From an uncultured Actinomycetota bacterium (GTDB taxonomy: Bacteria > Actinomycetota > Actinomycetes > JAHEKZ01): 64,000 bases of DNA. Shown here piece after piece: positions 1 through 64,000 of the stretch (positions within the stretch are counted from its first letter, which is position 1; each line of letters begins with the position of its first letter). Location: assembly GCA_963718235.1 (NCBI GenBank), contig CAVQYR010000002.1, forward strand, positions 1 to 64,000, written 5' to 3'. The notes under the pieces are model-generated. The model did not search any database, had not been told where the DNA came from, and saw only the letters and a program-made list of their open reading frames with translations. The position numbers and the translations under genes are program-made.

Positions 1-1458
1 TCCTCATGGCCAGCCCGGCTCCGATCAGTCCGATGATGGTCGCGGCAACGTAGTTCACGGCGTCCGTCTCCCACTTCACAATCAATGGGAAGACCGCGAG
101 GAGAACGAAGACCATTCGTGGATCTGCTCGATGCGCACCAGGCGGTCCAGCGCTCGGCACCAACTGCCCAGCAGGAGTGATCCGAGCAGCAGAACAACCC
201 AGCCACCATGACGGTACAGATCCGCCATCGGCGTCACCGCACTACTTGAGTAGGTCGTCGTGGATTGGCCGTAGTAGGTCCGTCCGAAGTCGTATCCCGT
301 TGCGAGGACGGGCTTTGAAGGCCAAACCGCCCGGGGGATCAGCCCGATGGCCGGCGCCATCGCGAGTTCGAGAGTCGAGCGATACGGCACGGTGGACGGT
401 GTCCGCTGGTAGACGATCGCGACACTGTCGATGTGCCGAAGTCGCATGAAGAGGCTCGCGGACGACGCCTGGATGGAGTTTGCCCACATTCGGGGCCCGG
501 CCACGTCGCTCAGGATGCTAGGGAGGGTCTCGACGGCGCTCGCCGGCGAGAGCGTGGAGTTCCCTGAGCGCACAACTTCGCGGTAGCTCGTCGTTACCGG
601 CACGACGATCACGAGAAGCACAGCGAGGGTCTGCGGACTCCCCGCCAGAAGAAGCGCCTCCGGACGGCTCCGTAGGGTGCGAGAATCGCGAGCGCGGTGA
701 GTATGAGCGACTCCTTCTGTCCCGTTGCGAGAGCATAGGTGGCCTCTAGCGCGAGGAGCCCGAGCAGTTTGGCCCCGCGAGCGCCGGTGCGGGACGTGAA
801 GTATTGGAGAGCAACCGGGGCCAGACCGCACAAGCCCACTAGGGAGGCGATCGTTAGGAGCTGTGTGTACCAAGCTGCGGTCGCGACCGCCTGGGACGGA
901 TCCCCGACGTAGCCGAGCCGGCCAAGCAGTGCAACCTGCCCGAGGCGGCCAATGGTTCCGACTAGGTACATCCAAAGTCCGATGTTCGCACTTCGAATCA
1001 CACCGGTCGAGTGACCAGCTACCAAACCCAGCAGACTATCCGCAAGTCGGCTCAGGGGCCGAGGGAGTCCGAGCACATAGCCGACATCCAGGCGGCCAAC
1101 GAGACCAATGCCATGGTGAGTCCGGCGACAACGCTTGACCTTGTGATGAGTGCGCCGACCCCTCCGGGTTGCCAATCCAGCCGAGAGAGGCGATGCCGAA
1201 AACGACGCTGAACCAGAGGACTGCCCAAGGGCCGAGTCGAAACACCGGGAGGCCCCACTTCGGCCCGTTGAGTGACCCGACAATCGACAGGCAAGCGACG
1301 CCGAAGCAGGCTGTCGCGGTTGCCTTAAGCAGCACGACCCCCCTGTGGTCCGACTCGCTCAACGCGCTCAGCAGTTCGAGGACGCCCCCGGTAGCCAGCA
1401 ATGCGCTGGCCAGAATCACAGCGTGTGCGGGCAGTCGCTGCCGTCTTTCGTCAGCCAT
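1..1458 (-). CDS. Polytopic membrane protein, probable Wzy-like polysaccharide polymerase (frameshifted, runs off window edge)
   Basis: Hydrophobic segments spread over ORFs 1036..1935, 609..1283 and 82..975 (MADERRQRLPAHAVILASALL...; loop IPRAVWPSKP...SSAVTPMADLYRHGG); glycan locus context. Confidence 0.6.
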
Positions 1459-2218
1459 AGCGCTGCTGGCCAGCTCGCCGGCTCGGCCCTGAACAGTCTC
1501 CTTTCGCGCGACCATGGCCAGGTTCTGAGTCACGATGTGACCCCCAGCTGCCCCGTTTCGGCTAGCCAGGGACAGTTTGTAGGCGCTTTCGAAGCCCGCC
1601 ATGGCGGAGCGGACTCCGATTTCACGCCATGAACCACTGGACTTGAAGGGAGAAGCGTCACGTCCCCGAATCCGGTCGCGCGAGCAAGCTGGGCCATGGA
1701 CCGCGCCGTGAACGACGTCTCGTGAGTGAAGTCCCCATATCGGTAGTTGCCCCCGAAGGGGCTGACGGCATTGGGGACCCGGGCGATAAAGACGCCGCCG
1801 AATGAAAGAGTCACCGGAAACACAATCGAAAGTCCAGAATACCTCTGGCTTGGTCAGATGTTCAAGGAGGTCTAGGGCGAGAACTCCGGAGTATTCGGCA
1901 ATTTGGCTGTCCAAGTCCAGCGTGAAGTCTCCCAACGTGACCGACGCGATCCCAGCGGCATGTACAGCCTCAACCTGCTCTCGGCTGATGTCGATCCCGC
2001 TCGCCTTCGGTCTCCGTCCAAAACCAATTCACGTACCAGAGCCCCTTGACCGCAGCCGATGTCGAGGACCGCTGAGTTCGGTCGGCGGGGAGATGCGGGC
2101 GGATGTCGCGAAGACGTGGATCTGCTCGCGTCACTCCACCTACACCCAAGCCTGCGTGCGTGGTGACATAGGCGTCGTACAAGCTCTTTCGATAGTCGTC
2201 TCCAGCCGAACTCGGCAT
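1451..2218 (-). CDS. Class I SAM-dependent methyltransferase (frameshifted)
   Basis: VLDIGCGQG motif I, DLLEHL and RVPNAVSPFGGNYRYGDFTHETSFT, spread over several frames; 3' end inferred. Confidence 0.75.
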
Positions 2219-2662
2219 GGCCCCATCGTAGGGGTCGATTGTGACTGTGCTTCACATTCGTCCGTGGCTCGGGTCCACCCCGAATTCTCGACTTGATCGC
2301 CATTGATGCGGGCCGCGCGCTCATTCGGCACTGTGCGAAGAGAATTTGCTGCATGGCGTGTCCCCCTCTGGCGTCCACCCAAGGCTTGCGTCACCGGGCT
2401 CCATGGCCGCGGCACGCGCCTTGAGTTCCGGTCATGCTTCGGGTCGGCGCAGCTATGTAGTCCGGCGTTCTCCTCACCAATTCCCGAGCCGAAGAGTCAG
2501 GGAGACGATGGCTGTGAGCACGGACCGGCCGTGGGCCGCGTAGGCAGGGGATTGGTAACCACCTACGCCAGCCGCCTACTGAACGGCATCCAGCACCTTA
2601 GTCTGACAGTAGTTCAGCGCTCATGGTTCCGCGACGGCTTCACGGAGGAGTTACCTACGCCG

Positions 2663-3932
2663 ATGGGGAAGAGACCGGGGCCGAGGATTGAGGCGACCTA
2701 TGGACGTCTTGTGAGACGAACCACTGGCTTCAATCTGGCAGCGACGCTGGTAGCTGCCGTCACAGGTGTCTTGCTCGCCCGTTGGCTAGGGCCGGCCGGA
2801 CGTGGTCAGTACGCGGCGGCGTCGGCGTGGTTCGGGTTGGTCGTCGTTGTCTTCGAACTTGGCCTCGCGGCCTCGACTGTCTACTTCGTCTCGAAAGATC
2901 ATCGGCGCGCGGACACTTTCGTACGCACTGGCGGTGTTCTTCTCCTGGGCTTGGACTTCTGACGGCCGGGGCAACTGCTGCTTTGGTTAGCGTGATCTTG
3001 GGTGGCAACGCCACACTCTGGCGGCGTATCTGTTTCTCTCGGTGGCAATCCTCGCTGCCTTCTTGGGCGCGCCGGCCACATTTGCGCTGCAGGCCATGGC
3101 AATCCCAGGATGGAACCTGGTCAGGATCATCCCAAGTGTATACTTCGTCCTGGTCGTGGTCGCCGCAATGCTCACCGGTCTCGATGTGTCAGTGGTCGTT
3201 GCCCTCTTGACGGCCTCCCTATTTGTCCAGATGGGTGCGTCTTGGGGCCTATACCGAACCCTCGGAGTCGTTCGAGGGGCGTTCTCCCGCTCCGAAGTCA
3301 TGCCAATGCTTCGCTACGGAATTGCAAACATGGCGTCAACTGCACCTAACTCACTGAATGGGCGAGTGGACCAACTGGTCTTGGCATTCCTTGTCCCAGC
3401 AGCAGCCCTGGGGCAGTACGCGGTGGCAGTGTCGTTGAGTCTCCTTGTTCGGGCCCCTCGCAACAGCGTTCGGGCACGTGGCTTTCCCCGACATCGCTCG
3501 AGGGCGAACGATGTCCGGGCGACAATTCGCCATGCGATTCGAGGCGCACTTGTCGTCTCGACGCTTGGAGTATCGGCCGTTGTGCTTGTCACCTTGGTTG
3601 ACTTCCGTGTCGTTCGGGCCCGGGTACGCGAAGTTCCCAAGATCTGTCATCCTTGCGCCTGGTGCCGTTCTGTTCATCGTCAACCTCGTTGTAGGAGATG
3701 TCCTTCGAGGCCTGGGTCACCCGGCCTCGTCGCACGAGGCGAGTGGTTCGGTGTGCTGGTCACAGTGGTTGGGCTCGTACTGCTCGTGCCGACCCTGGGT
3801 GTCAGGGGCTGCAGTCACCTCGTCATGCGCCTACACCGCGTGTTTGTGATCCTCCTCGTGTCGGTCAGGAGGCTTGCCAGGGAGCTCCCAGGATCTGCGG
3901 GCCATGCCGCGGGCGACACTGTGAGTGATTGA
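2663..3932 (+). CDS. Wzx-type polysaccharide flippase (frameshifted)
   Basis: GVLLARWLGPAGRGQY, RVDQLVLAFLVPAAALGQYAVAVS and multiple TM segments in ORFs 2303..2962, 3042..3932, 3445..3849. Confidence 0.8.
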
Positions 3933-4016
3933 CCTGGCGGCAGCGACGTGTTGGTCGTTTCGGCGCTGTCCTGGCAGAGAATGCCGCGCCGAGCTTGTCG
4001 GTCGCCCACCCGCACA

Positions 4017-4857
4017 ATGGTGAGGAGCGGTGGATCGAGAACTCCGGGCAAGCGGGTAGTCGCAACTGGAGCGGTTCGGGCGCTCGAGAAAGTCGTTGGT
4101 CGACGTAACGTGATCCGCGTTGCTCGCTTTATCGGCAATCAAGCGAGGCTCGATGGACCGAACGATCTCGCATCGAATGGTGAACGTATCGTCCAGTCGA
4201 TCGTCGCCAGTCAGCCGAACTCCGTGGTATTCGACGTGGGTGCGCATTTCGGCGAGTGGTCACAGTCGCTGCTTGATCTGGGCAGGGTCTCAGAGTTGTA
4301 CTGCTTCGAGCCATCGAACTACAGCATTAGGCGGCTAAGGAACGCAATCGGGGACCGGCGTGGAGTCACAACAGAACAACTAGCACTTTCAGATCATGAG
4401 GGCACAGCCGCTCTCCACATAGTCCAGAGGGCGCCGGGGTCCAACTCACTCGTGGACTTCACTGACCCCTCGCGCGCTCAAGCCGTGGAAGAAGTGCAGT
4501 TGACGACTGTGGCTGCGTATTGCCGGCTACATGGCATTTCGCGGCTCTCGTCTGAAGATCGATGCTGAAGGTCATGACCTCCGGGTGCTTCGCGGTGCTG
4601 AACCAATGTTGCGTGCCGGCGCGATTGACCTCGTGCAGTTTGAGTACAACTGGCGGTGGATCGAGGCGCGAAGCTTCCTGCGCGATGTGTTCCAGTTGGT
4701 ACTGCCCCTCGGCTACAGCCTCGGCAAGGTCACGGGCCGCGGCATCGAGTGCTACGAGGCGTGGCATCCAGAGTTCGAGACCTTCAAGGAAGGGAACTAC
4801 CTTCTCTTTCGTGAGCCGTTGCCTGCTTCTCTGCCACGGGTAACGTGGTGGGTGTAG
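4017..4857 (+). CDS. FkbM-family methyltransferase (one frameshift near 4550)
   Basis: VFDVGAHFGEWS, CFEPS, LKIDAEGHDLRVLRGA, VQFEY. Confidence 0.85.
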
Positions 4858-5022
4858 CGCCGTGGGCGGGTGGAAGATCTATCGTGTTCGTCCGCTCACG
4901 CCGGCGCTCAGTCCGTGACTCGGCCGCCGGGGTTGGGCTTCCATGATTTCGGCTAGGCTTCAGGGTCTCAAGATCTCGCGTGTCCTAGGCTGACGACGAC
5001 GTGATGATGAAGGGACGCCGTA

Positions 5023-6010
5023 ATGAGAGTCGGGGTCGTGGGACCGGTTGCACCCGACGACTTCGCGGAGAACGTTCTGGACTGTCTTCCAGATCTTGGT
5101 GTCGATGTTCACGCCCTTGGACCCGCTCAGCGCCGACTTGCGGGTCGGGTCGGAGCAGCCTTGGGCTCACCCTGCGGGCGTCGGCGTCGGCTCGACACCC
5201 GGCTCCAGCAGTCACTAGTGAAGGACGTTGAGCGTCAAGCCCTCGACTTGGTGATCTCGGTCGACGAGGCGTTGCGCCCTGAGACGGTTGCCGCCATGCG
5301 CGCCCGCGGCGTGAAGGTGGTGCTCTGGTACCCCGACGCTGTTGCGAACTTTGGCCGGCAGCTCCTCCTGCTCGCCCCATATGACCGCATATACATCAAG
5401 GAGCCAGCAGTGGTGCCTCGGCTCACTGACCTGCTGGGGCTGCCTGTCTCCTATCTGCCTGAGGCGTGCAACCCGCGATGGCATCGTCCGGTTGGAGATC
5501 CGGGAACGAGACCCTATGTCGTCGTGGCCGGCAACATGTATCCCTCGCGCGTCATCCTGTGAACCGACTGGTGGCGGACGGCGTGCCCTTGAAGCTGTAT
5601 GGAGGTGCGGTTGCGCCGTGGATTGGTGATCAGCCTTCCCTTCGGTCTCACACTGGCACGTACATTGCGCGGGAGGACAAGGCCCGCCATTTCCGTGAAG
5701 CGGTGGCGGTGCTCAACAACCTTCACCCAGCCGAGTTCGACGGAGTGAACTGTCGTCTCTTCGAGGCTGCTGGTTCCGGCGCTGCAGTGCTGGCCGAGTA
5801 TCGACCTGTCATCCCCGACCTCTTCGAGCGCAGAGAATGACCTCTTCACCTTCCGTCGTTACGATGAGCTTCTCGCGCATATTCACACCCTGTTTGATGA
5901 CCCTTCACTCGGCACAAGGCGGGGAAATCTCGCTTCTGAGCGTGCTCGTGAGGGAGGCACACATGCCAACACCGCCTCCGGGGCAGATTCTGGAAGATGT
6001 TGTGGCGTGA
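5023..6010 (+). CDS. CgeB-like glycosyltransferase (Glyco_trans_1_2), frameshifted
   Basis: LWYPDAV, YLPEACNPRWH, VLNNLHPAEFDGVNCRLFEAAGSGA. Confidence 0.75.
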
Positions 6011-6015
6011 GCTCG

Positions 6016-7209
6016 ATGAGGGTGGCGTTGGTGACGCATGGTCTTGAGTCCGGCGGCGGTGTCCCGAAGATCGCCGAGTGGCTCGCGAATGGCCTTGCCG
6101 CACGTGGTCTGGAGATCGACGTTCACGACCTCGCAACGTCGCAGGACGACGAGTGCAGCCGACGGATTCTGAGCCCACGTTCGTGGCGAGCAGGCGTTCG
6201 TGACGTGTGGGTTACTCCGGCGGAGCGCGCAACCACACTCATTGGGGTGCAGAGATGGTCGAGTTCGAGCCGCTGCGCTATGCCCCACGCGATCGGCTGA
6301 CGAGATCACTCGAGTACAGCGACCTTGTCCAGGTCGTGGCGGGGGCGCCATGCTGGGCGAACGTCGTAGGCCAAGTGCGACGTCCCCGAGTCCTTCAAGT
6401 GGCGACCACCACGCGATGGGAGCGGGCCTCCCGGTTGTCGAGGTATGTCCTTCCCGAGGCGGCTTCTCACACAAGCGCTCGCGGGGAAGATTCAGCGTCT
6501 CGACGAGGCTGGAGTTCGTGCGGTGGACCATGTGGTCGTTGAGAACGAGCTCATGCGTCAGTGGGTTGTACAGCAGAATCAAGGTGCTGTGTCACTGATT
6601 CCCCCGGGGATTGACACATCTGAGTTCCGTCCCTCCGGACCTTGGAATCCCCAAGGGCCAATCGTTGCGGTGGGTCGCCTCGGCGAAGCCAGAAAGGGTT
6701 GGTCTCGGCTCTTCCACTCATACGGGGAGTTGATCGCACGTAGACCTGATGCTCCGAGTCTGATACTCGCTGGGCGGGGTGACCTATCCTCAGCTGATCA
6801 GGCGTCACTCCATTCCGCGCGTATCCAGGACCGCGTAGACGTCAGGCGCGACCTCACCTCTGATGAGTTGATTGCCCTTTTACAGCAGGCGTCGGTCTTC
6901 ATCCAGACGTCCTACGAGGAGGGGTTGGGGCTGGCGGGCCTGGAAGCGATGGCTTGTGGAGTGCCCATGGTTGCGACTAGCACAGCTGGGACCCGCGAGT
7001 ACCTGAGGAGTGGGGTCAACGGAGTCCTCGTTGCCCGAGACGACCGATTGGTTCAGGCCATGTCAGAAGCCGTCGAGGCTGTTCTAACAGGCGCCGGCGG
7101 CGACATGGCAGCTGCCGCCAGATCAACCGTCGAAGAGGTGTATTCGAGCGGCCGCTGTCTGTCGGGGTTTGTCTCGATCTATCAGGGTCTCGTGCCGTCC
7201 GCTGACTAG
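6016..7209 (+). CDS. GT4 glycosyltransferase (frameshifted)
   Basis: MRVALVTHGLESGGGV; EEGLGLAGLEAMACGVPMVAT (EX7E motif). Confidence 0.85.
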
Positions 7210-7240
7210 CGAATGCGTCGCCCGCGGCACCGAACGAACG

Positions 7241-8537
7241 CTAGAGGCGCTCCACGGTAGGCCCGGTTAGATGCCCTCTGGCATCGAACACGCGACGTGC
7301 GCGCTCGCTGAGGAGGTCGACATCCAGCGACGAGTGCATCTGAAGCAGCACGCAAACATCCGCCTTGTCTGCGGCCAGGGCAAGATCGTCTGTCCGTTCG
7401 GCGAAACCCGCCGACCAGTCAGCAACATGTGGGTCGAAGACAGAGACCACCGCACCCAACTTGGTGAGCCGGTCAGCGATCTCGCGCGAGGGGGATTCTC
7501 TGGCGTCACGCACGTTGGGCTTGTAGGCGACTCCGACGAGCAACACGTGCGCACCCCTCAAGGCGAGTCCATCGCTGTTCGAGTTGATTCTGGACACGAT
7601 GGACAACGTACTGAGGCATCGAGGCGTTGATCTCCTCAGCGAGCTCGACGAAGCGAAAGGACGATCCGAGCATTGACCGCACGCGGGACGCGAGGTAGTT
7701 GGGGTCGATAGGGATGCAATGACCCCCGACACCAGGGCCGGGGTAGAAGGCCTGGAAGCCAAACGGCTTGGTGGCCGCGCATCGGATGACATCCCAGATG
7801 TCGATGTCCATCTCGTGGGCGAAGCGAGCCAACTCGTTGACGAGAGCAATGTTCACGTGTCGGTAGGTGTTCTCCAGGAGCTTGGCCATTTCGGCCTCGC
7901 GGGGCCCCTTGGCGATGACGAACTCGTCGATGAACCGCCGATACATGGAGACGGCCTGCTCAGTACACGCGGGAGTGATGCCGCCGACGATTTTGGGTGT
8001 GTTGCGGATCCCGTAGACGGCATTGCCTGGGTCCACGCGCTCCGGTGAGAACGCGAGGAAGAAGTCGACCCCCACCCGCCTTCCGCCAATGGCAGCTCGG
8101 GTAGGACGACTTCTTCAGTGGTACCCGGGTATGTGGTGGACTCCAGGACCACCAGGGTGCCTGGAGACATCCGGGGCGAGATTTCCGCAATGGCAGCCCG
8201 GATCGCCCTAAGATCTGGCGCACGGTCCTTGGTGAGTGGCGTAGGGACGCAGATGGCGATGGCTGGGCCACGGCTGACGACTGCCGGGTCGCTCGACGGG
8301 GTGAATCCCCACGCCAACATCTCGTCGATATCGGCGTTGGTGAGGTCGTCGATGTGAGAACGGCCTTCGCGTAGCGAGTCGGCCAAGGCTTGGGAGTTGT
8401 CGTATCCAGCGACAGAGAGTCCCGCCGAGGCGGCGAGCGCCAGCGAGTGGGAGGCCCACGTACCCCAGCCCCAAGACCAACAAGTCAAAGTCGGGCGTCT
8501 CAGCACTGGGGGCGGCGTCGGAGGGAGTGTCGGTCAC
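7241..8537 (-). CDS. Nucleotide-sugar 6-dehydrogenase (UDP-GlcNAc/ManNAc type), frameshifted
   Basis: GLGYVGLP, ICVPTPL, ESTTYPGTTEE, FSPERVDPGN, KLLENTYRHVNIA, catalytic GGHCIPIDP, GVAYKPNVRDARESP. Confidence 0.92.
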
Positions 8538-8597
8538 CTCTCTACGCTATCTCTGAGGGAAGGACTTCAGTGCCCGTGACAGTGGAAGGAGTACCGC

Positions 8598-9752
8598 GTG
8601 GCCCGAGTACTCGTGCTTGCGGACCACTATCCCCGGGTACCGAGCGGGTGGAGCCGATCCGAAGTGTCGCCCGGATTGTTGAGGACGAGAGCCGCAGTCA
8701 CGACGTGTGGGTGGTCACCCGCGATCATGATCTGGGCTCTCCGGAACGCTACGAGATCGCCACCGCCACCTGGGTGCCAATCCATGGGGCTCAGGTCCTC
8801 TACGTCGATCTCGGCTCGCTGCGCGGTATGGCTGGCGCTCTGCGCCACATTCGCCGAGTCCGGCCGGATCTCGTGTACGTCAACAGTTTGTGGTCCCCCT
8901 TCTTCGCACTTCTCCCGATTGTGGCCTGCCGCACCGTGGCTCCACGCCCTCCCGTTCTGTTGGCTCCGCGGGGTTCATGCGGGCCTGAAGCGTTGGAAAT
9001 CAAGGTCAGGAAGAAGGCCCTCGTAGGCGTCCCGCTGCGTCAATGGCTTCGTTCGAGCAGACTCATATGGCATACGACGTCTGCAGAGGAGACGTCCGAT
9101 GTGGCCCAGTGGCTAGGACGACCGCCTAGACGAATCGTGACACGAGCAGATCCAGGAACGCCGCCTGCCTCAGAGGCGTCGCCCCCGGTCGATGGGTCCC
9201 TCCGATTGTGGGTGTCTTCGCATCGCCCCTGTCAAGGATGTAAATCGATTCCTGCGGATTCTGGCTGGGCTAATGGTCGAGGTGGATGCTCGCTACTACG
9301 GACCGGTCGAGGACGAGAAGTACATGGAGTCCTGTGGAGCAACTCATGAGTGGGCTGCCGTCCAATGTGAGGTTCAGTTTCGAAGGTGAGGTTGGCCCTG
9401 ACGATGTGGCAGCAGTTTTCAAACGGGCCGACGTGTTCCTCTTTCCGACCAAAGGAGAGAACTCGGACATGTCATCGCGGAGTCGCTGGCGGAGGGTTGC
9501 CCGGTGATGACGACACCAACAACCGTGTGGACGAATCTCCTGCGACACGGTGCAGGCTACGTCTTCAATGACGACGCCGAGGCTGTGGCGTGGCTGGAAC
9601 GCCTGGCTGGCGAGACGCGCTTGCAGCGTCAGGCTGGTCGTACTCGTGCCCATCAGCTGTACCGCGATTGGCGCAAGACTTCTGTGACGAATGGTTCGTT
9701 GTTCTCAGCGGCGTTGCGTTTGGTGACGCCGCCGGATGGAGGCGGGAGTTGA
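8598..9752 (+). CDS. GT4 glycosyltransferase (frameshifted)
   Basis: ARVLVLADHYP, RPDLVYVNSLWS, RIAPVK, ADVFLFPTKGEN. Confidence 0.75.
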
Positions 9753-9884
9753 CCTTGTTCAGGATGGCTTCGAGGGAGTCACCGCCGGTGCGACGTACGC
9801 TCGCATGCACTGTCAGCGTACCAGGGGGACAAGTGCGGCTCGAAGGTCCGACAATTGGAGTGCACCCACGGCGAATGGAGAATC

Positions 9885-10908
9885 GTGACGAAGAAGGCAC
9901 TGCTCACCGGGATCACCGGTCAGGACGGCTCATACCTTGCTGAGCTGCTGCTCTCCAAGGGCTATGAGGTCCATGGCCTGATTCGCCGAGCCTCGACGTT
10001 CAACACCGAGCGGATCGACCACCTGTACCTGGACCCGCACAATCCCAGAGGCCCGGCTCTTCCTGCACTACGGAGACCTCGCCGACGGCTCGGGCCTGGT
10101 GCGGCTGCTGCACCAGATCAACCCCGACGAGGTCTACCACCTCGGAGCGCAGTCCCACGTCCGCGTCTCCTTCGACATGCCCGAGTACACCGGTGACATC
10201 ACCGGCCTGGGCACGATTCGCCTGCTCGAGGCGCTGCGCGACGCCGAGCTGACTCCGCGCTTCTACCAGGCGTCGTCGTCGGAGATGTTCGGAGCGACCC
10301 CGCCACCGCAGAACGAGGACACCCCGTTCTGGCCCCGCTCCCCCTACGGTGCCGCCAAGGTCTACGGCTACTGGATCACCCGCAACTACCGCGAGGCCTA
10401 CGGGATGTTCGCCGTCAACGGCATCCTGTTCAACCACGAGTCGCCCCGCCGCGGTGAGACCTTCGTGACCCGCAAGATCACCCGCGCCGTCGCCAGGATC
10501 GCCGCCGGCCTGCAGTCGGAGATCTACCTGGGCAACCTCGACGCCGTCCGCGACTGGGGCTACGCCCCCGAGTACGTCGAGGCGATGTGGCGCATGCTGC
10601 AGGCCGACACCCCCACCGACTACGTGGTCGCCACCGGTACCGCCCACTCGGTGCGCGACTTCGTGCAGTTCGCCTTCGAGCGGGCCGGCCTGGAGTGGGA
10701 GAAGTACGTCAAGTTCGACGAGCGCTACCTGCGACCCACCGAGGTCGACGCCCTGATCGGCGACGCCAGCCGGGCCAAGGAGGTGCTGGGCTGGGAGGCC
10801 TCGGTGCACACCCCCGAGCTGGCCGCGATCATGGTCGACGCCGACCGCCAGCAGCTGGACGACGAGCTGTCCGGCCAGGTCGCCCACCGCACCCGCCAGA
10901 CCCCCTGA
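9885..10908 (+). CDS. gmd: GDP-mannose 4,6-dehydratase (one frameshift near 10045)
   Basis: [71 protein letters not shown]. Confidence 0.96.
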
Positions 10909-10912
10909 CCCT

Positions 10913-10963
10913 CACCTCGTGGTGCGTTAGCCGCGCCAGGCGCGGCGAACCGTCCATCAGGTG
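10913..10963. repeat. 51-bp palindromic REP-like element, copy A
   Basis: CACCTCGTGGTGCGTTAG-CCGCGCCAGGCGCGG-CGAACCGTCCATCAGGTG; same 18+15+18 layout as the copies at 34818 and 35797. Confidence 0.7.
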
Positions 10964-10979
10964 AGGCTCGGGGGACGGC

Positions 10980-11363
10980 TCAGAGGGCGATGATCCGCAC
11001 TCGCTTCTCGGCTGCGCTGGCCAGCCGGGCCAGATCGAGCGGGTCAGACGTCACCACCAGGTCTCCGTCGACGGCGGAGTCGATGACATGCGCGTCGACG
11101 ACGTCGCTCGTGCGGGTGGCGGCCAGCAGCAGCCCGACCCGGAGGGCAGCGGCGTGGTCGAGCGGGACGATCGAGCACAGCCCCAGCCACGCACCGAGAC
11201 GTGCCTGTCGACCACGGCCGCCGCGCCACACCTGAGCGACCACGGTCGAGGGCACGGCAGGGACGTCGTCGCCACCGGCGGCGAGGTCGTCGAGAAGGGC
11301 GATCAGCCCTCCTGGACGTCGCTCTGCGGCGACCAGCGCGCCGGCGTCCAGGACCAGCGTCAT
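10980..11363 (-). CDS. PIN-domain (VapC-like) toxin
   Basis: MTLVLDAGAL...DVVDAHV...VVTSDPLDL acidic PIN residues; ATG overlaps the upstream TGA. Confidence 0.85.
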   Translation of the reverse strand: MTLVLDAGALVAAERRPGGLIALLDDLAAGGDDVPAVPSTVVAQVWRGGRGRQARLGAWLGLCSIVPLDHAAALRVGLLLAATRTSDVVDAHVIDSAVDGDLVVTSDPLDLARLASAAEKRVRIIAL

Positions 11364-11635
11364 CAGGACCTGCGGCTCCGACGACCCGCGTCCTTGACGA
11401 CCTGCTCGGGGGTTCGGGCCGACTCCAGCAACGCCTGCCCGGCCGCCTGGTCGGCTGCGGTGACCGGACCGTAGGCCTGGGCGAGAGCCGTGCGAAATGC
11501 AGTGGCCCGGGCCTGGCGCTGGACCGTCTCGGCCACCAGCTGACTCAGCGGGATCCCGCGGGTGTCCGCCTCCGCCTTCAACGCATCGGCCAGGGCCGTG
11601 GGCAGGGAGATGCTGAGCTTCGTCACGCCGGCCAT
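11363..11635 (-). CDS. Ribbon-helix-helix antitoxin (VapB/CopG-like)
   Basis: TKLSISLPTALADALKAEADTRGIPLSQLVAETV; coupled to the PIN gene. Confidence 0.8.
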   Translation of the reverse strand: MAGVTKLSISLPTALADALKAEADTRGIPLSQLVAETVQRQARATAFRTALAQAYGPVTAADQAAGQALLESARTPEQVVKDAGRRSRRS

Positions 11636-11759
11636 GATCTGATCCTACCGCGGTAGGAAGAACAGCGTCTCCGGGTCGCTGTGGACGGCGGTCACCGTCG
11701 GGCGTCTGAGCAGCGCGCCTGGGTGCGCTCGGGGTCGGTGTGCGGGAGGCTGACTCCTC

Positions 11760-12845
11760 GTGACCGAGGAGAGCCAGCCGACGCCGTCCCGCTGGGCCCG
11801 CAGCTGGCCGTGGGTCAAGCGCCTGCTCCTCGTCGTCGCCTCGCTGCTCGCCGCCCGGTTCATCGTCAACTTCGTCGGTGCCATCGACTGGGCCGCGGTG
11901 GGGGAGTCGCTCGGACGACTCAGCGTCGCGCAGTTCGCCATTCTCGGGCTCGTGCTGTTCGCGCGGCAGCTGCTCAACGCGGTGCCGCTGGCCCGGTTCG
12001 TGCCCGAGCTCTCGCTCGGCCGGTCGCTGCAGAACGACCTGTCGGCCAACCTGATCGGGACGATCGCACCGCCGCCGGGCGACATCGTGCTGCGGGTGTC
12101 CATGTTCCGCTCCTGGGGCGTGGACCCGATCGTGGGCATGGCCGGGGTCACGCTGAACACGCTGGCCTTCTACGTGATCCGGTTCGTCGCCCCCGCGGTC
12201 GGGCTGGTGGTGCTCAGCGTGCAGGGGTTCGACACCGGGCAGGTCGTGGCCGCGCTCGGCGCGCTGGCGATCGCCGCGGCGATCGTGGTCGCCCTGGTGC
12301 TGATCGCGCGCGGCGACCGGTTCGCCCACTTCGTCGGACAGCGGGCCGGACGGGTCGTCGGCCGGTTCCGCGACTCAGTCGATCCCGAGGTCTGGGCGCA
12401 AGCAGTGGTCGACTTCCGCGCCTTGATGTCGCGGACGATCAAGACCGGCCTCCCCCCGTCACTGGTCGCCCTGCAGGCGATGGTGCTGACCGACGCGTTC
12501 CTGCTCTTCCTGGCGCTGCGGTTCGTCGGGGTCGGCTCGGGGTCGCTGAGCGCCGTCGACATCTTCGGTGCGTTCCTGCTGGCCTACCCGCTCACCCTGC
12601 TGCCCCTGTTCGGCTTCGGGATCCTGGACGCCGCACTGCTGGCCACCTGGGTCGAGATCGGCGGGCTGAGCATCGAGCCGGAGGTCGTGGCCGCCCTGGG
12701 GGTGTGGCGGGCGTACACGCTGCTCGGGCCGCTGCTGTTCGGCGGACCGGTCCTGCTCCTCTGGCGGCGCAGCACGACACCGGAGGACAGTGCCATCGAG
12801 GGGCTCGGTGACGACATCCAGGCCAGGGAGGCACCACGGCCATGA
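11760..12845 (+). CDS. Lysylphosphatidylglycerol synthase TM-domain (UPF0104/YbhN-like) membrane protein
   Basis: About 8 TM segments; ANLIGTIAPPPGD and GFGILDAAL...ALGVWRAYT patterns. Confidence 0.7.
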   Translation: MTEESQPTPSRWARSWPWVKRLLLVVASLLAARFIVNFVGAIDWAAVGESLGRLSVAQFAILGLVLFARQLLNAVPLARFVPELSLGRSLQNDLSANLIGTIAPPPGDIVLRVSMFRSWGVDPIVGMAGVTLNTLAFYVIRFVAPAVGLVVLSVQGFDTGQVVAALGALAIAAAIVVALVLIARGDRFAHFVGQRAGRVVGRFRDSVDPEVWAQAVVDFRALMSRTIKTGLPPSLVALQAMVLTDAFLLFLALRFVGVGSGSLSAVDIFGAFLLAYPLTLLPLFGFGILDAALLATWVEIGGLSIEPEVVAALGVWRAYTLLGPLLFGGPVLLLWRRSTTPEDSAIEGLGDDIQAREAPRP

Positions 12846-13024
12846 ACGCGGACTGGCACCGTCAGCACGTCCTCGGGTCGCACGCGACCCTGGACGAGCG
12901 GATCGCCTGGCACCTCGAGCACGAGCGGGAGTGCCGCTGCCGGACCATGCCGGCGTCGCTGCGAGAGGAAATCGAACGGCGCGGGCTGGGTCACCTCCTC
13001 TCTGACGGGGACAGCCCCCGATAG
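12842..13024 (+). CDS. Small His/Cys-rich hypothetical protein (60 aa)
   Basis: ATGA overlap with the upstream stop; GC3-rich codons; WHRQH...WHLEHERECRCR. Confidence 0.65.
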   Translation: MNADWHRQHVLGSHATLDERIAWHLEHERECRCRTMPASLREEIERRGLGHLLSDGDSPR

Positions 13025-13071
13025 CGTTGCGCCATGTGCGGACAGCTCGAGGCCGCGTCGAGCCACCCGGC

Positions 13072-14430
13072 ATGACCGAGTCAGCCGACCCGGTCATCGA
13101 CCACGGTGCGCGGCGTGGTCGGGCCCTTCGGCTCGGCTTCGCCACCGGGGTCGCGGCCCGCGCCCTGTCGATCGTGGTCGCCTTCGCCGCAGTCCCGGTC
13201 GTCACCGACACCCTCGGGCAGGCCCGGTACGGTGCCTTCGCCCTGGTGGCCGGGCTCGCCGCCCTGCTGCCGTTCTCCGACCTCGGGCTCGGCAGCGGGC
13301 TGGTCACCGCGCTGGGCGGCGCCACCGGGCGCGACGACACCCGCGAGGCCCGGCGCCTGGTGACCGCCGCCTTCGCCGGGCTGGTCGCCGTCGCCGCCGT
13401 GCTGCTCGTGGTCTTCCTCGTCGTCGACCAGTTCGTGGACTGGGCGCGGCTGCTCGGCCTGGGCGACCAGCCGTTCGCCGGCGAGGTCGACGTCGCCGTG
13501 CGGGTCTTCGGCGTCCTGTTCCTGCTGGCCGTTCCCGGCACCCTCGGCACCCGCGTGCTGCAGGGGCTGCAACGCACCCACGCGGCCAACTACTGGCAGT
13601 TCGCCGCCGCGCCACTCGTGCTGGTCGGCTACCTGCTCGCCCGAGCGATGGACGGCGGGATCGCCGCCTTCGCCGCGGTTGCGGGAGGCGTCCCGCTGGT
13701 GCTCGGCATCGCCGCGACCGCGTGGGTGTTCGCCGACCAGCCGGGGCTGCGGCCCACCCGCGAGGCCTTCGACCTCACGGCGACCCGACAGCTCACCAGG
13801 CTTGGCGGGCTGTTCCTCGTGCTCACCGTCGCCGTGGCGGTGGCGTTCGAGACCGACTCGCTGGTGCTGTCGTGGGTGCTCGGCCCCGACGAGGTGGCCG
13901 TGTACTCGGTGACCTTCCGGTTGTTCAGCCTGGTCACGATGGTGGCCGCCCTCGCCTTCGCGCCGCTGTGGCCGGCGTTCGCCGAGTCGCTGTCGCGCGG
14001 CGACGTCGACTGGGCCAAGGCCACCTTCCGCCGCTCGGTCGGCGCCGGTGCCCTTGCGGCCGTTCCCACCGCGATCGTGCTGGCCCTGGTCGCGCAGCCG
14101 TTCATCCGGTGGTGGGTCGGTGACTCGTTCGTCCCGCCGTTCGCACTGGTGGCCGGACTGGCGGTGTGGGTGACGATCGTGTCGGTGCAGATGCCGCTGT
14201 CGATGCTGCTCAACGGCGCCGGCGTGGTCCGGTTCCAGGTGGTCGCTGCTTCGTGCATGGCGCTGGCCAACCTGGCCCTGTCGATCACCCTCGCCCACAG
14301 CATCGGGATCTCCGGGCCGGTGTGGGGCTCGGTCGTCGCCTACGTCGTGTGCACCGGCGTCCCGTCGGTGCTGTACCTGAGGTACCGCTTCACCTGGCGG
14401 TCCGACCACCCGACACAGTGGGTGACATGA
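13072..14430 (+). CDS. Second Wzx/MATE-like polysaccharide flippase
   Basis: LGQARYG, FSDLGLGSGL, TDSLVLSWVLGPDEVAVYSV; 12 or more TM segments. Confidence 0.85.
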   Translation: MTESADPVIDHGARRGRALRLGFATGVAARALSIVVAFAAVPVVTDTLGQARYGAFALVAGLAALLPFSDLGLGSGLVTALGGATGRDDTREARRLVTAAFAGLVAVAAVLLVVFLVVDQFVDWARLLGLGDQPFAGEVDVAVRVFGVLFLLAVPGTLGTRVLQGLQRTHAANYWQFAAAPLVLVGYLLARAMDGGIAAFAAVAGGVPLVLGIAATAWVFADQPGLRPTREAFDLTATRQLTRLGGLFLVLTVAVAVAFETDSLVLSWVLGPDEVAVYSVTFRLFSLVTMVAALAFAPLWPAFAESLSRGDVDWAKATFRRSVGAGALAAVPTAIVLALVAQPFIRWWVGDSFVPPFALVAGLAVWVTIVSVQMPLSMLLNGAGVVRFQVVAASCMALANLALSITLAHSIGISGPVWGSVVAYVVCTGVPSVLYLRYRFTWRSDHPTQWVT

Positions 14431-15015
14431 GCACGCTGCGCATCCTCGGCAACGCCGGGCACGCCCGAGAGGTCGAGGCCCTGGCGGTCGCCGTCGACGG
14501 CGGCTGGGGGGTGATCCAGCGGCTGGGCCCGGACGACGAGGCCGCGGCGCTCGCCTACCCCGGCGACGTCGTGCTCGGCATGGGCAGCCCCGCGGCGCGC
14601 CTGGCCGTCGCCGAACGCTGGGGCGCGGCCGACGGGCTCACCTGGCCGACGCTGGTCCACCCGCGTGCCCAGCTCGGCCCGCGCACGACCCTCGGGCTCG
14701 GGGTCGGCGTGCAGACGAACGTGGTCGTCACCACCGACGTCAAGTGTGGGCGACTTCAGCTACCTGAACTACGCCGTCACGGTCGGGCACGACGCGCGGA
14801 TCGGGCGCTGCTGCCTGGTCAACCCGGCGGCCACGGTGTCCGGCGGGGTCACCCTCGGCGACGGCGTGCTCGTCGGAGCCGGCGCGGTGATCCTGGAGAA
14901 CCTCACGGTCGGCGACGGCGCCACGGTGGGTGCCGGCGCGGTGGTGACCCGTGACGTCCCGGCCGGAGTGATCGTCGTGGGCGTGCCGGCCAAGCCGATC
15001 GGCGGCGACGCATGA
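14427..15015 (+). CDS. Hexapeptide-repeat sugar N-acetyltransferase (NeuD/PglD/PerB family), one frameshift near 14745
   Basis: [37 protein letters not shown]...VGVPAK. Confidence 0.85.
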
Positions 15016-16130
15016 GCGACGCCGACTTCACCCCGGTCGCACAGCCCGACGTCGGGCACCTGGAGCAGCAGTACGTCTCCGACGCGATCACCTCCACCTG
15101 GGTCGGCCCGACCGGTGAGTACGTCGACCGGTTCCGCGCCGAGTTCGCCGAGCTGGCCGGCGTGCGCCACGCGATCCCGGTGAGCAACGGGACGGTCGCG
15201 CTGCACGTCGCGCTGGTCGCGCTCGGCGTCGGTCCGGGCGACGAGGTCATCGTTCCCTCGCTGACCTACATCTCCTCGGTCAACGCGGTCACCTACTGCG
15301 GGGCCACACCGGTGTTCGCCGACGTCGAGCCCGACAGCTGGGGGCTGGACGCCGAGTCGGTCGAGGCGGCGATCACCCCGCGCACCAAGGCGATCATCGC
15401 CGTGCACCTGTACGGCATGCCGGCCACGATGGCCCCCCTGCACACGCTGGCCCACGCCTACGGGCTGGCCCTGGTCGAGGACGCCGCCGAGGCGCCGTTC
15501 GCCACCTACCAGGAGCGGCCGACCGGGAGTCTCGGCGACGTGGCCACGTTCTCGTTCTTCGGCAACAAGGTCGTCACCTGCGGCGAGGGCGGCGCGGTCA
15601 CCACCAACGACGACGCACTCGCCGCCCGGATCGAGCTGCTGCGCGGACAGGGCATGAGCAGCGAGCGCCGCTACTGGTTCCCCGTGGTCGGTTACAACTA
15701 CCGCCTCACCAACGTGGCCGCGGCGATGCTGTGCGCGCAGCTGCAGCGACGCAACGAGCTGGTCGCCGGGCGCTGGGCGGTGTACGAGGAGTACGACTGG
15801 CGGATCGACGAGATCGACGGGCTCAGCCACCAGCTCGACCTGTCCGACCGCACCCGTACCCCGTGGCTGTACCCGCTGCTCGTCGGCGACGACTACGGCG
15901 AGAGCCGCGACGCGCTGATGGCCCGCCTGGCCGCGGCCGGCGTCGAGACCCGGCCGTTCTTCATCCCGGTGCACACCATGCCCCCCTACGCCGAGCTGGC
16001 CGAGCAGCAGGGGCGCCCCCTGCCCGTCACCGACGACCTCGCGTCGCGGGGGATGAACCTGCCGACCTTCCGCGGGCTCCCCCTCGCCGAGCTCGAACGG
16101 ATCGTTGCCCTGCTGCGAGAGCGTCCGTGA
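15012..16130 (+). CDS. DegT/DnrJ/EryC1/StrS aminotransferase, perosamine synthase-like
   Basis: [34 protein letters not shown] (PLP lysine), [14 protein letters not shown]. Confidence 0.92.
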
Positions 16131-17344
16131 GCCCACCCCTTCGGGTCACCGTTGACGCCCGGCTGAGGTCCGGTGAGCACGGGGGCGTCGAGTCGATGGT
16201 GGTCGGCCTCGCCGAGGGCCTGGGAGAGCTGCAACCGAGCGACCTCGACGTCCGGTTCGTCGTGCTGGAGGGGCAGGGCGACTGGCTGCTGGACCGGGTA
16301 CCTGGTGTCCGAGCCCTCGAGGTGAGCGCTCCGTCGTTGCCGCAGGTGGGTCTGCGCAAGGCAAAGGGGGCGGTGCGCCGGGTTGCCGGTCGCGGCCACG
16401 TGACCATGCCCTCGAGGCTGGTGCTGCCACGCGACCACGCGATGAGCGCTCTGGCACCCGACGTCGTGCACTACCCGTTCCAGCACGCGGCGCTCCCCAA
16501 GGCGCCGTTCATCTACCAGCCGCACGACCTGCAGCACGTGCACCTGCCGGAGTTCTTCAGCGCGGGCGACATCGCGTCGCGCGAGTACTTCTACCCGGCG
16601 ATGTGCCGCGCGGCGTCAGCGGTCGCCGTGGGAACCCGCTGGGTCAAGCACGACCTGGTGGACCACTACGGGCTTTCCCCCGACCACGTGTACGTCATCG
16701 CGCTGGCTCCGCCCGCGCCGCCGCCGGCCACTGGTTCCGCTGTCGACCTCGGCCTGCCCGACCGGTACCTGCTGTACCCGGCGGTGAACTGGCCGCACAA
16801 GAACCACGAACGGCTGATCGGGGCGCTCGCCGTGGCCCGCAGCCGTGGCGTGCCGGTCGAGCTGGTGCTCACCGGTGCGGTCGACGACCGCTACACCGAC
16901 CCCCGGGCGATGGCGGCAGCGGCCGGGGTCGCCGAGCACGTGCACGTGCTCGGGTACGTCGACTCCGCGTCGCTGTCTGCCGCCTACGAGGGGGCGCTCG
17001 GCGTCGTCGTCCCCACCTTGTTCGAGTCGGCGAGCTTTCCGGTCTGGGAGGCCTTCGCACGCGGGGTGCCGGTCGCCTGCTCCAACGTCACCTCGCTGCC
17101 CGACCAGGTCGACGGCAACGCGCTCCTGTTCGACCCCACCGACGTCGACGCCATGGCCCAAGCGATGACGACCCTGTGGCAGGACGACGCCGTGCGCCGG
17201 CAGCTGGCCGAGGGCGGTCGGGCCCGGGTGGCGTCGTTCACCTGGCGCCGCACGGCCGAGGGGTTCGCCGCCCTGTACCGCCGGCTCGGTGGTCGCCCGC
17301 TGCAGCCCGGTGACGAGCAGCGGCTGGCTGCTGAGGACCTGTAA
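16127..17344 (+). CDS. GT4 glycosyltransferase (mannosyl/perosaminyl-transferase-like)
   Basis: GTGA overlap; PHDLQHVHLPEFF, YPAVNWPHKNH, FESASFPVWEAF. Confidence 0.88.
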   Translation: MSPPLRVTVDARLRSGEHGGVESMVVGLAEGLGELQPSDLDVRFVVLEGQGDWLLDRVPGVRALEVSAPSLPQVGLRKAKGAVRRVAGRGHVTMPSRLVLPRDHAMSALAPDVVHYPFQHAALPKAPFIYQPHDLQHVHLPEFFSAGDIASREYFYPAMCRAASAVAVGTRWVKHDLVDHYGLSPDHVYVIALAPPAPPPATGSAVDLGLPDRYLLYPAVNWPHKNHERLIGALAVARSRGVPVELVLTGAVDDRYTDPRAMAAAAGVAEHVHVLGYVDSASLSAAYEGALGVVVPTLFESASFPVWEAFARGVPVACSNVTSLPDQVDGNALLFDPTDVDAMAQAMTTLWQDDAVRRQLAEGGRARVASFTWRRTAEGFAALYRRLGGRPLQPGDEQRLAAEDL

Positions 17345-17360
17345 CCGGCACACGGAGGCG

Positions 17361-18290
17361 TCAGACGCCGAAGAGGTGCCCGACCGTCGCCGTGTCACCG
17401 GAGACCACGTCGACCAGCACCTGGTCGGCCATGGTCGCCAGCACCTTCGCGTGGTCACCCTGGTAGGTCAGCGCGCCGGTCGCGTCGCGCGCGGTGCGCA
17501 CGCGGGTTCTCACGTAGGCCTGCTCGGGGGTGAGGTCCCACAGGTCGCCGGCGACGTCGTCGCGGACGAAGAACGCGTTGATGCCGGTGCTGGTGACCCC
17601 GACCAGGCGGTAGCCCTTGCGCCGGGCGAGGTGGTGCAGCGCGGCGAGCGAGGCGCCCTGGTAGATCCACGAGAAGTGCGCGGTGCGCGCGTCGAAGTCC
17701 GGCCGGTACGGGACGGTCACGGCGGCTTCGGCTCCGAAGTAGCTGTTGAACTCCACGACCACGATCCACGGCCGGACCACCGAGACGGCGTCCCACAGCC
17801 AGTAGTCGACACCGTCGACGTCGATCGAGAGCAGCCCGATCTCGCCACTCACCCCGTGGCCGGCGATCACCTGGTTGATGTTCTCCGCGGTCACGAACAC
17901 GCTGACCGGGTCGACCGCCCAGCGCCACCCGGTCTCACCACCGCGGATGAAGTCGAGGTGTGCCGTGCCGCCGTCGATGGCCAGGCCCGCCCAGTTGTCG
18001 TGCATCGCCAGGAAGCGGGTGTTCGACTCCCGGTAGTCCTGAACGCCCACCTCGACGAACGTGGTCGGAATGCCGGGCAGCTGTCGCACGAGGTACTGGA
18101 TCGCGCCGTCCTCACCGAACTGGGAGAACGCGCGGAACTCGGTGTCGTGCAGGGTCTGCGGCTTCGGCCCCTGCCCGGCGATCCGGGCCTCCAGCGAGCC
18201 GATCGCGTAGCGGACCTGGTCGAGCTCGCGGTCGGCGCCGCGCCCGGTGAGGGTCTCGAGCCGTCGCAGCAGCTGCTCGCGCCTGGTCAC
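17361..18290 (-). CDS. FkbM-related putative methyltransferase
   Basis: FSQFGEDG, FVEVGVQDYRESNT, LLSIDVDGVDYWLW, GASLAAL...GINAFFV. Confidence 0.65.
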   Translation of the reverse strand: MTRREQLLRRLETLTGRGADRELDQVRYAIGSLEARIAGQGPKPQTLHDTEFRAFSQFGEDGAIQYLVRQLPGIPTTFVEVGVQDYRESNTRFLAMHDNWAGLAIDGGTAHLDFIRGGETGWRWAVDPVSVFVTAENINQVIAGHGVSGEIGLLSIDVDGVDYWLWDAVSVVRPWIVVVEFNSYFGAEAAVTVPYRPDFDARTAHFSWIYQGASLAALHHLARRKGYRLVGVTSTGINAFFVRDDVAGDLWDLTPEQAYVRTRVRTARDATGALTYQGDHAKVLATMADQVLVDVVSGDTATVGHLFGV

Positions 18291-19093
18291 TGGCCCAACC
18301 TAGCGACCCGGCCTCGGGCGACCAGGGCGAAGGTGTTCGGCAGCTTCCAGCGGTCGCCGAGCCGCTGGCCCAGGCTCGACTGGGTCGACCAGTAGTAGAC
18401 GAGCTGCACGGAGGCGTAGTGCTGCTGCGCGCACTGCTGCAGCGCCAGCTGGTCGACCCCCCTGCGGACCACGTGGTACTCGCTCATGTCGGCGCTGTTG
18501 GTCTCGTCGTAGACGCCACGCAGCCTGCGGACCCGGGTCTGCAGCCCACGCTTGAGGTCGCCCTGCCGGGCCCGCCACGCGAAGTACGACGCCTGCTCTG
18601 CGCGGTGCGTGACCACGGTGCGGCGGGGGTACCAGGTCGGGTCCTGCCACGATACGAACGAGCCACCGTCGCTGGTCAGTCTGGCCATCGACTCCAGGAA
18701 CGCCACGTAGTCGGGGATGTGGTGCAGCACGGAGATGCAGGCCACGAGGTCGAACTGCTCGTTGGTCTCGTCGGCCCATGTGGCGTCCGGGTCGTAGACG
18801 ACGGTGACCCTGGGGTCGGCGTCGTAGCGGGCGGCGATCGCCTCGGCGCTCGGGCCGCTCATCTCGGTGACCGTGACATCAGCGCCCGCGGCGAGCAGCA
18901 CCTCGGTGAAGCCGCCGTGGCCCGCGCCGACCTCGAGCACACGACAACGCCCCTGTGCCGTGAGCTGCTCGGCAACCAGCTCGCGCAGGCTGTCCTCGAC
19001 CCGAGTGCGCAGCAGCGGGTGCTTCAGGTGCGGGGAGCCCTCGACGTAGTCGAAGTCGTGCGGGTGGGCGTCCTCCTGTGCGTTGCTCGGCAC
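18287..19093 (-). CDS. Class I SAM-dependent methyltransferase
   Basis: VLEVGAGHGG, FDLVACISVLHHIPDY; start uncertain. Confidence 0.85.
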   Translation of the reverse strand: MPSNAQEDAHPHDFDYVEGSPHLKHPLLRTRVEDSLRELVAEQLTAQGRCRVLEVGAGHGGFTEVLLAAGADVTVTEMSGPSAEAIAARYDADPRVTVVYDPDATWADETNEQFDLVACISVLHHIPDYVAFLESMARLTSDGGSFVSWQDPTWYPRRTVVTHRAEQASYFAWRARQGDLKRGLQTRVRRLRGVYDETNSADMSEYHVVRRGVDQLALQQCAQQHYASVQLVYYWSTQSSLGQRLGDRWKLPNTFALVARGRVARLGQ

Positions 19094-19180
19094 CTGCGGC
19101 GTCCTCCTCGGCGCTTGGGTCGACCCCCGGTCCTGCCGACCCAAGTATGGTCCGGTGAGACGAACGCGACGAGGTCGGTG

Positions 19181-20008
19181 ATGGTGTCCAGCAACGACGG
19201 TTCATGCCTCGTCACCGTCGTGACCGTGACCCGCAACGACCTCGACCGGCTGCAGCTCACCTGGGCGTCGGTCGCCCGACAGGTCGATGCCGACCTCGAG
19301 TGGGTCGTGGTCGACGGCGCCAGCAGCGACGGCACGGTGGAGTGGCTGGAGTCACTGACCGACGACCGGGTGCGGGTGCTCAGCGAGCCGGACGCCGGGA
19401 TCTACGACGCCATGAACAAGGGGCTGGCCCTCGCCACGGGTGAGCTGGTGACCTTTCTCAACGCGGGTGACCGGTACCTGGCCGACGACGTGCTGGGGAA
19501 GGTGGGGCAGCGGTACGACAAGGACCGCTGGCTGTGGGGACACGGCGGCGGCGTCGTGGTCGACGCCTCAGGGCGCCCGGTGCGACCGGTGAGCGGGGGC
19601 TACCGAGGGCGGCTGCGCTACGCCTTCGGACGCAGTGCGGTGATCCACCAGACCGTGTTTGCCCGCACCCAGCTGGTCCGGGCACTGGGCGGGTTCGACC
19701 TGCGGTACCCGATCGCGGCCGACGTGCACCTCATCATGCGGCTGGGCCGACAGTCCGACCCCGCGGTGTGGCCCTCGGTCGACGTGGCCTACGAGGAGGG
19801 TGGGGTCAGCGACCAGGACGCCGGCCGGTCGCTGGGCGACATGCACCGGGCGCGGGTGGACGCGTTCGGCATGAACCGCGGGGTGGCCGCCGTCGACTCG
19901 GCCTGGACCGCTGGCGTGGTCGGGTACGTGCGCGGACGGCAGGCAGCCAAGCGCACGGCTCGCCGTCTGCTCGGTGACCGCTCGATCGACTGGTGGGCCA
20001 AACGCTGA
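19181..20008 (+). CDS. GT2 glycosyltransferase (WcaE-like)
   Basis: VVVDGASSDGT, SEPDAGIYDAMNKGL, FLNAGD. Confidence 0.9.
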   Translation: MVSSNDGSCLVTVVTVTRNDLDRLQLTWASVARQVDADLEWVVVDGASSDGTVEWLESLTDDRVRVLSEPDAGIYDAMNKGLALATGELVTFLNAGDRYLADDVLGKVGQRYDKDRWLWGHGGGVVVDASGRPVRPVSGGYRGRLRYAFGRSAVIHQTVFARTQLVRALGGFDLRYPIAADVHLIMRLGRQSDPAVWPSVDVAYEEGGVSDQDAGRSLGDMHRARVDAFGMNRGVAAVDSAWTAGVVGYVRGRQAAKRTARRLLGDRSIDWWAKR

Positions 20009-20015
20009 CACTCCC

Positions 20016-20090
20016 GCTCAGTACCGGCTCAGCGCCGGCCCAGCACCGGCTCAGAATCGGCCCAGCGCCGGCTCAGCGCCGGCTCAGTCG
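20016..20090. repeat. Degenerate 11-bp tandem repeat (6 units plus a partial)
   Basis: gctcagtaccg/gctcagcgccg/gcccagcaccg/gctcagaatcg/gcccagcgccg/gctcagcgccg between convergent genes. Confidence 0.8.
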
Positions 20091-21020
20091 GCCCAGCTCC
20101 TCGATGACCGCGAGCGCGCTGTTCGTGACGGCATCGGCGTCGTCGCTGGCGCTGAGGATCGCGACTGACGTCTGCTGCTCGGGTTGTCGGACGGCCTTGG
20201 CGCTCCAGGTCGGCCACGACCCGCCGTGGGAGAGGGTTCGATTCCCTCGAAGTCGGAGGACGCGGACACCCCAGGCGTAGTCGAGCGGTGTGCCGTCGTC
20301 GAGCGTTCCTGGCGTCTCGCAGCGCGCGTGGACGGCGTGGCCGAACCGTTCGGCGTTCATGGCGTCGTTCCACCGCAGCAGGTCCTCGGCGGTGGTCCAC
20401 AGACCCCCGTCGCCGATCGTCGCAGGGGGTTGCGCGTGACCGGTGCGGACCGGACCGGACCGGGCGAGAGCCGTTGAGGTCATGCCGAGCGGGCCGAAGA
20501 GCGCCCTCTGGGCCAGTCCCTCGACGGGTTGGCCGCTAACTCGGGTCAACACCTCGGCCAGGCAGACGTACCCGACGTTGCTGTAGGCGTAGGTGGCTCC
20601 TGGCCGCGTCGTCGGGCCTGAGCTGTCCGCAAGGGAGCGAAGGACGCCCTCGTTGCCGGACGTCTGGCTCAGGTCCTGGACCGGGGGCAGCCCTGCGGTG
20701 TGGTGGACGAGGTGCCTCACCCGCACGTCGTCCGCCCAGGCGGGGAGACCGTCGACGTAGTGGCTCAGCGCCTGCTCGGGGTCGACGTCGCCGGACTCGA
20801 CGTGCTGGGACAGCAGCAGCCCGATGATCTGCTTGGCCAGCGACGCTGCGTACATCACGGTGGAACTGGTCACGAGACCCGCGGCATCTGGGCCGCCGAA
20901 GCAGACGACGATGCCGGCGCCGTCCGAAGCGCGTGCCGTCAGAGCGCCGGGTGATCGGTCCAGCTGGTTCGACCGCAGGATGCCACTGACGGCCTCATGC
21001 CTGGTCCCAGCGTCCGTCAC
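20073..21020 (-). CDS. Serine hydrolase, beta-lactamase/AmpC-like family
   Basis: SxxK (ASLAK), HLVHHTAGL, YAYSNVGY, LSHGGSW. Confidence 0.88.
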   Translation of the reverse strand: MTDAGTRHEAVSGILRSNQLDRSPGALTARASDGAGIVVCFGGPDAAGLVTSSTVMYAASLAKQIIGLLLSQHVESGDVDPEQALSHYVDGLPAWADDVRVRHLVHHTAGLPPVQDLSQTSGNEGVLRSLADSSGPTTRPGATYAYSNVGYVCLAEVLTRVSGQPVEGLAQRALFGPLGMTSTALARSGPVRTGHAQPPATIGDGGLWTTAEDLLRWNDAMNAERFGHAVHARCETPGTLDDGTPLDYAWGVRVLRLRGNRTLSHGGSWPTWSAKAVRQPEQQTSVAILSASDDADAVTNSALAVIEELGRLSRR

Positions 21021-21032
21021 AGCGCGATCCTG

Positions 21033-21470
21033 TCAGGAACGCGACGGCCTGCCCGTCGGTGGGCTCACGGCCAAGGAGACCAACAGCAGGAGCAGGACCA
21101 CCTCGGCGGCGGAGACCAGTGCCCCAGCGGCCGGGTCGTCCCAGACCCCGTGCACGCCGTTCCACAGGTACAGGACGACGGCGAGCAACGGAACCACCGC
21201 GCCGACGGCCCAGAGGACGGCACGGTCGGTGACGATGAGCAGAACGGCTCCGACCAGGAACAGGGTCGCGCCGACCAGGTAGATCGGGGCCATGCTCTCG
21301 GTGTGCGGAACGGCCGCCTGCTCCCTGCCGTCCACCACGAAGAAGTAGCCCAGGTAGAAGAGGGCGACGGCGCCGCTGATCGCGGCCGCGGCGTACCGCA
21401 CCCGCATCCTGACCCGACGAGCGCTGCTCGAGCTCACAGTGACGAGTTCTTGCCTGCCAGTGGTCGTCAT
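21033..21470 (-). CDS. Hypothetical membrane protein (4 TM)
   Basis: Four hydrophobic segments in ORF 21033..21536. Confidence 0.6.
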   Translation of the reverse strand: MTTTGRQELVTVSSSSARRVRMRVRYAAAAISGAVALFYLGYFFVVDGREQAAVPHTESMAPIYLVGATLFLVGAVLLIVTDRAVLWAVGAVVPLLAVVLYLWNGVHGVWDDPAAGALVSAAEVVLLLLLVSLAVSPPTGRPSRS

Positions 21471-21571
21471 CCGACTCACCCCCTGACAACTCCAGGCTGA
21501 CCGGCTAGCGCTCGTGGCGGTAGAGCCACTCGTCATGAACTCCGGAGTCGGCTCACGCCTATCCTCACCGG

Positions 21572-21859
21572 ATGAGGCTGGAGTTCACCGGCGAGGTGTG
21601 GTTCTGGAAAGGGCCGGCGCCCTGGCACTTCATCACCGTTCCCGAAGACGAGTCCGTCGAGCTCGAGGCGACGTCGCGGTTGGTCAGCTACGGCTGGGGG
21701 ATGATCCCGGTCACGGCCCGGATCGGGCGGACGGAGTGGACGACGTCGCTGTTCCCCAAGGACGGGCGCTACCTCGTGCCCGTGAAGACCTGGGTCCGGA
21801 AGGCCGAAGGGCTCGAGGTGGGTGACCTGGTGACCGTTCACCTGACCGTCGACGTCTGA
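21572..21859 (+). CDS. DUF1905-domain protein
   Basis: WKGPAPWHF, YGWGMIPV, WTTSLFPKDGRYLVPVK. Confidence 0.88.
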   Translation: MRLEFTGEVWFWKGPAPWHFITVPEDESVELEATSRLVSYGWGMIPVTARIGRTEWTTSLFPKDGRYLVPVKTWVRKAEGLEVGDLVTVHLTVDV

Positions 21860-21890
21860 CTCTTCGAGCTCGGTTCCTCCGGCGGACCGG

Positions 21891-22355
21891 TCAGTCGTCC
21901 TCCTGGAGGCTGCGCGGCGCGGTGGCGGCCTCCCTGGCGTTGTGGCACAGGTACTCCCACGCGCCGGCCACCACCGTGCTGCGACCTTGGGGTGACAGCT
22001 TCGTCAGGCTGGTGCCCTTGGTGGTGGACAGGTAGCGGCCGAAGACGGTGTCGAATGCCGACTCACCCGTCGGGTCGACGGCTGGCGCCGCGGGTTGGTC
22101 AGCCAGCCAGACGCAGGCCCGGTCGCCTTCGGCGAGCACGATGTCGGGGTGGGCCTTGACCCACGCGAGGTCGCGGGCCGGGCCGCCAGGATCCAGACTG
22201 CTGCCCCAGCCGTCGACGTAGGTCACCACGTAGGTCTGAAACGCAGCCACATCCCGAAAATGCAGCACCTGCCTGGCCAGTGAGGGGCCGGCCAGGAACC
22301 CGACCACGGCCAGCCCGGCGAGGGCGGCCACGAGCACGTACCAACGCTTGGCCAT
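21891..22355 (-). CDS. Hypothetical exported/membrane-anchored protein
   Basis: N-terminal hydrophobic segment; two Cys (GDRAC...AWEYLC). Confidence 0.6.
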   Translation of the reverse strand: MAKRWYVLVAALAGLAVVGFLAGPSLARQVLHFRDVAAFQTYVVTYVDGWGSSLDPGGPARDLAWVKAHPDIVLAEGDRACVWLADQPAAPAVDPTGESAFDTVFGRYLSTTKGTSLTKLSPQGRSTVVAGAWEYLCHNAREAATAPRSLQEDD

Positions 22356-22416
22356 CTGCTCAGTGTGCCTGGACGGGCAACGGAGGTGACCGTGAACCCG
22401 GGATCTCGTCGTGCGT

Positions 22417-23556
22417 TCAGCGGGCGATGGCGCAAGCCGTCTCGTACACCGCGGTGATGCCGGTCAGCCACGCCTGCGGCCGGAACCGCTGCTCGTACGT
22501 CGCCCGCGCGGCCGAAGCGAACGCGTCGCGCCCCGCGCGCACCTCCACCAAGGCGTCTCCCCAGGCGGCGTCGGACCCCACCACTGCACCGCACCCGGTC
22601 TCGGCAACCAGGTCGGCGGCGGCATTGCCGGCCAGGGCGACTACGGGAACCCCCGCAGCGAGTGCCTCCAGCACGACCAGCGGGGTGGCACTCTCCGGCC
22701 AGCGGCTCGGCAGCACGAGGCCCTGGTAGTGCGGGAACAGCCGGCGGACGTCGTCGTGGTCCATCGACCCGAGCAGCCGCGACCCGGGCGGAAGTGCTCG
22801 TTGGACGTCGTCGGAGAGCACGCCGTCGCCGACGACGTCGAGGCGTTGCCCTGCCGGCCAGGCATGAAGCAGCTCGAGCACGCCCTTCTCCGGGAAGAGC
22901 CGTCCGACGAACAGCCAACGGTCGTCGGGCACGGTTGCCCCGCTCGGCTCGTCAGCCAGTACGAAGTTCGGCAGCAGCGACAGCTTCTGTGGGGGAGTCC
23001 CGTAGCGGGCGTAGAGGTCGCGGGCCCGCTCGGCCAGCACGATCAGCGCGTCGGCCCGCTGCAGCACCGCGTCGCCGTCCGCACCGTGCCGGTTGCGCCA
23101 CGCCAGCGGGACGGTCTGCGCGACCGAGCCGTGGTAGCAGCCGTAGGTGAGTGCGGCCTTGGGGTTGCCGTCGGGACACAGGGTGCACACGGCGCCGTCA
23201 CGGAACAGGGTTCCGGCGGCGCACAGCGGGCGGAAGTTGTGCAGGGTCGCGACAACGGGTCCACTCCACTCCCCGAGCCAGCGGGTGCCCCAGTTCGGGA
23301 ACAGGTTGTGCACGTGGACGACGTCCGGTCGGAACCCACGCAGCTCCCGCACCGGGCTCGGCCCGCGGCCGGAGGCGACCGAAAGCCCCGACCTCACCGG
23401 GTAGAGCCTCGACTGCTCCTGCTCGTCGGTGTGGCGCGCCACGACCGTGACCTCGTGCCCGGCCTCGCGCAGCAGCGCGGCCTGGGAGTCGACCGCGACG
23501 TTCTCGCCACTCGGCTGCCGCGACGAGTAGTACGAGTGCACCAGGGCGATCCGCAC
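22417..23556 (-). CDS. GT4 glycosyltransferase
   Basis: SGENVAV, PDVVHVHNLFP, FVGRLFPEKG, ESATPLVVLEALAAG. Confidence 0.9.
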   Translation of the reverse strand: MRIALVHSYYSSRQPSGENVAVDSQAALLREAGHEVTVVARHTDEQEQSRLYPVRSGLSVASGRGPSPVRELRGFRPDVVHVHNLFPNWGTRWLGEWSGPVVATLHNFRPLCAAGTLFRDGAVCTLCPDGNPKAALTYGCYHGSVAQTVPLAWRNRHGADGDAVLQRADALIVLAERARDLYARYGTPPQKLSLLPNFVLADEPSGATVPDDRWLFVGRLFPEKGVLELLHAWPAGQRLDVVGDGVLSDDVQRALPPGSRLLGSMDHDDVRRLFPHYQGLVLPSRWPESATPLVVLEALAAGVPVVALAGNAAADLVAETGCGAVVGSDAAWGDALVEVRAGRDAFASAARATYEQRFRPQAWLTGITAVYETACAIAR

Positions 23557-23559
23557 GGC

Positions 23560-24384
23560 CTAGCCTCGGGAGCCGCGCGCGCCGCGGGCGGCGGCGTACA
23601 CGAACCGGGTGTTGCCGAACAGGTACCTCCGCCACAGCCGTCGGGGCTCGCTGCCGAGCCGGTGGGCCCACTCCAGCCCGTTGCGTTGCATCCACTCGGG
23701 GGCCTGCTGCTTGTGCCCGGCCACGAAGTCGAACGCCGCTCCTACCGCGACGAACACGGCCAGGACGTCGGCGGCCAGGTGCGCGCACTCCCAGTCCTGC
23801 TTGGGCGTGCCGAGACCGACCCACACGATCTGGGCGCCGGACTCGGCGATGCGCTGCACCTGCGCGTCTCGCTCGTCGGTGGTCAGCGGGCGAAACGGCG
23901 GCGACTCGGTGCCCACAACCCGTGCGTCGGGGAAACGGATCGAGATCTGCTCGTGCAGCGCGTCCAGGGTGTCGGGTGCACCGCCGAGCAGGTAGTGGGT
24001 GACGCCGTGCGCCTGACCCTGGTCGAGCACGTCGAGGAACAGGTCAGGTCCGTAGACCCGCTCGTCGGGCAGGTCACGCCCGTGGGTGAGCCGGTTGGCC
24101 CACACCACTGACTTGCCGTCGGGATAGTTGCGGGTGGCCCGGCCGAGCATGACGCGCAGCGAGGGGACCTGGTCGGCCAGGGCCAGGGTGTAGGCGTTGC
24201 ACAGGTGCACGTGCGCACCCAGGGCGCGAGTGCCGTCGGCACGGCCGGCCGCGAGCTCGGCCGCGAGGCTGATCACGTCGTCCGCTGCCTGCTGCCGGGT
24301 CATCGGGTCGATCGGCACCCCGGCACAGCTGACCCGGCACCGGTCCTGCGAAGGGCCGTTGCGCTGGGGCAGCACCTGGGTCAT
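23560..24384 (-). CDS. WecB/TagA/CpsF family glycosyltransferase
   Basis: NYPDGKSVVW, RVYGPDL, VWVGLGTPKQD, VGAAFDF, GLEWAHRL. Confidence 0.93.
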   Translation of the reverse strand: MTQVLPQRNGPSQDRCRVSCAGVPIDPMTRQQAADDVISLAAELAAGRADGTRALGAHVHLCNAYTLALADQVPSLRVMLGRATRNYPDGKSVVWANRLTHGRDLPDERVYGPDLFLDVLDQGQAHGVTHYLLGGAPDTLDALHEQISIRFPDARVVGTESPPFRPLTTDERDAQVQRIAESGAQIVWVGLGTPKQDWECAHLAADVLAVFVAVGAAFDFVAGHKQQAPEWMQRNGLEWAHRLGSEPRRLWRRYLFGNTRFVYAAARGARGSRG

Positions 24385-24393
24385 GGCAAGCCG

Positions 24394-25371
24394 TCAGGCA
24401 TTCGTGGTGAGGGACGACGGGTCGACTGCGGTGACCGACGGGTGGGCCCGGAACCAGTCGATCGTGGTCTTGAGCCCGTCCTCGATCGGACGTCGCGGCT
24501 GCCAGCCCAGGGCCGTCTTCGCCAAGGTGATGTCGGGCTGGCGGACGGTGGGGTCGTCGACCGGTCGCTCGGTGAAGACGATCTCCGACGTCGAGCCGGC
24601 CAGGTCGCGGATCCAGTGCGCGAGCTTGAGCATGCTGACCTCGTGCGGGTTGCCCAGGTTGACCGGCCCCTCGAGGTCGCTCTCGAGCATCCGCACGATG
24701 CCGTCGACCAGGTCGTCGACGAAACAGATCGACCGGCTCTGCGATCCGTCACCGTGCACGGTGATCGGCTTGCCGGTCAGTGCCTGTGTGATGAACGCGG
24801 GGATCGCCCGGCCGTCCTTGGGCCGCATCCTGGGACCGAAGGTGTTGAAGATCCTGACGATCCCGGTCGGCATCGAGTGACTGCGCCGGTACGCCATGGT
24901 CAGTGCCTCGGCGAAGCGCTTCGCCTCGTCGTAGACCCCACGCGGGCCCACCGGGTTGACGTTGCCCCAGTAGCTCTCCGGCTGCGGGTGCACCAGGGGG
25001 TCGCCGTAGGCCTCCGACGTCGAGGCGAGGATGAACCGCGCGTACTTCTCCTTGGCCAGGCCAAGGGAGTGCAGCGTTCCGATCGAGCCGACCTTCAGGG
25101 TGTGGATCGGCAGCTCCAGGTAGTCGACCGGTGAGGCGGGGCTGGCGAAGTGCAGCACCGCATCGACCCGTCCGGGCACGTGGATGTACTCGCTCACGTC
25201 GGCGCGCACCAGGTGGAAGTCATGGTGGCCGACCAGGTGGGACACGTTGTCCGGCGTCCCGGTGAGGAAGTTGTCGAGGCAGACGACCTCGTAGCCGTCA
25301 CCGAGCAGCCGCTCGCACAGGTGCGATCCCAGGAACCCGGCGCCGCCGGTCACTACTGCGCGCTTGCGCAT
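24394..25371 (-). CDS. NAD-dependent epimerase/dehydratase, UDP-glucuronate decarboxylase-like
   Basis: [51 protein letters not shown]. Confidence 0.92.
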
Positions 25372-25471
25372 CGGTCCCTCATCTCAGGTCGGCCGGCGGA
25401 TTCACCCGTTTGGCAGATCCCACCACGGAGGTCGTCGTCTCGGTGACCGCCGGACTTGAGCCTGGCCGGGG

Positions 25472-25499
25472 TCAAGTCCGGGCTCGCAGATGGCGATAA
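25472..25499 (+). promoter_or_regulatory. Putative sigma28/WhiG-type promoter of the priming transferase
   Basis: TCAA-N16-GGCGATAA, compared with consensus TAAA-N16-GCCGATAA. Confidence 0.5.
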
Positions 25500-25528
25500 G
25501 AGGAAGGAGGGGTCGTTAGCCCGAACGG

Positions 25529-26977
25529 GTGAGCGGCCCAGACGCCCCTGAGCAGTGGAGCGAGGAGCCGGTGGACCACCAGCGTGCAGGCCGGACGGCG
25601 GCCGTCGAGACGCCCGCGACCAACCGCGTCGACCGCCCCTGGCGGGACCGGCTGAGCGTGCTGCTGTTCACCGCGGACGCCGCCTCGATCCTGGTCGTGC
25701 TGGGACTGGCCTACCTCGTGCGCTTCGGCTCGATCACCGTGGAGATCCGTGGGATCAACTACGTCGCGCTGTCGGCGGTGCTGTTCGCCTCCTGGCTGGG
25801 CATGCTCGTGGCGTTCCGCAGCTACGAGCCGCGCCTGCTTGGGGTCGGCACCGAGGAGTACCGGCGGGTGCTGGGTGCCACGTTCGGCCTGTTCGGCGTC
25901 ATCGCGATCGTGTCCTACCTGGGCAAGCTGGAGATCGCCCGCGGGTTCGTCGGCATCGTGCTCCCCGTCGGGCTGCTGCTCCTGCTGCTCGACCGGTTCG
26001 CACTGCGCTCGTGGGTGCGCAGGCAACGCCAGCAGGGCCAGCTGTGCCACCGGGTCGTCATCGTCGGCGACGACCGTGCTGCCTCTGGGCTGGCTGCGCA
26101 GCTCGTTCGGGACCGCTCGGCCGGCTTCGTGGTCGTTGGTACCTGCCTGCCGGGTGAGGTGCTGGCCCTCGTCCAGGCGTCTGACGCCGACACGGTGGCG
26201 GTTGCGTCGTCCGTCGAGGTGACCGCCGACGACCTGCGACGGATCGCTTGGTCGTTGGAGGGCTCCGGGGTCGACCTGGTCGTCGCGCCCGCGGTGACCG
26301 AGGTGGCCGGCCCCCGGATCTCGGTGCGCCCGGTGGCCGGGCTGCCGCTGCTGTACGTCGACGAGCCCCGGTTCAACGGCTCCACCCGGGTGCTGAAGCG
26401 GGCGCTCGACCTCACCGGATCCGGTGTGGGACTGCTGCTGCTCTCACCCGTCCTGCTGGCTGCCGCGCTGGCCGTGCGGCTCACCAGCCCCGGCCCGGCG
26501 CTGTTCCGGCAGACCCGGATCGGCAAGGACGGCAGCGAGTTCAGGGTCTGGAAGCTGCGCACGATGTACGTCGACGCCGAGGCACGCCAGGCATCGCTGG
26601 TCGACGCCAACGAGTCCGACGGGCTGCTGTTCAAGCTGGCCGACGACCCGCGCATCACCGGCGTGGGCAAGTTCCTGCGCCGGACTTCGATCGACGAGCT
26701 GCCGCAGCTGATCAACGTGTTCCTCGGCGACATGTCCTTGGTGGGTCCGCGTCCCCTGCCCGTGAAGGACACCGACTTCGAGGGGCACGTGCGACGTCGT
26801 CTGCTCGTGCGCCCGGGCATCACGGGGCTGTGGCAGGTGTCGGGGCGGTCGAACCTCACCTGGGACGACTCGGTGCGCCTGGACCTCTACTACGTCGAGA
26901 ACTGGTCACTGTCGATGGACGTCACGATCCTGGCCAAGACGGTGCAGGCGGTCTGGCGGGCGGACGGCGCGTACTGA
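25529..26977 (+). CDS. Polyprenyl-phosphate glycosylphosphotransferase (priming sugar transferase, WcaJ/CpsE-like)
   Basis: 4+1 TM; KRALD, KLRTM, DPRITGVGKFLRRTSIDELPQL, MSLVGPRP, PGITGLWQVSGRS. Confidence 0.95.
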   Translation: MSGPDAPEQWSEEPVDHQRAGRTAAVETPATNRVDRPWRDRLSVLLFTADAASILVVLGLAYLVRFGSITVEIRGINYVALSAVLFASWLGMLVAFRSYEPRLLGVGTEEYRRVLGATFGLFGVIAIVSYLGKLEIARGFVGIVLPVGLLLLLLDRFALRSWVRRQRQQGQLCHRVVIVGDDRAASGLAAQLVRDRSAGFVVVGTCLPGEVLALVQASDADTVAVASSVEVTADDLRRIAWSLEGSGVDLVVAPAVTEVAGPRISVRPVAGLPLLYVDEPRFNGSTRVLKRALDLTGSGVGLLLLSPVLLAAALAVRLTSPGPALFRQTRIGKDGSEFRVWKLRTMYVDAEARQASLVDANESDGLLFKLADDPRITGVGKFLRRTSIDELPQLINVFLGDMSLVGPRPLPVKDTDFEGHVRRRLLVRPGITGLWQVSGRSNLTWDDSVRLDLYYVENWSLSMDVTILAKTVQAVWRADGAY

Positions 26978-26989
26978 CCGACGTCCGCA

Positions 26990-27041
26990 CGTCTGGTGGT
27001 CGGTTTGCCGCGCTGAGCGCGGTGAAGCCTCCACCACAGAC
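26990..27041. repeat. REP-like element, copy B
   Basis: CGTCTGGTGGTCGGTTTG-CCGCGCTGAGCGCGG-TGAAGCCTCCACCACAGAC. Confidence 0.7.
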
Positions 27042-27112
27042 CAGAGATCGGGGACGATCGGCCCTGCGTCGCCCGCTGGCGGGTACCTACCGTGGGTTCT
27101 GTGAGGGAACGG

Positions 27113-28276
27113 ATGCGCCAGCACCTGGACGTGCTCTGTGTGCAGATCGGTTCGCGCCCCATCGGTTCCCCAGCGAACCTGGCCGCGCAGAACTACATCC
27201 GCGGAGTCATGGCCGAGCTGGGCTATGTGGTGGAGGTGCAGGAGTACCCCTGTCCGGCCTGGCAGGACCATGGGGCCACGCTCACCGTGAGCGGCAACCC
27301 AGTCCCGGTCATGACCAACATGTTCAGTCCTCCGGGTCGGGTGGCCGGGCGGGCCGTGTCACTTCCGACGTTCGAGTCGCTCGTGGACGCCGATCTCGAG
27401 CACCGGATCGCCGTCTTGTACGGCGAGCTCACCCGCTCCCCGCTCGCCCCCGCCTCATGGTTCCTGGCTGGGGAACGTGATCTCGCGATTCCTCGGCTCC
27501 TCGTCGAGCGAGGTGCGCTGGCCGTGGTGACCGTCCCCCCGGCCGTCCGCGAGACCGAACGAGTCATCGAGGACGACGCGTTCCCCCTCCCCTCGGTGAC
27601 CGTACGGAGTGTCGACGCCGGACCTCTGCTCAGGGCTCCGCAGGTCGAGCTCCTTGTCGACACCGAGACGCATCAGGGATCCACTGCGAACGTCGTGGGG
27701 CGCAGGCCCGGGGACACCGGTTCGGCTCGGGTGGTCGTCTGCGCTCACTACGACTCCAAGATCGACACCCCGGGGGCGACCGACAACGGCACCGGGGTCG
27801 CGGTCCTGCTCGACGTGGCCGAGCGGCAGGCGACCGGGACCGCACCGGTGGAGCTGGTGGCTTTCACCGGGGAGGAGTACCTCCCCATCGGTGACGACGA
27901 GTACCTCCGCCGGCGCGATGGCGACCTCTCCAACGTCGTCGCGGCCCTCAACATCGACGGTGCTGGACACGCACTCGACGTGACGACGGTGATGGAGACC
28001 GAGGGCCATGGCCCACTGCGCGACGCGCTTGCCCGCGAGGTAGGCACACATCGCGAAGTCGTCTGGGTCGACCCCTACCCAGAGAGCAACCATTCGACGT
28101 TCTCGATGCGCGGGGTGCCCGCTGCCTGCTTCTCGTCGCCGCAGGCGAGAGAGCTGTCACACCTGCGCTCGGACACCGTCGACCGGGTGGACGTCGGGAG
28201 ACTGCTGGAGATCTCGGAGATCATCGACCACGTCGTCAACGACCTGACCCGTCCAGCCGCTCGGCTCGTGGAGTGA
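27113..28276 (+). CDS. M28 family metallopeptidase with PA-like insert
   Basis: VCAHYDS, GATDNGTG, FTGEE, LNIDG, SNHSTF, HLRSDT. Confidence 0.88.
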   Translation: MRQHLDVLCVQIGSRPIGSPANLAAQNYIRGVMAELGYVVEVQEYPCPAWQDHGATLTVSGNPVPVMTNMFSPPGRVAGRAVSLPTFESLVDADLEHRIAVLYGELTRSPLAPASWFLAGERDLAIPRLLVERGALAVVTVPPAVRETERVIEDDAFPLPSVTVRSVDAGPLLRAPQVELLVDTETHQGSTANVVGRRPGDTGSARVVVCAHYDSKIDTPGATDNGTGVAVLLDVAERQATGTAPVELVAFTGEEYLPIGDDEYLRRRDGDLSNVVAALNIDGAGHALDVTTVMETEGHGPLRDALAREVGTHREVVWVDPYPESNHSTFSMRGVPAACFSSPQARELSHLRSDTVDRVDVGRLLEISEIIDHVVNDLTRPAARLVE

Positions 28277-28277
28277 A

Positions 28278-28295
28278 TGCCGCGCTGAGCGCGGT
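28278..28295. repeat. REP-like core only, copy C
   Basis: TGCCGCGCTGAGCGCGGT, identical to 27006..27023. Confidence 0.65.
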
Positions 28296-29587
28296 CAGCG
28301 CTCCATGAGCTGGTGCACGTGGGCGGCGGCCGCGGCCCCGGAGACCAGGGCGCCCTCGTACCAGCCGGCCTGGCCCTCCTCCCCCTCGGCGATGTCGGAC
28401 GTCGCGAACGCCACCCGCCCGTGCGGGCGGAAGTTCGCGGCCCGCAGGAGCTGCGGATCGCCCGCGGGCGTGTTGACCCACGTGCCCCGCGACGCCGGGT
28501 CGGTGATCCAGTCGTGCCAGATGTGGGCCCGCAGTGTGGCTTCGGGATAGAACGCCTGCAGCGCACGCTCGAGGTCTGTGCGGTCGTCGGGGTCGAAGCC
28601 GTCGACCGGCCAGCCGAACCCGATCACCAGCGTGGCGCCGTCGACGACGCGGTCGCCGTAGAACAGGTGCAGACCGTGGCCGCGCCCGTACGCCAGGCTT
28701 CGTGGGGGGACCCCCTCGGCCAGCAGCAGCAGCTTCAGTGCCGCGCCGGTGCTCTGCCCGAACGCCGCCGCGGTGCGCTGCGGCGGCTCGGGGTCGAAGT
28801 CGATGCTGGGCAGAGTGTTGACCGGGACGGCGACGACGCAGGCCCGGGCCGCGTGCGTCGTGCCTGACCCAGTGGCGACCAGAACACCGTCGCCGCCCTG
28901 GCGCACGCCGGTCACCGTCTGCTCCAGAAGGACCGTCACACCGTCGGTGTCCGCCAGTGCCTCGGCCAGCGCCGACCACCCGGTGGCCGGCCCATGGTTC
29001 AGGTAGCCCGTGTCACCGAGACCACCGTGCTCGGAGATCGACCCGATCAGCCCCTCCACGCAGCCGCGGGAGGGGTCGCCGCCACCGGTGATCGTCCACC
29101 AGCCGTGCAGCAGGTCGGAGATGGCCGGTGCGGCATCGATGGACGCGCAGTACTCGGCGAGGGTCATCGTCCACCGCGGGTCGGGAGTACCGGCCGCGTA
29201 GGCGTCGGCGTCGCTCCTGACCTGCTGCATCTGCCGCTCGCAGCGCGCGAGGTCGTCGTCGGGGAAGGGGCGGTCGAAGCGCAGCTCGCCCGCTGTGCGC
29301 CAGCGCACGGAGGTGACCGGCTCGAAGGTGCGCACGGGCAGGCGGTAGCGGGCCATCTCCGCAGCCACCTGCTGCTGGTCGGAGGTGTACCAGGAGCCGC
29401 CGAGCTCGACCAGGGCGTCGGTGCCGGGGAAGGGGACCGTCCAGCCACGACCACCCACCCGGTCGCGTGCCTCGAGGACGAGCACGCTCGCCCCGGCGTC
29501 AGCCAGGTCGCGGGCTGCCCGCAGCCCGGCGAGTCCGGCGCCGACCACGACCACGTCGACCGGCTGGGTAAGGGTGGCGTCGCTCAT
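28295..29587 (-). CDS. Flavin monoamine oxidase family FAD oxidoreductase
   Basis: VVVVGAGLAGL, LEARDRVGGR, ELGGSW, HDWITDPASRGTW, GWYEGALVSG. Confidence 0.9.
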   Translation of the reverse strand: MSDATLTQPVDVVVVGAGLAGLRAARDLADAGASVLVLEARDRVGGRGWTVPFPGTDALVELGGSWYTSDQQQVAAEMARYRLPVRTFEPVTSVRWRTAGELRFDRPFPDDDLARCERQMQQVRSDADAYAAGTPDPRWTMTLAEYCASIDAAPAISDLLHGWWTITGGGDPSRGCVEGLIGSISEHGGLGDTGYLNHGPATGWSALAEALADTDGVTVLLEQTVTGVRQGGDGVLVATGSGTTHAARACVVAVPVNTLPSIDFDPEPPQRTAAAFGQSTGAALKLLLLAEGVPPRSLAYGRGHGLHLFYGDRVVDGATLVIGFGWPVDGFDPDDRTDLERALQAFYPEATLRAHIWHDWITDPASRGTWVNTPAGDPQLLRAANFRPHGRVAFATSDIAEGEEGQAGWYEGALVSGAAAAAHVHQLMER

Positions 29588-30195
29588 GGGTGGGCTCCTA
29601 GAAGAGAGGCAGCGGCACGTTCGGCGATCGCGATCCCGTGGTCGGCTCTCATGGCCGGGTCGCCGACCTCGACCTGGACGAGCACGCCGTCGATCAAGGC
29701 GACCAGAGCAGCCGCGACGTCGGGGAGCTCGCCGTCGATCGTGAAAACACCCTGGTCGATGCCTCGCGAGACGGTGTCCTCCATCAGGTCCCGCCAGCGC
29801 TGGGCGAGCACGGCGTAGTCGGCCTGCAGCGCGGGGTCGCGGACGGCGGCCCGCCAGAACTCCAGCCAGAGCAGCCAGGCCTCGCGCCGTTCGTCGTCGT
29901 CGGTGCCGATCTGCTCGGTGATCAGCACGCACACCCTCCGCCACGGGTCGGGCTCGGACTCCGCGCGTCGGGTCAGCCGCTCGAGCTCGTCGTGGACCGC
30001 CGTCCGCAGCACCTCGGTGACCAGGTCGTCGCGGGTCCGAAAGCTGTACTGCAGGGAGCTCACGCCGACCCCGGACGCCTGAGCCACGTCGGCGAAGCGC
30101 AGGCGCTCGTAGCCGCGGGCCGCTGCGCCGGGCCGGGCCGCCCGCAGGATCGCCTGCCGGTCGTGCACGGTCGGGCGGCCCCGGGGCGTCGTCAC
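29584..30195 (-). CDS. TetR family regulator (BetI-like C-terminus)
   Basis: HTH RFADVAQASGVGVSSLQYSFRTRDDL; LWLEFW; ALIDG. Confidence 0.88.
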   Translation of the reverse strand: MTTPRGRPTVHDRQAILRAARPGAAARGYERLRFADVAQASGVGVSSLQYSFRTRDDLVTEVLRTAVHDELERLTRRAESEPDPWRRVCVLITEQIGTDDDERREAWLLWLEFWRAAVRDPALQADYAVLAQRWRDLMEDTVSRGIDQGVFTIDGELPDVAAALVALIDGVLVQVEVGDPAMRADHGIAIAERAAASLLGAHP

Positions 30196-30350
30196 AGGTC
30201 CTATTTACTATATCGCCATACGGATAGCAAGAGTGGCAGTCCCGATGACGAAGAAGCGCCACGGGGAGTTCGCGGGAGAGAGGCACGGGGTGCGGCGAGT
30301 GCCCGTTCACCCGGCCGCACGGGACTGCGCACTGTTCGAACCCGCCGGCG

Positions 30351-31109
30351 TTGACTCTTGCCACATCAGCGCTGGGCACCAACGCGGTCGACCGCGCGGT
30401 GTACGTCGACCGGGTGGCGCCGCGCCCCAAGCAGGACCCGGCCGGCCTGCTGCTTCGGTTCCCGCGCGACCTGCGGCTGTCGTGGGGGATCCGCGGACAG
30501 GAGCCGTTGCCGGTTCGGTACGAGGCGCAGGTGGCGCGGTCGGACTGGAACACGGCGGGTGGTCGTTGGCGTCCGTTGGCACTTCGGACCGGGACGACGT
30601 CCAAGAAGGCGTCGCTGGCCAGAGGCGAGAGCCTGTGCCTGCGGGTTCGGGCCACCGACCAGGCGGGCAACCGCTCCGGCTGGACCAAGCGCGGGTGCCG
30701 GGCCCGGCCGTTGGACGAGCGCGACCTGAAGGCCGCCGGCGAGTGGAACAGGATCTCCGAGCCCAAGTTCTACGAGCGCACGGGGATGTGGGCCGGGGCC
30801 AAGGGGTCCAAGCTCATCAAGCCCGGCGTCGTCATGCGCAGCCTCGTGATCACCGGGCGTAAGGGTCCGACCGGAGGCAAGCTGGCGGTGATCGTGAATG
30901 GCCGGCGGCTGGACACGGTGTCCTTCCGCAGTGCCCAGCCCGGGCGGTCGGTGGTCTACACGCGCACCTTCGGGTCGGTCGTCCGAGGGGATCTGAGGCT
31001 CCAGGTGGTGAGCTCGGGGCGACCGGTCACCCTGGACGCCGTGGCGATAGCGCCGTTCGCCATCCACCTCTGGCATCCCCCGAAGAGGCTCGCCCACCGC
31101 TCGTGGTGA
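30351..31109 (+). CDS. Fibronectin-III-like beta-rich extracellular domains, apparently N-terminally truncated
   Basis: LSW...YEAQV...CLRVRATDQAGNRSGW...C..PLDER; no signal peptide found. Confidence 0.5.
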   Translation: MTLATSALGTNAVDRAVYVDRVAPRPKQDPAGLLLRFPRDLRLSWGIRGQEPLPVRYEAQVARSDWNTAGGRWRPLALRTGTTSKKASLARGESLCLRVRATDQAGNRSGWTKRGCRARPLDERDLKAAGEWNRISEPKFYERTGMWAGAKGSKLIKPGVVMRSLVITGRKGPTGGKLAVIVNGRRLDTVSFRSAQPGRSVVYTRTFGSVVRGDLRLQVVSSGRPVTLDAVAIAPFAIHLWHPPKRLAHRSW

Positions 31110-31119
31110 GGCGTACGAC

Positions 31120-31149
31120 GAGCAGCGGCAGCTAGACGTACCGCTGCTC
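31120..31149. terminator. Hairpin between convergent genes
   Basis: GAGCAGCGG-N12-CCGCTGCTC. Confidence 0.4.
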
Positions 31150-32491
31150 AGGTGGCTGGCGCGGGAGTGGCGTCGGGCGCCGATGACGGTCGAGCCGTTG
31201 GCGACAGCGTCTGGATGGTGATGTAAGCGACGACCACGCTGACGATGATGATCGGTGCGGTGGCGACCCCGGCCTTGGACACCAGCAGCAAGCGTGATGA
31301 CCACCGCCGAAAGCGGCAGTCGAAGGATCGACACCGCCACCGCGCCATGAGCGCGGCCACGGCTGGGGTCTCCGACATGCCGGGAAGATGGGCCGCCAGC
31401 AGGCCACCGACGGCGCCGACGAACAGGGCCGGGAAGGTCGGGCCGCCACGGAAGCTGCCCATGGACAGACCCCAGGCGAGCCCCTTGAGCAGGAGGAGCC
31501 AGGCCAAGGTGGCCAGGGGCAGCGTCGTCGCCTGGTCGAAGAGCTGGTCGAAGGCGTCCTGGCCCGAGAACAGCAGCGCGCTGGACGACTCGCCGGTGAC
31601 CTGCGCGAAGACGATCGCGAGTGCAGCGACCACGAGCCCAGCGGCGGGGATGAGCACCCACGGCCTACGGTTCACGAGCCCCGCCGATGCGCCCGCGAAC
31701 TGCACGATCGCGAAGGTGATGCCGGCAGCGAGGGCAGCGAGCACCACCGTCCAGGCGAACTCCGCGAGGGTGGGACTCGTGTACGCCGGAAGCGTGAAGG
31801 GGCTCAGCGCGTACTCGGAGTTGCTGAGGCCGGTCCAGCTCCCCATCCCGATGAAGACCAGCGAGCCGATACCGGCCGACATCAGACCCGGCAGCAGGAC
31901 CAGTGGCAAGGTCGGCCCGCCCAGACCGGCGGCTTCGATCAAGATGACGGCCCCGACGATCGGTGACCCGAAGATCGTGGCCAGCGCGGCGAACGCGGCT
32001 GCGGCCGCAATCACCGACACCGCCTGCTCCGGGGTGTCCTTGCGGGCGCGCCGGACGGCGAACACCGCGAGCCCGGTGCCCAACGCGATGAGCGGCGCCT
32101 CCGGCCCGAGCACCAGGCCGAGCCCCAGGCTGGCGAGTGCGGCGAGCAGCACCCCGGGAAGGTCGTTGGGTCGCGCGGCGCCCGCCTTGAGCCCCAGGTA
32201 AGGGACATGGCCACCAGCACCCGGTAGACGAAGGACGGCCACCGCGGTCAGGACGCCGGCCACCAGGAGCACCGGCAGCGGCCACCACCACGGTGCGTCG
32301 TCGAAGCCGAGCCACCCGGGCAGGTCCTGGTAGGCAGCGACCTGCAGCCAGTGGACCAGCTCGAGGAAGCCCCAGGCGACGAACGAGACGAGCACGCCGA
32401 TGACGGCCGCAACGACCAGGATGCGCCGGTACTCCTTGCTCCTGATCAGCGTTCCGGGATCGGTCGAAGGGGCAGTGGCTGGTTCGCTCAT
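31148..32491 (-). CDS. ClC-family chloride channel-like protein (local frameshift near C-terminus)
   Basis: LGPEAPL, FGSPIVGA, FRGGPTFPALFVG; many TM segments. Confidence 0.85.
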   Translation of the reverse strand: MSEPATAPSTDPGTLIRSKEYRRILVVAAVIGVLVSFVAWGFLELVHWLQVAAYQDLPGWLGFDDAPWWWPLPVLLVAGVLTAVAVLRLPGAGGHVPYLGLKAGAARPNDLPGVLLAALASLGLGLVLGPEAPLIALGTGLAVFAVRRARKDTPEQAVSVIAAAAAFAALATIFGSPIVGAVILIEAAGLGGPTLPLVLLPGLMSAGIGSLVFIGMGSWTGLSNSEYALSPFTLPAYTSPTLAEFAWTVVLAALAAGITFAIVQFAGASAGLVNRRPWVLIPAAGLVVAALAIVFAQVTGESSSALLFSGQDAFDQLFDQATTLPLATLAWLLLLKGLAWGLSMGSFRGGPTFPALFVGAVGGLLAAHLPGMSETPAVAALMARWRCRSFDCRFRRWSSRLLLVSKAGVATAPIIIVSVVVAYITIQTLSPTARPSSAPDATPAPAT

Positions 32492-32966
32492 CGGAGGATC
32501 CTCGTGCCGTCGACTACAGGACCCGGGACGGAATCCTCGCGGTCACGGTAACGGGGCGCACGGTCTCGACGTCGCTCGGGTGGACACGTTCGATGCGACG
32601 CCGCGTCCGGACATACGTGGGGATCGACTGTTGCGATGGTCGACCAGGATCAGTGCGGGAAGCATCATCAGCGACACTGCTGACGAGTACCCCCACGGCG
32701 ACGATCGTCCCGGCCAAGCAGGGCGTTGCCCGATGCGGCAAGGAGTCGACCGGCGATGTAGCCGCTCAGTGCGTAGCCCGGCGAGAAGCCCCACGATCAC
32801 TGACATCGTGGGGTCGAATCCAACCGCCATCAGTTCCACGAAGGCCACTGTGGCACAGGGGAGTGTCTCGTTGGGTGAACGGCGCGTTGTCCACAGGCTG
32901 TGCGCCGAAAGGTGCACCAGGCGCTCGCCTCGTGTTCTGAGGCAGTTGGTCTGGTGACGGACCTAT

Positions 32967-33398
32967 TCACTCGGCGGTCGACGCCCGGAAGGGCCAACGC
33001 GCGGCCACGCCACCCGCGATCTCCAGCACTGCCGCGAAGTCGCCGGACGCGGCGAGCACGAGTCCGTCGACGCGGGCGGCGAACGGGATCACCGACTCGT
33101 CGCCCAGGCGTCCGTTGCCACCGCGCCCGACCTCCATCTGTCCGTCGATGCGCGGACCGACCGCTCCGCCGTCGGCGTCCTCGAACCGAATCGTGAAGTC
33201 GAACGAACGGCCATGGGCGGAGAAGGGGACGTCGAAGACCGCCACGACGGACAGGTGATGCACCGAGGGGAACTCCGCTGCGACCATCTGGTTCCAGAAC
33301 GCACCGGAGGTGTACACCTTCCCGTTCTCCACGGCGGCGTAGTCGGCGAGGAAGAAGGCAACCGGGCGCGGCATGGGCTCGAGCGGATGCGATGTCAT
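32967..33398 (-). CDS. Conserved hypothetical protein (DUF6941-like)
   Basis: FLADYAAVENGKVYTSGAFW...FEDADG pattern. Confidence 0.65.
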   Translation of the reverse strand: MTSHPLEPMPRPVAFFLADYAAVENGKVYTSGAFWNQMVAAEFPSVHHLSVVAVFDVPFSAHGRSFDFTIRFEDADGGAVGPRIDGQMEVGRGGNGRLGDESVIPFAARVDGLVLAASGDFAAVLEIAGGVAARWPFRASTAE

Positions 33399-33430
33399 GC
33401 GTCTCAGTATCCGGGTGTCACACTCCTTCG

Positions 33431-34376
33431 GTGTCTCACCGCCGCAACGCTGTCGCCACCGCGGTGGTCGTGGTGCTTGCGATCGCGACGCTGGTGACCA
33501 CCGTCGTCGCGCTGCGCGCCCGTACGACGACGCCGGCGGGCGGTTCGCCGGCTGCCAGCTCGACGTCGGGTGAGGTGTCGCCGTCGTCGACCGTGAAGCC
33601 CTCACCGACGGTCGACGGCTCTCGGCCCAGCCAGCTGGTCGAGCCCCCGTTGGTGATGGCGAGCAAGGTGGAGGGCTATCGGGCCGAACCGGGCAGCTGC
33701 CTCGGCGGAGGTGCGGTCTTCCGGACCGACGACCAAGGACGGTCGTGGCGGCCGCTCAGTCTCGACGTGTCGTCGGTGCTGGCGCTGTCGTCGCCCGGTG
33801 CGCGCTCGGTCGAGGCAGTCGTGACGACGAGCGACGCGTGCGACGCGGTTGGTGTCGAGTCGTCCGATGCCGGGCGGACCTGGGCCGAGGCGGCCGACAC
33901 GTCGTGGCACCGGTTCGGCGACGACGTCGGGCTCCTTCACTCACCGGCGGGCTCGGTCCGCAACCCGTGCCCGGACCGGTCGTTGCCGGTCGTCGAGCTG
34001 CAGGGGCTGTCGACCACGGAAGCGGCCGTGCTGTGCCCTGACGGTGAGGTGCTGCGCACGGTCGACGGGCGCCGCTTCAGTCAGCAGTCGAAGGTGCCGG
34101 ACGCGATGGCGTTGGCGTTCGAGAGCCGCGACCTGGGATGGCTTCTCGTGCGCGACGGCGAGCAGTGTCCGGCGTACGTGCTGAACCGCAGTCAGGACGG
34201 CGGCGTCACGTGGGCGCAGGGGGGCTGCGTGGGGTCGGCTGAACGCGTTGGCGTCGGCGTCGCCACCTGCGCTCGCCTTCAGCGACGCGCAGCACGGCCT
34301 GGCGACGATCGGTGACGTCGCGTACGGCACGGCCGATGGTGGGTTCACCTGGCAGCAGGCCATCACACGTCGATGA
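33431..34376 (+). CDS. Membrane-anchored BNR/Asp-box repeat protein (frameshift near 34260)
   Basis: N-terminal TM and S/T/P linker; Asp-boxes [32 protein letters not shown]. Confidence 0.75.
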
Positions 34377-34803
34377 TGACGGTGCGCGGGCCGTCGTTGA
34401 CGAGGCTCACGTGCATGTCCGCGCCGAACTCGCCGGTCTGAACCGAGGCGCCGCGTCGGCGCAGGGCTGCGCAGAACTCCTCGACGAGCGGCTGGCTGAT
34501 GTCTCGTGGTGCTGCCGCTGACCATGACGGACGCCGCCCCTTGGACAGGTCCGCGTACAGGGTGAACTGACTCACCACGAGCAGCGGGGCGCCGAGGTCG
34601 GCGGCCGAGCGCTCGTCGTCCATGATCCGCAGGTGCCAGACCTTCTCGGCGAGCCGCTCGGCGTGGTCGGTGCGGTCGTCGTGAGTGACGCCCACGAGCA
34701 CCACGAGCCCGGGTGCCTCGATCTCACCGACCCGGTCACGCACACCGTCGGGCCGTAGGACGTCGACCGCCGCGCTCGTGACCACCTGCACCACCGCTCG
34801 CAC
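34363..34803 (-). CDS. dtd: D-aminoacyl-tRNA deacylase
   Basis: [33 protein letters not shown]. Confidence 0.96.
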
Positions 34804-34817
34804 GCGAGCACGCTACC

Positions 34818-34868
34818 CATCTCGTGGTCGTCTGTCCGCGCTGGGCGCGGCTCGACGACCACGAGATG
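34818..34868. repeat. 51-bp palindromic REP-like element, copy D (best-paired)
   Basis: CATCTCGTGGTCGTC-TGT-CCGCGC-TGG-GCGCGG-CTC-GACGACCACGAGATG. Confidence 0.8.
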
Positions 34869-34921
34869 ACACCTGTGGACGACGTGCGCGGACCTGGCCC
34901 CGTACCGGGCACGCTGCGCCG

Positions 34922-35803
34922 ATGCGACTCACCTCGGTGGCCCTGCGGCAGGGCGGGGTCTTCACCCGGGCTCAGGCCCGGGAATGCGGTTGGTCCGACG
35001 ACGCGATCGACCGCCGTCTGCGGTGCGGTGAGTGGGTTCGGTCGCTGCCGTCGGGGCGGGGGGTGTTCCAGCACGCGTCGATCGGTAGGACGTACGAGTC
35101 GATCCGGTGGGCCGCCGTGCTCGGCGTCGGTCCGCCGTGCGCGCTCGGGCTCGAGTCGGCCGCTGCTGAGTGGGGCTGGTGCGGCGAACCAGGGATGGTG
35201 AGCGTGGTCGTCGGCCTGAACCGCAAGCCGAGATCGGTGGCTCCGGTGTCGGTGAAGCGGCTTGCGCTTGCTGACGGAGCCGTCGTCCGGCTTCGTGGGC
35301 TGCCAGTCACGTCGAAGGCGCGCACCGTCGCCGACTGCCTGCGGTTTCTCCCCCAGCCGATGGCGCAGCAGATCCTCGACCGCAGCCAGCAACGCGGTGG
35401 ACCGGCTCCGGCCGCGGTGCTGCTGCAGCTGCCTCGCGGTGGGTCCGGCGTGTGCCAGGCGAGGCGGTTGCTTCGGGCGGCCGACGGTTCGGTGTTCGCC
35501 GCCGAGCGACTGTGTGTGGCGTTGCTCCGCCAAGGTGGGGTCGAGGGCTGGCGGGCCAACCTGGCCGTGGACATTCGTGGGCGACGGATCGTGATCGACG
35601 TCGCCTTCGTGGCGGCTCGACTGGCGTTGGAGATCGACGGGTGGGCGCATCACCAGGACGTCGAGCGGTTCCAGTCCGACCGGCGGCGCCAGAACCTGCT
35701 CATCAGCGACGGCTGGCGGGTGCTGCGGTTCACCTACGCCGACCTGACCACGCGACCCGACGACGTGCTGCGGCAGGTGCGCGAGGCGCTGGCCGCCACC
35801 TGA
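34922..35803 (+). CDS. AbiEi-like wHTH plus DUF559 (Vsr-like) nuclease-domain protein
   Basis: RQGGVFTRAQARECG, VTSKARTVADC, IDVAF...LALEIDGWAHH...DRRRQNLLISDGWRVLRFT. Confidence 0.88.
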   Translation: MRLTSVALRQGGVFTRAQARECGWSDDAIDRRLRCGEWVRSLPSGRGVFQHASIGRTYESIRWAAVLGVGPPCALGLESAAAEWGWCGEPGMVSVVVGLNRKPRSVAPVSVKRLALADGAVVRLRGLPVTSKARTVADCLRFLPQPMAQQILDRSQQRGGPAPAAVLLQLPRGGSGVCQARRLLRAADGSVFAAERLCVALLRQGGVEGWRANLAVDIRGRRIVIDVAFVAARLALEIDGWAHHQDVERFQSDRRRQNLLISDGWRVLRFTYADLTTRPDDVLRQVREALAAT

Positions 35804-35847
35804 TGGTCGCCCTGCCGCGCTGAGCGCGGAAATCCGGCCACGAGATG
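35797..35847. repeat. 51-bp REP-like element, copy E (contains the DUF559 gene stop codon)
   Basis: CACCTGATGGTCGCCCTG-CCGCGCTGAGCGCGG-AAATCCGGCCACGAGATG; aligns without gaps to copy D. Confidence 0.78.
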
Positions 35848-35850
35848 AGA

Positions 35851-38800
35851 TCAGCGGCCGAAGAGGCCCTTCTTCTTCTTCTCCGGCTTGCCCGACCCCT
35901 TGCTCGACGGCTTGGCCGGTCGCGGGCTGGCGGGGGCTGGCGTGGCAGGGGTCGTGGTGTCGTCGTTGAAGCCGCCAAGGCTGGACAGCTCGCGGAGCAG
36001 GGCCGCGGTGTCGACACCACCGGCCTCGCGCCAGGGTGCGTCGGCGGTCGGGCCGTCATCCTCCTCGGCCTGACGAGCGGCTTCCTCGGCGGCGAGCTGC
36101 TCGGCGGCGACCCGGGCGGCCTCCTCCTCGGCAGCCACTCGCTGGGCCTCCTCGACCGCAAGTCGGGCGGCCTCCTCCTCAGCCGCGACCCGCGAGGCCT
36201 CCTGCTCGACCGCCAGCATCGCGGCCGCTTCGCGGGCGGCGTCGTCGGCCGCCTGACGCTCGGCCGTCAGTCGGTCGGCCTCGCGTTCGGCGTCGAGCCG
36301 GGCCGCCCGTTCGGCGGCGGCCCGCTTGGTCTCGGCCTTGGCCGCGTCGGCTGCGGCGCGCTTGTCCGCGGCCAGACGCTCGGCCTCGGCCTCGGCGGCA
36401 GCAGCGGCCCGCTCGGCCTCCTGCTCGGCAGCAAGCCGGGCGGCCTCCTCGGCGGCAAGGCGTTCGGCTTCGAGCCGGGCGGCTTCCTCGGCTGCTGCCT
36501 GCTCGGCGGCGATCCGGGCTTCCTCGGCCAGGCGCTCGGCCTCCAGGCGGGCAGCCTCCTCAGCGGCGAGGCGTTCGGTTTCGAGCCGGGCGGCTTCCTC
36601 GGCCGAGGCGTGCGGCTCTGCTCGGCGGCGATCCGGGCTTCCTCGGCCAGGCGTGCGGCCTCTGCCTCGGCGGCGATCCGGGCTTCCTCGGCCAGGCGCT
36701 CGGCCTCCAGGCGGGCAGCCTCCTCAGCGGCGAGGCGTTCGGCTTCGAGCCGGGCAGCCTCCTCGGCGGCGAGGCGTTCGGCTTCGAGCCGGGCAGCTTC
36801 CTCGGCGGCGAGGCGTTCGGCTTCGAGCCGGGCGGCTTCCTCAGCGGCGAGGCGTTCGGCTTCGAGCCGGGCAGCTTCCTCGGCGGCGAGGCGTTCGGCT
36901 TCGGCCGGGCAGCTTCCTCGCGGCCAGGCGGGCAGCTTCCTCGGCGGCGAGGCGTTCGGCTTCGAGTCGGGCGGCTTCCTCGGCGGCGAGGCGTTCGGCT
37001 TCGAGTCGGGCGGCTTCCTCGGTGGCGAGGCGCTCCGCCTCGAGCCGGGCCTCCTCGACCAGTCGGGCGGCCTCGGCCTCGGCGGCGAGCCGAGCCTCCT
37101 CGGCCTGACGCTTGGCGGCCTGGATCTCGGCGTCTGCCTGCTTCTGACGCCGACGGCGGCGCTCCTCCTCGACCTTGGCCAGGCGCTCGAGCTCGAGCCG
37201 CTCCTCCTCGAGCTTGCGCAGGCGCTCCTCCTCGGCGCGACGCTTCTTGGCCAACGCCTCAGCGGTGCGCTTGGCCTCGGCCTCCGCCTCGGCCGCCTTG
37301 CGTGCGGCCTCGGCGGCCTCGCGCTTGGCCTCCTCCTCCAGGGCCAGCCGCTGCGCCTCGAGCTCGGCCAACCGGGCTTCCTCGGCGCGTCGTTGCTCCT
37401 GCAGCTCCTCAGCAGCTCGTTGGGCCTTGGCCGCGGCCTCCGCGGCCTTGCGTGCGGCCTCGGCCTCGAGCTCGGCGGCCCGGCGAGCGGCAGCCTCCTC
37501 GCGCGCCCGTGCCTCGGCCTCCATCTCCTCGGCCCGGCGGGCGGCAGCCTCCTCGAGCGCGCGGGCCTCGGCCTCCATCTCGGCGGCCCGGCGCGCGGCA
37601 GTCTCCTCCAGCGCACGGGTCCGGGCCTCGGCCAGGAACACCGAGTGGGCGGCCCACGCCTCACGCTCGACCCGACGTCGTTCGGTGGCCAGCCACGTCG
37701 TGTGGTCGGCCCACGCCTCCGCCTCCATGGCGCCGCGCTGCCAGACCAGGAAGGCCTCGTGGTCGGCCCAGGCCGCACCTTCGGCGGCGATCCGCTCGGC
37801 CTCCAGCACCTCGCGGTGAACCGTCCACGCCTCGGCCTCGACGGCCAGGCGTTCGGCCTCCAGGACGGCGGTATGCGCTGTCCAGGCCTCGCTCTCGACC
37901 CGAGCGCGTTCGAGACCGAGCCACGCGAAGTGGTCGGCCCACGCGTCGAACTCAGCAGCGCAGCGCTGACCGGCCAGCCACGCCTCGTGCTCGGCCCAGG
38001 CCTCGTGCTCGGCCCCGGTCCGCTCGGCCTCCAGACGCTCGCGCTCAGCGCGCACGCTGCTGTCGAGCCAGGCGCGGTGGTCGGTCCAGGCGGCACCTTC
38101 GGCGGCGACCCGCTCGGCCTCCAGCCAGGTGACATGGGCGACCCACGCCTCGATCTCCTGGCGCCGTCGCTCCCCCTCCAGCCACGCCGCATGGTCGGCC
38201 CACGCGGCCGGTTCGTCGGCCACCCGCTTGGCCGCCAGACGCTCGCGCTCGGCCCGGATCGTGGTGTCGCACCAGGCTTCGTGGTCGGCCCAGGCCAGAG
38301 GCTCGCACCGACGTCGCTCGTTCTCCAGCCACTGGTAGTGCACCAACCAGGCCTCGGCCTCGGCCTGTCCTCGCTGCTCGGCGAGCCACGCGTCGTGCGC
38401 GGCCCAGGCCTGCGACTCGACACCCTCGCGCTGCTCGGCCAGCCAGGTCTCGTGGGACAGCCACGCCTCGGCCTCGGCGGAAACCCGCTCCTCGGCCTCG
38501 CGCAGCACGGCTTCCGCCGCGGCCCGCTCGGCCTGGGCTGCAGCCGCCTCTTGCGCCTCTTGCCGCTCGGCCTCGGCTGCCCAGTCGTCGTCCTCGTTCT
38601 CGACGACGTTGGGTGCGTTGACCGGTGTGAACAGGTCCTTCAGCGCAGCGGTGACCTTCTTGACCGACGCTGCCAGCTCGTCGCCCGCAGGGTCCGGCGC
38701 GGCGTCGAACAGTGACTTCTTGCCACGTGCCGCCTCCAAGGAGGTGACCGATGCAACCGGCTCGTCGTCGGGCAGCTCGACGTCGACGAGCCCGGCGTCC

Positions 38801-39477
38801 ATGAGCGCCTTGATGACGTGGCCGGCCTCGAAGACGGTGAAGCCGCACTCGCCGGCGAGGTCGGCGATGTCACGCTCGCCGTCGACCTTGCACAACAGGG
38901 CCCAGTCAGCACTGGACAAGACGATGTCGGCCGCGCCCTCGGGGCGGGCGGAGAGCAGGGGCACACCGCGCTCGCCGCCGATCGACATGAGCAGCTCTTC
39001 CCAGCGGTGGCGTCGAGCCTCGACCTCGGCGAGCAGCTCACGGACGGCCATGGGCGGTGCGACGTCCTGACGGTTCTTCTTGTTCTTGCGGAACTTGTGT
39101 GCCGCGACCGGCCAGCCGAGCAAGTCGCTGAGGGAGTCCTTGAGCTGCTCGACGACGAAGGCCTCGACGACGGAGCGCTCGACGTAGCCGAGGTGGACCA
39201 GCAGCTCACCCAGCCGCCACCCCTGGAGCTCGTTGCGCTGGACGTCGAGGGCGTCGGTGAGCGCCTCGGGTGACAGCTCGCCGGAGGCGATCAGCCGCGC
39301 CCCCAGCTGGGGGCGGCGTCCCGGGACGAAGATCGAGTAGATCAGCCCGTCCTTGAGGTAGACCTCGGCCTGCTCCCCTGCCGGGTCGGTGACGGTGAGG
39401 CAGCCGGTGGCGAGGGCGTCGCCGAGCTCGGCCAGAACAGGTTCGACGGCGGAGGCGTGGACCTGCGTCTGGGTCAC
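35851..39477 (-). CDS. Giant (~1200 aa) DUF4388/MshEN-like protein with Trp-His repeats and long Ala/Glu/Arg helical rod (compensating frameshifts within repeats)
   Basis: ORFs 36841..39525, 36267..38423 (part) and 35851..36219; first and last ORF share a frame; ATGCLTV...VYLKDGLI N-terminus; GGAGGG RBS before GTG 39477. Confidence 0.82.
36430..37060 (-). repeat. 39-bp coding tandem repeat ([13 protein letters not shown])n
   Basis: TCCTC recurs at 36721, 36760, 36799, 36838, 36877; degenerate copies on both sides. Confidence 0.9.
37612..38475 (-). repeat. 14 x 19-aa ExxAWxxHxx(W)LxxER protein repeat
   Basis: 288 codons = 14x19 plus two 11-aa inserts; E, A, W and H invariant in the translation. 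Confidence 0.9.
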
Positions 39478-39543
39478 GGGCCCCTCCCTCCGCCAGCCGA
39501 CACCGTCCGGGGGCGTCGGCCGCACCCCGGTTGCCCTCTCTCC

Positions 39544-39570
39544 TTCGGCAGGTTGGGGGCTGTCGTTGAG
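39544..39570 (-). promoter_or_regulatory. Putative sigma28 (WhiG/FliA)-type promoter of the giant gene
   Basis: Minus strand CTCA-ACGACAGCCCCCAACCT(17 nt)-GCCGAA, ending 67 nt upstream of the GTG. Confidence 0.6.
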
Positions 39571-39638
39571 CGTGGAAGCACCGGTTCGCCACCCGGTTGG
39601 CGGTCCGGGACGGGGGGAGGCATGGCACGATGCCTCCC

Positions 39639-40526
39639 ATGTCAGGCCCGGTCAGCCCCACCACGGTTCCCACGGTCGCGCCCACGGCCGCGACGATGAT
39701 CACGGTCGCGCCCACGGGCGCGGAGAGCAGCAAGGACGACGTCCCGGCCCTGCCGGTGACCCTCGAGGAGCTCGTCGCCACGGCCAAGGAGTGCGAGGCA
39801 GCCGGCGCCGCGATGATCCACGTGCACATCCGCGACGCCAAGGCCCAGCCCACGCTCGACCTCAAGCGGCTCAAGGCCACGGTGAAGGCCCTGCGGGAGC
39901 AGACCTCCCTCGTCGTCCAGCTGTCGACCGGGGGGTCGGTCAAGGACGGCTACCAGGCGCGGCTGAAGGTCCTGGACGCCGCACCCGACTCGTGCTCGCT
40001 CACCTGCGGCACGGTGAACTTCGGCGACGACGTCTTCATGAACCCTTGGCCGTTCATGGTCGAGCTGTACGCCGAGACCCAGCGACGCGAGATCGTCCCG
40101 GAGTTCGAGCTGTTCGACCTCGGACACGTCGCGTCGTTGAACCGGCTGCTCGACACCTACGGCGCGCCGTACGGCGGCCAGGTGCACTGCGACCTCGTGA
40201 TGGGCGTGCCCGGGGGCATGCCGGGTACGACGGAGGCGCTCGTCGCGGCAGTGGCCGCGCTGCCCGAGGGGGCGTCCTGGTCGGCCACCGGGGTGGGTCG
40301 CTCGTCGCTGACGGTGATGTTCGCCGCCCTGTCGGCCGGGGGCCACCTGCGCGTGGGCATGGAGGACGTGCTCACCTACAGTCGCCGGGTGCCGGTGCGT
40401 GACAATGCTCAGCTGGTGGCGCGAGCCGCCGAGGCAGCCACGTTGTTCCAGCGGCCGCCGATGTCGCCCGATCAGGCTCGCGCCATGCTTCACGTACGTC
40501 CGCCCGCCTCAGGAGGCACCGCATGA
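39639..40526 (+). CDS. Beta-keto acid cleavage enzyme (BKACE/Kce, DUF849) family
   Basis: ITVAPTGA, GAAMIHVHIRD, QLSTGG, PEFELFDLGH, GGHLRVGMED. Confidence 0.92.
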   Translation: MSGPVSPTTVPTVAPTAATMITVAPTGAESSKDDVPALPVTLEELVATAKECEAAGAAMIHVHIRDAKAQPTLDLKRLKATVKALREQTSLVVQLSTGGSVKDGYQARLKVLDAAPDSCSLTCGTVNFGDDVFMNPWPFMVELYAETQRREIVPEFELFDLGHVASLNRLLDTYGAPYGGQVHCDLVMGVPGGMPGTTEALVAAVAALPEGASWSATGVGRSSLTVMFAALSAGGHLRVGMEDVLTYSRRVPVRDNAQLVARAAEAATLFQRPPMSPDQARAMLHVRPPASGGTA

Positions 40527-41101
40527 CCGAGTCGTCGACCGTCGATGCCAGCGTCGGCCCCAAGTCGGGCGGGCGCCGTCGGATCGACCGCGTGCTGTCC
40601 GACGACTTCCTCGACGGCCTGGTCGACCTCTCGTTGGCCGACCTGCGGGCCCGGCGGGCCGAGGCCGAGCAGGAGGAGGCCGACCTGTCCTACGTGCGGC
40701 GGCTGCTCCAGGGGCGGATGGACATCGTGCGCGCCGAGCTCGGACGTCGGTCGGGGGGCTCGACCGAGGGCTCGCTGGTCGACCAGCTGGCGGCGATCCT
40801 GTCCGACGGTCCGTCGGCGCCACCGCACGGCATGGGTCGCCACGTGACCGTGGAGCCGTCGCGGGTCGACGAGCACCGGCGCGCCGTCGAGCAGCTGATC
40901 GCCGACGTCGGGGTCAGCGACGTCGTGTCCCTCGACGAGAGCTCCTTGGCCGGGGCGCTGACCCGGCTGTCGGAGTACGAGCGTGCCGTGTCGCGCAACC
41001 GTCGGCGGGTGCAGGACGCCATGGACTCGTGCACCGCGGAGATCGCCCGGCGCTACAAGTCCGGCGAGGCCAGCGTCGACGACCTCCTCGCCGGCCGCTG
41101 A
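40523..41101 (+). CDS. rsiG: RsiG/AmfC-like c-di-GMP-binding anti-sigma factor
   Basis: Two E-X3-S-X2-R-X3-Q-X3-D motifs: EADLSYVRRLLQGRMD (40676-40723) and ERAVSRNRRRVQDAMD (40979-41026); dtd/asparaginase neighbourhood. Confidence 0.88.
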   Translation: MTESSTVDASVGPKSGGRRRIDRVLSDDFLDGLVDLSLADLRARRAEAEQEEADLSYVRRLLQGRMDIVRAELGRRSGGSTEGSLVDQLAAILSDGPSAPPHGMGRHVTVEPSRVDEHRRAVEQLIADVGVSDVVSLDESSLAGALTRLSEYERAVSRNRRRVQDAMDSCTAEIARRYKSGEASVDDLLAGR

Positions 41102-41115
41102 CGCCCCCACCCCAA

Positions 41116-41201
41116 GTTGATCTTGGACTTGATGTGACAGTTCGACCCCTCCGGCCGTCATCTTCTCCATGATCAACAGATGATCATCAGATGATCAACA
41201 G
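41116..41201. repeat. Imperfect inverted repeat followed by 3 x 11-bp tandem
   Basis: GTTGATCTTGGA...TCCATGATCAAC, then ATGATCAACAG/ATGATCATCAG/ATGATCAACAG. Confidence 0.65.
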
Positions 41202-41253
41202 GGAGAAGGACGGCGAGCGGGCAGGGGCAGCGGCGGAAGCGACGGACGCGCGG

Positions 41254-42204
41254 GTGCGGGGGTACGCCGCGCACCGGGTCGTCGCCGTCGTGGAGCGGTC
41301 CGGACTCGTCGAGGGTGTGCACTGCGGCACGGTGGTCGCCCTGGACGGCGCCGGCCGCGTGGTCCACGCCGTCGGTGACCCCGACCTGGAGGTCTACCCG
41401 CGGTCGGCCGCCAAGCCGATGCAGGCCTCGGGCATGGTGCGGCTCGGGCTCGAGCTCCCGGACGACGAGCTGGCGCTGGTCGGGGCCTCGCACAGCGGCG
41501 AGCCGATGCACGTCGACGGCGTCCGTCGGATCCTGGCCAGAGCCGGGCTCGACGAGTCGGCGCTGCAGAACACCCCGCGCCTCCCCCTGCACGAGCCCAG
41601 CCGCGACGCCGAGATCAAGGCCGGCCGCGGCGAGACTTCGGTGTGCGCCGACTGCTCGGGCAAGCACGCCGGCATGGTCGTGACGTGTGTCCTCAACGGC
41701 TGGGCCGTCGCCACGTACCTGGACGACGACCATCCGCTGCAGCGGGCCCTGCGCGCCGAGCTCGAGCTCGTTGCCGGCGAACCCGTCGTCCACAGCGGCG
41801 TCGACGGGTGCGGGGCGCCGATCTGGGCGATCACGCTGACCGGCCTGGCCCGGGCCTTCGCCGGGTGCGTGACCGCCGCCGAGGGATCGCCGCCGCGGAG
41901 GGTGGCCGACGCCATGCGCCGCCACCCGGAGATGGTGGGCGGTACCGGTCGAGACGTCACCGGGTTCATGACCGCCGTCCCCGGTCTGCTGGCCAAGGAG
42001 GGCGCCGAGGCGATCTACGCCGCCGCCCTCCCCGACGGCTCAGCAGTGGCCCTGAAGATCTCCGACGGAGCGTTCCGTGCGGCGCAGGTAGCGCTGGCCA
42101 GTGCCTTGGCAGCGGTCGGTGTCGACCCGGAGCGGCTCGCGCCCTGGGCGAGCGTTCCGGTGCTCGGGCACGGGCGGCCCGTGGGGTCGGTGCACGCGCC
42201 CTAA
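41254..42204 (+). CDS. L-asparaginase II (Rhizobium-type) family
   Basis: RSGLVEGVH, PRSAAKPMQA, SHSGE, CSGKHAGM, DGCGAP, KEGAE, KISDG; start uncertain. Confidence 0.9.
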   Translation: MRGYAAHRVVAVVERSGLVEGVHCGTVVALDGAGRVVHAVGDPDLEVYPRSAAKPMQASGMVRLGLELPDDELALVGASHSGEPMHVDGVRRILARAGLDESALQNTPRLPLHEPSRDAEIKAGRGETSVCADCSGKHAGMVVTCVLNGWAVATYLDDDHPLQRALRAELELVAGEPVVHSGVDGCGAPIWAITLTGLARAFAGCVTAAEGSPPRRVADAMRRHPEMVGGTGRDVTGFMTAVPGLLAKEGAEAIYAAALPDGSAVALKISDGAFRAAQVALASALAAVGVDPERLAPWASVPVLGHGRPVGSVHAP

Positions 42205-42221
42205 GCCGGCTAGCCAACAGC

Positions 42222-42670
42222 CTAGCCGCGCAGCAGGTACCGGGTGCCGGCTCCATCACCGGTGCGTCGGCGAGCACGGTGTAGTGCTCCCAGCCGACGC
42301 CGTCGGGGTCGGTCGACCACACCTTGTCCTGGACGGCGTAGCAGCAGGCGACCTCCGACTCCACCGAGCCGACCAGCCCCTCGTCGGCCAGCCGGGTCGT
42401 GGCGGCGGTGACGTCGTCGGTGGTGGCGACCTCCACGCCGAGGTGGTTCAGGGTGCCCGCGTTCGCCGGCGACTCGATGAGCACGAGCTTCAGGGGCGGG
42501 CTGTCGATCGCGAAGTTGGCGTAGCCGGGGCGCCGCTTGGCCGGCTCGGCGGCGAACAGACGGCTGTAGAAGGCGACCGCGGCGTCGACGTCGCTGACGT
42601 TGAGGGCCAGCTGGACTCGGGGCAGGGCCGGGGCGGCGACCGTGGGCTGGGAGAGGGACGTGGTGGACAT
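42222..42670 (-). CDS. arsI: ArsI/CadI family VOC protein (C-As lyase-like); stop probably lost through a 1-nt indel
   Basis: VQLALNVSD, KRRPGYANF, LNHLGVEV, CCYAVQDKVW, WEHYTV. Confidence 0.88.
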
Positions 42671-42771
42671 GCGGGTACCTCCTGGGCAGTAATTCGACAG
42701 TCGTCAATATAGGCGAAGATTTCGACATCTGTCAATGGATTGTTCGACAGGTATCGAATAGGCTCGTGCCC

Positions 42772-43119
42772 ATGACCCGAACCGCGATCCCGCTGCCACT
42801 GGTCGACGCCGACTGCTGCGCCCCCCTCGGCGAGAGCGCGCTGGACGCCGACACGGCCGAGATGCTGGCCCACGCCTTCAAGGCGCTGTCCGACCCGGTG
42901 CGGCTGCGGCTGTTGAGCATCATCGCTGCCGCGCCGTCCGGGGAGGTCTGCGCCTGCGACCTGGCCGCCCCGGTCGGCAAGAGCCAGCCGACCGTCTCCC
43001 ACCACCTGAAGGTGCTGCGCGAGGCCGGCCTGGTCACGAGCACCAAGCGCGGTACCTGGGTCCACTACGCGGCAGTTCCGCATCGGCTCGAGGCGCTGCG
43101 CGGCGTCCTCGGCGCGTGA
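42772..43119 (+). CDS. arsR: ArsR/SmtB metalloregulator
   Basis: DCC, FKALSDPVRLRLL, EVCACDL, SQPTVSHHLKVLREAGL. Confidence 0.93.
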   Translation: MTRTAIPLPLVDADCCAPLGESALDADTAEMLAHAFKALSDPVRLRLLSIIAAAPSGEVCACDLAAPVGKSQPTVSHHLKVLREAGLVTSTKRGTWVHYAAVPHRLEALRGVLGA

Positions 43120-43123
43120 ACCA

Positions 43124-43843
43124 ATGAGTGACCTCGCCAACCCGGTTCCGCTGGGGCGTCGGGTGTTCGCCGAGGCGTTGGGCACCGGAGCCCTCGTCAC
43201 CGTGGTGGTCGGCTCCGGGATCATGGCCGCCCAGCTGTCCGACGACGTCGGCGTGCAGCTGCTGATCAACGCAGTGGCGACCGGCGCGGCCCTCTACGTG
43301 CTCATCGCCCAGCTCGCCCCGATCAGCGGCGCGCAGCTCAACCCGGTGGTCACCGGCCTGGACGCCGTGTTCGGCGGACGTCACGCCCGCAGCGTCGGCC
43401 TGTACGTCGGGGCCCAGGTCGTCGGCGCGGCGCTCGGCGCCATGCTGGCGAACCTGATGTTCGCACTCCCCGCGATCGACTGGTCGACCCACGACCGGGT
43501 CACCGCGGCGACGCTGCTGGGCGAGGTCGTGGCGACCTTCGGGCTGACCGCGGTGATCTTCGGTCTGGTGCGCAGTGGCCGGGCACCTCTGGTCGCACCC
43601 AGCGTCGCGCTCTTCATCACGAGTGCGTACTTCTTCACCTCCTCGACGTCCTTCGCCAACCCGGCGGTCACCCTCGGCCGCACGCTGAGCGACACCTTCG
43701 CCGGCATCGCCCCGTCGTCGGCACCGGCCTTCATCGCCGCACAGGTGGTCGGTGCCGCGCTCGGCTACGTCGCGGTCCGCGGGCTGTGGCCGATGCCGAA
43801 GACCGACGCACCCGAGAACATCGTGATGGAGGAGCAAGCATGA
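43124..43843 (+). CDS. MIP/aquaporin family channel (arsenite AqpS-like)
   Basis: ISGAQLNPVVT and STSFANPAVTLGR (NPA-like boxes). Confidence 0.9.
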   Translation: MSDLANPVPLGRRVFAEALGTGALVTVVVGSGIMAAQLSDDVGVQLLINAVATGAALYVLIAQLAPISGAQLNPVVTGLDAVFGGRHARSVGLYVGAQVVGAALGAMLANLMFALPAIDWSTHDRVTAATLLGEVVATFGLTAVIFGLVRSGRAPLVAPSVALFITSAYFFTSSTSFANPAVTLGRTLSDTFAGIAPSSAPAFIAAQVVGAALGYVAVRGLWPMPKTDAPENIVMEEQA

Positions 43844-44253
43844 GTGAGAGCCGACCGGTCATCCTGGTTGCCTGCCGTAAGAACGCCGGTCGTTCGCAGG
43901 CCGCCGCCGCGCTGCTGCGTCACTACGGAGGCGATCGGGTCGAGGTTCTCTCGGGTGGGTCCGAGCCCGCTGACGAGGTGCATCCGGAGGTCCGCGCGGT
44001 GCTCGCCGAGCGCGACCTGGTGCCGGAGTCGAGCCCCAAGCGGTTCGACGCAGCGATGGTGCAGGCGGCCGACATCGTCGTGACGATGGGATGCGGCGAG
44101 GAGTGCCCTTACTACCCCGGCCGCACCTACCTCGACTGGGAGGTGCAGGACCCGCACGGGCGTCCGGTCGAGGAGGTGCGGGTCATCGTCGACGACATCG
44201 ACACCAGGGTGCGCGACCTGCTCGGCTCGCTCGGGCTGGAGGTCGTTCGCTAG
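43840..44253 (+). CDS. arsC: Arsenate reductase (LMW-PTP fold)
   Basis: CRKNAGRS (CX5R), TMGCGEECP, DWEVQDP. Confidence 0.88.
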   Translation: MSESRPVILVACRKNAGRSQAAAALLRHYGGDRVEVLSGGSEPADEVHPEVRAVLAERDLVPESSPKRFDAAMVQAADIVVTMGCGEECPYYPGRTYLDWEVQDPHGRPVEEVRVIVDDIDTRVRDLLGSLGLEVVR

Positions 44254-44296
44254 CAGGGTGCTTGCAATAGTTAGCACTTTGGGTTAGCCTCGAGGG

Positions 44297-44824
44297 GTGA
44301 GTTCCTCTCCGGTCGTTCGGCTCGGCGACTACATCCGTGAACAGCGCGAAGGTGCGGCGATCTCGCTGCGCCGGTTGGCCCTGGACGCCGGCGTCTCGAA
44401 CCCCTACCTGAGCCAGATCGAGCGCGGCCTGCGCAAGCCCAGCGCGGAGGTGCTGCAGCAGATCGCCAAGGGGCTGCGGATCTCCGCCGAGCAGCTCTAC
44501 GTGCGGGCCGGCCTGCTCGAGGAGCGGGAGTCCGGGCTCGAGGTGGAGTCGGCCGTGGTCAGCGACCCGGCGATCTCCGAGCGGCAGAAGCGCGTGCTGC
44601 TCGACATCTACGCCTCGTTCCTGTCCGAGAACGCGCAAACCACGCACCAGCCCGTTGCGCCGGAGGCCGCTGACGCCAAGGCCGCCCCTGTGAAGAAGAC
44701 CACGAAGCGACCCGCAGCGAAGAAGGCCAGCGGCACCAAGAGCACGAGCAAGCGGCCGGCGAAGAAGTCCACCACTCCCTCCACCTCACGATCCACGACC
44801 GCCCGTAAGGCCAAGAAAGGCTGA
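44297..44824 (+). CDS. XRE-family HTH regulator with Lys-rich tail (Rv0474-like)
   Basis: GVSNPYLSQIERGLRKPSAEVLQQIAKGLRISAE; TAGCCT -10 element just upstream (leaderless). Confidence 0.92.
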   Translation: MSSSPVVRLGDYIREQREGAAISLRRLALDAGVSNPYLSQIERGLRKPSAEVLQQIAKGLRISAEQLYVRAGLLEERESGLEVESAVVSDPAISERQKRVLLDIYASFLSENAQTTHQPVAPEAADAKAAPVKKTTKRPAAKKASGTKSTSKRPAKKSTTPSTSRSTTARKAKKG

Positions 44825-44826
44825 TC

Positions 44827-45372
44827 ATGCCCACCATCCCTGCCCCTCTGTACGCACTCGTCGGTGTCACCGACCTCGCGACCGAGAAGGCGCGCGCCCT
44901 GCCCGTCAAGCTCGCCGAGATCGAGATCAGGCGCTTCGAGCCCCCGACCGTCGACGACGCCAAGGCCGCCATGGCCGACGCGAAGGCCGCGGTCAGCAAG
45001 ATCGACCTCACCAAGCTCGACCCACGCAAGGTCGAGCTGCCCAGCAAAGACACGCTGAACGTCGAGCTGCCGGCAATGGCCGACCTCGACCCGCGCAAGG
45101 TCGAGCTGCCGAAGTTCGAGCTCTCCGACTTCGCCGCCCGCGCGTTCGAGCTGGCTGCCGTCGCGGAGAAGAAGTACGACGGACTGGTCGTCCGCGGCGA
45201 GCGCGTCGTCGCATCGGTGCGTGGCACCGAGCACGTGAGCGTTCCGGCGCCGACCGTCGCCGAGCCCGCGACCCCGCAGATGCCGGAGACCCCAGCGGCA
45301 CCCAAGGCGACCAAGCCGGCGACGAAGAAGGCCACCAAGCCCGCGGCCAAGAAGACCGAGCCCGAGGCCTGA
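44827..45372 (+). CDS. Heparin-binding-hemagglutinin-like protein
   Basis: PLYALVGVTDLA, YDGLVVRGERVV, K/P/A-rich tail; position between XRE and DUF2516 genes. Confidence 0.72.
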   Translation: MPTIPAPLYALVGVTDLATEKARALPVKLAEIEIRRFEPPTVDDAKAAMADAKAAVSKIDLTKLDPRKVELPSKDTLNVELPAMADLDPRKVELPKFELSDFAARAFELAAVAEKKYDGLVVRGERVVASVRGTEHVSVPAPTVAEPATPQMPETPAAPKATKPATKKATKPAAKKTEPEA

Positions 45373-45379
45373 CCTGAGC

Positions 45380-45423
45380 CGAGGAGCCCACGGACGATCC
45401 GCCGATCGTCCGTGGGCTCCTCG
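45380..45423. terminator. Perfect 20-bp stem hairpin, probable terminator
   Basis: CGAGGAGCCCACGGACGATC-CGCC-GATCGTCCGTGGGCTCCTCG. Confidence 0.8.
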
Positions 45424-45482
45424 CTGTCGCACGCCGACCGGCGCAGCGGGCGAGCGGGTGGCCGTGCCGTTAGCCTGGGCCC

Positions 45483-45794
45483 ATGAACCTGTTCGGACCG
45501 ATCAGCACGATCAGCCTGCTCATCCAGATCGCGCTGTTGTGTCTGATCCTGTTCGCCCTGGTCGACGCCCTCATCCGGCCGAGCGCGGCCTACGTGGCCG
45601 CGAGCAAGCGGACCAAGCTGCTGTGGGGCCTCGTGCTCGCCGTCGGGTTCGGTGTCGCCTTCGTCGCCGGTTCGACCTCGTTGTTCGGCCTGCTGGGCGT
45701 GGTGGCCGCGATCGTGTACCTGGTCGACGTCCGCCCTGCGGTGAAGAGCCTCGGCCGTGGCGGGTCGACGCAAGGTCCCCACGGTTCTTGGTGA
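45483..45794 (+). CDS. DUF2516 family membrane protein
   Basis: FALVDA...AYVAASKRTK..W, VYLVDVRPA. Confidence 0.9.
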   Translation: MNLFGPISTISLLIQIALLCLILFALVDALIRPSAAYVAASKRTKLLWGLVLAVGFGVAFVAGSTSLFGLLGVVAAIVYLVDVRPAVKSLGRGGSTQGPHGSW

Positions 45795-46531
45795 CCGTTC
45801 CGACCCCGGACCACCTGGTCACCGGCACCGGGTCGCCCAGCACAGTGTTCGTCGCCGGGCTGGCCCAGACGCTCGCCGACGTGCGGGTGTTCGCCAGCGG
45901 CGTCAGTGGTACCCGCACCTTCGTCGAGCTGGTCGTGCCGAGCGTCGCCTCGGGGCTCGACGACGTCGACGCCGTCTGCGCGGAGGTCGGCGCCGGCCAG
46001 GCGGTCGGCGTGTCACTGGGTGCCACGACGGTGCTCGCCCTGGCGGCGCGGCAGCCGCAGCGGTTCGACCGGCTCGTGCTCGCCCTCCCCGGTGCGGTCT
46101 TCAGCGACCACGGTGAACCGGCGCGAGACCTGATCCGGTCCTTGCAGACCGCCTTGGAGCAACGGGACCAGATCGCCGTGGCGCGGGCATTGCTGGCCCT
46201 GCAGCCGGAATCGGTGCGAAGACGGCTGCAGGTCACCATGTGGGCTCGGCGACAGGCCGACGTCGTCCTGGGACTTCCGCTCGGGCCACTGTTCGACGAC
46301 GTGCTGTCAGGAGCAGCCGCCGCCCTCGTCTCCACGCTCGACTGCGCGGCCGTCACGATGCCGGTGCTGGTGGTGGCCCAGGGCGACGACGACGTCCACC
46401 CCGTCGCCGCTGCCGAGCAGCTGGCGGCGGCGCTGCCCGATGCCCGGCTGGTGGTCAGTGACGTGCCATGGGTGTGGTCGGCGCGAGATCGGCTGCGAGA
46501 CGTCGTGAGCGGGTTCCTGGCCGGAGGCTAG
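45791..46531 (+). CDS. Alpha/beta hydrolase
   Basis: GVSLG nucleophile elbow; VVAQGDDDVHPV. Confidence 0.8.
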   Translation: MTVPTPDHLVTGTGSPSTVFVAGLAQTLADVRVFASGVSGTRTFVELVVPSVASGLDDVDAVCAEVGAGQAVGVSLGATTVLALAARQPQRFDRLVLALPGAVFSDHGEPARDLIRSLQTALEQRDQIAVARALLALQPESVRRRLQVTMWARRQADVVLGLPLGPLFDDVLSGAAAALVSTLDCAAVTMPVLVVAQGDDDVHPVAAAEQLAAALPDARLVVSDVPWVWSARDRLRDVVSGFLAGG

Positions 46532-46541
46532 GGTCGCGCTC

Positions 46542-47276
46542 ATGACGACCGACCACCAGGGACGCACCCAGCGACTCGAGCTCGACGACCCGTCCGTGCG
46601 TGAGTGGGACGCCGTCGTCCTCGACGTCGACGACGACGGCATCGTGCTCGACCGATCGGCGTTCTACCCCGGAGGTGGGGGCCAGCCACCGGACCACGGG
46701 GTGCTCCTGTGGGGCGGGGTGCAGACCCGGATCGTCGGAGCACGTCGTGGTGACGACGTCCGGCTGTTGGCCGCCGAGGGCGATCCGCTGCCGACCGCAG
46801 GAACCGCGGTACGAGGAGCGATCGAGGACGACCGGCGTACCGCGTTGATGCGAACCCATTCCGGGCTGCACCTGCTCAGTGGTGTCGTGTTCCGCGACTT
46901 CGGTGCGTTGGTGACGGGAGGGAACATGGAGCCGTTCGAGGCGCGGATGGACTTCAACCTGCCTGAGGTGCCCGAGGGCTTCAAGGACGCCGTTGCTGCG
47001 GCCTGCGCAGTCGAGGTGGCCGCCGACCGAGCGATCGAGGTCAGCAACCTGCCGCGCGACAAGGCTTTCGCGATCCCCGACATCATCCGGACCGCGACCA
47101 ACCTGCTGCCGCCCGACCTGGAGGTCGTGCGGATCGTCGACATCGTCGGGCTCGACACCCAGGCCGACGGTGGGACGCACGTGGCGTCGACCCGCCAGAT
47201 CGGCGGGATCGAGGTCGTCAAGGTCGAGAACAAGGGCAAGGGATTCCGCCGACTGCGCGTGCGCATCACCGACTGA
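46542..47276 (+). CDS. alaX: Alanyl-tRNA editing protein AlaX
   Basis: FYPGGGGQPPDHG, MRTHSGLH, QADGGTHV, KVENKGKGFRR. Confidence 0.92.
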   Translation: MTTDHQGRTQRLELDDPSVREWDAVVLDVDDDGIVLDRSAFYPGGGGQPPDHGVLLWGGVQTRIVGARRGDDVRLLAAEGDPLPTAGTAVRGAIEDDRRTALMRTHSGLHLLSGVVFRDFGALVTGGNMEPFEARMDFNLPEVPEGFKDAVAAACAVEVAADRAIEVSNLPRDKAFAIPDIIRTATNLLPPDLEVVRIVDIVGLDTQADGGTHVASTRQIGGIEVVKVENKGKGFRRLRVRITD

Positions 47277-47847
47277 GCGCGTCGCCGGTTCGCGCTGGCC
47301 CACGCGACGTGCGGTCGATGGACCACCACTGCATGCTGACGCCGTACCAGCGGTCGGTCTCGCCCCGTGCGGTCATGCCCAGGCGTCGCATCACCGCGAA
47401 CGACGGGTCGTTGCCGGAGTAGGCCACAGCGTTGACCACGTCCAGGCCCAGGTCGTCGAAGCCGTGCTCGATCAGCCGCCCGGCGGCCTCGGTGGCGTAG
47501 CCGTGACCCCAGTGGTCGGGGTGCAGGTGCCAGCCCACCTCGACATCGTCGGTGAGCCGGCCGTCGGCGTCGGGCAGCCGGACCAGCAGGGCCGTCCCGA
47601 CGGGGTGCCCGACGGACTCGGGAACGACCGCCCACAGGCCGTAGCCGGGTTCCTCCTCGGCTACGGCCCGCCAGCGCTCCAGCCGCTCGCGGGCCGCCTC
47701 GGGGGACGCCCAGGGGGCCGGCGTGGCGCCGAGCCAGCGCGCGACTTCGTCGCGGCGGTAGATGTCGTACGCCGCAGCCACGTCGTCGTCGGCGTCGGGG
47801 TCCCAGGGGCGCAGGGTGAGCCGGGAGGTGCGCAGTGAGTCGGCCAC
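47266..47847 (-). CDS. GNAT N-acetyltransferase (RimJ/RimL)
   Basis: LRTSRLTLRPW, EVGWHLHPDHWGHGYATEAA, NDPSFAVMRRLGM. Confidence 0.9.
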   Translation of the reverse strand: MADSLRTSRLTLRPWDPDADDDVAAAYDIYRRDEVARWLGATPAPWASPEAARERLERWRAVAEEEPGYGLWAVVPESVGHPVGTALLVRLPDADGRLTDDVEVGWHLHPDHWGHGYATEAAGRLIEHGFDDLGLDVVNAVAYSGNDPSFAVMRRLGMTARGETDRWYGVSMQWWSIDRTSRGPARTGDALSR

Positions 47848-47986
47848 GTGGGCAGCCTACGGACGGGCCGCCCCCGGGGCCGTCGGCTGGGCCTTTGCCG
47901 GTCGTCCGGTGGCCTTGCGGGCCGCCGGCCCTCGGCAAGGCCACCTCACGATCAGCAAACCTGATCGTGGGCGGAACAGCGCGCGG

Positions 47987-48043
47987 GACGGTGCGGACGG
48001 TGCGCAAGACGGTGCGCAAGACGGTGCGCAAGACGGTGCGCGA
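47987..48043. repeat. 12-bp tandem repeat GACGGTGCGCAA x4 plus a partial
   Basis: Units at 47996, 48008, 48020, 48032; upstream of mshA. Confidence 0.88.
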
Positions 48044-48123
48044 GACACGGGGAGGGGAATGGGGGAGGATCTAGCGGGCGTTGGGACGGCCGGGCGGACC
48101 AGGACGGGTAGGAGGGAGCGGGC

Positions 48124-49413
48124 ATGAGCAGTCGAGGCGTCCGCAACCTGATGCCGCGCCGGATCGCCACGCTGAGCGTGCACACCTCCCCGCTCGACCA
48201 GCCTGGGACCGGCGACGCCGGAGGCATGAACGTGTACGTCGTCGAGACCGCCAAGCGGCTGGCCGACCTCGGGGTCGAGAGCGAGATCTTCACCAGGGCC
48301 ACCTCCGGCGACCTCCCGCCGAGCGTCGAACTGGCCCCCGGGGTCACCGTGCGCCACGTGCCAGCCGGACCCTTCGAGGGCCTGGCCAAGGAGGACCTCC
48401 CCGGCCTGCTGTGCGCCTTCACCTCCGGGGTGCTGCGGGCCGAGGCCCGCCACGACCCCGGCCACTACGACCTCGTGCACAGCCACTACTGGCTGTCCGG
48501 ACAGGTCGGCTACCTCGCCAAGGACCGGTGGGGTACCCCGCTCGTCCACTCGATGCACACCATGGCCAAGGTGAAGAACGCCTGGCTCGCCGAGGGCGAC
48601 ACCCCTGAGCCGAGCGCGCGGGTGGTCGGCGAGGCCCAGGTCGTGGGTGCAGCCGACCGGCTCGTGGCCAACACCGACGCCGAGGCCGATCAGCTGATCC
48701 AGCTCTACGACGCCAAGCCCGAGCGGGTCGCCGTCGTCGAGCCCGGAGTCGACCTCCAGGTGTTCACCGCTGGTGACCAGGGCGCGGCCCGGCGAAGGCT
48801 CGGGCTCCCGGTCGACGCCTCTGTGCTGCTGTTCGTCGGGCGGATCCAGCCGCTGAAGGCCCCTGACGTCCTGGTCCGCGCGGCGGCCCAGCTCGTCTCC
48901 GAGCAGCCCCACCGCAGGGAGCAGCTCGTCGTCGCGGTGGTCGGTGGCCCGAGCGGGTCCGGCCTCGCCCACCCCGAGCACCTCGAGAAGCTCGCGTCGT
49001 CTCTGGGCATCGGCGACCTCGTCCGGTTCGCCCCTCCAGCGGCGCAGCGCGAGCTGGCCGACTGGTACCGGGCAGCCGACGTCACGGTGGTCCCGTCGTA
49101 CAACGAGTCCTTCGGCCTGGTCGCGGTCGAGTCGCAGGCGTGCGGGACCCCGGTCGTGGCGGCCGCCGTCGGGGGCCTGACGACCGCGGTGCGCGACGGG
49201 GTGTCCGGACTTCTCGTCCAGGGGCACGACCCCCGTGACTACGCCCGGGTGCTGGGCCGGCTGCTCGACCAGCCGCGCCTGCGTGCGACGCTCGGTGCCG
49301 GCGCGCTCGACCATGCGGACCAGTTCGGTTGGACGGCGACGGCCGAGGCCATGCTCGCGGTGTACCGCCAGGCACTCACCGCATCCGCAAACGAGGGCAG
49401 CGTGGCCTCCTGA
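48124..49413 (+). CDS. mshA: D-inositol-3-phosphate glycosyltransferase (mycothiol synthesis)
   Basis: [59 protein letters not shown]. Confidence 0.96.
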
Positions 49414-49934
49414 GCGGCGACGCCGTCACCGTCGTCCGGCGGACCCTCGAGCAGCTCGGCGTCGCCTGGAGCGAGCCGTCGCCGGGCACGCTCGTCGCCG
49501 AGCTCCCCGGCGAGCGCAAGCTGCGCACGACGGTGTCGATGGTGGTCGGTCGCTACAGCCTCACCGTCAACGCGTTCGTCGTGCGGCACCCGGACGAGAA
49601 CCACGAGGCGTTCCTGCGGTGGCTGCTGCGTGAGAACGCCAAGCACCCCGGGCTCGCCTTCGGCGTAGACCCCCTGGACGACGTGTACCTGGTTGCCAGG
49701 CTGCCCCTGGACGCCGTCACTCCCGAAACCGTTGATGCCCTCCTGGGACAGGTGCTGCAGACCGCCGACGGTGCGTTCAACACCCTGCTCGAGCTCGGGT
49801 TCGCCACGAGCATCCGACGGGAGTGGCAGTGGCGGGTGAGCCGGGGGGAGTCGCTGGCCAACCTCGAGGCGTTCCGCCACCTGACCGACGGGTCGTCGGA
49901 CCCTGCCGGCGCTGAGGACTCTGGGCGATCATGA
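49410..49934 (+). CDS. YbjN-domain protein
   Basis: [35 protein letters not shown]; usual neighbour of mshA; start uncertain. Confidence 0.88.
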
Positions 49935-49938
49935 AAAG

Positions 49939-52230
49939 GTGGCTGCGCGCCTGAACCCACGCCTCGTCCTGCTCGTTGCGGTCAGCACCGGGCTGGCAGG
50001 AGGGTGCCTGGCGTGGGTGGTGTCGGATCCGTCGGTCGCTGCAGTCGCGTGGGCCGCGACGTCCGTCCTCGGGTTGGTTGCCTCGGTCGTGTGGGTCTGG
50101 GCCAGCCTGTCGAAGGGTCGCATCGGCGCCGACGTCGTTGCCGTGCTTGCCCTGCTTGGCGCTCTGTGGACCGGTGAGTACCTGGCCGGCGCGATCGTCG
50201 CGTTGATGCTGGCTACGGGACGGATGCTGGAGAGCTGGGCAGAAGGGCGGTCGCGCCGTGAGCTGACGGCGCTGGTGAACCGGGTTCCCCGCACCGCGCA
50301 CCGGATGCGCCCCGACGGCGACGTCGAGGTCGTGCCGTTGACCGACGTCGTTGCCGGTGACCAGATCCTCGTCCGAACCGGCGAGGTGGTTCCGGTTGAT
50401 GGCGTCCTGGTCGCTCCCGCCGTCCTCGACGAGTCGGCCCTGACCGGAGAGGCCATGCCGGTCGACCGGCCTGCTGGCGACCTGGTCAGCAGCGGCGTCG
50501 TGGTGTCCGGATCGCCGGTGCCGCTACGTGCGCTGAGGACCGCCGCCGATAGCACCTATGCCGGAATCGTCCGACTGGTGGAGGAGGCACAGGCATCCAG
50601 CGCACCGTTCGTCCGGATGGCGGATCGGTTTGCTGCGTGGTTCGTGCCTTTCACGGTGCTCCTGGCCGGGAGTGCCTGGGCCTGGTCGGGTGACCCCAAC
50701 CGCGCGGTCGCGGTGCTGGTCGTGGCCACGCCGTGCCCGCTGATCCTGGCGGCGCCGGTTGCTCTGGTGGCGGGCATGGCGCAAAGCGCGCGGCGCGGCG
50801 TCGTCATCAAGGGTGGAGCAGCTCTGGAGCGCCTCGCGCTGGGCAGGGTCGTACTCTTCGACAAGACGGGGACTCTGACCGCTGGCCGCCCTGAGCTGGC
50901 CCAGGTGATCACCGCTCCAGGCGTAGACCCTGCGTCAGTGCTCGGACTGGCCGCGAGTCTCGACCAGGCGTCACCGCACGTTCTCGCCGCCGCCGTCGTC
51001 GCTGCCGCGCGAGGTCGTGGACTCGACCTTTGGACTCCACAGGACGTCGTCGAGCTCAGCGGCCACGGCGTCAGTGGCTCGGTGAACGGGAACTCGGTCT
51101 CGGTCGGCAAGTTCGCCTGGCTGGCCCCCGCCGAGCGACCCGAGTGGCTGCGTCGTGCGGTGGCAAGGAGTGAGGTCGAGTCCGCTGTGCTCGTCCTCGT
51201 GGCCCTCGAAGGCGACGTCATCGGGGCCCTGCTGCTCGTGGATCCCCTTCGCCAGGATGCCCCGCGAATGGTGCGTGCGCTTCGCGGCGCCGGCATCCGG
51301 CGAGTGGTTCTGGTGACCGGTGACCGCGCCGAGGTGGCCGAGACGATCGGCCACGCGCTGGACATCGATGAGGTCTTCGCCGAGCGTCTCCCCGATGAGA
51401 AGCTGGCCATCGTGCGTGGGGAGCGCCCGCGCGGGAGCACCGTGTTCGTGGGTGACGGGGTCAACGACGCACCCGCTCTTGCGGCGGCCGATGTGGGGGT
51501 GGCTCTCGCTGGGCGAGGCGCCACTGCGTCGAGTGAGGCGGCCGACGTGGTGCTCCTCGTAGACCGGATCGATCGCCTGGCCGAGGCCATGGTGATCGCC
51601 CGCCGGTCGCGACGCATCGCCTGGCAGAGCGTCACCCTGGGTATGGGCCTGTCCCTTGCCGCCATGGGTGCGGCGGCCATCGGGCTGCTGACGGCCGTCG
51701 TCGGAGCTCTTCTGCAGGAAGCCATTGATGTGGTGGCGATCCTGAACGCGCTGCGTGCGGCTCGTCCTGTGCGCGCCCCGGCGGTTCGTGGTGAGCCAGC
51801 CGTGATGGGACGGCGACTGATGGCTGAGCACCTCGCCCTGAAACCGTCACTGGAGCGCATTCGGTCCACTGCCGACGGCCTCGACGACGACCATCCCGAA
51901 CACGGTGTTGCCGAGGTTCGCCAACTGCACCGTTGGCTGGTCGACGACCTGCTGCCGCATGAGATCGCCGAGGAGCAGCAGCTGTATCCGGCGATGGCGG
52001 AGGTTCTGGGTGGCTCGGACCCGACCGGCGCGATGAGTCGTGCCCACACCGAGATCCTCCACCTGGTGCGGCGGTTGGGTCTGGTCCTCGATGACCTCGC
52101 GAACCACGAGGCGTCAGCCTCCGACCTCACCGAGCTGCGCCGCCTCTTGTACGGGCTCCATGCCGTCTTGCTGCTGCACTTCGCTCAGGAGGAGGAGGGG
52201 ATGTTCCCCTTGATCGAGGAGCTGGGCTGA
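49939..52230 (+). CDS. P1B-5-type heavy-metal P-type ATPase with C-terminal hemerythrin domain
   Basis: LTGE, ATPCPLILAAP, DKTGT, HVLA, GDGVNDAP, QEAID; hemerythrin EH..HEIAEE..H..HFAQEE. Confidence 0.93.
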   Translation: MAARLNPRLVLLVAVSTGLAGGCLAWVVSDPSVAAVAWAATSVLGLVASVVWVWASLSKGRIGADVVAVLALLGALWTGEYLAGAIVALMLATGRMLESWAEGRSRRELTALVNRVPRTAHRMRPDGDVEVVPLTDVVAGDQILVRTGEVVPVDGVLVAPAVLDESALTGEAMPVDRPAGDLVSSGVVVSGSPVPLRALRTAADSTYAGIVRLVEEAQASSAPFVRMADRFAAWFVPFTVLLAGSAWAWSGDPNRAVAVLVVATPCPLILAAPVALVAGMAQSARRGVVIKGGAALERLALGRVVLFDKTGTLTAGRPELAQVITAPGVDPASVLGLAASLDQASPHVLAAAVVAAARGRGLDLWTPQDVVELSGHGVSGSVNGNSVSVGKFAWLAPAERPEWLRRAVARSEVESAVLVLVALEGDVIGALLLVDPLRQDAPRMVRALRGAGIRRVVLVTGDRAEVAETIGHALDIDEVFAERLPDEKLAIVRGERPRGSTVFVGDGVNDAPALAAADVGVALAGRGATASSEAADVVLLVDRIDRLAEAMVIARRSRRIAWQSVTLGMGLSLAAMGAAAIGLLTAVVGALLQEAIDVVAILNALRAARPVRAPAVRGEPAVMGRRLMAEHLALKPSLERIRSTADGLDDDHPEHGVAEVRQLHRWLVDDLLPHEIAEEQQLYPAMAEVLGGSDPTGAMSRAHTEILHLVRRLGLVLDDLANHEASASDLTELRRLLYGLHAVLLLHFAQEEEGMFPLIEELG

Positions 52231-52234
52231 GCAC

Positions 52235-52639
52235 TCACTCCTTCGCCGGAGCCGCCTTGGCCTGCTCGATCTCGTAGAACTCGTTGAACGCGGCGAAGGC
52301 GCGCGGACCGTAGACCGTTCCGGGCCCGCCCATCATCAAGATCGCCACACCCAGGGTCTCGGCCACCTCCTCCGGCGTCGCGCCGAACTTCGCGGCCCCC
52401 CTTGCATGGGAGGCGATGCATCCGTCACACATCTGGGCCACGCCGATGGCCAGCGCGATGAGCTCCTTGTGCTTGCGGGTCAGGCTCGCCTCGGCGAAGG
52501 CCGCGTTGTGGAGGTGGTTGAAGCCCTCGTACACATCGGGGATCGCGCGACGCAGAGCAGAAGCCGGCAGTCGCAGGTCGTGTTGCACAGCGGTGCCGTA
52601 TGAGACGCCGTGGGTGTGGCCGGGCTGGGAGTCACTCAT
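52235..52639 (-). CDS. Carboxymuconolactone decarboxylase/AhpD-like protein
   Basis: KELIALAIGVAQMCDGCIASH (CxxC..H), MGGPGTVYG. Confidence 0.9.
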   Translation of the reverse strand: MSDSQPGHTHGVSYGTAVQHDLRLPASALRRAIPDVYEGFNHLHNAAFAEASLTRKHKELIALAIGVAQMCDGCIASHARGAAKFGATPEEVAETLGVAILMMGGPGTVYGPRAFAAFNEFYEIEQAKAAPAKE

Positions 52640-52700
52640 ACGCCTAACGTAGTGACGAGCGGCCGTCTGCGGTCGGGTCGATGGTCCCTTGGAGGCACCT

Positions 52701-53879
52701 GTGATCGGTCGAGCGTTCCTCGACGTCGGACTGTCCGACGGGTCGACCAGGAACCTGGTCCTCCACGACGGGTTGGTGGCGGAGTGGCGCGACCCTGGGC
52801 TGGCCATCCCCGACGACGTCGACGTCGTCGCGGCCGACCGGGGGAAGGGCTGGATCGCCGTCCCCGCCCCGGTCGACGCGCACATCCACCCCGACAAGAC
52901 CACCTGGGGCCAACCGTGGCTGTCGCGAGCTCCGGCCCCCGACCTGCACAGCCTGATCGACAACGACGTGCGGGCCCAGCAGTCGTTCACCACCTCGGTG
53001 GCCGACCGGTCGGCAGCCCTGATGCGAACCGCCGCCAACCAGGGGACCCGAGCGATCCGGGCCCACGTGGACGTCGCGCCGGTCCACGGGCTGCGCAACC
53101 TGCACGGGGTCGTCGAGGCAGCGGAGAGGCTGGACGGTCTCCTCGACGTCCAGATCGTCGCCTTCCCGCAGCTGGGACTGCTGCGCGAGCCAGGTACCGC
53201 CGAGCTGATGGATGCCGCCCTCATGGAGGGCGCGTCGATCGTCGGCGGGATCGACCCGCTGGGCCTGGACGGCGACGTCGACGGGCACCTTGACTTGGTG
53301 TTCGGGCTGGCCGAACGCCGTGGCCGGGAGGTCGACGTCCACCTGCACGACGACGGCGAGCCGGGGCTCGCCCAGCTGCTGGAGATCGCGGAGCGTACGC
53401 GCGCGCTCGGTATGGGCGGGCAGGTGACGGTCAGCCATGCCTTCGCGCTGGCCACGGCCCCGACCGGGCGTCGGGCCGAGGTCGCCGAGCAGCTCGCCGG
53501 CGCCGGGGTCGCCCTCACCACCTGCGCCCTCGGCGGGGACCCGGTGCTGCCGGTCTCGGAGCTTCGCAGACTGGGTGTGCGAGTGGCGGCCGGGTCCGAC
53601 GGCGTCCGCGACGCCTGGACGCCGTTCGGGACCGGCTCGATGATCGACCGGGCGCACCTGCTGGCCTATCGCCTCGACGCCGCCACCGACGACGAGCTCG
53701 CCGAGTGCTGGACCGTGTGCTCCACCGCCGGCGCGAACCTGCTCGGGCTGCCCACGCCCGAGCTCGTCGGAGACGGCCCTGCGGACTTCGTCGTGGCGGC
53801 GGCGAACAGTGTCGCCGAGCTCGTGGTGGACCGTCCGGCGCCGTCCGCGGTAGTCCGCGCCGGGCACCTCCTCCCCTGA
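52701..53879 (+). CDS. Amidohydrolase (cytosine deaminase-like)
   Basis: DAHIHPDK, QIVAFPQ, VGGIDP, DVHLHD, VSHAF, GSDGVRDAWTPFG. Confidence 0.9.
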   Translation: MIGRAFLDVGLSDGSTRNLVLHDGLVAEWRDPGLAIPDDVDVVAADRGKGWIAVPAPVDAHIHPDKTTWGQPWLSRAPAPDLHSLIDNDVRAQQSFTTSVADRSAALMRTAANQGTRAIRAHVDVAPVHGLRNLHGVVEAAERLDGLLDVQIVAFPQLGLLREPGTAELMDAALMEGASIVGGIDPLGLDGDVDGHLDLVFGLAERRGREVDVHLHDDGEPGLAQLLEIAERTRALGMGGQVTVSHAFALATAPTGRRAEVAEQLAGAGVALTTCALGGDPVLPVSELRRLGVRVAAGSDGVRDAWTPFGTGSMIDRAHLLAYRLDAATDDELAECWTVCSTAGANLLGLPTPELVGDGPADFVVAAANSVAELVVDRPAPSAVVRAGHLLP

Positions 53880-53926
53880 GCCCACCAGCACCAGCGGGCG
53901 CCGCCGTGGGTCGGTAGGTTGGGGGC

Positions 53927-54670
53927 ATGCCCACGCTCGTACTGCTACGCCACGGCGAAAGCGACTGGAACGCCAAGAACCTGTTCACCGGCTGGGTCGA
54001 CGTCGACCTCACCGAGAAGGGTGAGCAGCAGGCGGTGCGCGGGGGTGAGCTGCTCGTCGAGCACGGGTACCGCCCCGACGTTGTGCACACCTCGGTGATG
54101 CGCCGAGCCATCCGCACGGCCAACCTGGCGCTGGACGCCGCCGACCGCGGGTGGATCCCGGTGCACCGCTCGTGGCGGCTCAACGAGCGTCACTACGGTG
54201 CCCTGCAGGGCAAGGACAAGAAGCAGACCTTGGCCGAGTTCGGCGACGAGCAGTTCATGCTCTGGCGGCGCTCCTACGACACGCCTCCACCTCCGATCGA
54301 CGACGGCGACCCCTTCTCCCAGGTCGGCGACGTGCGCTACCGCACCCTGCCCCCTGAGCTCATGCCGCGCACGGAGTGCCTGAAGGACGTCGTGCACCGG
54401 ATGCTGCCGTACTGGTACGACGCGATCGTTCCCCATCTGCACGAGGGTCGGGTGGTGCTCGTCGCCGCCCATGGCAACTCGTTGCGGGCGCTGGTCAAGC
54501 ACCTCGACGGCATCTCCGACGCCGACATCGCCGGCCTGAACATCCCCACCGGCATCCCACTCGTGTACCACCTCGACGAGGGCATGCACCCGATCACCAA
54601 GGGCGGGGAGTACCTCGACGCCGATGCTGCCGCGTCCGCGATCCAGGCGGTGGCCAACCAAGGGCGTTGA
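53927..54670 (+). CDS. gpmA: 2,3-BPG-dependent phosphoglycerate mutase
   Basis: [36 protein letters not shown]. Confidence 0.97.
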
Positions 54671-54731
54671 CGCACCGCGGGCACGCGGATCGCGCACCCC
54701 CGGCACCGGATCGCACTACGCTCCCTGCGTT

Positions 54732-55520
54732 GTGGACCACAACGACGACCTACGGCTGGCGTTCGCACTCGCTGATGCTGCCGCAGCGGTGACGCTGCCC
54801 GCCTTCGGTGGCCGGCAGTCGGTCGAGCTCAAGGCCGACGCCACGCCGGTCACCGTCGTCGACGGGGCGGCTGAGCGGGCGATCCGTGACCTCCTGCGCA
54901 CCCACCGACCCGACGACGGGCTGATCGGCGAAGAGGGCAGCCGGGTCGACAGCGTCAACGGTCGGGTGTGGGTCGTCGACCCGATCGACGGCACCAAGCT
55001 GTTCGCCGAGGGCATCCCGCTGTGGACCACGCTCATCGCGCTGCGAGACGGCGACGAGGTGGTGGTGGCCGTCGCCGACGCACCGGCCCTGGGCGAGCGG
55101 TTCCATGCCGTCCGTGGGGCCGGCGCCTGGTGGGGCGGTGACCGGGTGTGGGTGTCCGACGTCGAGCCGCTGAGCGAGGCTTTCGTCCTGCACGCCGCGC
55201 TCGAGGAGTTCGACCGGGGCACTGGGGTCGACGCTCTGCTGGCGGTGGCCTCGAGGTGCCGTGCGTCCCGTGGGATCGCCGACGCATGGGCGCACCTGCT
55301 CGTGGCCCGGGGCGCGGCGGAGGCCCTGGTGGAGCAGGGCCCCTGCTTCGAGTGGGACTGGGCGGCCACGAGCCTGATCGTCCAGGAAGCTGGAGGGTCC
55401 CTGACCCGCCTGGAGGGGGGCCCAGCGGTACCCGGGTGCCACCTCCTGGTCACCAACGGCCGTGTGGACGCCGAGATCCGCAGCGCCCTCGGTGTCCCGG
55501 GCGGCGCGGCCCCGCCGTGA
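54732..55520 (+). CDS. Inositol monophosphatase family (HisN-like) phosphatase
   Basis: KADATPVT, GEE, WVVDPIDGT, WDWAA. Confidence 0.88.
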   Translation: MDHNDDLRLAFALADAAAAVTLPAFGGRQSVELKADATPVTVVDGAAERAIRDLLRTHRPDDGLIGEEGSRVDSVNGRVWVVDPIDGTKLFAEGIPLWTTLIALRDGDEVVVAVADAPALGERFHAVRGAGAWWGGDRVWVSDVEPLSEAFVLHAALEEFDRGTGVDALLAVASRCRASRGIADAWAHLLVARGAAEALVEQGPCFEWDWAATSLIVQEAGGSLTRLEGGPAVPGCHLLVTNGRVDAEIRSALGVPGGAAPP

Positions 55521-55675
55521 CGGGGGCGGCCTGAGGCAGTCCGATTCGGTTATCCGGAAGTCACCGAACCGTCACCTCCGGAGGTGTCTTGGCGGTCAGA
55601 ATGCGATGCGACAGGTTGGCGTCCGCACCTAGGCTTCCCGCGGACGCCAACCGCTGGGTCTGAGGGAGGACGACG

Positions 55676-57463
55676 ATGGGCAGACTGGCCATGGGCGCCG
55701 CGGGGGCCGCAGCCCTGTTGCTGCTGGCGCTCACCACCGGGACGGGTGTGGGCGTGGCTGCCGACGACACCGCCGCCCCAGACCAGACCGTGCTGCGCGT
55801 CGGAGTCAGCAGCGAGATCGCCAACCCCAACCTGTGGGCGGTCAACAGCGTCGCGGAGTGGAGCGCCGTCACCCTTCAGTACGACATGATGCTGAAGTTC
55901 AGTGACGAGGACCTGTCAGCCGCGCCGTCGCTCGCGGAGTCCTGCGAATCGAGCAACGGGGCCCGGGTCTGGACGTGCAAGATCCGCTCCGGGATCACCT
56001 GGAGCGACGGCGAGCCCTTCACCTCACGCGACATCGCCTTCACCTACGAGTTCGTGCAGGACAAGCAGTTCCCGTACTTCCGCAGCTACATCCCGGAGAA
56101 CTCGACGTTCGAGACGCCGGACGACCAGACCCTGGTGTGGCGCAGCGAGAAGCCGACGTTCGCCCCTGACGTGCCGCCCTGGATCTACATCGTCCCCGAG
56201 CATGTGTGGAGCAAGTACGCCGACGCCGACATCAAGGAGATCAAGGCCGCCGACGTGCTGCCCGTCGTCTCGACGGGTCCGTACACCATGACCCAGGCAA
56301 CGCCGGGGCAGAACTGGACGTTCACCAAGAACCCGGACTACTGGGGCGACGAGCCGACCTACGACACGATCCGGTACATCTACTACACCAACCAGGAGGC
56401 GCTGGTCCAAGCGCTGCGCCAAGGCGAGATCGACATCGCCAACGAGCTCACCAGCGACCTCCTCCCTGCGCTCGAGGGCCAGTCGAACATCGCGGTGCAG
56501 AAGGTCACGGCGGACTGCTGGGTGAACCTGGCCTTCAACTTCGGCGGGCAGGGGCCGGCGTCCGACCCGCTGCCGGCCCTGCAGGACCTCACGGTGCGTA
56601 AGGCCATCGCGCTGGCCATCGACAAGCAGGCGATCGTCGACAAGGTGTACCCGGACGCTGCGGTACCGGGCGAGACGATCATCCGGCCCCTGGCGGAGTT
56701 CTGGCACCTGGACATCCCGGACGACGCCGTGATCCCGTTCGACCCCGACGCGGCCAACCAGCTGCTCGACGACGCCGGCTACGCCCGCGGGCCCGACGGG
56801 GTCCGGGTCGACCCGGCGAACGGCGACCCGCTGAGGATGCGGTTGCCCGTGTCCGGCGACACGGTCGGAAGTGAGGGTGCGGGCAAGCTGATCGCCGGGT
56901 TCCTGAGCCAGATCGGCATCGAGGTCGACGTGCAGCCGGTCACCGCCGGAAAGATGTACGACATCCAGCAGACCGGCGACTTCGACGGCTACATCTGGTA
57001 CTGGTGCGGCGACCCCGACCCGGACTACCAGCTGTCGGTCTTCACCAGCGACCAGTGCGGCGACCTGAGCGACGGCTGCTGGCAGGACGCCACGTTCGAT
57101 GCCTGGTACCGGAAGCAGCGCTTGACCACGGACCAGGAGGAGCGCCGGCAGATCGTGTACGACATGCAGCAGTACGTGTACGACCAGATCCCGGCGATCC
57201 CCCTCGTCTATCCCAACTCGATCCAGGCGTACCGAAGCGATCAGGTCACCGATCTCACGCCAGCCCCCGCTTCCGCGGGGTACATCACCCCCACCTACGG
57301 CAACACCAGCTTCGTGACGGCCCGCCCGGCGAGCTCCTCGGCCGGCGGTGACTCGTCCAACGGGCTCCCACCGTGGCTGTGGGTGGTACTCGTCGTTGCC
57401 GTCGGGATCGGTGGCTTCGCCCTCTACCGGCGCAGTGGCCGGCAGTCCGACGAGGAAGGCTGA
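55676..57463 (+). CDS. Family-5 ABC substrate-binding protein with C-terminal TM anchor
   Basis: Signal peptide; WSDGEPFTSRDIAFT, STGPY, VRKAIALAID; C-terminal PPWLWVVLVVAVGIGGFALYRR. Confidence 0.9.
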   Translation: MGRLAMGAAGAAALLLLALTTGTGVGVAADDTAAPDQTVLRVGVSSEIANPNLWAVNSVAEWSAVTLQYDMMLKFSDEDLSAAPSLAESCESSNGARVWTCKIRSGITWSDGEPFTSRDIAFTYEFVQDKQFPYFRSYIPENSTFETPDDQTLVWRSEKPTFAPDVPPWIYIVPEHVWSKYADADIKEIKAADVLPVVSTGPYTMTQATPGQNWTFTKNPDYWGDEPTYDTIRYIYYTNQEALVQALRQGEIDIANELTSDLLPALEGQSNIAVQKVTADCWVNLAFNFGGQGPASDPLPALQDLTVRKAIALAIDKQAIVDKVYPDAAVPGETIIRPLAEFWHLDIPDDAVIPFDPDAANQLLDDAGYARGPDGVRVDPANGDPLRMRLPVSGDTVGSEGAGKLIAGFLSQIGIEVDVQPVTAGKMYDIQQTGDFDGYIWYWCGDPDPDYQLSVFTSDQCGDLSDGCWQDATFDAWYRKQRLTTDQEERRQIVYDMQQYVYDQIPAIPLVYPNSIQAYRSDQVTDLTPAPASAGYITPTYGNTSFVTARPASSSAGGDSSNGLPPWLWVVLVVAVGIGGFALYRRSGRQSDEEG

Positions 57464-57493
57464 GCTCATGCGGCTCATGCGGCTCGGGCGGTC

Positions 57494-58456
57494 ATGAAGG
57501 CGGGCTACCTCGCCCGCAAGGCTGCCTGGGCACTGGTCACGCTGCTGTTCGTGCTGTTCGTCAACTTCTTCCTGTTCCGGGTGATGCCCGGTGACCCGGT
57601 CGCGCTGCTCGCGCGCAGCCAGCGGCTCACGCCGGAGGCGATCGAGCAGCAGCGGGCACTGTTCGGCCTCGACCAGCCGCTGCTCCAGCAGTTCGGCACC
57701 TACCTGCAGCAGACCCTCTCCCTGAACTTCGGCTCCTCCCTGCTCTCGGGCGAGCCGGTCACGGAGGTGATTGGCTCGCGCATCTGGCCCACCGTCCTGC
57801 TGGTCGGGGTCGGCACGACGCTGGCGATCGTCCTGGGCCTGCTCGCCGGGATCCGCGGCGGTTGGACCCGTGGCAGCGGGTTCGACCGCGGGAGCCTCTA
57901 CGGGTCGCTGATCCTGTATGCGACCCCGGAGGGCTGGCTCGGCATGCTGCTGCTCATCGTGTTCGCCGGCACGCTGGGCTGGTTCCCGTCCGGTGGCTAC
58001 TCGAGCGGTACGGGAACCGGGATCGAGCACGTCACCGACGTCGCGAACCACCTCGTCCTGCCCGCACTGACGCTGACCCTGGGCTACATCGGCCAGTACA
58101 TGATCGTGATGCGCTCGTCCCTCCTGGACGTGAAGGACGAGGACTACATCGCCACCGCGCGGGCCAAGGGGCTCACCGACCCCCTCGTGCGCCGGCGGCA
58201 CGCTGTTCCCAACGCCTTCCTGCCGAGCTTCACGCTGATCGTGCTCAGCTTCGGCTTCGTGCTCGGTGGGGCGATCGTGGTCGAGACGGTCTACTCCTGG
58301 CCCGGGCTCGGGCTGCTCACGTACCAGGCGATCCAGGACCAGGACTTCCCCGTGCTCCAGGCGGTCTTCTTGCTCACGAGCCTGGCGGTGATCGTCGCCA
58401 ACCTGGTCGCCGACGTCACCTACTCGATGCTGGACCCCAGGATCGAGGAGGCGTGA
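57494..58456 (+). CDS. ABC permease (OppB/DppB-like)
   Basis: MPGDP, GLDQP, YIATARAKGL, VETVYSWPGLG, LDPRI. Confidence 0.93.
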   Translation: MKAGYLARKAAWALVTLLFVLFVNFFLFRVMPGDPVALLARSQRLTPEAIEQQRALFGLDQPLLQQFGTYLQQTLSLNFGSSLLSGEPVTEVIGSRIWPTVLLVGVGTTLAIVLGLLAGIRGGWTRGSGFDRGSLYGSLILYATPEGWLGMLLLIVFAGTLGWFPSGGYSSGTGTGIEHVTDVANHLVLPALTLTLGYIGQYMIVMRSSLLDVKDEDYIATARAKGLTDPLVRRRHAVPNAFLPSFTLIVLSFGFVLGGAIVVETVYSWPGLGLLTYQAIQDQDFPVLQAVFLLTSLAVIVANLVADVTYSMLDPRIEEA

Positions 58457-58460
58457 CGAC

Positions 58461-59375
58461 GTGACGACCATCACCTACGACGTCGCGTCGTCGCGTCGCC
58501 TCGCGTGGCAGCGGCGTCGGCGCTCGGCCGCGACGAACTGGAGGCTGTTCCGCCGCAACCGCCAGGCCATGGTGGGCCTTGCGATCCTCGTCGTCTGCCT
58601 CGTGGTGGCGATCATCGGTCCCTGGGTCGTGAACCCCGATCAGATCGACCCCGCGACAGCGACCGGCACGCCGAACAGCCCGCCCTCCCCTGGCTACCCG
58701 CTCGGCACGGACAACTTCGGCCGGTCGGTCCTCTCGCTGCTCGTGATCGGGGCCAGGGTCTCGCTCGTCGTGGGCATCACCGCTGCGGTCGGCGCCGTCC
58801 TGGTCGGCGCGGCGGTCGGCCTGGTGAGCGGCTACTACGGTGGCTCCCGAATCGACACCTTCCTCAGTGCGCTGACCAACTGGTTCCTGGTGATCCCGTG
58901 GCTGGTCCTGGCCATCGCGCTGGCAGCGATCCTCGGGCCGACCCTGTGGAACGTGATCGTCGTGATCGCGGTGACCTCGTGGGCGATCACGGCCCGACTG
59001 GTCCGGTCCCAGGTCCTCAGCATCCGCAAGCTCTCGTACGTCGAGCGGGCCCAGGTGCTGGGTGCCAGCGACTGGACGGTGATCACCCGCTACGTGCTGC
59101 CGAACGTCTTCCCGGTCATCTTCGCCAACACGGTGCTGACGGTGGCCGTAGCCATCCTGTCGGAGACGACGCTGGCGATCCTCGGGCTCGGTGACCCGAA
59201 CTCCGTGTCGTGGGGCCGGGTGATCGAGGAGGCCTTCACCGCGGGCGCGATCACCAACGGCTACTGGTGGTGGCTCATCCCACCGGGCGTCGCGATCGTG
59301 CTGGTCACCCTTGCCTTCACCATGTGTGGGCACGCACTCGACGAGATCTTCAACCCAAGGCTGCGGCACCGATGA
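58461..59375 (+). CDS. ABC permease (OppC/DppC-like)
   Basis: PLGTDNFGR, YVERAQVLGAS, SWGRVI, WWWLIPPG. Confidence 0.93.
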   Translation: MTTITYDVASSRRLAWQRRRRSAATNWRLFRRNRQAMVGLAILVVCLVVAIIGPWVVNPDQIDPATATGTPNSPPSPGYPLGTDNFGRSVLSLLVIGARVSLVVGITAAVGAVLVGAAVGLVSGYYGGSRIDTFLSALTNWFLVIPWLVLAIALAAILGPTLWNVIVVIAVTSWAITARLVRSQVLSIRKLSYVERAQVLGASDWTVITRYVLPNVFPVIFANTVLTVAVAILSETTLAILGLGDPNSVSWGRVIEEAFTAGAITNGYWWWLIPPGVAIVLVTLAFTMCGHALDEIFNPRLRHR

Positions 59376-59386
59376 CAGGAGACGCC

Positions 59387-60379
59387 ATGTCCCACCCTGC
59401 TGTTCCGGTCGGGGTGAACCCGTTCCACGAGCCGGGCGAGTGGCTGAAGTGCGCGCTGCACACGCACAGCACCGTGAGCGACGGCACCCTCTCGCCGCGC
59501 TACCTGGCCGCGTCGTACGAGGAGTCCGGGTTCGACGTGGTGGCGGTCACCGACCACTGGCGGCTCACCGAGGTGCCGTCGACCGACCGGTTGCTCACCA
59601 TCCCGTCGGCCGAGCTGGGGTGGGACATCGCCCGTCCGCACTACCCGCACCAGAGCGCGGAGTTCCTCGTCTACGGCATCGACCACATTCCCGAGGACCC
59701 GGGCGGGAACAGGGACAACTGGATGTTCAACGCCGAGGAGAACTGGGAGGCGCGGACCTTCCCCGATCTGACCACCGGGGTTCGGTGGGCCGACGCCCAG
59801 GGTGCGGTCGTGTACGTGGCACACCCGTACTGGAACCACCTGGACCCGCTCGACATCGCCGAGCAGGAGGGGTTCGTGGGGCTGGAGGTCTTCAACGGCT
59901 CCTCCCACCTCGAGACCGGTCGCGGCGACTCGTCGATGTGGTGGGACACGCTGCTGGGAACGGGCCGTCAGGTGTTCGGCATCGGAACCGACGACCAGCA
60001 CTACCCCCTGTTCGAGCTGGCCACCGGCTGGACCATGGTGAAGGTCGCGGAGCGCAGCCAGCAGGCTGTCCTCGACGCTCTGCGCCACGGCCAGTCCTAC
60101 TTCTCGCACGGCCCGGAGATCCACGACATCAGCGTCGACGGCACGGCGGTCGAGGTGTCGTGCAGCCCCGCCCGGTCGGTGCTGCTGCAGATGGAGGAGG
60201 AGTACGGAGTCAGCGTCAGTGTCGGGCGCGGGGGACGCCGACAGGGACAGATCCTGGCGACCGACGGCAACGGGCTGATCACCCGGGCTCGGCTCGAACC
60301 CACGCACGAGAACCCGCGCTACAAGCGGGTGACCGTGGTCGACGCGGCGGGCGACCGCGCGTGGAGCAACCCGGTCTGA
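59387..60379 (+). CDS. PHP-domain metallohydrolase (CehA/McbA-like)
   Basis: LHTHSTVSDG, VTDH, AHPYW, LEVFN, TDDQH, YFSHGP, AWSNPV. Confidence 0.85.
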   Translation: MSHPAVPVGVNPFHEPGEWLKCALHTHSTVSDGTLSPRYLAASYEESGFDVVAVTDHWRLTEVPSTDRLLTIPSAELGWDIARPHYPHQSAEFLVYGIDHIPEDPGGNRDNWMFNAEENWEARTFPDLTTGVRWADAQGAVVYVAHPYWNHLDPLDIAEQEGFVGLEVFNGSSHLETGRGDSSMWWDTLLGTGRQVFGIGTDDQHYPLFELATGWTMVKVAERSQQAVLDALRHGQSYFSHGPEIHDISVDGTAVEVSCSPARSVLLQMEEEYGVSVSVGRGGRRQGQILATDGNGLITRARLEPTHENPRYKRVTVVDAAGDRAWSNPV

Positions 60380-60398
60380 GCCGCCCGATCAAGGGCAG

Positions 60399-61058
60399 CT
60401 ACGCCTGCTCGATCCGCTCGACCCGCTGTCCCGTGGCTGTGTGCACGATGCGGCGGGCGACCGACACCGAGTGGTCGGCGAAGCGCTCGTAGAAGCGCAC
60501 GGCCATGGCCAGCTCGATCGCCGCCTCGACGCCGTGCTGCCACTCCGGTGAGAACAGGTACGCCATGAGCTGCCGTTGCAGCTCGTCCATCCGGTCGTCC
60601 TCGGTCTCCATGCGCAGCGCGTGCTCTACGTCGAGGCTGGAGATGATGTCGCCGTCCTCGAACGCCAGCCGGACCGCGAGGTCGCCCATCTCACGGATGG
60701 TCTCGCGCAGCTCGTCAGGGACGGCCTTGCCGGGGTAGCTGTTGCGGGCGATCTGCGCGATGTGCTCGGCGAGGTCGCCCATCCGCTCCAACGTAGCGCT
60801 CATCCGCAGGGCGCCGATGACCGTGCGCAGCTCGCCGGCGACCGGCGCCTGGAGCGCGATGAGGTCGAGGGACTGCTCCTCGATCCGGTCGGCGACGACG
60901 TCGATGTCTGAGTCGCTGGCGATGACGCTCTCGGCCGCGCTCAGGTCGGCGTCGAGCAACGAGTGGGTCGCCCGGCCCATCGCGTCGCCGACCATCTTGG
61001 TCATGGTGACCAGCTCGCCGCGGATCTCGTTCAGCTGCTCGTGGTATTGCTCTCGCAT
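60399..61058 (-). CDS. phoU: Phosphate signalling protein PhoU
   Basis: MREQYHEQL, LQAPVAGELR, LERMGDLAEH, RFYERFADH. Confidence 0.96.
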   Translation of the reverse strand: MREQYHEQLNEIRGELVTMTKMVGDAMGRATHSLLDADLSAAESVIASDSDIDVVADRIEEQSLDLIALQAPVAGELRTVIGALRMSATLERMGDLAEHIAQIARNSYPGKAVPDELRETIREMGDLAVRLAFEDGDIISSLDVEHALRMETEDDRMDELQRQLMAYLFSPEWQHGVEAAIELAMAVRFYERFADHSVSVARRIVHTATGQRVERIEQA

Positions 61059-61082
61059 GCCCCCAGGGTAGGGGGTGACCGT

Positions 61083-61141
61083 GTGAACTGAGGACTCGAC
61101 CGGTGAACGATGCTCGACCCGGGAGTGAACGTTCCTCTAAC
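61083..61141. promoter_or_regulatory. PHO-box-like repeats (RegX3/PhoP sites) in the phoU-senX3 divergent promoter
   Basis: GTGAAC at 61083, 61103, 61125; weaker units at 61114 and 61136 give 11-bp phasing. Confidence 0.65.
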
Positions 61142-61202
61142 GGACCACGCCCCGAGGACCGGGCCGGCAAACAGGCCGGTGCAGGCACGTACGCTGAGCG
61201 CC

Positions 61203-62411
61203 GTGTCCCGCAAGGAGTCCGGCAAGGACGCCGGCAAGCACCTGCCTCCCGGCGCGGAGGAGGTCCTGGTCACGCTGCGCCAGGCGTGGGTGGTGCTCGG
61301 CCCTGACGACAAGGTGGTCCGGCGAAGCGCTGCAGCGGTCCCCTACGGGCTGGTCCGCGGCAAGCGGCTTCGGGTCGACGAGGTCGCCACGCTGGTCCGC
61401 CGCGTCCGCCGCGACCGGGCCATGCGGGAGCTGTCACTGCAGGTGCCGCGCAGCCACCGGGGCACCGAGCTGCTCTCCCTCGACGTCCGGGTGGCCCCGC
61501 TGGGCGACCACGTGCTCGTGCTGGCCGAGGACCGTTCGGCCGTGCGCCGGGTCGACGCCGTCCGTCGCGACTTCGTCGCCAACGTCAGCCACGAGCTGAA
61601 GACCCCCGTCGGCGCCCTGTCGCTGCTGGCCGAGGCCGTGCAGGGCTCGGCCGACGACCCCGAGGCGGTCCGCCGCTTCTCGCACCGTATGCAGCACGAG
61701 GCAGGTCGACTGACCCAGCTCGTGCAGGACCTCATCTCACTGTCCCGGTTGCAGACGCACGACCCCCTGCGCGACGGCGCCAGCGTCCACGTCGACGACG
61801 TCGTCTCCGAGGCGGCCGACGGCATGCACCTGGAGGCAGACGCCAGGCAGATCAGGCTCGAGGTGCGCGGGCAGCACGGCCTGACGATGTTCGGCGACGA
61901 GGACCAGCTGGTCACTGCCGTGCGCAACCTGATCACCAACGCGGTCAACTACAGCGCGGATCACACGCGGGTCACGGTCACGGTGCAGGCCGTGGGTAAA
62001 CGTGACGACGTCGTCGAGATCGCCATCACCGACCAGGGGATCGGGATCCCGGAGGGCGACCTCGAGCGGGTGTTCGAGCGCTTCTACCGGGTCGACCCCG
62101 CCCGCTCGCGGGCCACGGGCGGCACCGGACTGGGGTTGTCCATCGTCAAGCACATCATCACCAACCACGGCGGTGAGGTTCAGGTCTGGAGCAGCCCCGG
62201 CTCGGGCTCCACCTTCACGTTGCGGCTGCCGCGCTACCGCGCGGAGACCGATGCGGTGTCGGCCGTGGAGTCGACCGCCACGACCGAGCGACGCAGCGCC
62301 AAGGCCGCCGTGAAGAAGCTCAGCAAGCCGATCGCCAAGCCCACCGCACCCCCTATTCCCGTCGACACACCCCCGCAAGGGGCCGGCAAAGACCATGAGG
62401 TGGCTTCGTGA
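61203..62411 (+). CDS. senX3: Sensor histidine kinase SenX3/PhoR
   Basis: RRDFVANVSHELKTP, NLITNAVNYS, DQGIGIP, FERFYRVD, GGTGLGLSI; start inferred from TACGCT -10 element plus GTG. Confidence 0.92.
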   Translation: MSRKESGKDAGKHLPPGAEEVLVTLRQAWVVLGPDDKVVRRSAAAVPYGLVRGKRLRVDEVATLVRRVRRDRAMRELSLQVPRSHRGTELLSLDVRVAPLGDHVLVLAEDRSAVRRVDAVRRDFVANVSHELKTPVGALSLLAEAVQGSADDPEAVRRFSHRMQHEAGRLTQLVQDLISLSRLQTHDPLRDGASVHVDDVVSEAADGMHLEADARQIRLEVRGQHGLTMFGDEDQLVTAVRNLITNAVNYSADHTRVTVTVQAVGKRDDVVEIAITDQGIGIPEGDLERVFERFYRVDPARSRATGGTGLGLSIVKHIITNHGGEVQVWSSPGSGSTFTLRLPRYRAETDAVSAVESTATTERRSAKAAVKKLSKPIAKPTAPPIPVDTPPQGAGKDHEVAS

Positions 62412-63088
62412 CCCGAGTGCTCGTCGTCGAGGACGAGGAATCGTTCAGTGATGCGTTGTCGTACATGCTCCGCAAGGAGGGGTACGAGGTGGCCGTGGCG
62501 CAGACCGGCCCCGATGCGCTCGATGAGTTCGACCGGAGCGGTGCCGACCTGGTGCTGCTCGACCTGATGCTCCCCGGCCTTCCCGGCACCGAGGTCTGTC
62601 GCCAGCTGAGGCAGCGCAGTGGAGTGCCGGTCATCATGCTCACCGCGAAGGACAGCGAGGTCGACAAGGTCGTGGGCCTGGAGCTCGGGGCCGACGACTA
62701 CGTCACCAAGCCGTTCTCGTCACGTGAGCTGGTGGCCCGGATCCGGGCCGTGCTGCGTCGCGGTGGCGAGCCCGACGAGCTGTTGCCGCTGGTGCTGGAG
62801 GGTGGCCCGGTCCGGATGGACGTCGACCGGCACACCGTGACCGTCAACGGCGAGAGCGTGAAGCTGCCGCTCAAGGAGTTCGAGCTGTTGGAGATGCTGC
62901 TGCGCAACGCGGGCCGGGTGCTGACCCGGATGCAGCTCATCGACCGGGTGTGGGGCAGCGACTACGTGGGTGACACCAAGACCCTGGACGTCCACATCAA
63001 GCGGCTGCGGGCCAAGATCGAGGCCGACCCGGCGAACCCCCGCCACATCTTGACCTTGCGTGGGCTGGGCTACAAGTACGAGCTCTAG
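62408..63088 (+). CDS. regX3: Response regulator RegX3/PhoP
   Basis: VEDEESFSDALSY, LLDLMLPG, DDYVTKPFS, VGDTKTLDVHIKRLR. Confidence 0.96.
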   Translation: MTRVLVVEDEESFSDALSYMLRKEGYEVAVAQTGPDALDEFDRSGADLVLLDLMLPGLPGTEVCRQLRQRSGVPVIMLTAKDSEVDKVVGLELGADDYVTKPFSSRELVARIRAVLRRGGEPDELLPLVLEGGPVRMDVDRHTVTVNGESVKLPLKEFELLEMLLRNAGRVLTRMQLIDRVWGSDYVGDTKTLDVHIKRLRAKIEADPANPRHILTLRGLGYKYEL

Positions 63089-63594
63089 GAGCCGCTGGGA
63101 ACCACGACGTCGGCGAACACGCCGTCCTGGGCGGTGACCAGGACGTCGCGGGTGACGTTGCCCGCGCTGGCGAAGCGCAGCGTGAGCGTGGTCCACGACC
63201 CGGCCGTGCTGCCGAGATCCGGCCACGAGACCGTTGGACCGCCCTCGCTGCCGATGGTCACGGTCGAACCGGGTGCGAAGATCAGCGAGCCGCCGGCGAT
63301 GGTGGCCGCGACGTCGTCGGCCGTGACCGCGACCAGGGACTCCGGCTCGTCGGTCTTGTTGCGGATCGTGGCCACCAGGGTGCCTTGGCCGGCGTCGTTC
63401 GCGACGATGATCACCCCACGAAGGGCGAGGTAGGGCTCACCGCGCGTGGGCTGAGCCGGGGCGTTGATGTTGCGGCCGTCGACCGGGCTGTACTCCTGCG
63501 AGGTCTGCGCGTTGGCGCCGGCTTGGCAGGCCGCCAGGGCCAGGGCGACTGCGCCGGCGGCCAGCGCGAAGCCGACGCGGCGAACGGGACTCAT
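63085..63594 (-). CDS. LpqE-like lipoprotein
   Basis: Lipobox LALAAC followed by QAGANAQT; located downstream of regX3. Confidence 0.7.
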   Translation of the reverse strand: MSPVRRVGFALAAGAVALALAACQAGANAQTSQEYSPVDGRNINAPAQPTRGEPYLALRGVIIVANDAGQGTLVATIRNKTDEPESLVAVTADDVAATIAGGSLIFAPGSTVTIGSEGGPTVSWPDLGSTAGSWTTLTLRFASAGNVTRDVLVTAQDGVFADVVVPSGS

Positions 63595-63696
63595 CACGGT
63601 GACGGGTACTCCTTCGGAGACGGGTCGGCCCAGGGTATCGGTTGGCCCCACCTTCGGGAGGGCCCACGGGAGGCATGGGTGGGGGCCCACGGGGGC

Positions 63697-64000
63697 CTAC
63701 AGGAGGGGACCCGAGGCCACGAGCACCACGACGTCAGCCACGGCGACGCCGGCGACCAGCACGAAAGGGGTGCGTGACCGGGCCGGCCAGGTGACGAGCA
63801 GCGCCGCCACGAGGGCCCCAGCCCCCAGCGAGAGCACGACCCAGCCGATCGGGGTGGGTGGGCCCGCCGGGGCCACCACGAGCACGGCCGTCGCGGCCGT
63901 GAGCGTGACCGCAGTGGCGACCCGGGTGCCGCGTCGGCCCAGCCGGTGCGGCAGACCCTGGACCCCCGCGTCCGCGTCGACCTCGAGGTCGGGCAGGGAG
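63697..64000 (-). CDS. UbiA-family prenyltransferase, C-terminal part
   Basis: LPDLEVDADAGVQGLPHRLG followed by TM helices; runs off the window edge. Confidence 0.7.
   Translation of the reverse strand, partial: SLPDLEVDADAGVQGLPHRLGRRGTRVATAVTLTAATAVLVVAPAGPPTPIGWVVLSLGAGALVAALLVTWPARSRTPFVLVAGVAVADVVVLVASGPLL

Follow-up and report, generated by a model that had tools for sequence, protein, structure and literature searches.

In Streptomyces and Rubrobacter, the anti-sigma factor RsiG sequesters the sigma factor WhiG as the complex RsiG-(c-di-GMP)2. MshEN domains bind the same messenger, and the Myxococcus proteins FrzS and AglZ combine a receiver-like head with a long coiled coil. In the excerpts cited here, WhiG controls sporulation genes in Streptomyces, the published search patterns for WhiG sites (WhiG1/WhiG2) are CTCA-N16-17-GCCGA and T(A/C)AA-N16-GCCGA (PMC12871210), and type IV pilus and DGC/PDE genes belong to the WhiG regulon of Rubrobacter (PMC8325347). 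PilF GSPII-B binds c-di-GMP at 6 nM with K and L replacing Arg residues, and PilF GSPII-C binds it with P replacing Arg (PMC11731258). Bdellovibrio Bd2402 (REC-MshEN_N-unknown domain) is listed as a c-di-GMP receptor by Wang et al. 2016, whose Supplementary Table 4 places DUF4388 only in a Myxococcus MshEN-HD-GYP-REC-DUF4388 architecture. In cyanobacteria, the PATAN domain is a membrane-localised output domain that binds PilB1 and PilC; in PixE, its contacts are the N-terminal half of PilB1 and PilC's N-terminal domain (bioRxiv 10.1101/2021.06.11.447907).

Here we describe a locus in a 64,000-nt stretch of DNA from an uncultured Actinomycetota bacterium (the window). Our reading, to which we give a probability of about 60%, is that it represents a conserved head-to-head module, in which rsiG, usually behind a BKACE gene, faces a WhiG-dependent gene for a probably c-di-GMP-binding, membrane-tethered scaffold, possibly for pili. 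Elsewhere this big gene is annotated merely as DUF4388 or hypothetical protein, and we found no published description of such an rsiG-scaffold arrangement in the literature. The preliminary description of this DNA had proposed that one messenger controls both the transcription and the activity of the scaffold. That interpretation is partly supported, every refuting check it named that lends itself to computation having spoken for it. Support is strong for the transcription arm, as far as sequence can tell, while for the activity arm, binding of c-di-GMP by the head is suggested by a signature in sequence and modelled fold.

The big gene lies on the minus strand, head-to-head with BKACE and rsiG on the plus strand (Table 1), and all four elements named in the preliminary description are in place. 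BKACE heads the divergent operon, which holds up as described, and scores below every NCBIfam equivalog cut-off; rsiG overlaps it by ATGA. RsiG residues 17-190 match the S. venezuelae RsiG chains 6pfj/6pfv at 1.6e-37, and both c-di-GMP motifs, claimed to be intact, do fit E(X)3S(X)2R(X)3Q(X)3D. The big-gene product opens with a PATAN head that contains an MshEN_N insert and is joined to a winged helix; a long helical rod follows, then a conserved C-terminal motif and finally a basic tail. A 956-aa ORF on the plus strand (35845..38715), whose translation is of low complexity and rich in G, L and R, was rejected as an antisense shadow of the big gene.

Table 1. Features of the locus, in positions of the window
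Feature	Position	Strand	Remarks
Very probable sigma-28/WhiG-type promoter CTCAACGACAGCCCCCAACCTGCCGAA (CTCA-N17-GCCGAA)	39544..39570	-	67 nt upstream of GTG start; -35 CTCA(AC) at 39570-39567, -10 (T)GCCGAA at 39549-39544, 17-nt spacer
Ribosome-binding site GGAGG	39487..39491	-	9 nt ahead of GTG 39477
Likely GTG start	39477	-	Conserved N-terminus of relatives begins there; GGAGG upstream
Big gene, ~1,210 codons read through	35851..39477	-	3,630 nt; stop at 35853-35851
N-terminal module, ~237 aa	38767..39477	-	PATAN beta part, four-helix insert, FRKNKKxRQDVAPP stretch, winged helix
Putative tandem MshE-type c-di-GMP-binding signature	39145..39309	-	Two 24-residue motifs (39309-39238 and 39216-39145), 7-residue spacer
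14 copies of 19-residue W..H repeat (EAWxxHxxWLxxER...)	37603..38478	-	Predicted as two very long helices
Ala/Glu/Arg-rich helical repeats, 39-nt period	36220..37600	-	
Frame-broken stretch	36600..36925	-	Reading passes through the other two minus frames
Conserved 13-residue C-terminal motif	35974..36012	-	Sole such ORF in genome
Basic-hydrophobic tail KKKKGLFGR	35854..35880	-	Extreme C-terminus
BKACE (beta-keto acid cleavage enzyme family)	39597/39630..40526	+	PF05853 297.8 bits; ATG 39630 likely start
rsiG, c-di-GMP-dependent anti-sigma of WhiG	40523..41101	+	PF22802 111.4 bits
RsiG c-di-GMP motif one EADLSYVRRLLQGRMD	40676-40723	+	
RsiG c-di-GMP motif two ERAVSRNRRRVQDAMD	40979-41026	+	

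A first survey covered 61 genomes, the organism's own and 60 relatives. The N-terminal module is present at high score in 33 of the relatives; in 30 of these it lies on the rsiG contig, on the opposite strand and diverging, across gaps of 197-2,069 nt (5,266 nt in one case), and the remaining three modules sit at contig ends. In a second survey, 185,579 species genomes were scanned, yielding 242 confirmed loci, of which the best 80 were examined. Linkage was counted in those 76 of the best 80 whose upstream flank spans 1,800 nt or more, and rsiG diverges from the big gene in all 76, which bears out the linkage in relatives on which the preliminary description depended. BKACE stands between the two in 59 of these loci, and in the other 17 rsiG is the direct neighbour, at 190-562 nt. 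The pairing is found in many soil and freshwater actinobacteria. Four relatives that lack both rsiG and the big gene (G001, G010, G012, G016) retain WhiG; since the two genes are adjacent and one deletion suffices to remove both, their joint loss is not proof of functional coupling.

The genome encodes a single FliA/WhiG protein above cut-off (TIGR02479, 283.4 bits against 189.6), and this sigma matches S. venezuelae WhiG (6pfj_A) at 2.3e-109, as against 8.8e-50 for FliA; the sigma-28 factor that the preliminary description called for thus exists and is of the WhiG type. No flagellin was found in the genome, which is 95% complete, and a type IV pilus cluster is present. Within that cluster, the promoter motif class seen at the big gene recurs upstream of the pilin gene, pilM and a Wzy_C-pilB operon; elsewhere it precedes GAF-GGDEF, GGDEF-EAL, MCP and REC-LuxR genes. 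We tentatively picture the protein as a tether between the membrane and a partner of its head; on the analogy of the cyanobacterial PATAN regulators, which contact PilB1 and PilC, the likeliest candidate for this partner is the type IV pilus motor. An alternative is that the rod, in the manner of other coiled-coil proteins of actinobacteria, serves cell division, polar growth, chromosome or spore-like differentiation, and that WhiG keeps a developmental function like the one it has in Streptomyces. This is doubtful but well within reach: the control of sporulation genes by Streptomyces WhiG in the cited text (PMC12871210) favours it, as do candidate WhiG sites before SpoIID-like, SLT and REC-LuxR genes (the last with BldM/WhiI-like architecture) and the position of the big gene outside the pilus cluster. 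It is opposed by the promoter type shared with the pilus genes and by the PATAN partners known from experiment, which in the cited part of the PATAN literature are pilus motor parts only. Also against it is the distribution of the PilB orthologue: at 66% identity or more, 31 of 33 carriers of the big gene have one, as do 12 of 27 non-carriers (a thirteenth has it at 54%), counts in which kin are not independent and PilB is common in the group anyway.

The head itself is a PATAN/DUF4388 domain (Pfam DUF4388, 43.8 bits, cut-off 25) that holds a four-helix insert of the MshEN_N type and leads into a winged helix. This does not amount to a complete MshEN domain, and Pfam MshEN (PF05157) gives no match to it even at E up to 10; of the "MshEN-headed" protein in the preliminary description, the tandem motif stands and the complete domain does not. 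The N-terminal module is well conserved, with a mean column identity of 67% in alignment A1. Its AF2 model has a pLDDT of 84.6 and a pTM of 0.76, and residues ~160-240 have winged-helix structural matches at Z 6-8.9. Against solved MshEN structures the signature is significant: the family profile finds PilF GSPII-C (6f8l) at 5.8e-8, MshE 5htl at 3.4e-4 and PilB 5zfr at 5.6e-3. Foldseek fits the model to c-di-GMP-bound MshE (5htl_A) at a probability of 1.00, with an rmsd of 1.6 A over 58 columns at 36% identity; VIA-align gives Z 5.9 and 1.7 A for MshE. Among the best 80 of the 242 loci, 75 keep the full tandem pattern, and in all 75 of these motif 1 ends in Q (position 24) and motif 2 begins with R (position 1). 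More generally, the family shows little or no variation at the pocket positions, which are L2, G3, L17, L21 and Q24 in both motifs plus R1 in motif 2; position 24 of motif 2 is H in 22 of the 75 and T in one, and Q in the window's own protein.

From this signature and fold, the head probably binds one c-di-GMP itself, through a two-motif MshE-type pocket. The rival view holds that the scaffold is WhiG-dependent and senses no ligand, the messenger acting only through RsiG-WhiG, and that the insert is the PATAN "alpha-clip" shared with secretion ATPase N-termini, serving protein contacts (for example competing with PilB for a partner). It draws on the cited part of bioRxiv 10.1101/2021.06.11.447907, where the PATAN insert and its resemblance to the beginning of the ATPase N1 domain are treated as a feature of structure and interaction, and on Wang et al. 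(PMC5013675), in whose cited part MshEN homologues such as XpsE lost binding through key-residue changes. Neither curated family reaches its threshold: alongside the missing Pfam match, NF053729 "c-di-GMP_motif" covers all 53 positions (E 1.8e-8) but scores 34.1 bits against its curated cut-off of 38. The first Arg is also absent: in the 75 loci, position 1 of motif 1 is occupied by Q, M, L or A, with no R or K among them, and the spacer has 7 residues rather than 5 in all 75. Even so, this view seems rather unlikely to us. Solved binders, as cited above, accept residues other than Arg at position 1; PilF GSPII-C, itself a binder in the cited excerpt and the best PDB match, aligns without a gap across the spacer; and the near-invariant pocket positions are lost in the DUF4388 paralogue of the pilus cluster in the same genome, which lacks the tandem signature and so marks it as no generic PATAN feature.

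In this assembly the big gene is not one open frame, so that the ~1200-aa gene of the preliminary description holds in size and place but not as a single reading frame. Stops interrupt the main frame at 36843 and 36726, and relative to neighbouring copies of the 39-nt repeat there are five single-base indels (bases missing at ~36920, 36904, 36620 and 36616, and one extra at 36606), downstream of which the original frame resumes and leads into the conserved C-terminus. These breaks are probably sequencing errors. A real pseudogene, with the module decaying in this organism, would account for the same stops and indels and would suit the same-genus relative G001, which shows neither rsiG nor the big gene; we consider it improbable. 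Every indel is a single base, all cluster in a 330-nt stretch of GC-rich 39-nt repeats, together they bring the reading back into frame, and the last 255 codons retain the family motifs. The window also contains a UDP-sugar dehydrogenase split over three frames and a Wzx-type flippase split over two, and the conserved N-terminal domain lies in pieces in other few-contig relatives (five in G008, two in G009), a combination that fits consensus errors of the assembly. In 11 of 19 fetched relatives the ORF runs unbroken from the N-terminus to the GLFGR tail, at 542-1,447 aa.

The big-gene promoter is very probably of the WhiG type, judging by its sequence and conservation. The element named in the preliminary description was located; it fits both published WhiG patterns, the second in the reading TCAA-N16-GCCGA. 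Over both strands, the whole 3.17-Mb genome has 168 copies of CTCA-N16/17-GCCGA, so that a single copy alone could be chance, which its conservation in relatives cannot be. Of 79 related loci, 64 have exact CTCA-N17-GCCGA on the gene strand between -330 and +60 relative to the N-terminus and none has it on the opposite strand, against a background elsewhere in the same loci of 13 matches in 860,644 nt (0.006 per 390 nt). The conserved elements comprise 55 distinct 26-mers with the consensus gCTCAAc-N15-TGCCGAtG; spacer and flanks vary, the -35 and -10 are constant, and the element lies 55-173 nt ahead of the coding start. The exact motif is absent from 15 of the 79 loci: three have a CTTA variant, and twelve belong mostly to one subclade, some with short-spaced remnants only, so WhiG control is not universal in the family. 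That the element is instead a site for another sigma factor or a regulator of the divergent pair is very improbable, for although this -10 reads GCCGAAGG or GCCGATGC instead of the complete GCCGATAA, and the BKACE-rsiG promoter must also fit into the compact 150-nt divergent region, such a site would have to reproduce two correctly spaced blocks exactly matching both published queries, on one strand only, at that distance from the coding start and, as in the proven WhiG regulons of the cited texts, before pilus and DGC/PDE genes.

The rod is variable in its middle among relatives; for the W..H repeat region, single-sequence AF2 predicts helices at 2-152 and 159-291 (pLDDT 81.8). The tail, found in the ORFs of 11 of 19 relatives that reach their end, looks like a membrane-targeting peptide. 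From these parts we infer the following scheme. At high c-di-GMP, RsiG-(c-di-GMP)2 would sequester WhiG and the big gene would be off; as c-di-GMP falls, WhiG would read the CTCAAC-N15-TGCCGA promoter, and the rod protein would be produced alongside the products of the type IV pilus genes and of several c-di-GMP cyclase/phosphodiesterase genes, which carry similar sites in this genome. The messenger could then act twice on the rod protein, by a slow route via its synthesis and a fast one via ligand occupancy of the head, and the rod (540-1,450 aa in relatives), conserved C-terminal motif and tail together would tether the membrane to the partner of the PATAN head.

Set beside the known systems, the head shares with MshEN/MshEN_N (V. 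cholerae MshE 5HTL; T. thermophilus PilF GSPII-B and -C) the two tandem 24-residue motifs, the four-helix bundle and the key Leu, Gly and Gln positions, but here the signature is inserted in a PATAN domain rather than at a secretion-ATPase N-terminus, there is no MshEN_C subdomain, and the spacer, the first motif position and the scores against curated cut-offs differ as given above. The PATAN-MshEN_N architecture is absent from Supplementary Table 4 of Wang et al. 2016. Bd2402, whose MshEN_N-only module also lies outside a secretion ATPase and, in the cited part of that work, binds c-di-GMP, has other flanking domains, belongs to another phylum and has no rod or tail. With the cyanobacterial PATAN regulators PatA, PixE, PixG and LsiR, the two-hairpin helical insert is held in common; those, as described in the cited excerpts, are PATAN-REC proteins of ~400 aa, whereas here there is no receiver but a rod of 300-1,200 residues and a C-terminal tail, and the cited portions of that literature contain no report of c-di-GMP binding by the insert. 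FrzS/AglZ and the cyanobacterial HmpF scaffolds likewise place a small signalling head on a long helical rod and are linked to type IV pilus polarity, but their head domain differs, they have no sequence relation to this protein, and the pilus role here would be an analogous one. The RsiG-(c-di-GMP)2-WhiG switch of S. venezuelae and Rubrobacter radiotolerans (6pfj/6pfv, 7lq2-7lq4) has the same twin-motif RsiG and WhiG, and as in the cited Rubrobacter text the predicted regulon has type IV pilus and DGC/PDE genes. The main texts of PMC8325347 and PMC12871210 make no mention of a head-to-head rsiG neighbour; here, rsiG is paired head-to-head with a conserved target gene of apparent WhiG type and, from gene order, would be co-transcribed with a BKACE gene in most loci.

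Gene calling between 34.3 and 42.2 kb, based on codon-position G+C and on translation, gave the arrangement tabulated below. The source genome (G000) comprises 3.17 Mb in two contigs at 70% G+C, and the window begins the second of these. The gene at issue, which we call the big gene, encodes on the minus strand a PATAN/DUF4388 head, a long rod and a basic tail; it starts at the GTG at 39477, with a GGAGG 9 nt upstream, and the 956-amino-acid plus-strand ORF at 35845-38715 is its antisense shadow. Divergent from it, the anti-sigma gene rsiG is translationally coupled through the ATGA overlap to a gene for a BKACE-family enzyme, whose product matches PF05853 at 297.8 bits (cut-off 24.8) and falls below the cut-offs of all four NCBIfam equivalog/exception models (best 266.8 against 382). 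The DUF559/AbiEi-like ORF sits between dtd and the big gene on the strand opposite to both, and is possibly an inserted element. Rfam models matched nowhere in 33000-43000 with E up to 1, and nowhere in the whole window at the gathering score, so we take the leader to hold no riboswitch; a scan of 35500-41300 for sigma-70 promoters and terminators found none.

Features of the big-gene locus in window coordinates
Feature	Position	Strand	Remarks
dtd	34363-34812	minus	
DUF559/AbiEi-like ORF	34685-35803	plus	matches to AbiEi_4, DUF559, REase_MTES_1575
big gene	39477-35851	minus	
W..H repeat EAWxxHxxWLxxER	37603-38478	minus	14 strict 19-residue copies, two 30-residue interruptions
WhiG-type promoter CTCAAC-N15-TGCCGAAGG	39570-39542	minus	67 nt 5' of GTG 39477
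BKACE	39597/39630-40526	plus	PF05853
rsiG	40523-41101	plus	ATGA overlap with BKACE
asparaginase-II gene	41191-42204	plus	

The preliminary description had placed a gene of about 1200 codons here, and a gene does lie where it was put, but its frame is broken in the assembly by two stops. From the GTG the reading frame stays open for 879 codons before stops interrupt it at 36843 and 36726; between about 36600 and 36925 coding passes to the two remaining minus frames, and beyond that stretch the original frame resumes and ends at 35851. The repeats here have a 39-nt unit (GAG GAA GCC GCC CGN CTC GAA GCC GAA CGC CTC GCC GCC), and comparison with adjacent copies reveals single-base indels at five places: four bases are lost and one is gained, and the changes compensate one another. 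We hold these breaks to be, with high probability, consensus errors rather than decay, because the UDP-sugar dehydrogenase gene (three frames) and the Wzx-type flippase gene (two) are also split, because two relatives assembled in few contigs (G008, G009) show even the conserved head fragmented, and because the genes of 11 of 19 relatives are uninterrupted over 542-1,447 codons. Among public reads there are 20 matching runs, none of which contains more than 0.25 of the sampled words; every one consists of short-read contigs and 0 are RNA. None of the contigs of four public runs bridges 36600-36925 cleanly, and one public-read contig carries an in-frame 15-nt deletion at 36085. Short-read metagenome contigs often stop within the repeat part of the big gene: among 20 loci, four break in the repeats (L008, L009, L012, L017) and one ends just before the stop (L005). 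Because contigs end in the repeats, bins and protein databases are likely to under-represent the family or to carry it in truncated form; many of its database entries are labelled 'partial'. Positions 1-10000 of the window hold polysaccharide-synthesis genes at a G+C of 0.61-0.63 against about 0.70; here the UDP-glucose/GDP-mannose dehydrogenase is split across three overlapping minus-strand ORFs at 7241-8506 and the Wzx-type flippase across two frames at 2303-3932, and these split genes reflect either many assembly indel errors or a decaying island.

The divergent pairing of the big gene with rsiG extends far beyond this genome, as a survey of rsiG neighbours makes plain. We confirmed 242 big-gene loci in the public genome collection, with named carriers among uncultured Actinomycetes, 'Candidatus Nanopelagicales', Sporichthyaceae, Frankiales/Frankiaceae, Acidothermaceae and Longivirga aurantiaca. 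Among the best 80 of the 242, 76 have at least 1,800 nt of flank, and rsiG diverges from the big gene in all 76, with BKACE between the two in 59 and rsiG directly adjoining in 17. Of 60 relatives, 33 yield a high-scoring head, 46 RsiG (E<1e-30) and 51 WhiG. Thirty of the 33 with the head have rsiG on the same contig in divergent orientation; the remaining three lie at contig ends. Seven of the 60 are flagged as unpublished (G025, G033, G042, G048, G050, G054, G060), and without them the counts become 31/53, 39/53 and 44/53, with divergence on the same contig in 28/31. Four members of the source genome's own family (G001, G010, G012, G016) have neither rsiG nor the big gene and retain a WhiG that is 91-98% identical; since the two genes adjoin, this joint loss could be one deletion. 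Two of these four genomes are nearly complete, in 5 and 20 contigs. A PilB orthologue occurs in 31 of 33 big-gene carriers against 12 of 27 non-carriers (a thirteenth at 54% identity); given the kinship among these genomes and the incompleteness of some bins, this co-occurrence is no more than suggestive.

A sigma28-type CTCA-N17-GCCGAA element had been pointed out upstream of the big gene, and it is present there and conserved among relatives. It matches both queries given in the available part of Denis et al. 2026 (PMC12871210), namely CTCA-N16-17-GCCGA and T(A/C)AA-N16-GCCGA with a start codon within 200 bp. These two patterns match both strands of G000 168 and 69 times respectively, so a single copy could be chance, and conservation was therefore taken as the test. 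Two sets of relatives overlap in genomes, and for this reason only the second is counted: 80 loci, independent by species, of which 79 have at least 330 nt upstream. The exact motif CTCA-N17-GCCGA stands on the gene strand in 64 of these 79 loci and on the other strand in none, against a background elsewhere in the same loci of 13 matches in 860,644 nt, or 0.006 per 390-nt window. The 64 sites comprise 55 distinct 26-mers, with variable spacers and flanks and constant CTCAA(C/T) and (T/G)GCCGA(A/T); three more loci have a CTTA version. The motif is absent in 12 of the 79, mostly from one subclade and with short-spaced remnants in some (L033, L037, L038, L039, L041, L043, L046, L050, L057, L058, L072, L081). 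In three of these loci, L050, L057 and L058, Gln also replaces the Gly at position 10 of the head's motif 2, and one subclade may have lost promoter motif and glycine jointly. The first set, of 19 relatives, has the exact motif in 16 and TGCCGA(A/T)G with CTTA or CTTG at -35 in three; locus L023 (of G027) was left out of both this count and that of uninterrupted frames.

The regulatory partners are present as well. The source genome has one FliA/WhiG match above cut-off (TIGR02479, 283.4 bits against 189.6, C2:801487-802167), and its product is far closer to the S. venezuelae WhiG chain 6pfj_A (2.3e-109) than to FliA (8.8e-50). RsiG scores 111.4 bits with PF22802 (cut-off 27) and aligns with the co-crystallised RsiG 6pfj_T at 1.6e-37 over residues 17-190; both of its E(X)3S(X)2R(X)3Q(X)3D motifs are intact, as had been described. 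No flagellin was found in G000, which is 95% complete and has 15 GGDEF matches and five T2SSE ATPases. A search for pilus genes, which had been proposed, located a type IV pilus cluster at C1:1.932-1.950 Mb, with a DUF4388 paralogue, a Wzy_C protein, PilB, PilT, PilC, pilins, a prepilin peptidase and PilM; its PilB has a canonical Pfam MshEN domain with the 5-residue spacer. The paralogue, a second DUF4388/PATAN protein of 461 aa with a proline-rich tail, heads the cluster (L104, G000:C1:1930001-1950000) and carries no c-di-GMP signature; as it has lost the signature found in the big gene, this is not generic to PATAN. Relatives such as G007, G009, G011 and G013 have a paralogue of about 430 aa on the contig that carries pilB, some 2 kb from that gene.

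The head spans residues 1 to about 237, with a mean column identity of 67% in an alignment of 18 sequences from many families. It matches DUF4388/PATAN (PF14332, cut-off 25) at 43.8 bits alone and at 35.9 as part of a long fragment, and PF14332 is carried by all 120 homologues among the matches listed, each of them named hypothetical or 'DUF4388 domain-containing'. Its AF2 model (pLDDT 84.6, pTM 0.76) consists of a small beta part, a four-helix insert (57-119), a strand and helix, and a winged helix (about 180-235). For the head as a whole Foldseek gave no match with E up to 0.001; its matches were only local, to MshE and the winged-helix portions of larger complexes.

It is the four-helix insert that bears on c-di-GMP. 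The MshEN_N unit, as given in the available text of Wang et al. 2016 (PMC5013675), has 53 residues in two 24-residue motifs with a 5-residue joint, with R, L, G, L17, L21 and Q24 as key residues, and the relaxed pattern allows R, K, P or N as the first residue of motif 1. The tandem motif that the preliminary description saw here holds good for motif 2 and for the fold, but not for the leading Arg of motif 1, the 5-residue spacer or the curated cut-offs. In the window motif 2 is complete against RLGxx(L/V/I)(L/V/I)xxG(L/V/I)(L/V/I)xxxxLxxxLxxQ, and motif 1 lacks only the leading Arg among the key positions, with L2, G3, L6, L12, L17, L21 and Q24 invariant in the head alignment. Of the 80 loci, 75 retain the tandem pattern, and all 75 share a spacer of 7 rather than the expected 5 and an R at position 1 of motif 2. 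Position 24 of motif 2 is occupied by Q (52 loci), H (22) or T (1), and position 1 of motif 1 by Q (25), M (25), L (23) or A (2). The family profile finds only solved MshEN domains in the PDB at E<0.01 (PilF 6f8l 5.8e-8, with GSPII-C the best stretch; MshE 5htl 3.4e-4; PilB 5zfr 5.6e-3), and aligns without gaps through the spacer to PilF GSPII-C (302-358). Foldseek pairs the model with 5htl_A at probability 1.00, rmsd 1.6 A and 36% identity over 58 columns, the E of 0.078 being due to the shortness of the match, and VIA-align places it on MshE bound to c-di-GMP with Z 5.9 and rmsd 1.7 A over 58 residues. NCBIfam NF053729 'c-di-GMP_motif' aligns over positions 1-53 of 53 at 34.1 bits (E 1.8e-8), under its cut-off of 38, and Pfam MshEN PF05157 gave no match to the head at E up to 10. 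According to the available text of PMC11731258, PilF GSPII-B binds c-di-GMP at 6 nM with K167 and L196 in place of Arg residues, and GSPII-C has P335 at the Arg position and binds it with roughly the strength of MshE. Since GSPII-B binds with K or L, the missing Arg of motif 1 should lower membership more than function, and by this analogy PilF would soften the head's deviations from the MshEN pattern. On sequence and model we lean towards the head binding c-di-GMP. A likeness of the PATAN insert to the beginning of secretion-ATPase N-termini was already noted in the accessible part of an earlier preprint (bioRxiv 10.1101/2021.06.11.447907).

A short conserved stretch follows the head, and then comes the rod, whose length and composition depend on lineage. 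That of the own family consists of the W..H repeats followed by Ala/Glu/Arg repeats; that of Acidothermus-like relatives is acidic and proline-rich. The W..H repeat occurs in the own family and in one further relative (G024) and is absent from other lineages, has no Pfam match, and in the ESM Atlas reaches a best score of 0.84 with unnamed clusters, below the useful range; a single-sequence fold predicts this part as two continuous helices, some 150 and 130 residues long. The C-terminus of every complete relative consists of a 13-residue motif, a proline-rich linker and KK(K/R)KGLFGR, and no other ORF of G000 has this C-terminal motif or a GLFGR-type tail. The tail presumably resembles short basic-hydrophobic membrane-targeting peptides such as that of MinD.

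The genome thus supplies the partners, and the locus a conserved promoter, a conserved linkage and a conserved pocket-like signature. RsiG needs a c-di-GMP dimer to bind WhiG, and WhiG targets are off at high c-di-GMP, as stated in the available texts of PMC12871210 and PMC8325347. At low c-di-GMP the big gene would be transcribed along with the pilus genes, and its product would then sense c-di-GMP directly, while rod and tail would anchor the head at the membrane. There the head may touch the pilus motor, by likeness to the PATAN domains of PixE/PixG, which contact PilB1 and PilC in the accessible part of bioRxiv 10.1101/2021.06.11.447907; complex prediction of the head (residues 8-238 of its alignment) with the N-terminal 170 residues of the PilB of G000 gave scores of 0.22 and 0.10 where the mark is 0.32, which speaks neither for nor against such contact. 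Because high c-di-GMP would silence the gene via RsiG yet also load the head, the protein would report low-then-high c-di-GMP. The boldest reading, to which we give a probability of roughly 0.3, is tentative: a hard-wired circuit in which the rsiG-paired WhiG target is a c-di-GMP receptor of new architecture, a temporal coincidence detector of low-then-high c-di-GMP gating or placing the pilus motor or another polar machine. Such a receptor would comprise a PATAN domain whose MshEN_N pocket is functional, a rod of up to about 1,200 residues and a membrane-targeting tail, and its hosts would be Acidothermus-, Sporichthya- and Frankia-like actinomycetes together with many uncultured freshwater and soil relatives.

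RsiG-WhiG, MshEN and PATAN are individually known. To our knowledge, RsiG-WhiG is the sole known sigma/anti-sigma pair under direct c-di-GMP control, its targets beyond Streptomyces and Rubrobacter are motif predictions only, the helical insert of PATAN has hitherto been treated as an interaction surface, and few c-di-GMP effectors are known in this phylum. The big gene offers a conserved and readily testable WhiG-type target adjoining the sensor gene; its product may be a second c-di-GMP receptor, making a two-level circuit of synthesis and activity. The locus also suggests that a PATAN insert can be a genuine c-di-GMP pocket, which, if true, would enlarge the list of effectors in the phylum, and with Longivirga aurantiaca (L068) and Acidothermus-type genomes among the cultured carriers these predictions are directly testable. 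The preliminary description knew of no system so arranged, and the literature searched agrees: neither the family, nor its pairing with rsiG, nor its WhiG-type promoter, nor the PATAN insert as a complete c-di-GMP pocket appears there, the main texts of PMC8325347 and PMC12871210 and Supplementary Table 4 of Wang et al. (PMC5013675) included. The family may be an unnamed cluster in the supplementary target tables of PMC12871210, which lie outside the literature covered.

In the source genome 24 WhiG-pattern matches lie in intergenic-upstream position, and some of these will be chance. Three are in the pilus cluster, upstream of a pilin gene, of pilM and of the Wzy_C-pilB unit; others precede GAF-GGDEF, GGDEF-EAL, MCP, REC-LuxR, SpoIID-like and SLT genes, and together these sites make up a candidate WhiG regulon drawn from motif matches. 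The WhiG regulon of Rubrobacter, in the available text of PMC8325347, has three promoters in the pilus cluster and five upstream of DGC/PDE genes, and the candidate regulon of G000 parallels it in combining pilus-cluster genes with genes for c-di-GMP enzymes.

What the first reader, a model, noticed from the sequence alone, without database searches (positions are those of the whole stretch)
37612..38475. Unrecognised 19-residue W-xx-H-xx-W repeat (14 copies), possible metal/heme or aromatic array on a helical rod
Seen: 14 units such as [60 protein letters not shown] and H are invariant while other positions and the DNA are well diverged, which suggests selection rather than recent slippage. 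The only two insertions are both 11 aa, about 3 helical turns, so phase is kept. Known: 19/5 and 11/3 are non-heptad coiled-coil periodicities. Inference: His flanked by Trp at i-3 and i+3 lies on one helix face, so an oligomer could present regularly spaced His ligands or stacked aromatics. I do not recognise the repeat family.
Basis: partly seen in the sequence, partly recalled or inferred. Interest (0 to 1): 0.85.

Follow-up and report, generated by a model that had tools for sequence, protein, structure and literature searches.

The report
Trp-His helical repeat in actinobacterial stalk protein
A real and conserved but undescribed 19-residue tryptophan-histidine helical repeat forms part of the long stalk of an actinobacterial protein whose head resembles a c-di-GMP sensor; what the repeat does is still unknown.

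Summary
Minus-strand bases 37612-38475 encode 14 units of E-x-x-A-W-x-x-H-x-x-[W/V/F]-L-x-x-x-R-x-x-x. E1, A4, W5 and H8 are present in 14 of 14 units, and there are two 11-residue insertions.

The repeat lies in a gene of about 1208 codons (35851-39477, minus strand). The gene has an N-terminal PATAN/DUF4388 domain, an MshEN-like motif and a winged helix. A helical stalk of roughly 800 residues follows (AF2 modelled only to residue 660), then a C-terminal LLRELSSL...KKKKGLFGR tail.

AlphaFold2 models the array as near-continuous helix, pLDDT 72-85.

No Pfam, NCBIfam, PDB-sequence or Atlas match covers the array. A unit profile hit 22 of 1.84 billion representatives. Apart from one spurious low-complexity hit these are this family or short or frameshifted fragments.

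The 19-residue spacing, W and H hold across homologues in a few Actinomycetes families: 54 of 401 genomes.

The gene sits divergently beside a BKACE-rsiG operon; rsiG is nearby in 66 of 70 loci.

There is no continuous 19/5 hydrophobic seam, and nothing bears on haem or metal binding.

Best guess, at low to moderate confidence: buried aromatic/His patches that zip stalks or dock a partner.

The parts
35851..39477 (-). Whole gene, about 1208 codons. The likely start is the GTG at 39477, preceded by GGAGGGAGGGG; the ORF as listed starts at the GTG at 39525. As assembled, the frame is broken twice inside a tandem repeat.
   Evidence: homologues start at the equivalent of residue 17
38746..39477 (-). 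Folded N-terminal head: PATAN/DUF4388 beta-sheet part, an MshEN-like four-helix part, and a winged helix.
   Evidence: Pfam PF14332, E 9.2e-9, 35.8 bits against a cut-off of 25. AF2 model of the head alone: pLDDT 84.6, pTM 0.75.
39136..39315 (-). MshEN-like tandem 24-residue motifs: [24 protein letters not shown], a 7-residue spacer, then [24 protein letters not shown].
   Evidence: NCBIfam NF053729, 34 bits (cut-off 38). PDB sequence matches: PilF 6f8l 5.3e-7 and MshE 5htl 0.0029. Fold matches: 5htl Z 6.2, rmsd 1.6 A, 58 residues, 36% identity; 8pdk Z 5.8. Foldseek probability 0.98-1.00. Motif regex.
38758..39000 (-). Winged-helix subdomain of the head.
   Evidence: VIA-align: GATOR1 Nprl chain 8fw5_B Z 8.7; Rv2067c 8hkr Z 8.0; MarR-type chains Z 6-7
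37612..38475 (-). The 14-unit Trp-His repeat (residues 351-642 of P0001): E-x-x-A-W-x-[D/A/E]-H-x-x-W-L-x-x-[E/Q]-R-x-x-[A/V].
   Evidence: modelled as helix
38215..38304 (-). Unit 4, a 30-residue variant (19 + 11 inserted residues).
   Evidence: the same 19,19,19,30,19,19,30 spacing is seen in 8 of the 9 relatives' loci L007-L015, counting units that have lost WxxH as double spacings; L011's ORF starts one unit later
38011..38100 (-). Unit 7, a 30-residue variant (19 + 11 inserted residues).
36220..37611 (-). E/A/R/L-rich stalk downstream of the array, including near-identical 39-nt (13-residue [13 protein letters not shown]) tandem repeats at about 36525-37089. Helix is inferred from composition; it was not modelled.
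   Evidence: TRF: 79-93% matches; translations
36615..36912 (-). Segment that reads sensibly only in another minus-strand frame. Two compensating frame breaks lie at about 36905-36920 and 36609-36620.
   Evidence: no contig bridges either break
35968..36012 (-). Conserved C-terminal motif [15 protein letters not shown].
   Evidence: kept also in family members that lack the Trp-His module
35854..35880 (-). C-terminal basic/hydrophobic tail KKKKGLFGR.
39597..41101 (+). Divergent neighbouring operon: BKACE (39597-40526) and RsiG-like anti-sigma (40523-41101, 4-nt overlap). The RsiG-like protein has both E(X)3S(X)2R(X)3Q(X)3D motifs.
   Evidence: synteny: RsiG in 66 of 70 loci, BKACE in 56 of 70

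Best explanation
The 14 units are a lineage-specific alpha-helical tandem repeat. On a straight helix at 0.15 nm per residue, their 292 residues would span about 44 nm at the start of a long stalk in a cytoplasmic three-part protein. The three parts are:
1. a head made of PATAN/DUF4388, a non-canonical MshEN-like motif pair (a putative c-di-GMP sensor) and a winged helix;
2. a helical stalk of variable length;
3. a conserved C-terminal LLRELSSL motif with a KKKKGLFGR tail, a possible membrane or partner anchor.

Each unit places E1, A4, W5, H8, W11, L12 and R16 within an arc of about 140 degrees on the helix. The His sits in a cage of two Trp, a Leu and an invariant Ala. Successive patches are offset by about 100 degrees.

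I think these patches are most likely buried helix-helix contacts that hold two or more stalks, or the stalk and a partner helix, in a fixed register. That would turn a floppy spacer into a defined rod. The His layers could make the contact sensitive to pH or metal.

Shown: the repeat, its conservation, the predicted helix, the similarities of the head, and the synteny.
Inferred: self-association, c-di-GMP binding, anchoring by the tail, and any link to RsiG/WhiG.
For: - The repeat and its register are conserved. In 37 distinct ORFs and 266 distinct units, E1 is 97%, A4 100%, W11 80%, L12 84% and R16 79% (W5 and H8 were used to select the units). Only 10 of 305 in-register units have lost W or H.
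- An invariant small residue (Ala) beside Trp, together with 8.6% Trp, is hard to explain unless the patch is buried (inference).
- Units keep individual identity across species: orthologous units are 62% identical against 43% for paralogous units. This is an old, constrained array rather than recent slippage. The downstream 13-residue repeats, in contrast, are 79-93% identical at the DNA level.
- AF2 gives near-continuous helix with one single-residue break and no turns, so a solenoid is unlikely.
- The head matches MshE/PilF c-di-GMP domains locally. The genome has 15 GGDEF matches.
- The gene is divergent from BKACE-rsiG, with rsiG nearby in 66 of 70 loci.
Against: - There is no continuous hydrophobic seam. 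The Fourier amplitude at 19/5 is weak. Positions 15/16 and 1 of the would-be core are charged.
- The array carries a net charge of -31, which would oppose close packing of like helices.
- Family members without the module (L038, L078, L072 have only EAERL repeats; L047 is P/A-rich) keep the head and the tail. The module is therefore accessory.
- MshEN motif I lacks the first Arg (it is Q, L or M in 26 of 26 sequences), the spacer is 7 residues rather than 5, and the NCBIfam score is below its cut-off. c-di-GMP binding is therefore unproven.
- No experimental data exist for any member.
Confidence: 0.38

Rival explanations
1. Multivalent docking array. Each 19-residue patch is an independent binding site for a partner protein, peptide or small ligand, so the stalk concentrates many copies of the partner. 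The partner could, speculatively, be a nucleotide such as c-di-GMP stacked on Trp with contacts from E1, D7 and R16.
For: - The patches spiral about 100 degrees per unit and do not form one seam, which suits separate sites.
- Copy number ranges from 3 to 17 among homologues, as expected for a valency module.
- Units keep individual sequence features across species.
- The neighbouring RsiG binds c-di-GMP through a 16-residue helical motif (passages of bioRxiv 10.64898/2026.01.14.699351), so there is a precedent for ligand binding on helices.
Against: - No partner has been identified.
- The RsiG motif itself is absent from the protein.
- The strongly acidic net charge (-31) argues against binding of anionic nucleotides.
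- The conserved neighbours (BKACE, asparaginase II) suggest no obvious partner.
Confidence: 0.25
2. One reading: an oligomer presents regularly spaced His ligands, so the rod binds haem (bis-His between two helices) or metal ions at 14 sites.
For: - The His is near-invariant. It has hydrophobic residues at i-4, i-3, i+3 and i+4 (A, W, W, L) and an Arg at i+8.
- From recalled knowledge of cytochrome b and designed haem maquettes, a small residue at i-4, apolar flanks and an Arg for the propionates fit a haem-ligating helix.
Against: - There is no direct evidence.
- No conserved second ligand exists on the same helix.
- The protein is cytoplasmic and acidic.
- The conserved neighbours are unrelated to haem or metals.
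- No match to any haem or metal family in Pfam, NCBIfam or PDB sequences.
- Sites about 28 A apart (19 x 1.5 A) would be too far for electron hopping (inference).
- Family members without the module exist.
Confidence: 0.09
3. Membrane-surface amphipathic helix. The Trp/His/Leu patches lie in the lipid interface, and together with the C-terminal KKKKGLFGR tail they lay the stalk along the membrane.
For: - Trp prefers membrane interfaces (established knowledge).
- Conserved apolar residues cluster on one face within each unit.
- The basic/hydrophobic C-terminal tail recalls MinD-type membrane-targeting sequences (recalled, not tested).
Against: - A net charge of -31 over 292 residues is unfavourable on anionic bacterial membranes.
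- The per-unit Wimley-White moments are small, 0.05-0.24.
- The patches rotate around the helix rather than facing one side.
- The invariant Ala is not explained.
Confidence: 0.08
4. Passive spacer. The array is simply a stiff single alpha-helix (ER/K-like) that sets distance, and the W/H pattern has no specific contact role.
For: - The rest of the stalk is a variable, rapidly changing E/A/R/L repeat.
- The module is dispensable in some lineages.
- R16 to E1' i+4 pairs could stabilise a lone helix.
Against: - Near-invariance of A4, W5 and H8 across 305 units, and unit-specific conservation, are not expected for a spacer.
- Exposed Trp at 8.6% would be costly.
Confidence: 0.1

Closest known systems
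MshEN c-di-GMP-binding domain (V. cholerae MshE, T. thermophilus PilF GSPII domains)
   Same: The head carries two tandem 24-residue motifs of the RLGxxLLxxGhhxxxxLxxxLxxQ type. They superpose on 5htl at 1.6 A over 58 residues with 36% identity.
   Different: Motif I lacks the first Arg, the spacer is 7 residues rather than 5, and the NCBIfam score is below its cut-off. The motifs are embedded in a PATAN/winged-helix head rather than at the N terminus of a secretion ATPase. Binding is untested. The similarity concerns the head, not the Trp-His repeat.
PATAN/DUF4388 (PF14332) proteins such as cyanobacterial PatA-type regulators
   Same: The Pfam match is above the gathering score.
   Different: PatA-type proteins carry a receiver domain (passages of PMC12448109). 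This protein instead has a helical stalk of roughly 800 residues and a C-terminal tail.
Sensor-head plus long coiled-coil scaffolds (Myxococcus FrzS/AglZ; Streptomyces Scy/FilP) - recalled, not tested
   Same: The general architecture is the same: a small regulatory head followed by a very long helical region with variable tandem repeats.
   Different: No sequence relation was found. Those proteins have heptad- or hendecad-based hydrophobic seams, whereas this array shows none at 3.5-3.8 residues per turn. None is known to me to have a Trp-His repeat.
Non-heptad coiled coils (11/3, 15/4, 19/5; e.g. tetrabrachion, YadA stalk) - recalled
   Same: The repeat length of 19 and the inserts of 11 equal known non-heptad periodicities.
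   Different: The hydrophobic amplitude at 19/5 is weak, and the would-be core positions 15/16 and 1 are charged.
RsiG E(X)3S(X)2R(X)3Q(X)3D helical c-di-GMP motif (the neighbouring gene)
   Same: Both are 16-residue conserved motifs displayed on a long helix, and the two genes are encoded next to each other.
   Different: The residues differ, and the RsiG motif is absent from this protein.

Membership tests
PATAN / DUF4388 (PF14332) | Match to the Pfam model above its gathering score | tested here: met
   35.8 bits against a cut-off of 25, residues 39-175
MshEN c-di-GMP receptor domain | Two tandem 24-residue motifs RLGxx(L/V/I)(L/V/I)xxG(L/V/I)(L/V/I)xxxxLxxxLxxQ (PMC5013675, passages) | tested here: inconclusive
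   Motif II fits the paper's relaxed pattern in 13 of 26 family sequences, including the window. Motif I fits except at its first residue (Q, L or M in 26 of 26) and its 11th residue.
MshEN c-di-GMP receptor domain | 5-residue spacer between the two motifs | tested here: not met
   The spacer is 7 residues, RNELQGW
MshEN c-di-GMP receptor domain | Curated NCBIfam model NF053729 above its cut-off | tested here: not met
   34 bits against a cut-off of 38
MshEN c-di-GMP receptor domain | Four-helix fold superposable on MshE/PilF | tested here: met
   5htl_B Z 6.2, rmsd 1.6 A, 58 residues, 36% identity; 8pdk_A Z 5.8, 1.8 A; Foldseek probability 0.98-1.00
MshEN c-di-GMP receptor domain | Binds c-di-GMP | not testable with these tools
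   Needs DRaCALA, ITC or a co-crystal structure
Any described repeat or domain family covering the Trp-His array | Profile match over residues 351-642 | tested here: not met
   Nothing over the array in Pfam or NCBIfam at E <= 1. PDB sequence profile: no hit centred on the array; one composition-type match (IF-2, profile positions 624-791) may touch its last units. Atlas: no usable hit.
Coiled coil with 19/5 periodicity | Continuous hydrophobic seam at 3.8 residues per turn | tested here: not met
   Amplitude at k=5 is 0.08 (Wimley-White) and 0.26 (Kyte-Doolittle), against 0.37 and 0.99 at k=3, over units 8-14
Coiled coil with 19/5 periodicity | Forms a homo-oligomer | not testable with these tools
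   Needs SEC-MALS, AUC or a structure
RsiG-type c-di-GMP helical motif | E(X)3S(X)2R(X)3Q(X)3D present | tested here: not met
   The regex finds none in the 1209-codon reading of the gene but two in the neighbouring RsiG-like protein
Haem or metal-binding helical proteins | Known signature or family match (e.g. CXXCH, ExxH pairs), or ligand binding | tested here: inconclusive
   No family match. The residues at i+/-4 of the His are Ala and Leu, not ligands. Binding itself cannot be tested here.

The most novel reading that the evidence does not exclude
The array is a natural maquette-like rod. Paired stalks would sandwich a planar cofactor or metal at each His-in-aromatic-cage site (A at i-4, W at i+/-3, L at i+4, R at i+8), giving up to 14 ligand sites per pair of helices. 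The rod carries a c-di-GMP-sensing head and is genetically tied to the RsiG/WhiG switch, so it could act as a second-messenger-controlled cofactor store or sensor. No such system is known.
Probability: 0.07. Interest if true: 0.9.

Novelty: new variant of a known kind. Interest (0 to 1): 0.52.

Why it matters
If the head binds c-di-GMP, this would be an uncharacterised and fairly widespread actinobacterial c-di-GMP effector. The repeat occurs in 54 of 401 sampled genomes of the class, concentrated in about six families, and the gene sits beside the c-di-GMP-armed anti-sigma gene rsiG.

The Trp-His repeat itself has no described relative. With 8.6% Trp, a caged invariant His and an invariant Ala, it is an unusual test case for how non-heptad aromatic patches organise long helices. 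It would also be a compact module for protein design if it proves to be a registry, docking or ligand-binding element.

All carriers seen here are metagenome-assembled genomes, so experimental access is currently limited.

Tried and rejected
- **Co-folding.** Two copies of units 8-14 with a 23-row alignment gave ipSAE 0.00 in both runs, so the tool returned no verdict. This counts neither for nor against self-association.
- **ESM Atlas.** A search with the array gave no usable hit.
- **Foldseek on the 644-residue model.** The long helix drew only meaningless rows. The one clear local match was MshE.
- **Reads and contigs of four runs (X1, X2, X3, X19).** No contig bridges either frame break, so the breaks remain unresolved. 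The RNA run gave only short, partly fitting pieces, so expression is not shown.
- **WhiG-type -10 box GCCGATAA.** There were 21 matches at up to 1 mismatch in the window against 20.7 expected, and none lies upstream of the gene.
- **C-terminal 69 residues searched against longer proteins.** Only this family and its fragments were found, so the tail was not seen on other architectures with this query.
- **Solenoid or hairpin reading of the 19-mers.** Rejected, because AF2 shows no turns between units.
- **Recent slippage.** Rejected for this array (58% nucleotide identity between units), although it applies to the downstream 39-nt repeats.
- **Literature.** Searches for DUF4388, MshEN + Streptomyces + coiled-coil, RsiG/WhiG and '19-residue repeat' found no paper on this family. 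Subscription journals and supplements were not seen.
Full report
**Observation**

The finding lies on the minus strand, inside ORF 36841..39525 (P0001, 894 aa as assembled). A scan for W-x-x-H finds 14 sites at residues 355-624. The 19-residue units that hold them span exactly window 37612-38475.
- E1, A4, W5 and H8 are present in 14 of 14 units.
- L12 is present in 13 of 14, R16 in 12 of 14 and W11 in 10 of 14.
- Spacing is 19 residues except after units 4 and 7, where it is 30. These two 30-residue units resemble each other.
- Units share on average 58% nucleotide and 46% amino-acid identity. TRF sees only a weak 57-nt period here. In contrast it finds 79-93% matches in the 39-nt repeats further downstream.
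- Shuffling the 292 residues 20000 times gave a mean of 1.3 and a maximum of 7 WxxH sites, against 14 observed.
- The region holds 25 Trp and 15 His and has a net charge of -31.

**The gene**

A GGAGGGAGGGG box precedes the GTG at 39477, and homologues start at the equivalent position. I therefore take 39477 as the start.

Frame-wise translation shows the following:
- The reading frame is sensible to about 36920.
- It then continues in another minus-strand frame for about 300 nt, within near-identical [13 protein letters not shown] repeats.
- It returns to the first frame at about 36615 and runs to the stop at 35851.
- That last stretch ends in ...[15 protein letters not shown]...KKKKGLFGR.

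Read in one frame, the 1209 codons contain two internal stops. Full-length homologues have exactly this C terminus (P0003, P0004, P0009-P0011, P0014), so the intact protein would be about 1208 aa. Several other long-contig assemblies show similar frame slips in this repeat (P0008, P0012, L049, L064). Assembly error is therefore plausible, but the public contigs I laid do not bridge the breaks.

**The head**

Sequence evidence:
- Pfam gives DUF4388/PATAN, 35.8 bits against a cut-off of 25.
- NCBIfam gives the MshE-related c-di-GMP motif at 34 bits, below its cut-off of 38.
- PDB sequence searches hit PilF (5.3e-7) and MshE (0.0029) across both 24-residue motifs.

Structural evidence, from an AF2 model of residues 17-260 (pLDDT 84.6, pTM 0.75):
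- Residues 55-114 superpose on MshE with c-di-GMP (5htl: Z 6.2, 1.6 A, 58 residues, 36% identity) and on PilF GSPIIB (8pdk: Z 5.8).
- Residues 160-240 form a winged helix (Z 8.7 to a GATOR1 Nprl chain, 6-7 to MarR-type chains).

Against the published motif (passages of PMC5013675):
- Motif II ([24 protein letters not shown]) fits the relaxed pattern.
- Motif I begins with Q, L or M instead of Arg in 26 of 26 family sequences.
- The spacer is 7 residues rather than 5.

The head is therefore MshEN-like, and c-di-GMP binding is plausible but unproven. The genome has 15 GGDEF matches.

**The array in relatives**

The search for homologous proteins on the array region returned 11 proteins, all with DUF4388. 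I then built a 38-position profile from 111 double units, taken from the window and from loci selected by WxxH at 19-residue spacing. Searched against 1.84 billion representatives, it hit only 22 proteins at E <= 0.001. On reading them, these are members of this family, short or frameshifted high-GC fragments, and one unrelated low-complexity protein (P0028). No other architecture carries the repeat.

Distribution:
- In genome contigs, 236 stretches encode relatives of the head. Of the 70 loci kept, 35 have an ORF with 3 or more WxxH sites and 35 do not. Some of the latter are truncated contigs, and L053 is a composition hit.
- Where named, the records are MAGs labelled Actinomycetes, Nanopelagicales, Sporichthyaceae, Acidothermaceae, Frankiales or Micrococcales.
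- In 401 genomes of the class, the profile matched 54. They are concentrated in a few families: f1 13/19, f6 6/6, f17 17/22, f25 9/12, f26 1/2 and 7/211 in the rest. It was not found in several well-sampled families (0/22, 0/22, 0/22, 0/17).
- Copy number ranges from 3 to 17, almost always at 19-residue spacing. The window's closest clade keeps the 19,19,19,30,19,19,30,19x6 pattern.

Conservation:
- Over 266 distinct units from 37 ORFs, E1 is 97%, A4 100%, W11 80%, L12 84% and R16 79%. Position 7 is D/A/E and position 19 is A/V. W5 and H8 are 100% by construction.
- Taking units by register instead, 10 of 305 have lost W (to R, Y or Q) or H (to E, Q or Y).
- In the close clade, same-index units of different genomes are 62% identical against 43% for different-index units. 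The array is therefore old, and the units are individually constrained.
- In some distant lineages (e.g. L055) the units are nearly identical to one another.

Family members without the module exist. L038, L078 and L072 have only EAERL-type repeats, and L047 has a P/A-rich linker. All keep the head and the C-terminal motif and tail. The array is thus an accessory, lineage-specific part of a variable stalk.

**Structure**

AF2 on residues 17-660 with 26 sequences gives helices 300-420 and 422-643 (model numbering is P0001 minus 16) at pLDDT 72-85. The only break follows the first 30-residue unit. pTM is 0.38. There are no turns between units, which rules out a hairpin solenoid.

At 100 degrees per residue, the conserved residues of one unit fall within an arc of about 140 degrees: E1 at 0, A4 at 300, W5 at 40, H8 at 340, W11 at 280, L12 at 20 and R16 at 60. 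The next unit is offset by 100 degrees.

Fourier analysis of hydrophobicity over units 8-14 shows little power at 19/5 (Wimley-White 0.08, Kyte-Doolittle 0.26) and more at 19/3 and 19/6. There is therefore no continuous seam of the kind that defines a 19/5 coiled coil. Instead there are 14 discrete aromatic/His patches spiralling round a long acidic helix.

The residues at i+/-4 of the His are Ala and Leu, and those at i+/-3 are Trp. The His is caged by apolar groups and has no conserved co-ligand on its own helix.

**Context**

The gene is divergent from BKACE (39597-40526). BKACE overlaps by 4 nt an RsiG-like gene (40523-41101) that has both E(X)3S(X)2R(X)3Q(X)3D motifs. Asparaginase II follows.

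tblastn of the window's neighbours against the 70 loci finds:
- RsiG in 66;
- BKACE in 56;
- asparaginase II in 55;
- an HTH_3 gene in 41.

Misses include truncated contigs. RsiG is the c-di-GMP-armed anti-sigma factor of WhiG (passages of PMC8325347 and of bioRxiv 10.64898/2026.01.14.699351). Those passages do not mention this neighbour, and I found no paper on the family. Supplements and subscription journals were not seen.

**Interpretation**

I commit, at about 0.38, to the view that the patches are buried helix-helix contacts. They would hold stalks, or the stalk and a partner helix, in register. This would happen within a putatively c-di-GMP-responsive scaffold that may be anchored through its tail. 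The invariant Ala beside Trp and the cost of exposing 25 Trp are the main arguments.

The arguments against are the lack of a seam, the charge of -31, and the fact that the module is dispensable in some lineages.

Rivals:
- a multivalent docking array (0.25);
- a passive stiff spacer (0.10);
- a membrane-surface helix (0.08).

None can be settled by computation here.

**Comparison and novelty**

The head is a member of PF14332 and is MshEN-like without meeting all MshEN criteria. The array belongs to no described family. It resembles non-heptad coiled coils only in its repeat length.

I rate it a new variant of a known kind: a novel helical tandem repeat in a sensor-head plus stalk scaffold. 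It is of moderate interest. It is real, conserved, compositionally odd and genetically tied to c-di-GMP signalling, but it has no functional handle and is so far seen only in uncultured genomes.

Noticed in passing
window 36609-36920 (minus strand): Two compensating frame breaks about 300 nt apart lie inside near-identical 39-nt repeats. Similar slips appear in other long-contig assemblies of the family (P0008, P0012, L049, L064). They could be assembly error or real.
   Followed up: partly
window 40523-41101 (+): An RsiG-like anti-sigma gene has both intact c-di-GMP motifs (residues 52 and 153). It overlaps the stop of the BKACE gene by 4 nt. It is found near the stalk gene in 66 of 70 related loci.
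   Followed up: partly
window 41191-42204 (+) and 44297-44824 (+): Asparaginase II (55 of 70 loci) and an HTH_3 regulator (41 of 70 loci) also belong to the conserved neighbourhood.
   Followed up: no
G000:C1:1949031-1949762 (L002 955..2340, minus strand): This is a second DUF4388-like gene (461 aa, P/Q-rich tail, no Trp-His repeat). The ORF upstream of it looks like a Roadblock/LC7-type protein by eye, but I did not scan it.
   Followed up: no
window 34685-35803 (+): This gene has AbiEi_4 plus DUF559/MTES_1575 endonuclease-like domains and converges on the 3' end of the stalk gene.
   Followed up: no
window 36085: One public contig (run X1) lacks 15 nt here. This is an in-frame length variant in the C-terminal E/A-rich part.
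   Followed up: no
L055:9356-9790: In this distant homologue, five of the seven Trp-His units are identical (EEAAWADHATWLAAARAAA). That indicates recent homogenisation, unlike the diverged units of the window.
   Followed up: no
window 37456-37619 (minus strand): A 54-nt (18-residue) repeat, 3 copies at 86% matches, encodes [22 protein letters not shown] units immediately after the Trp-His array.
   Followed up: no
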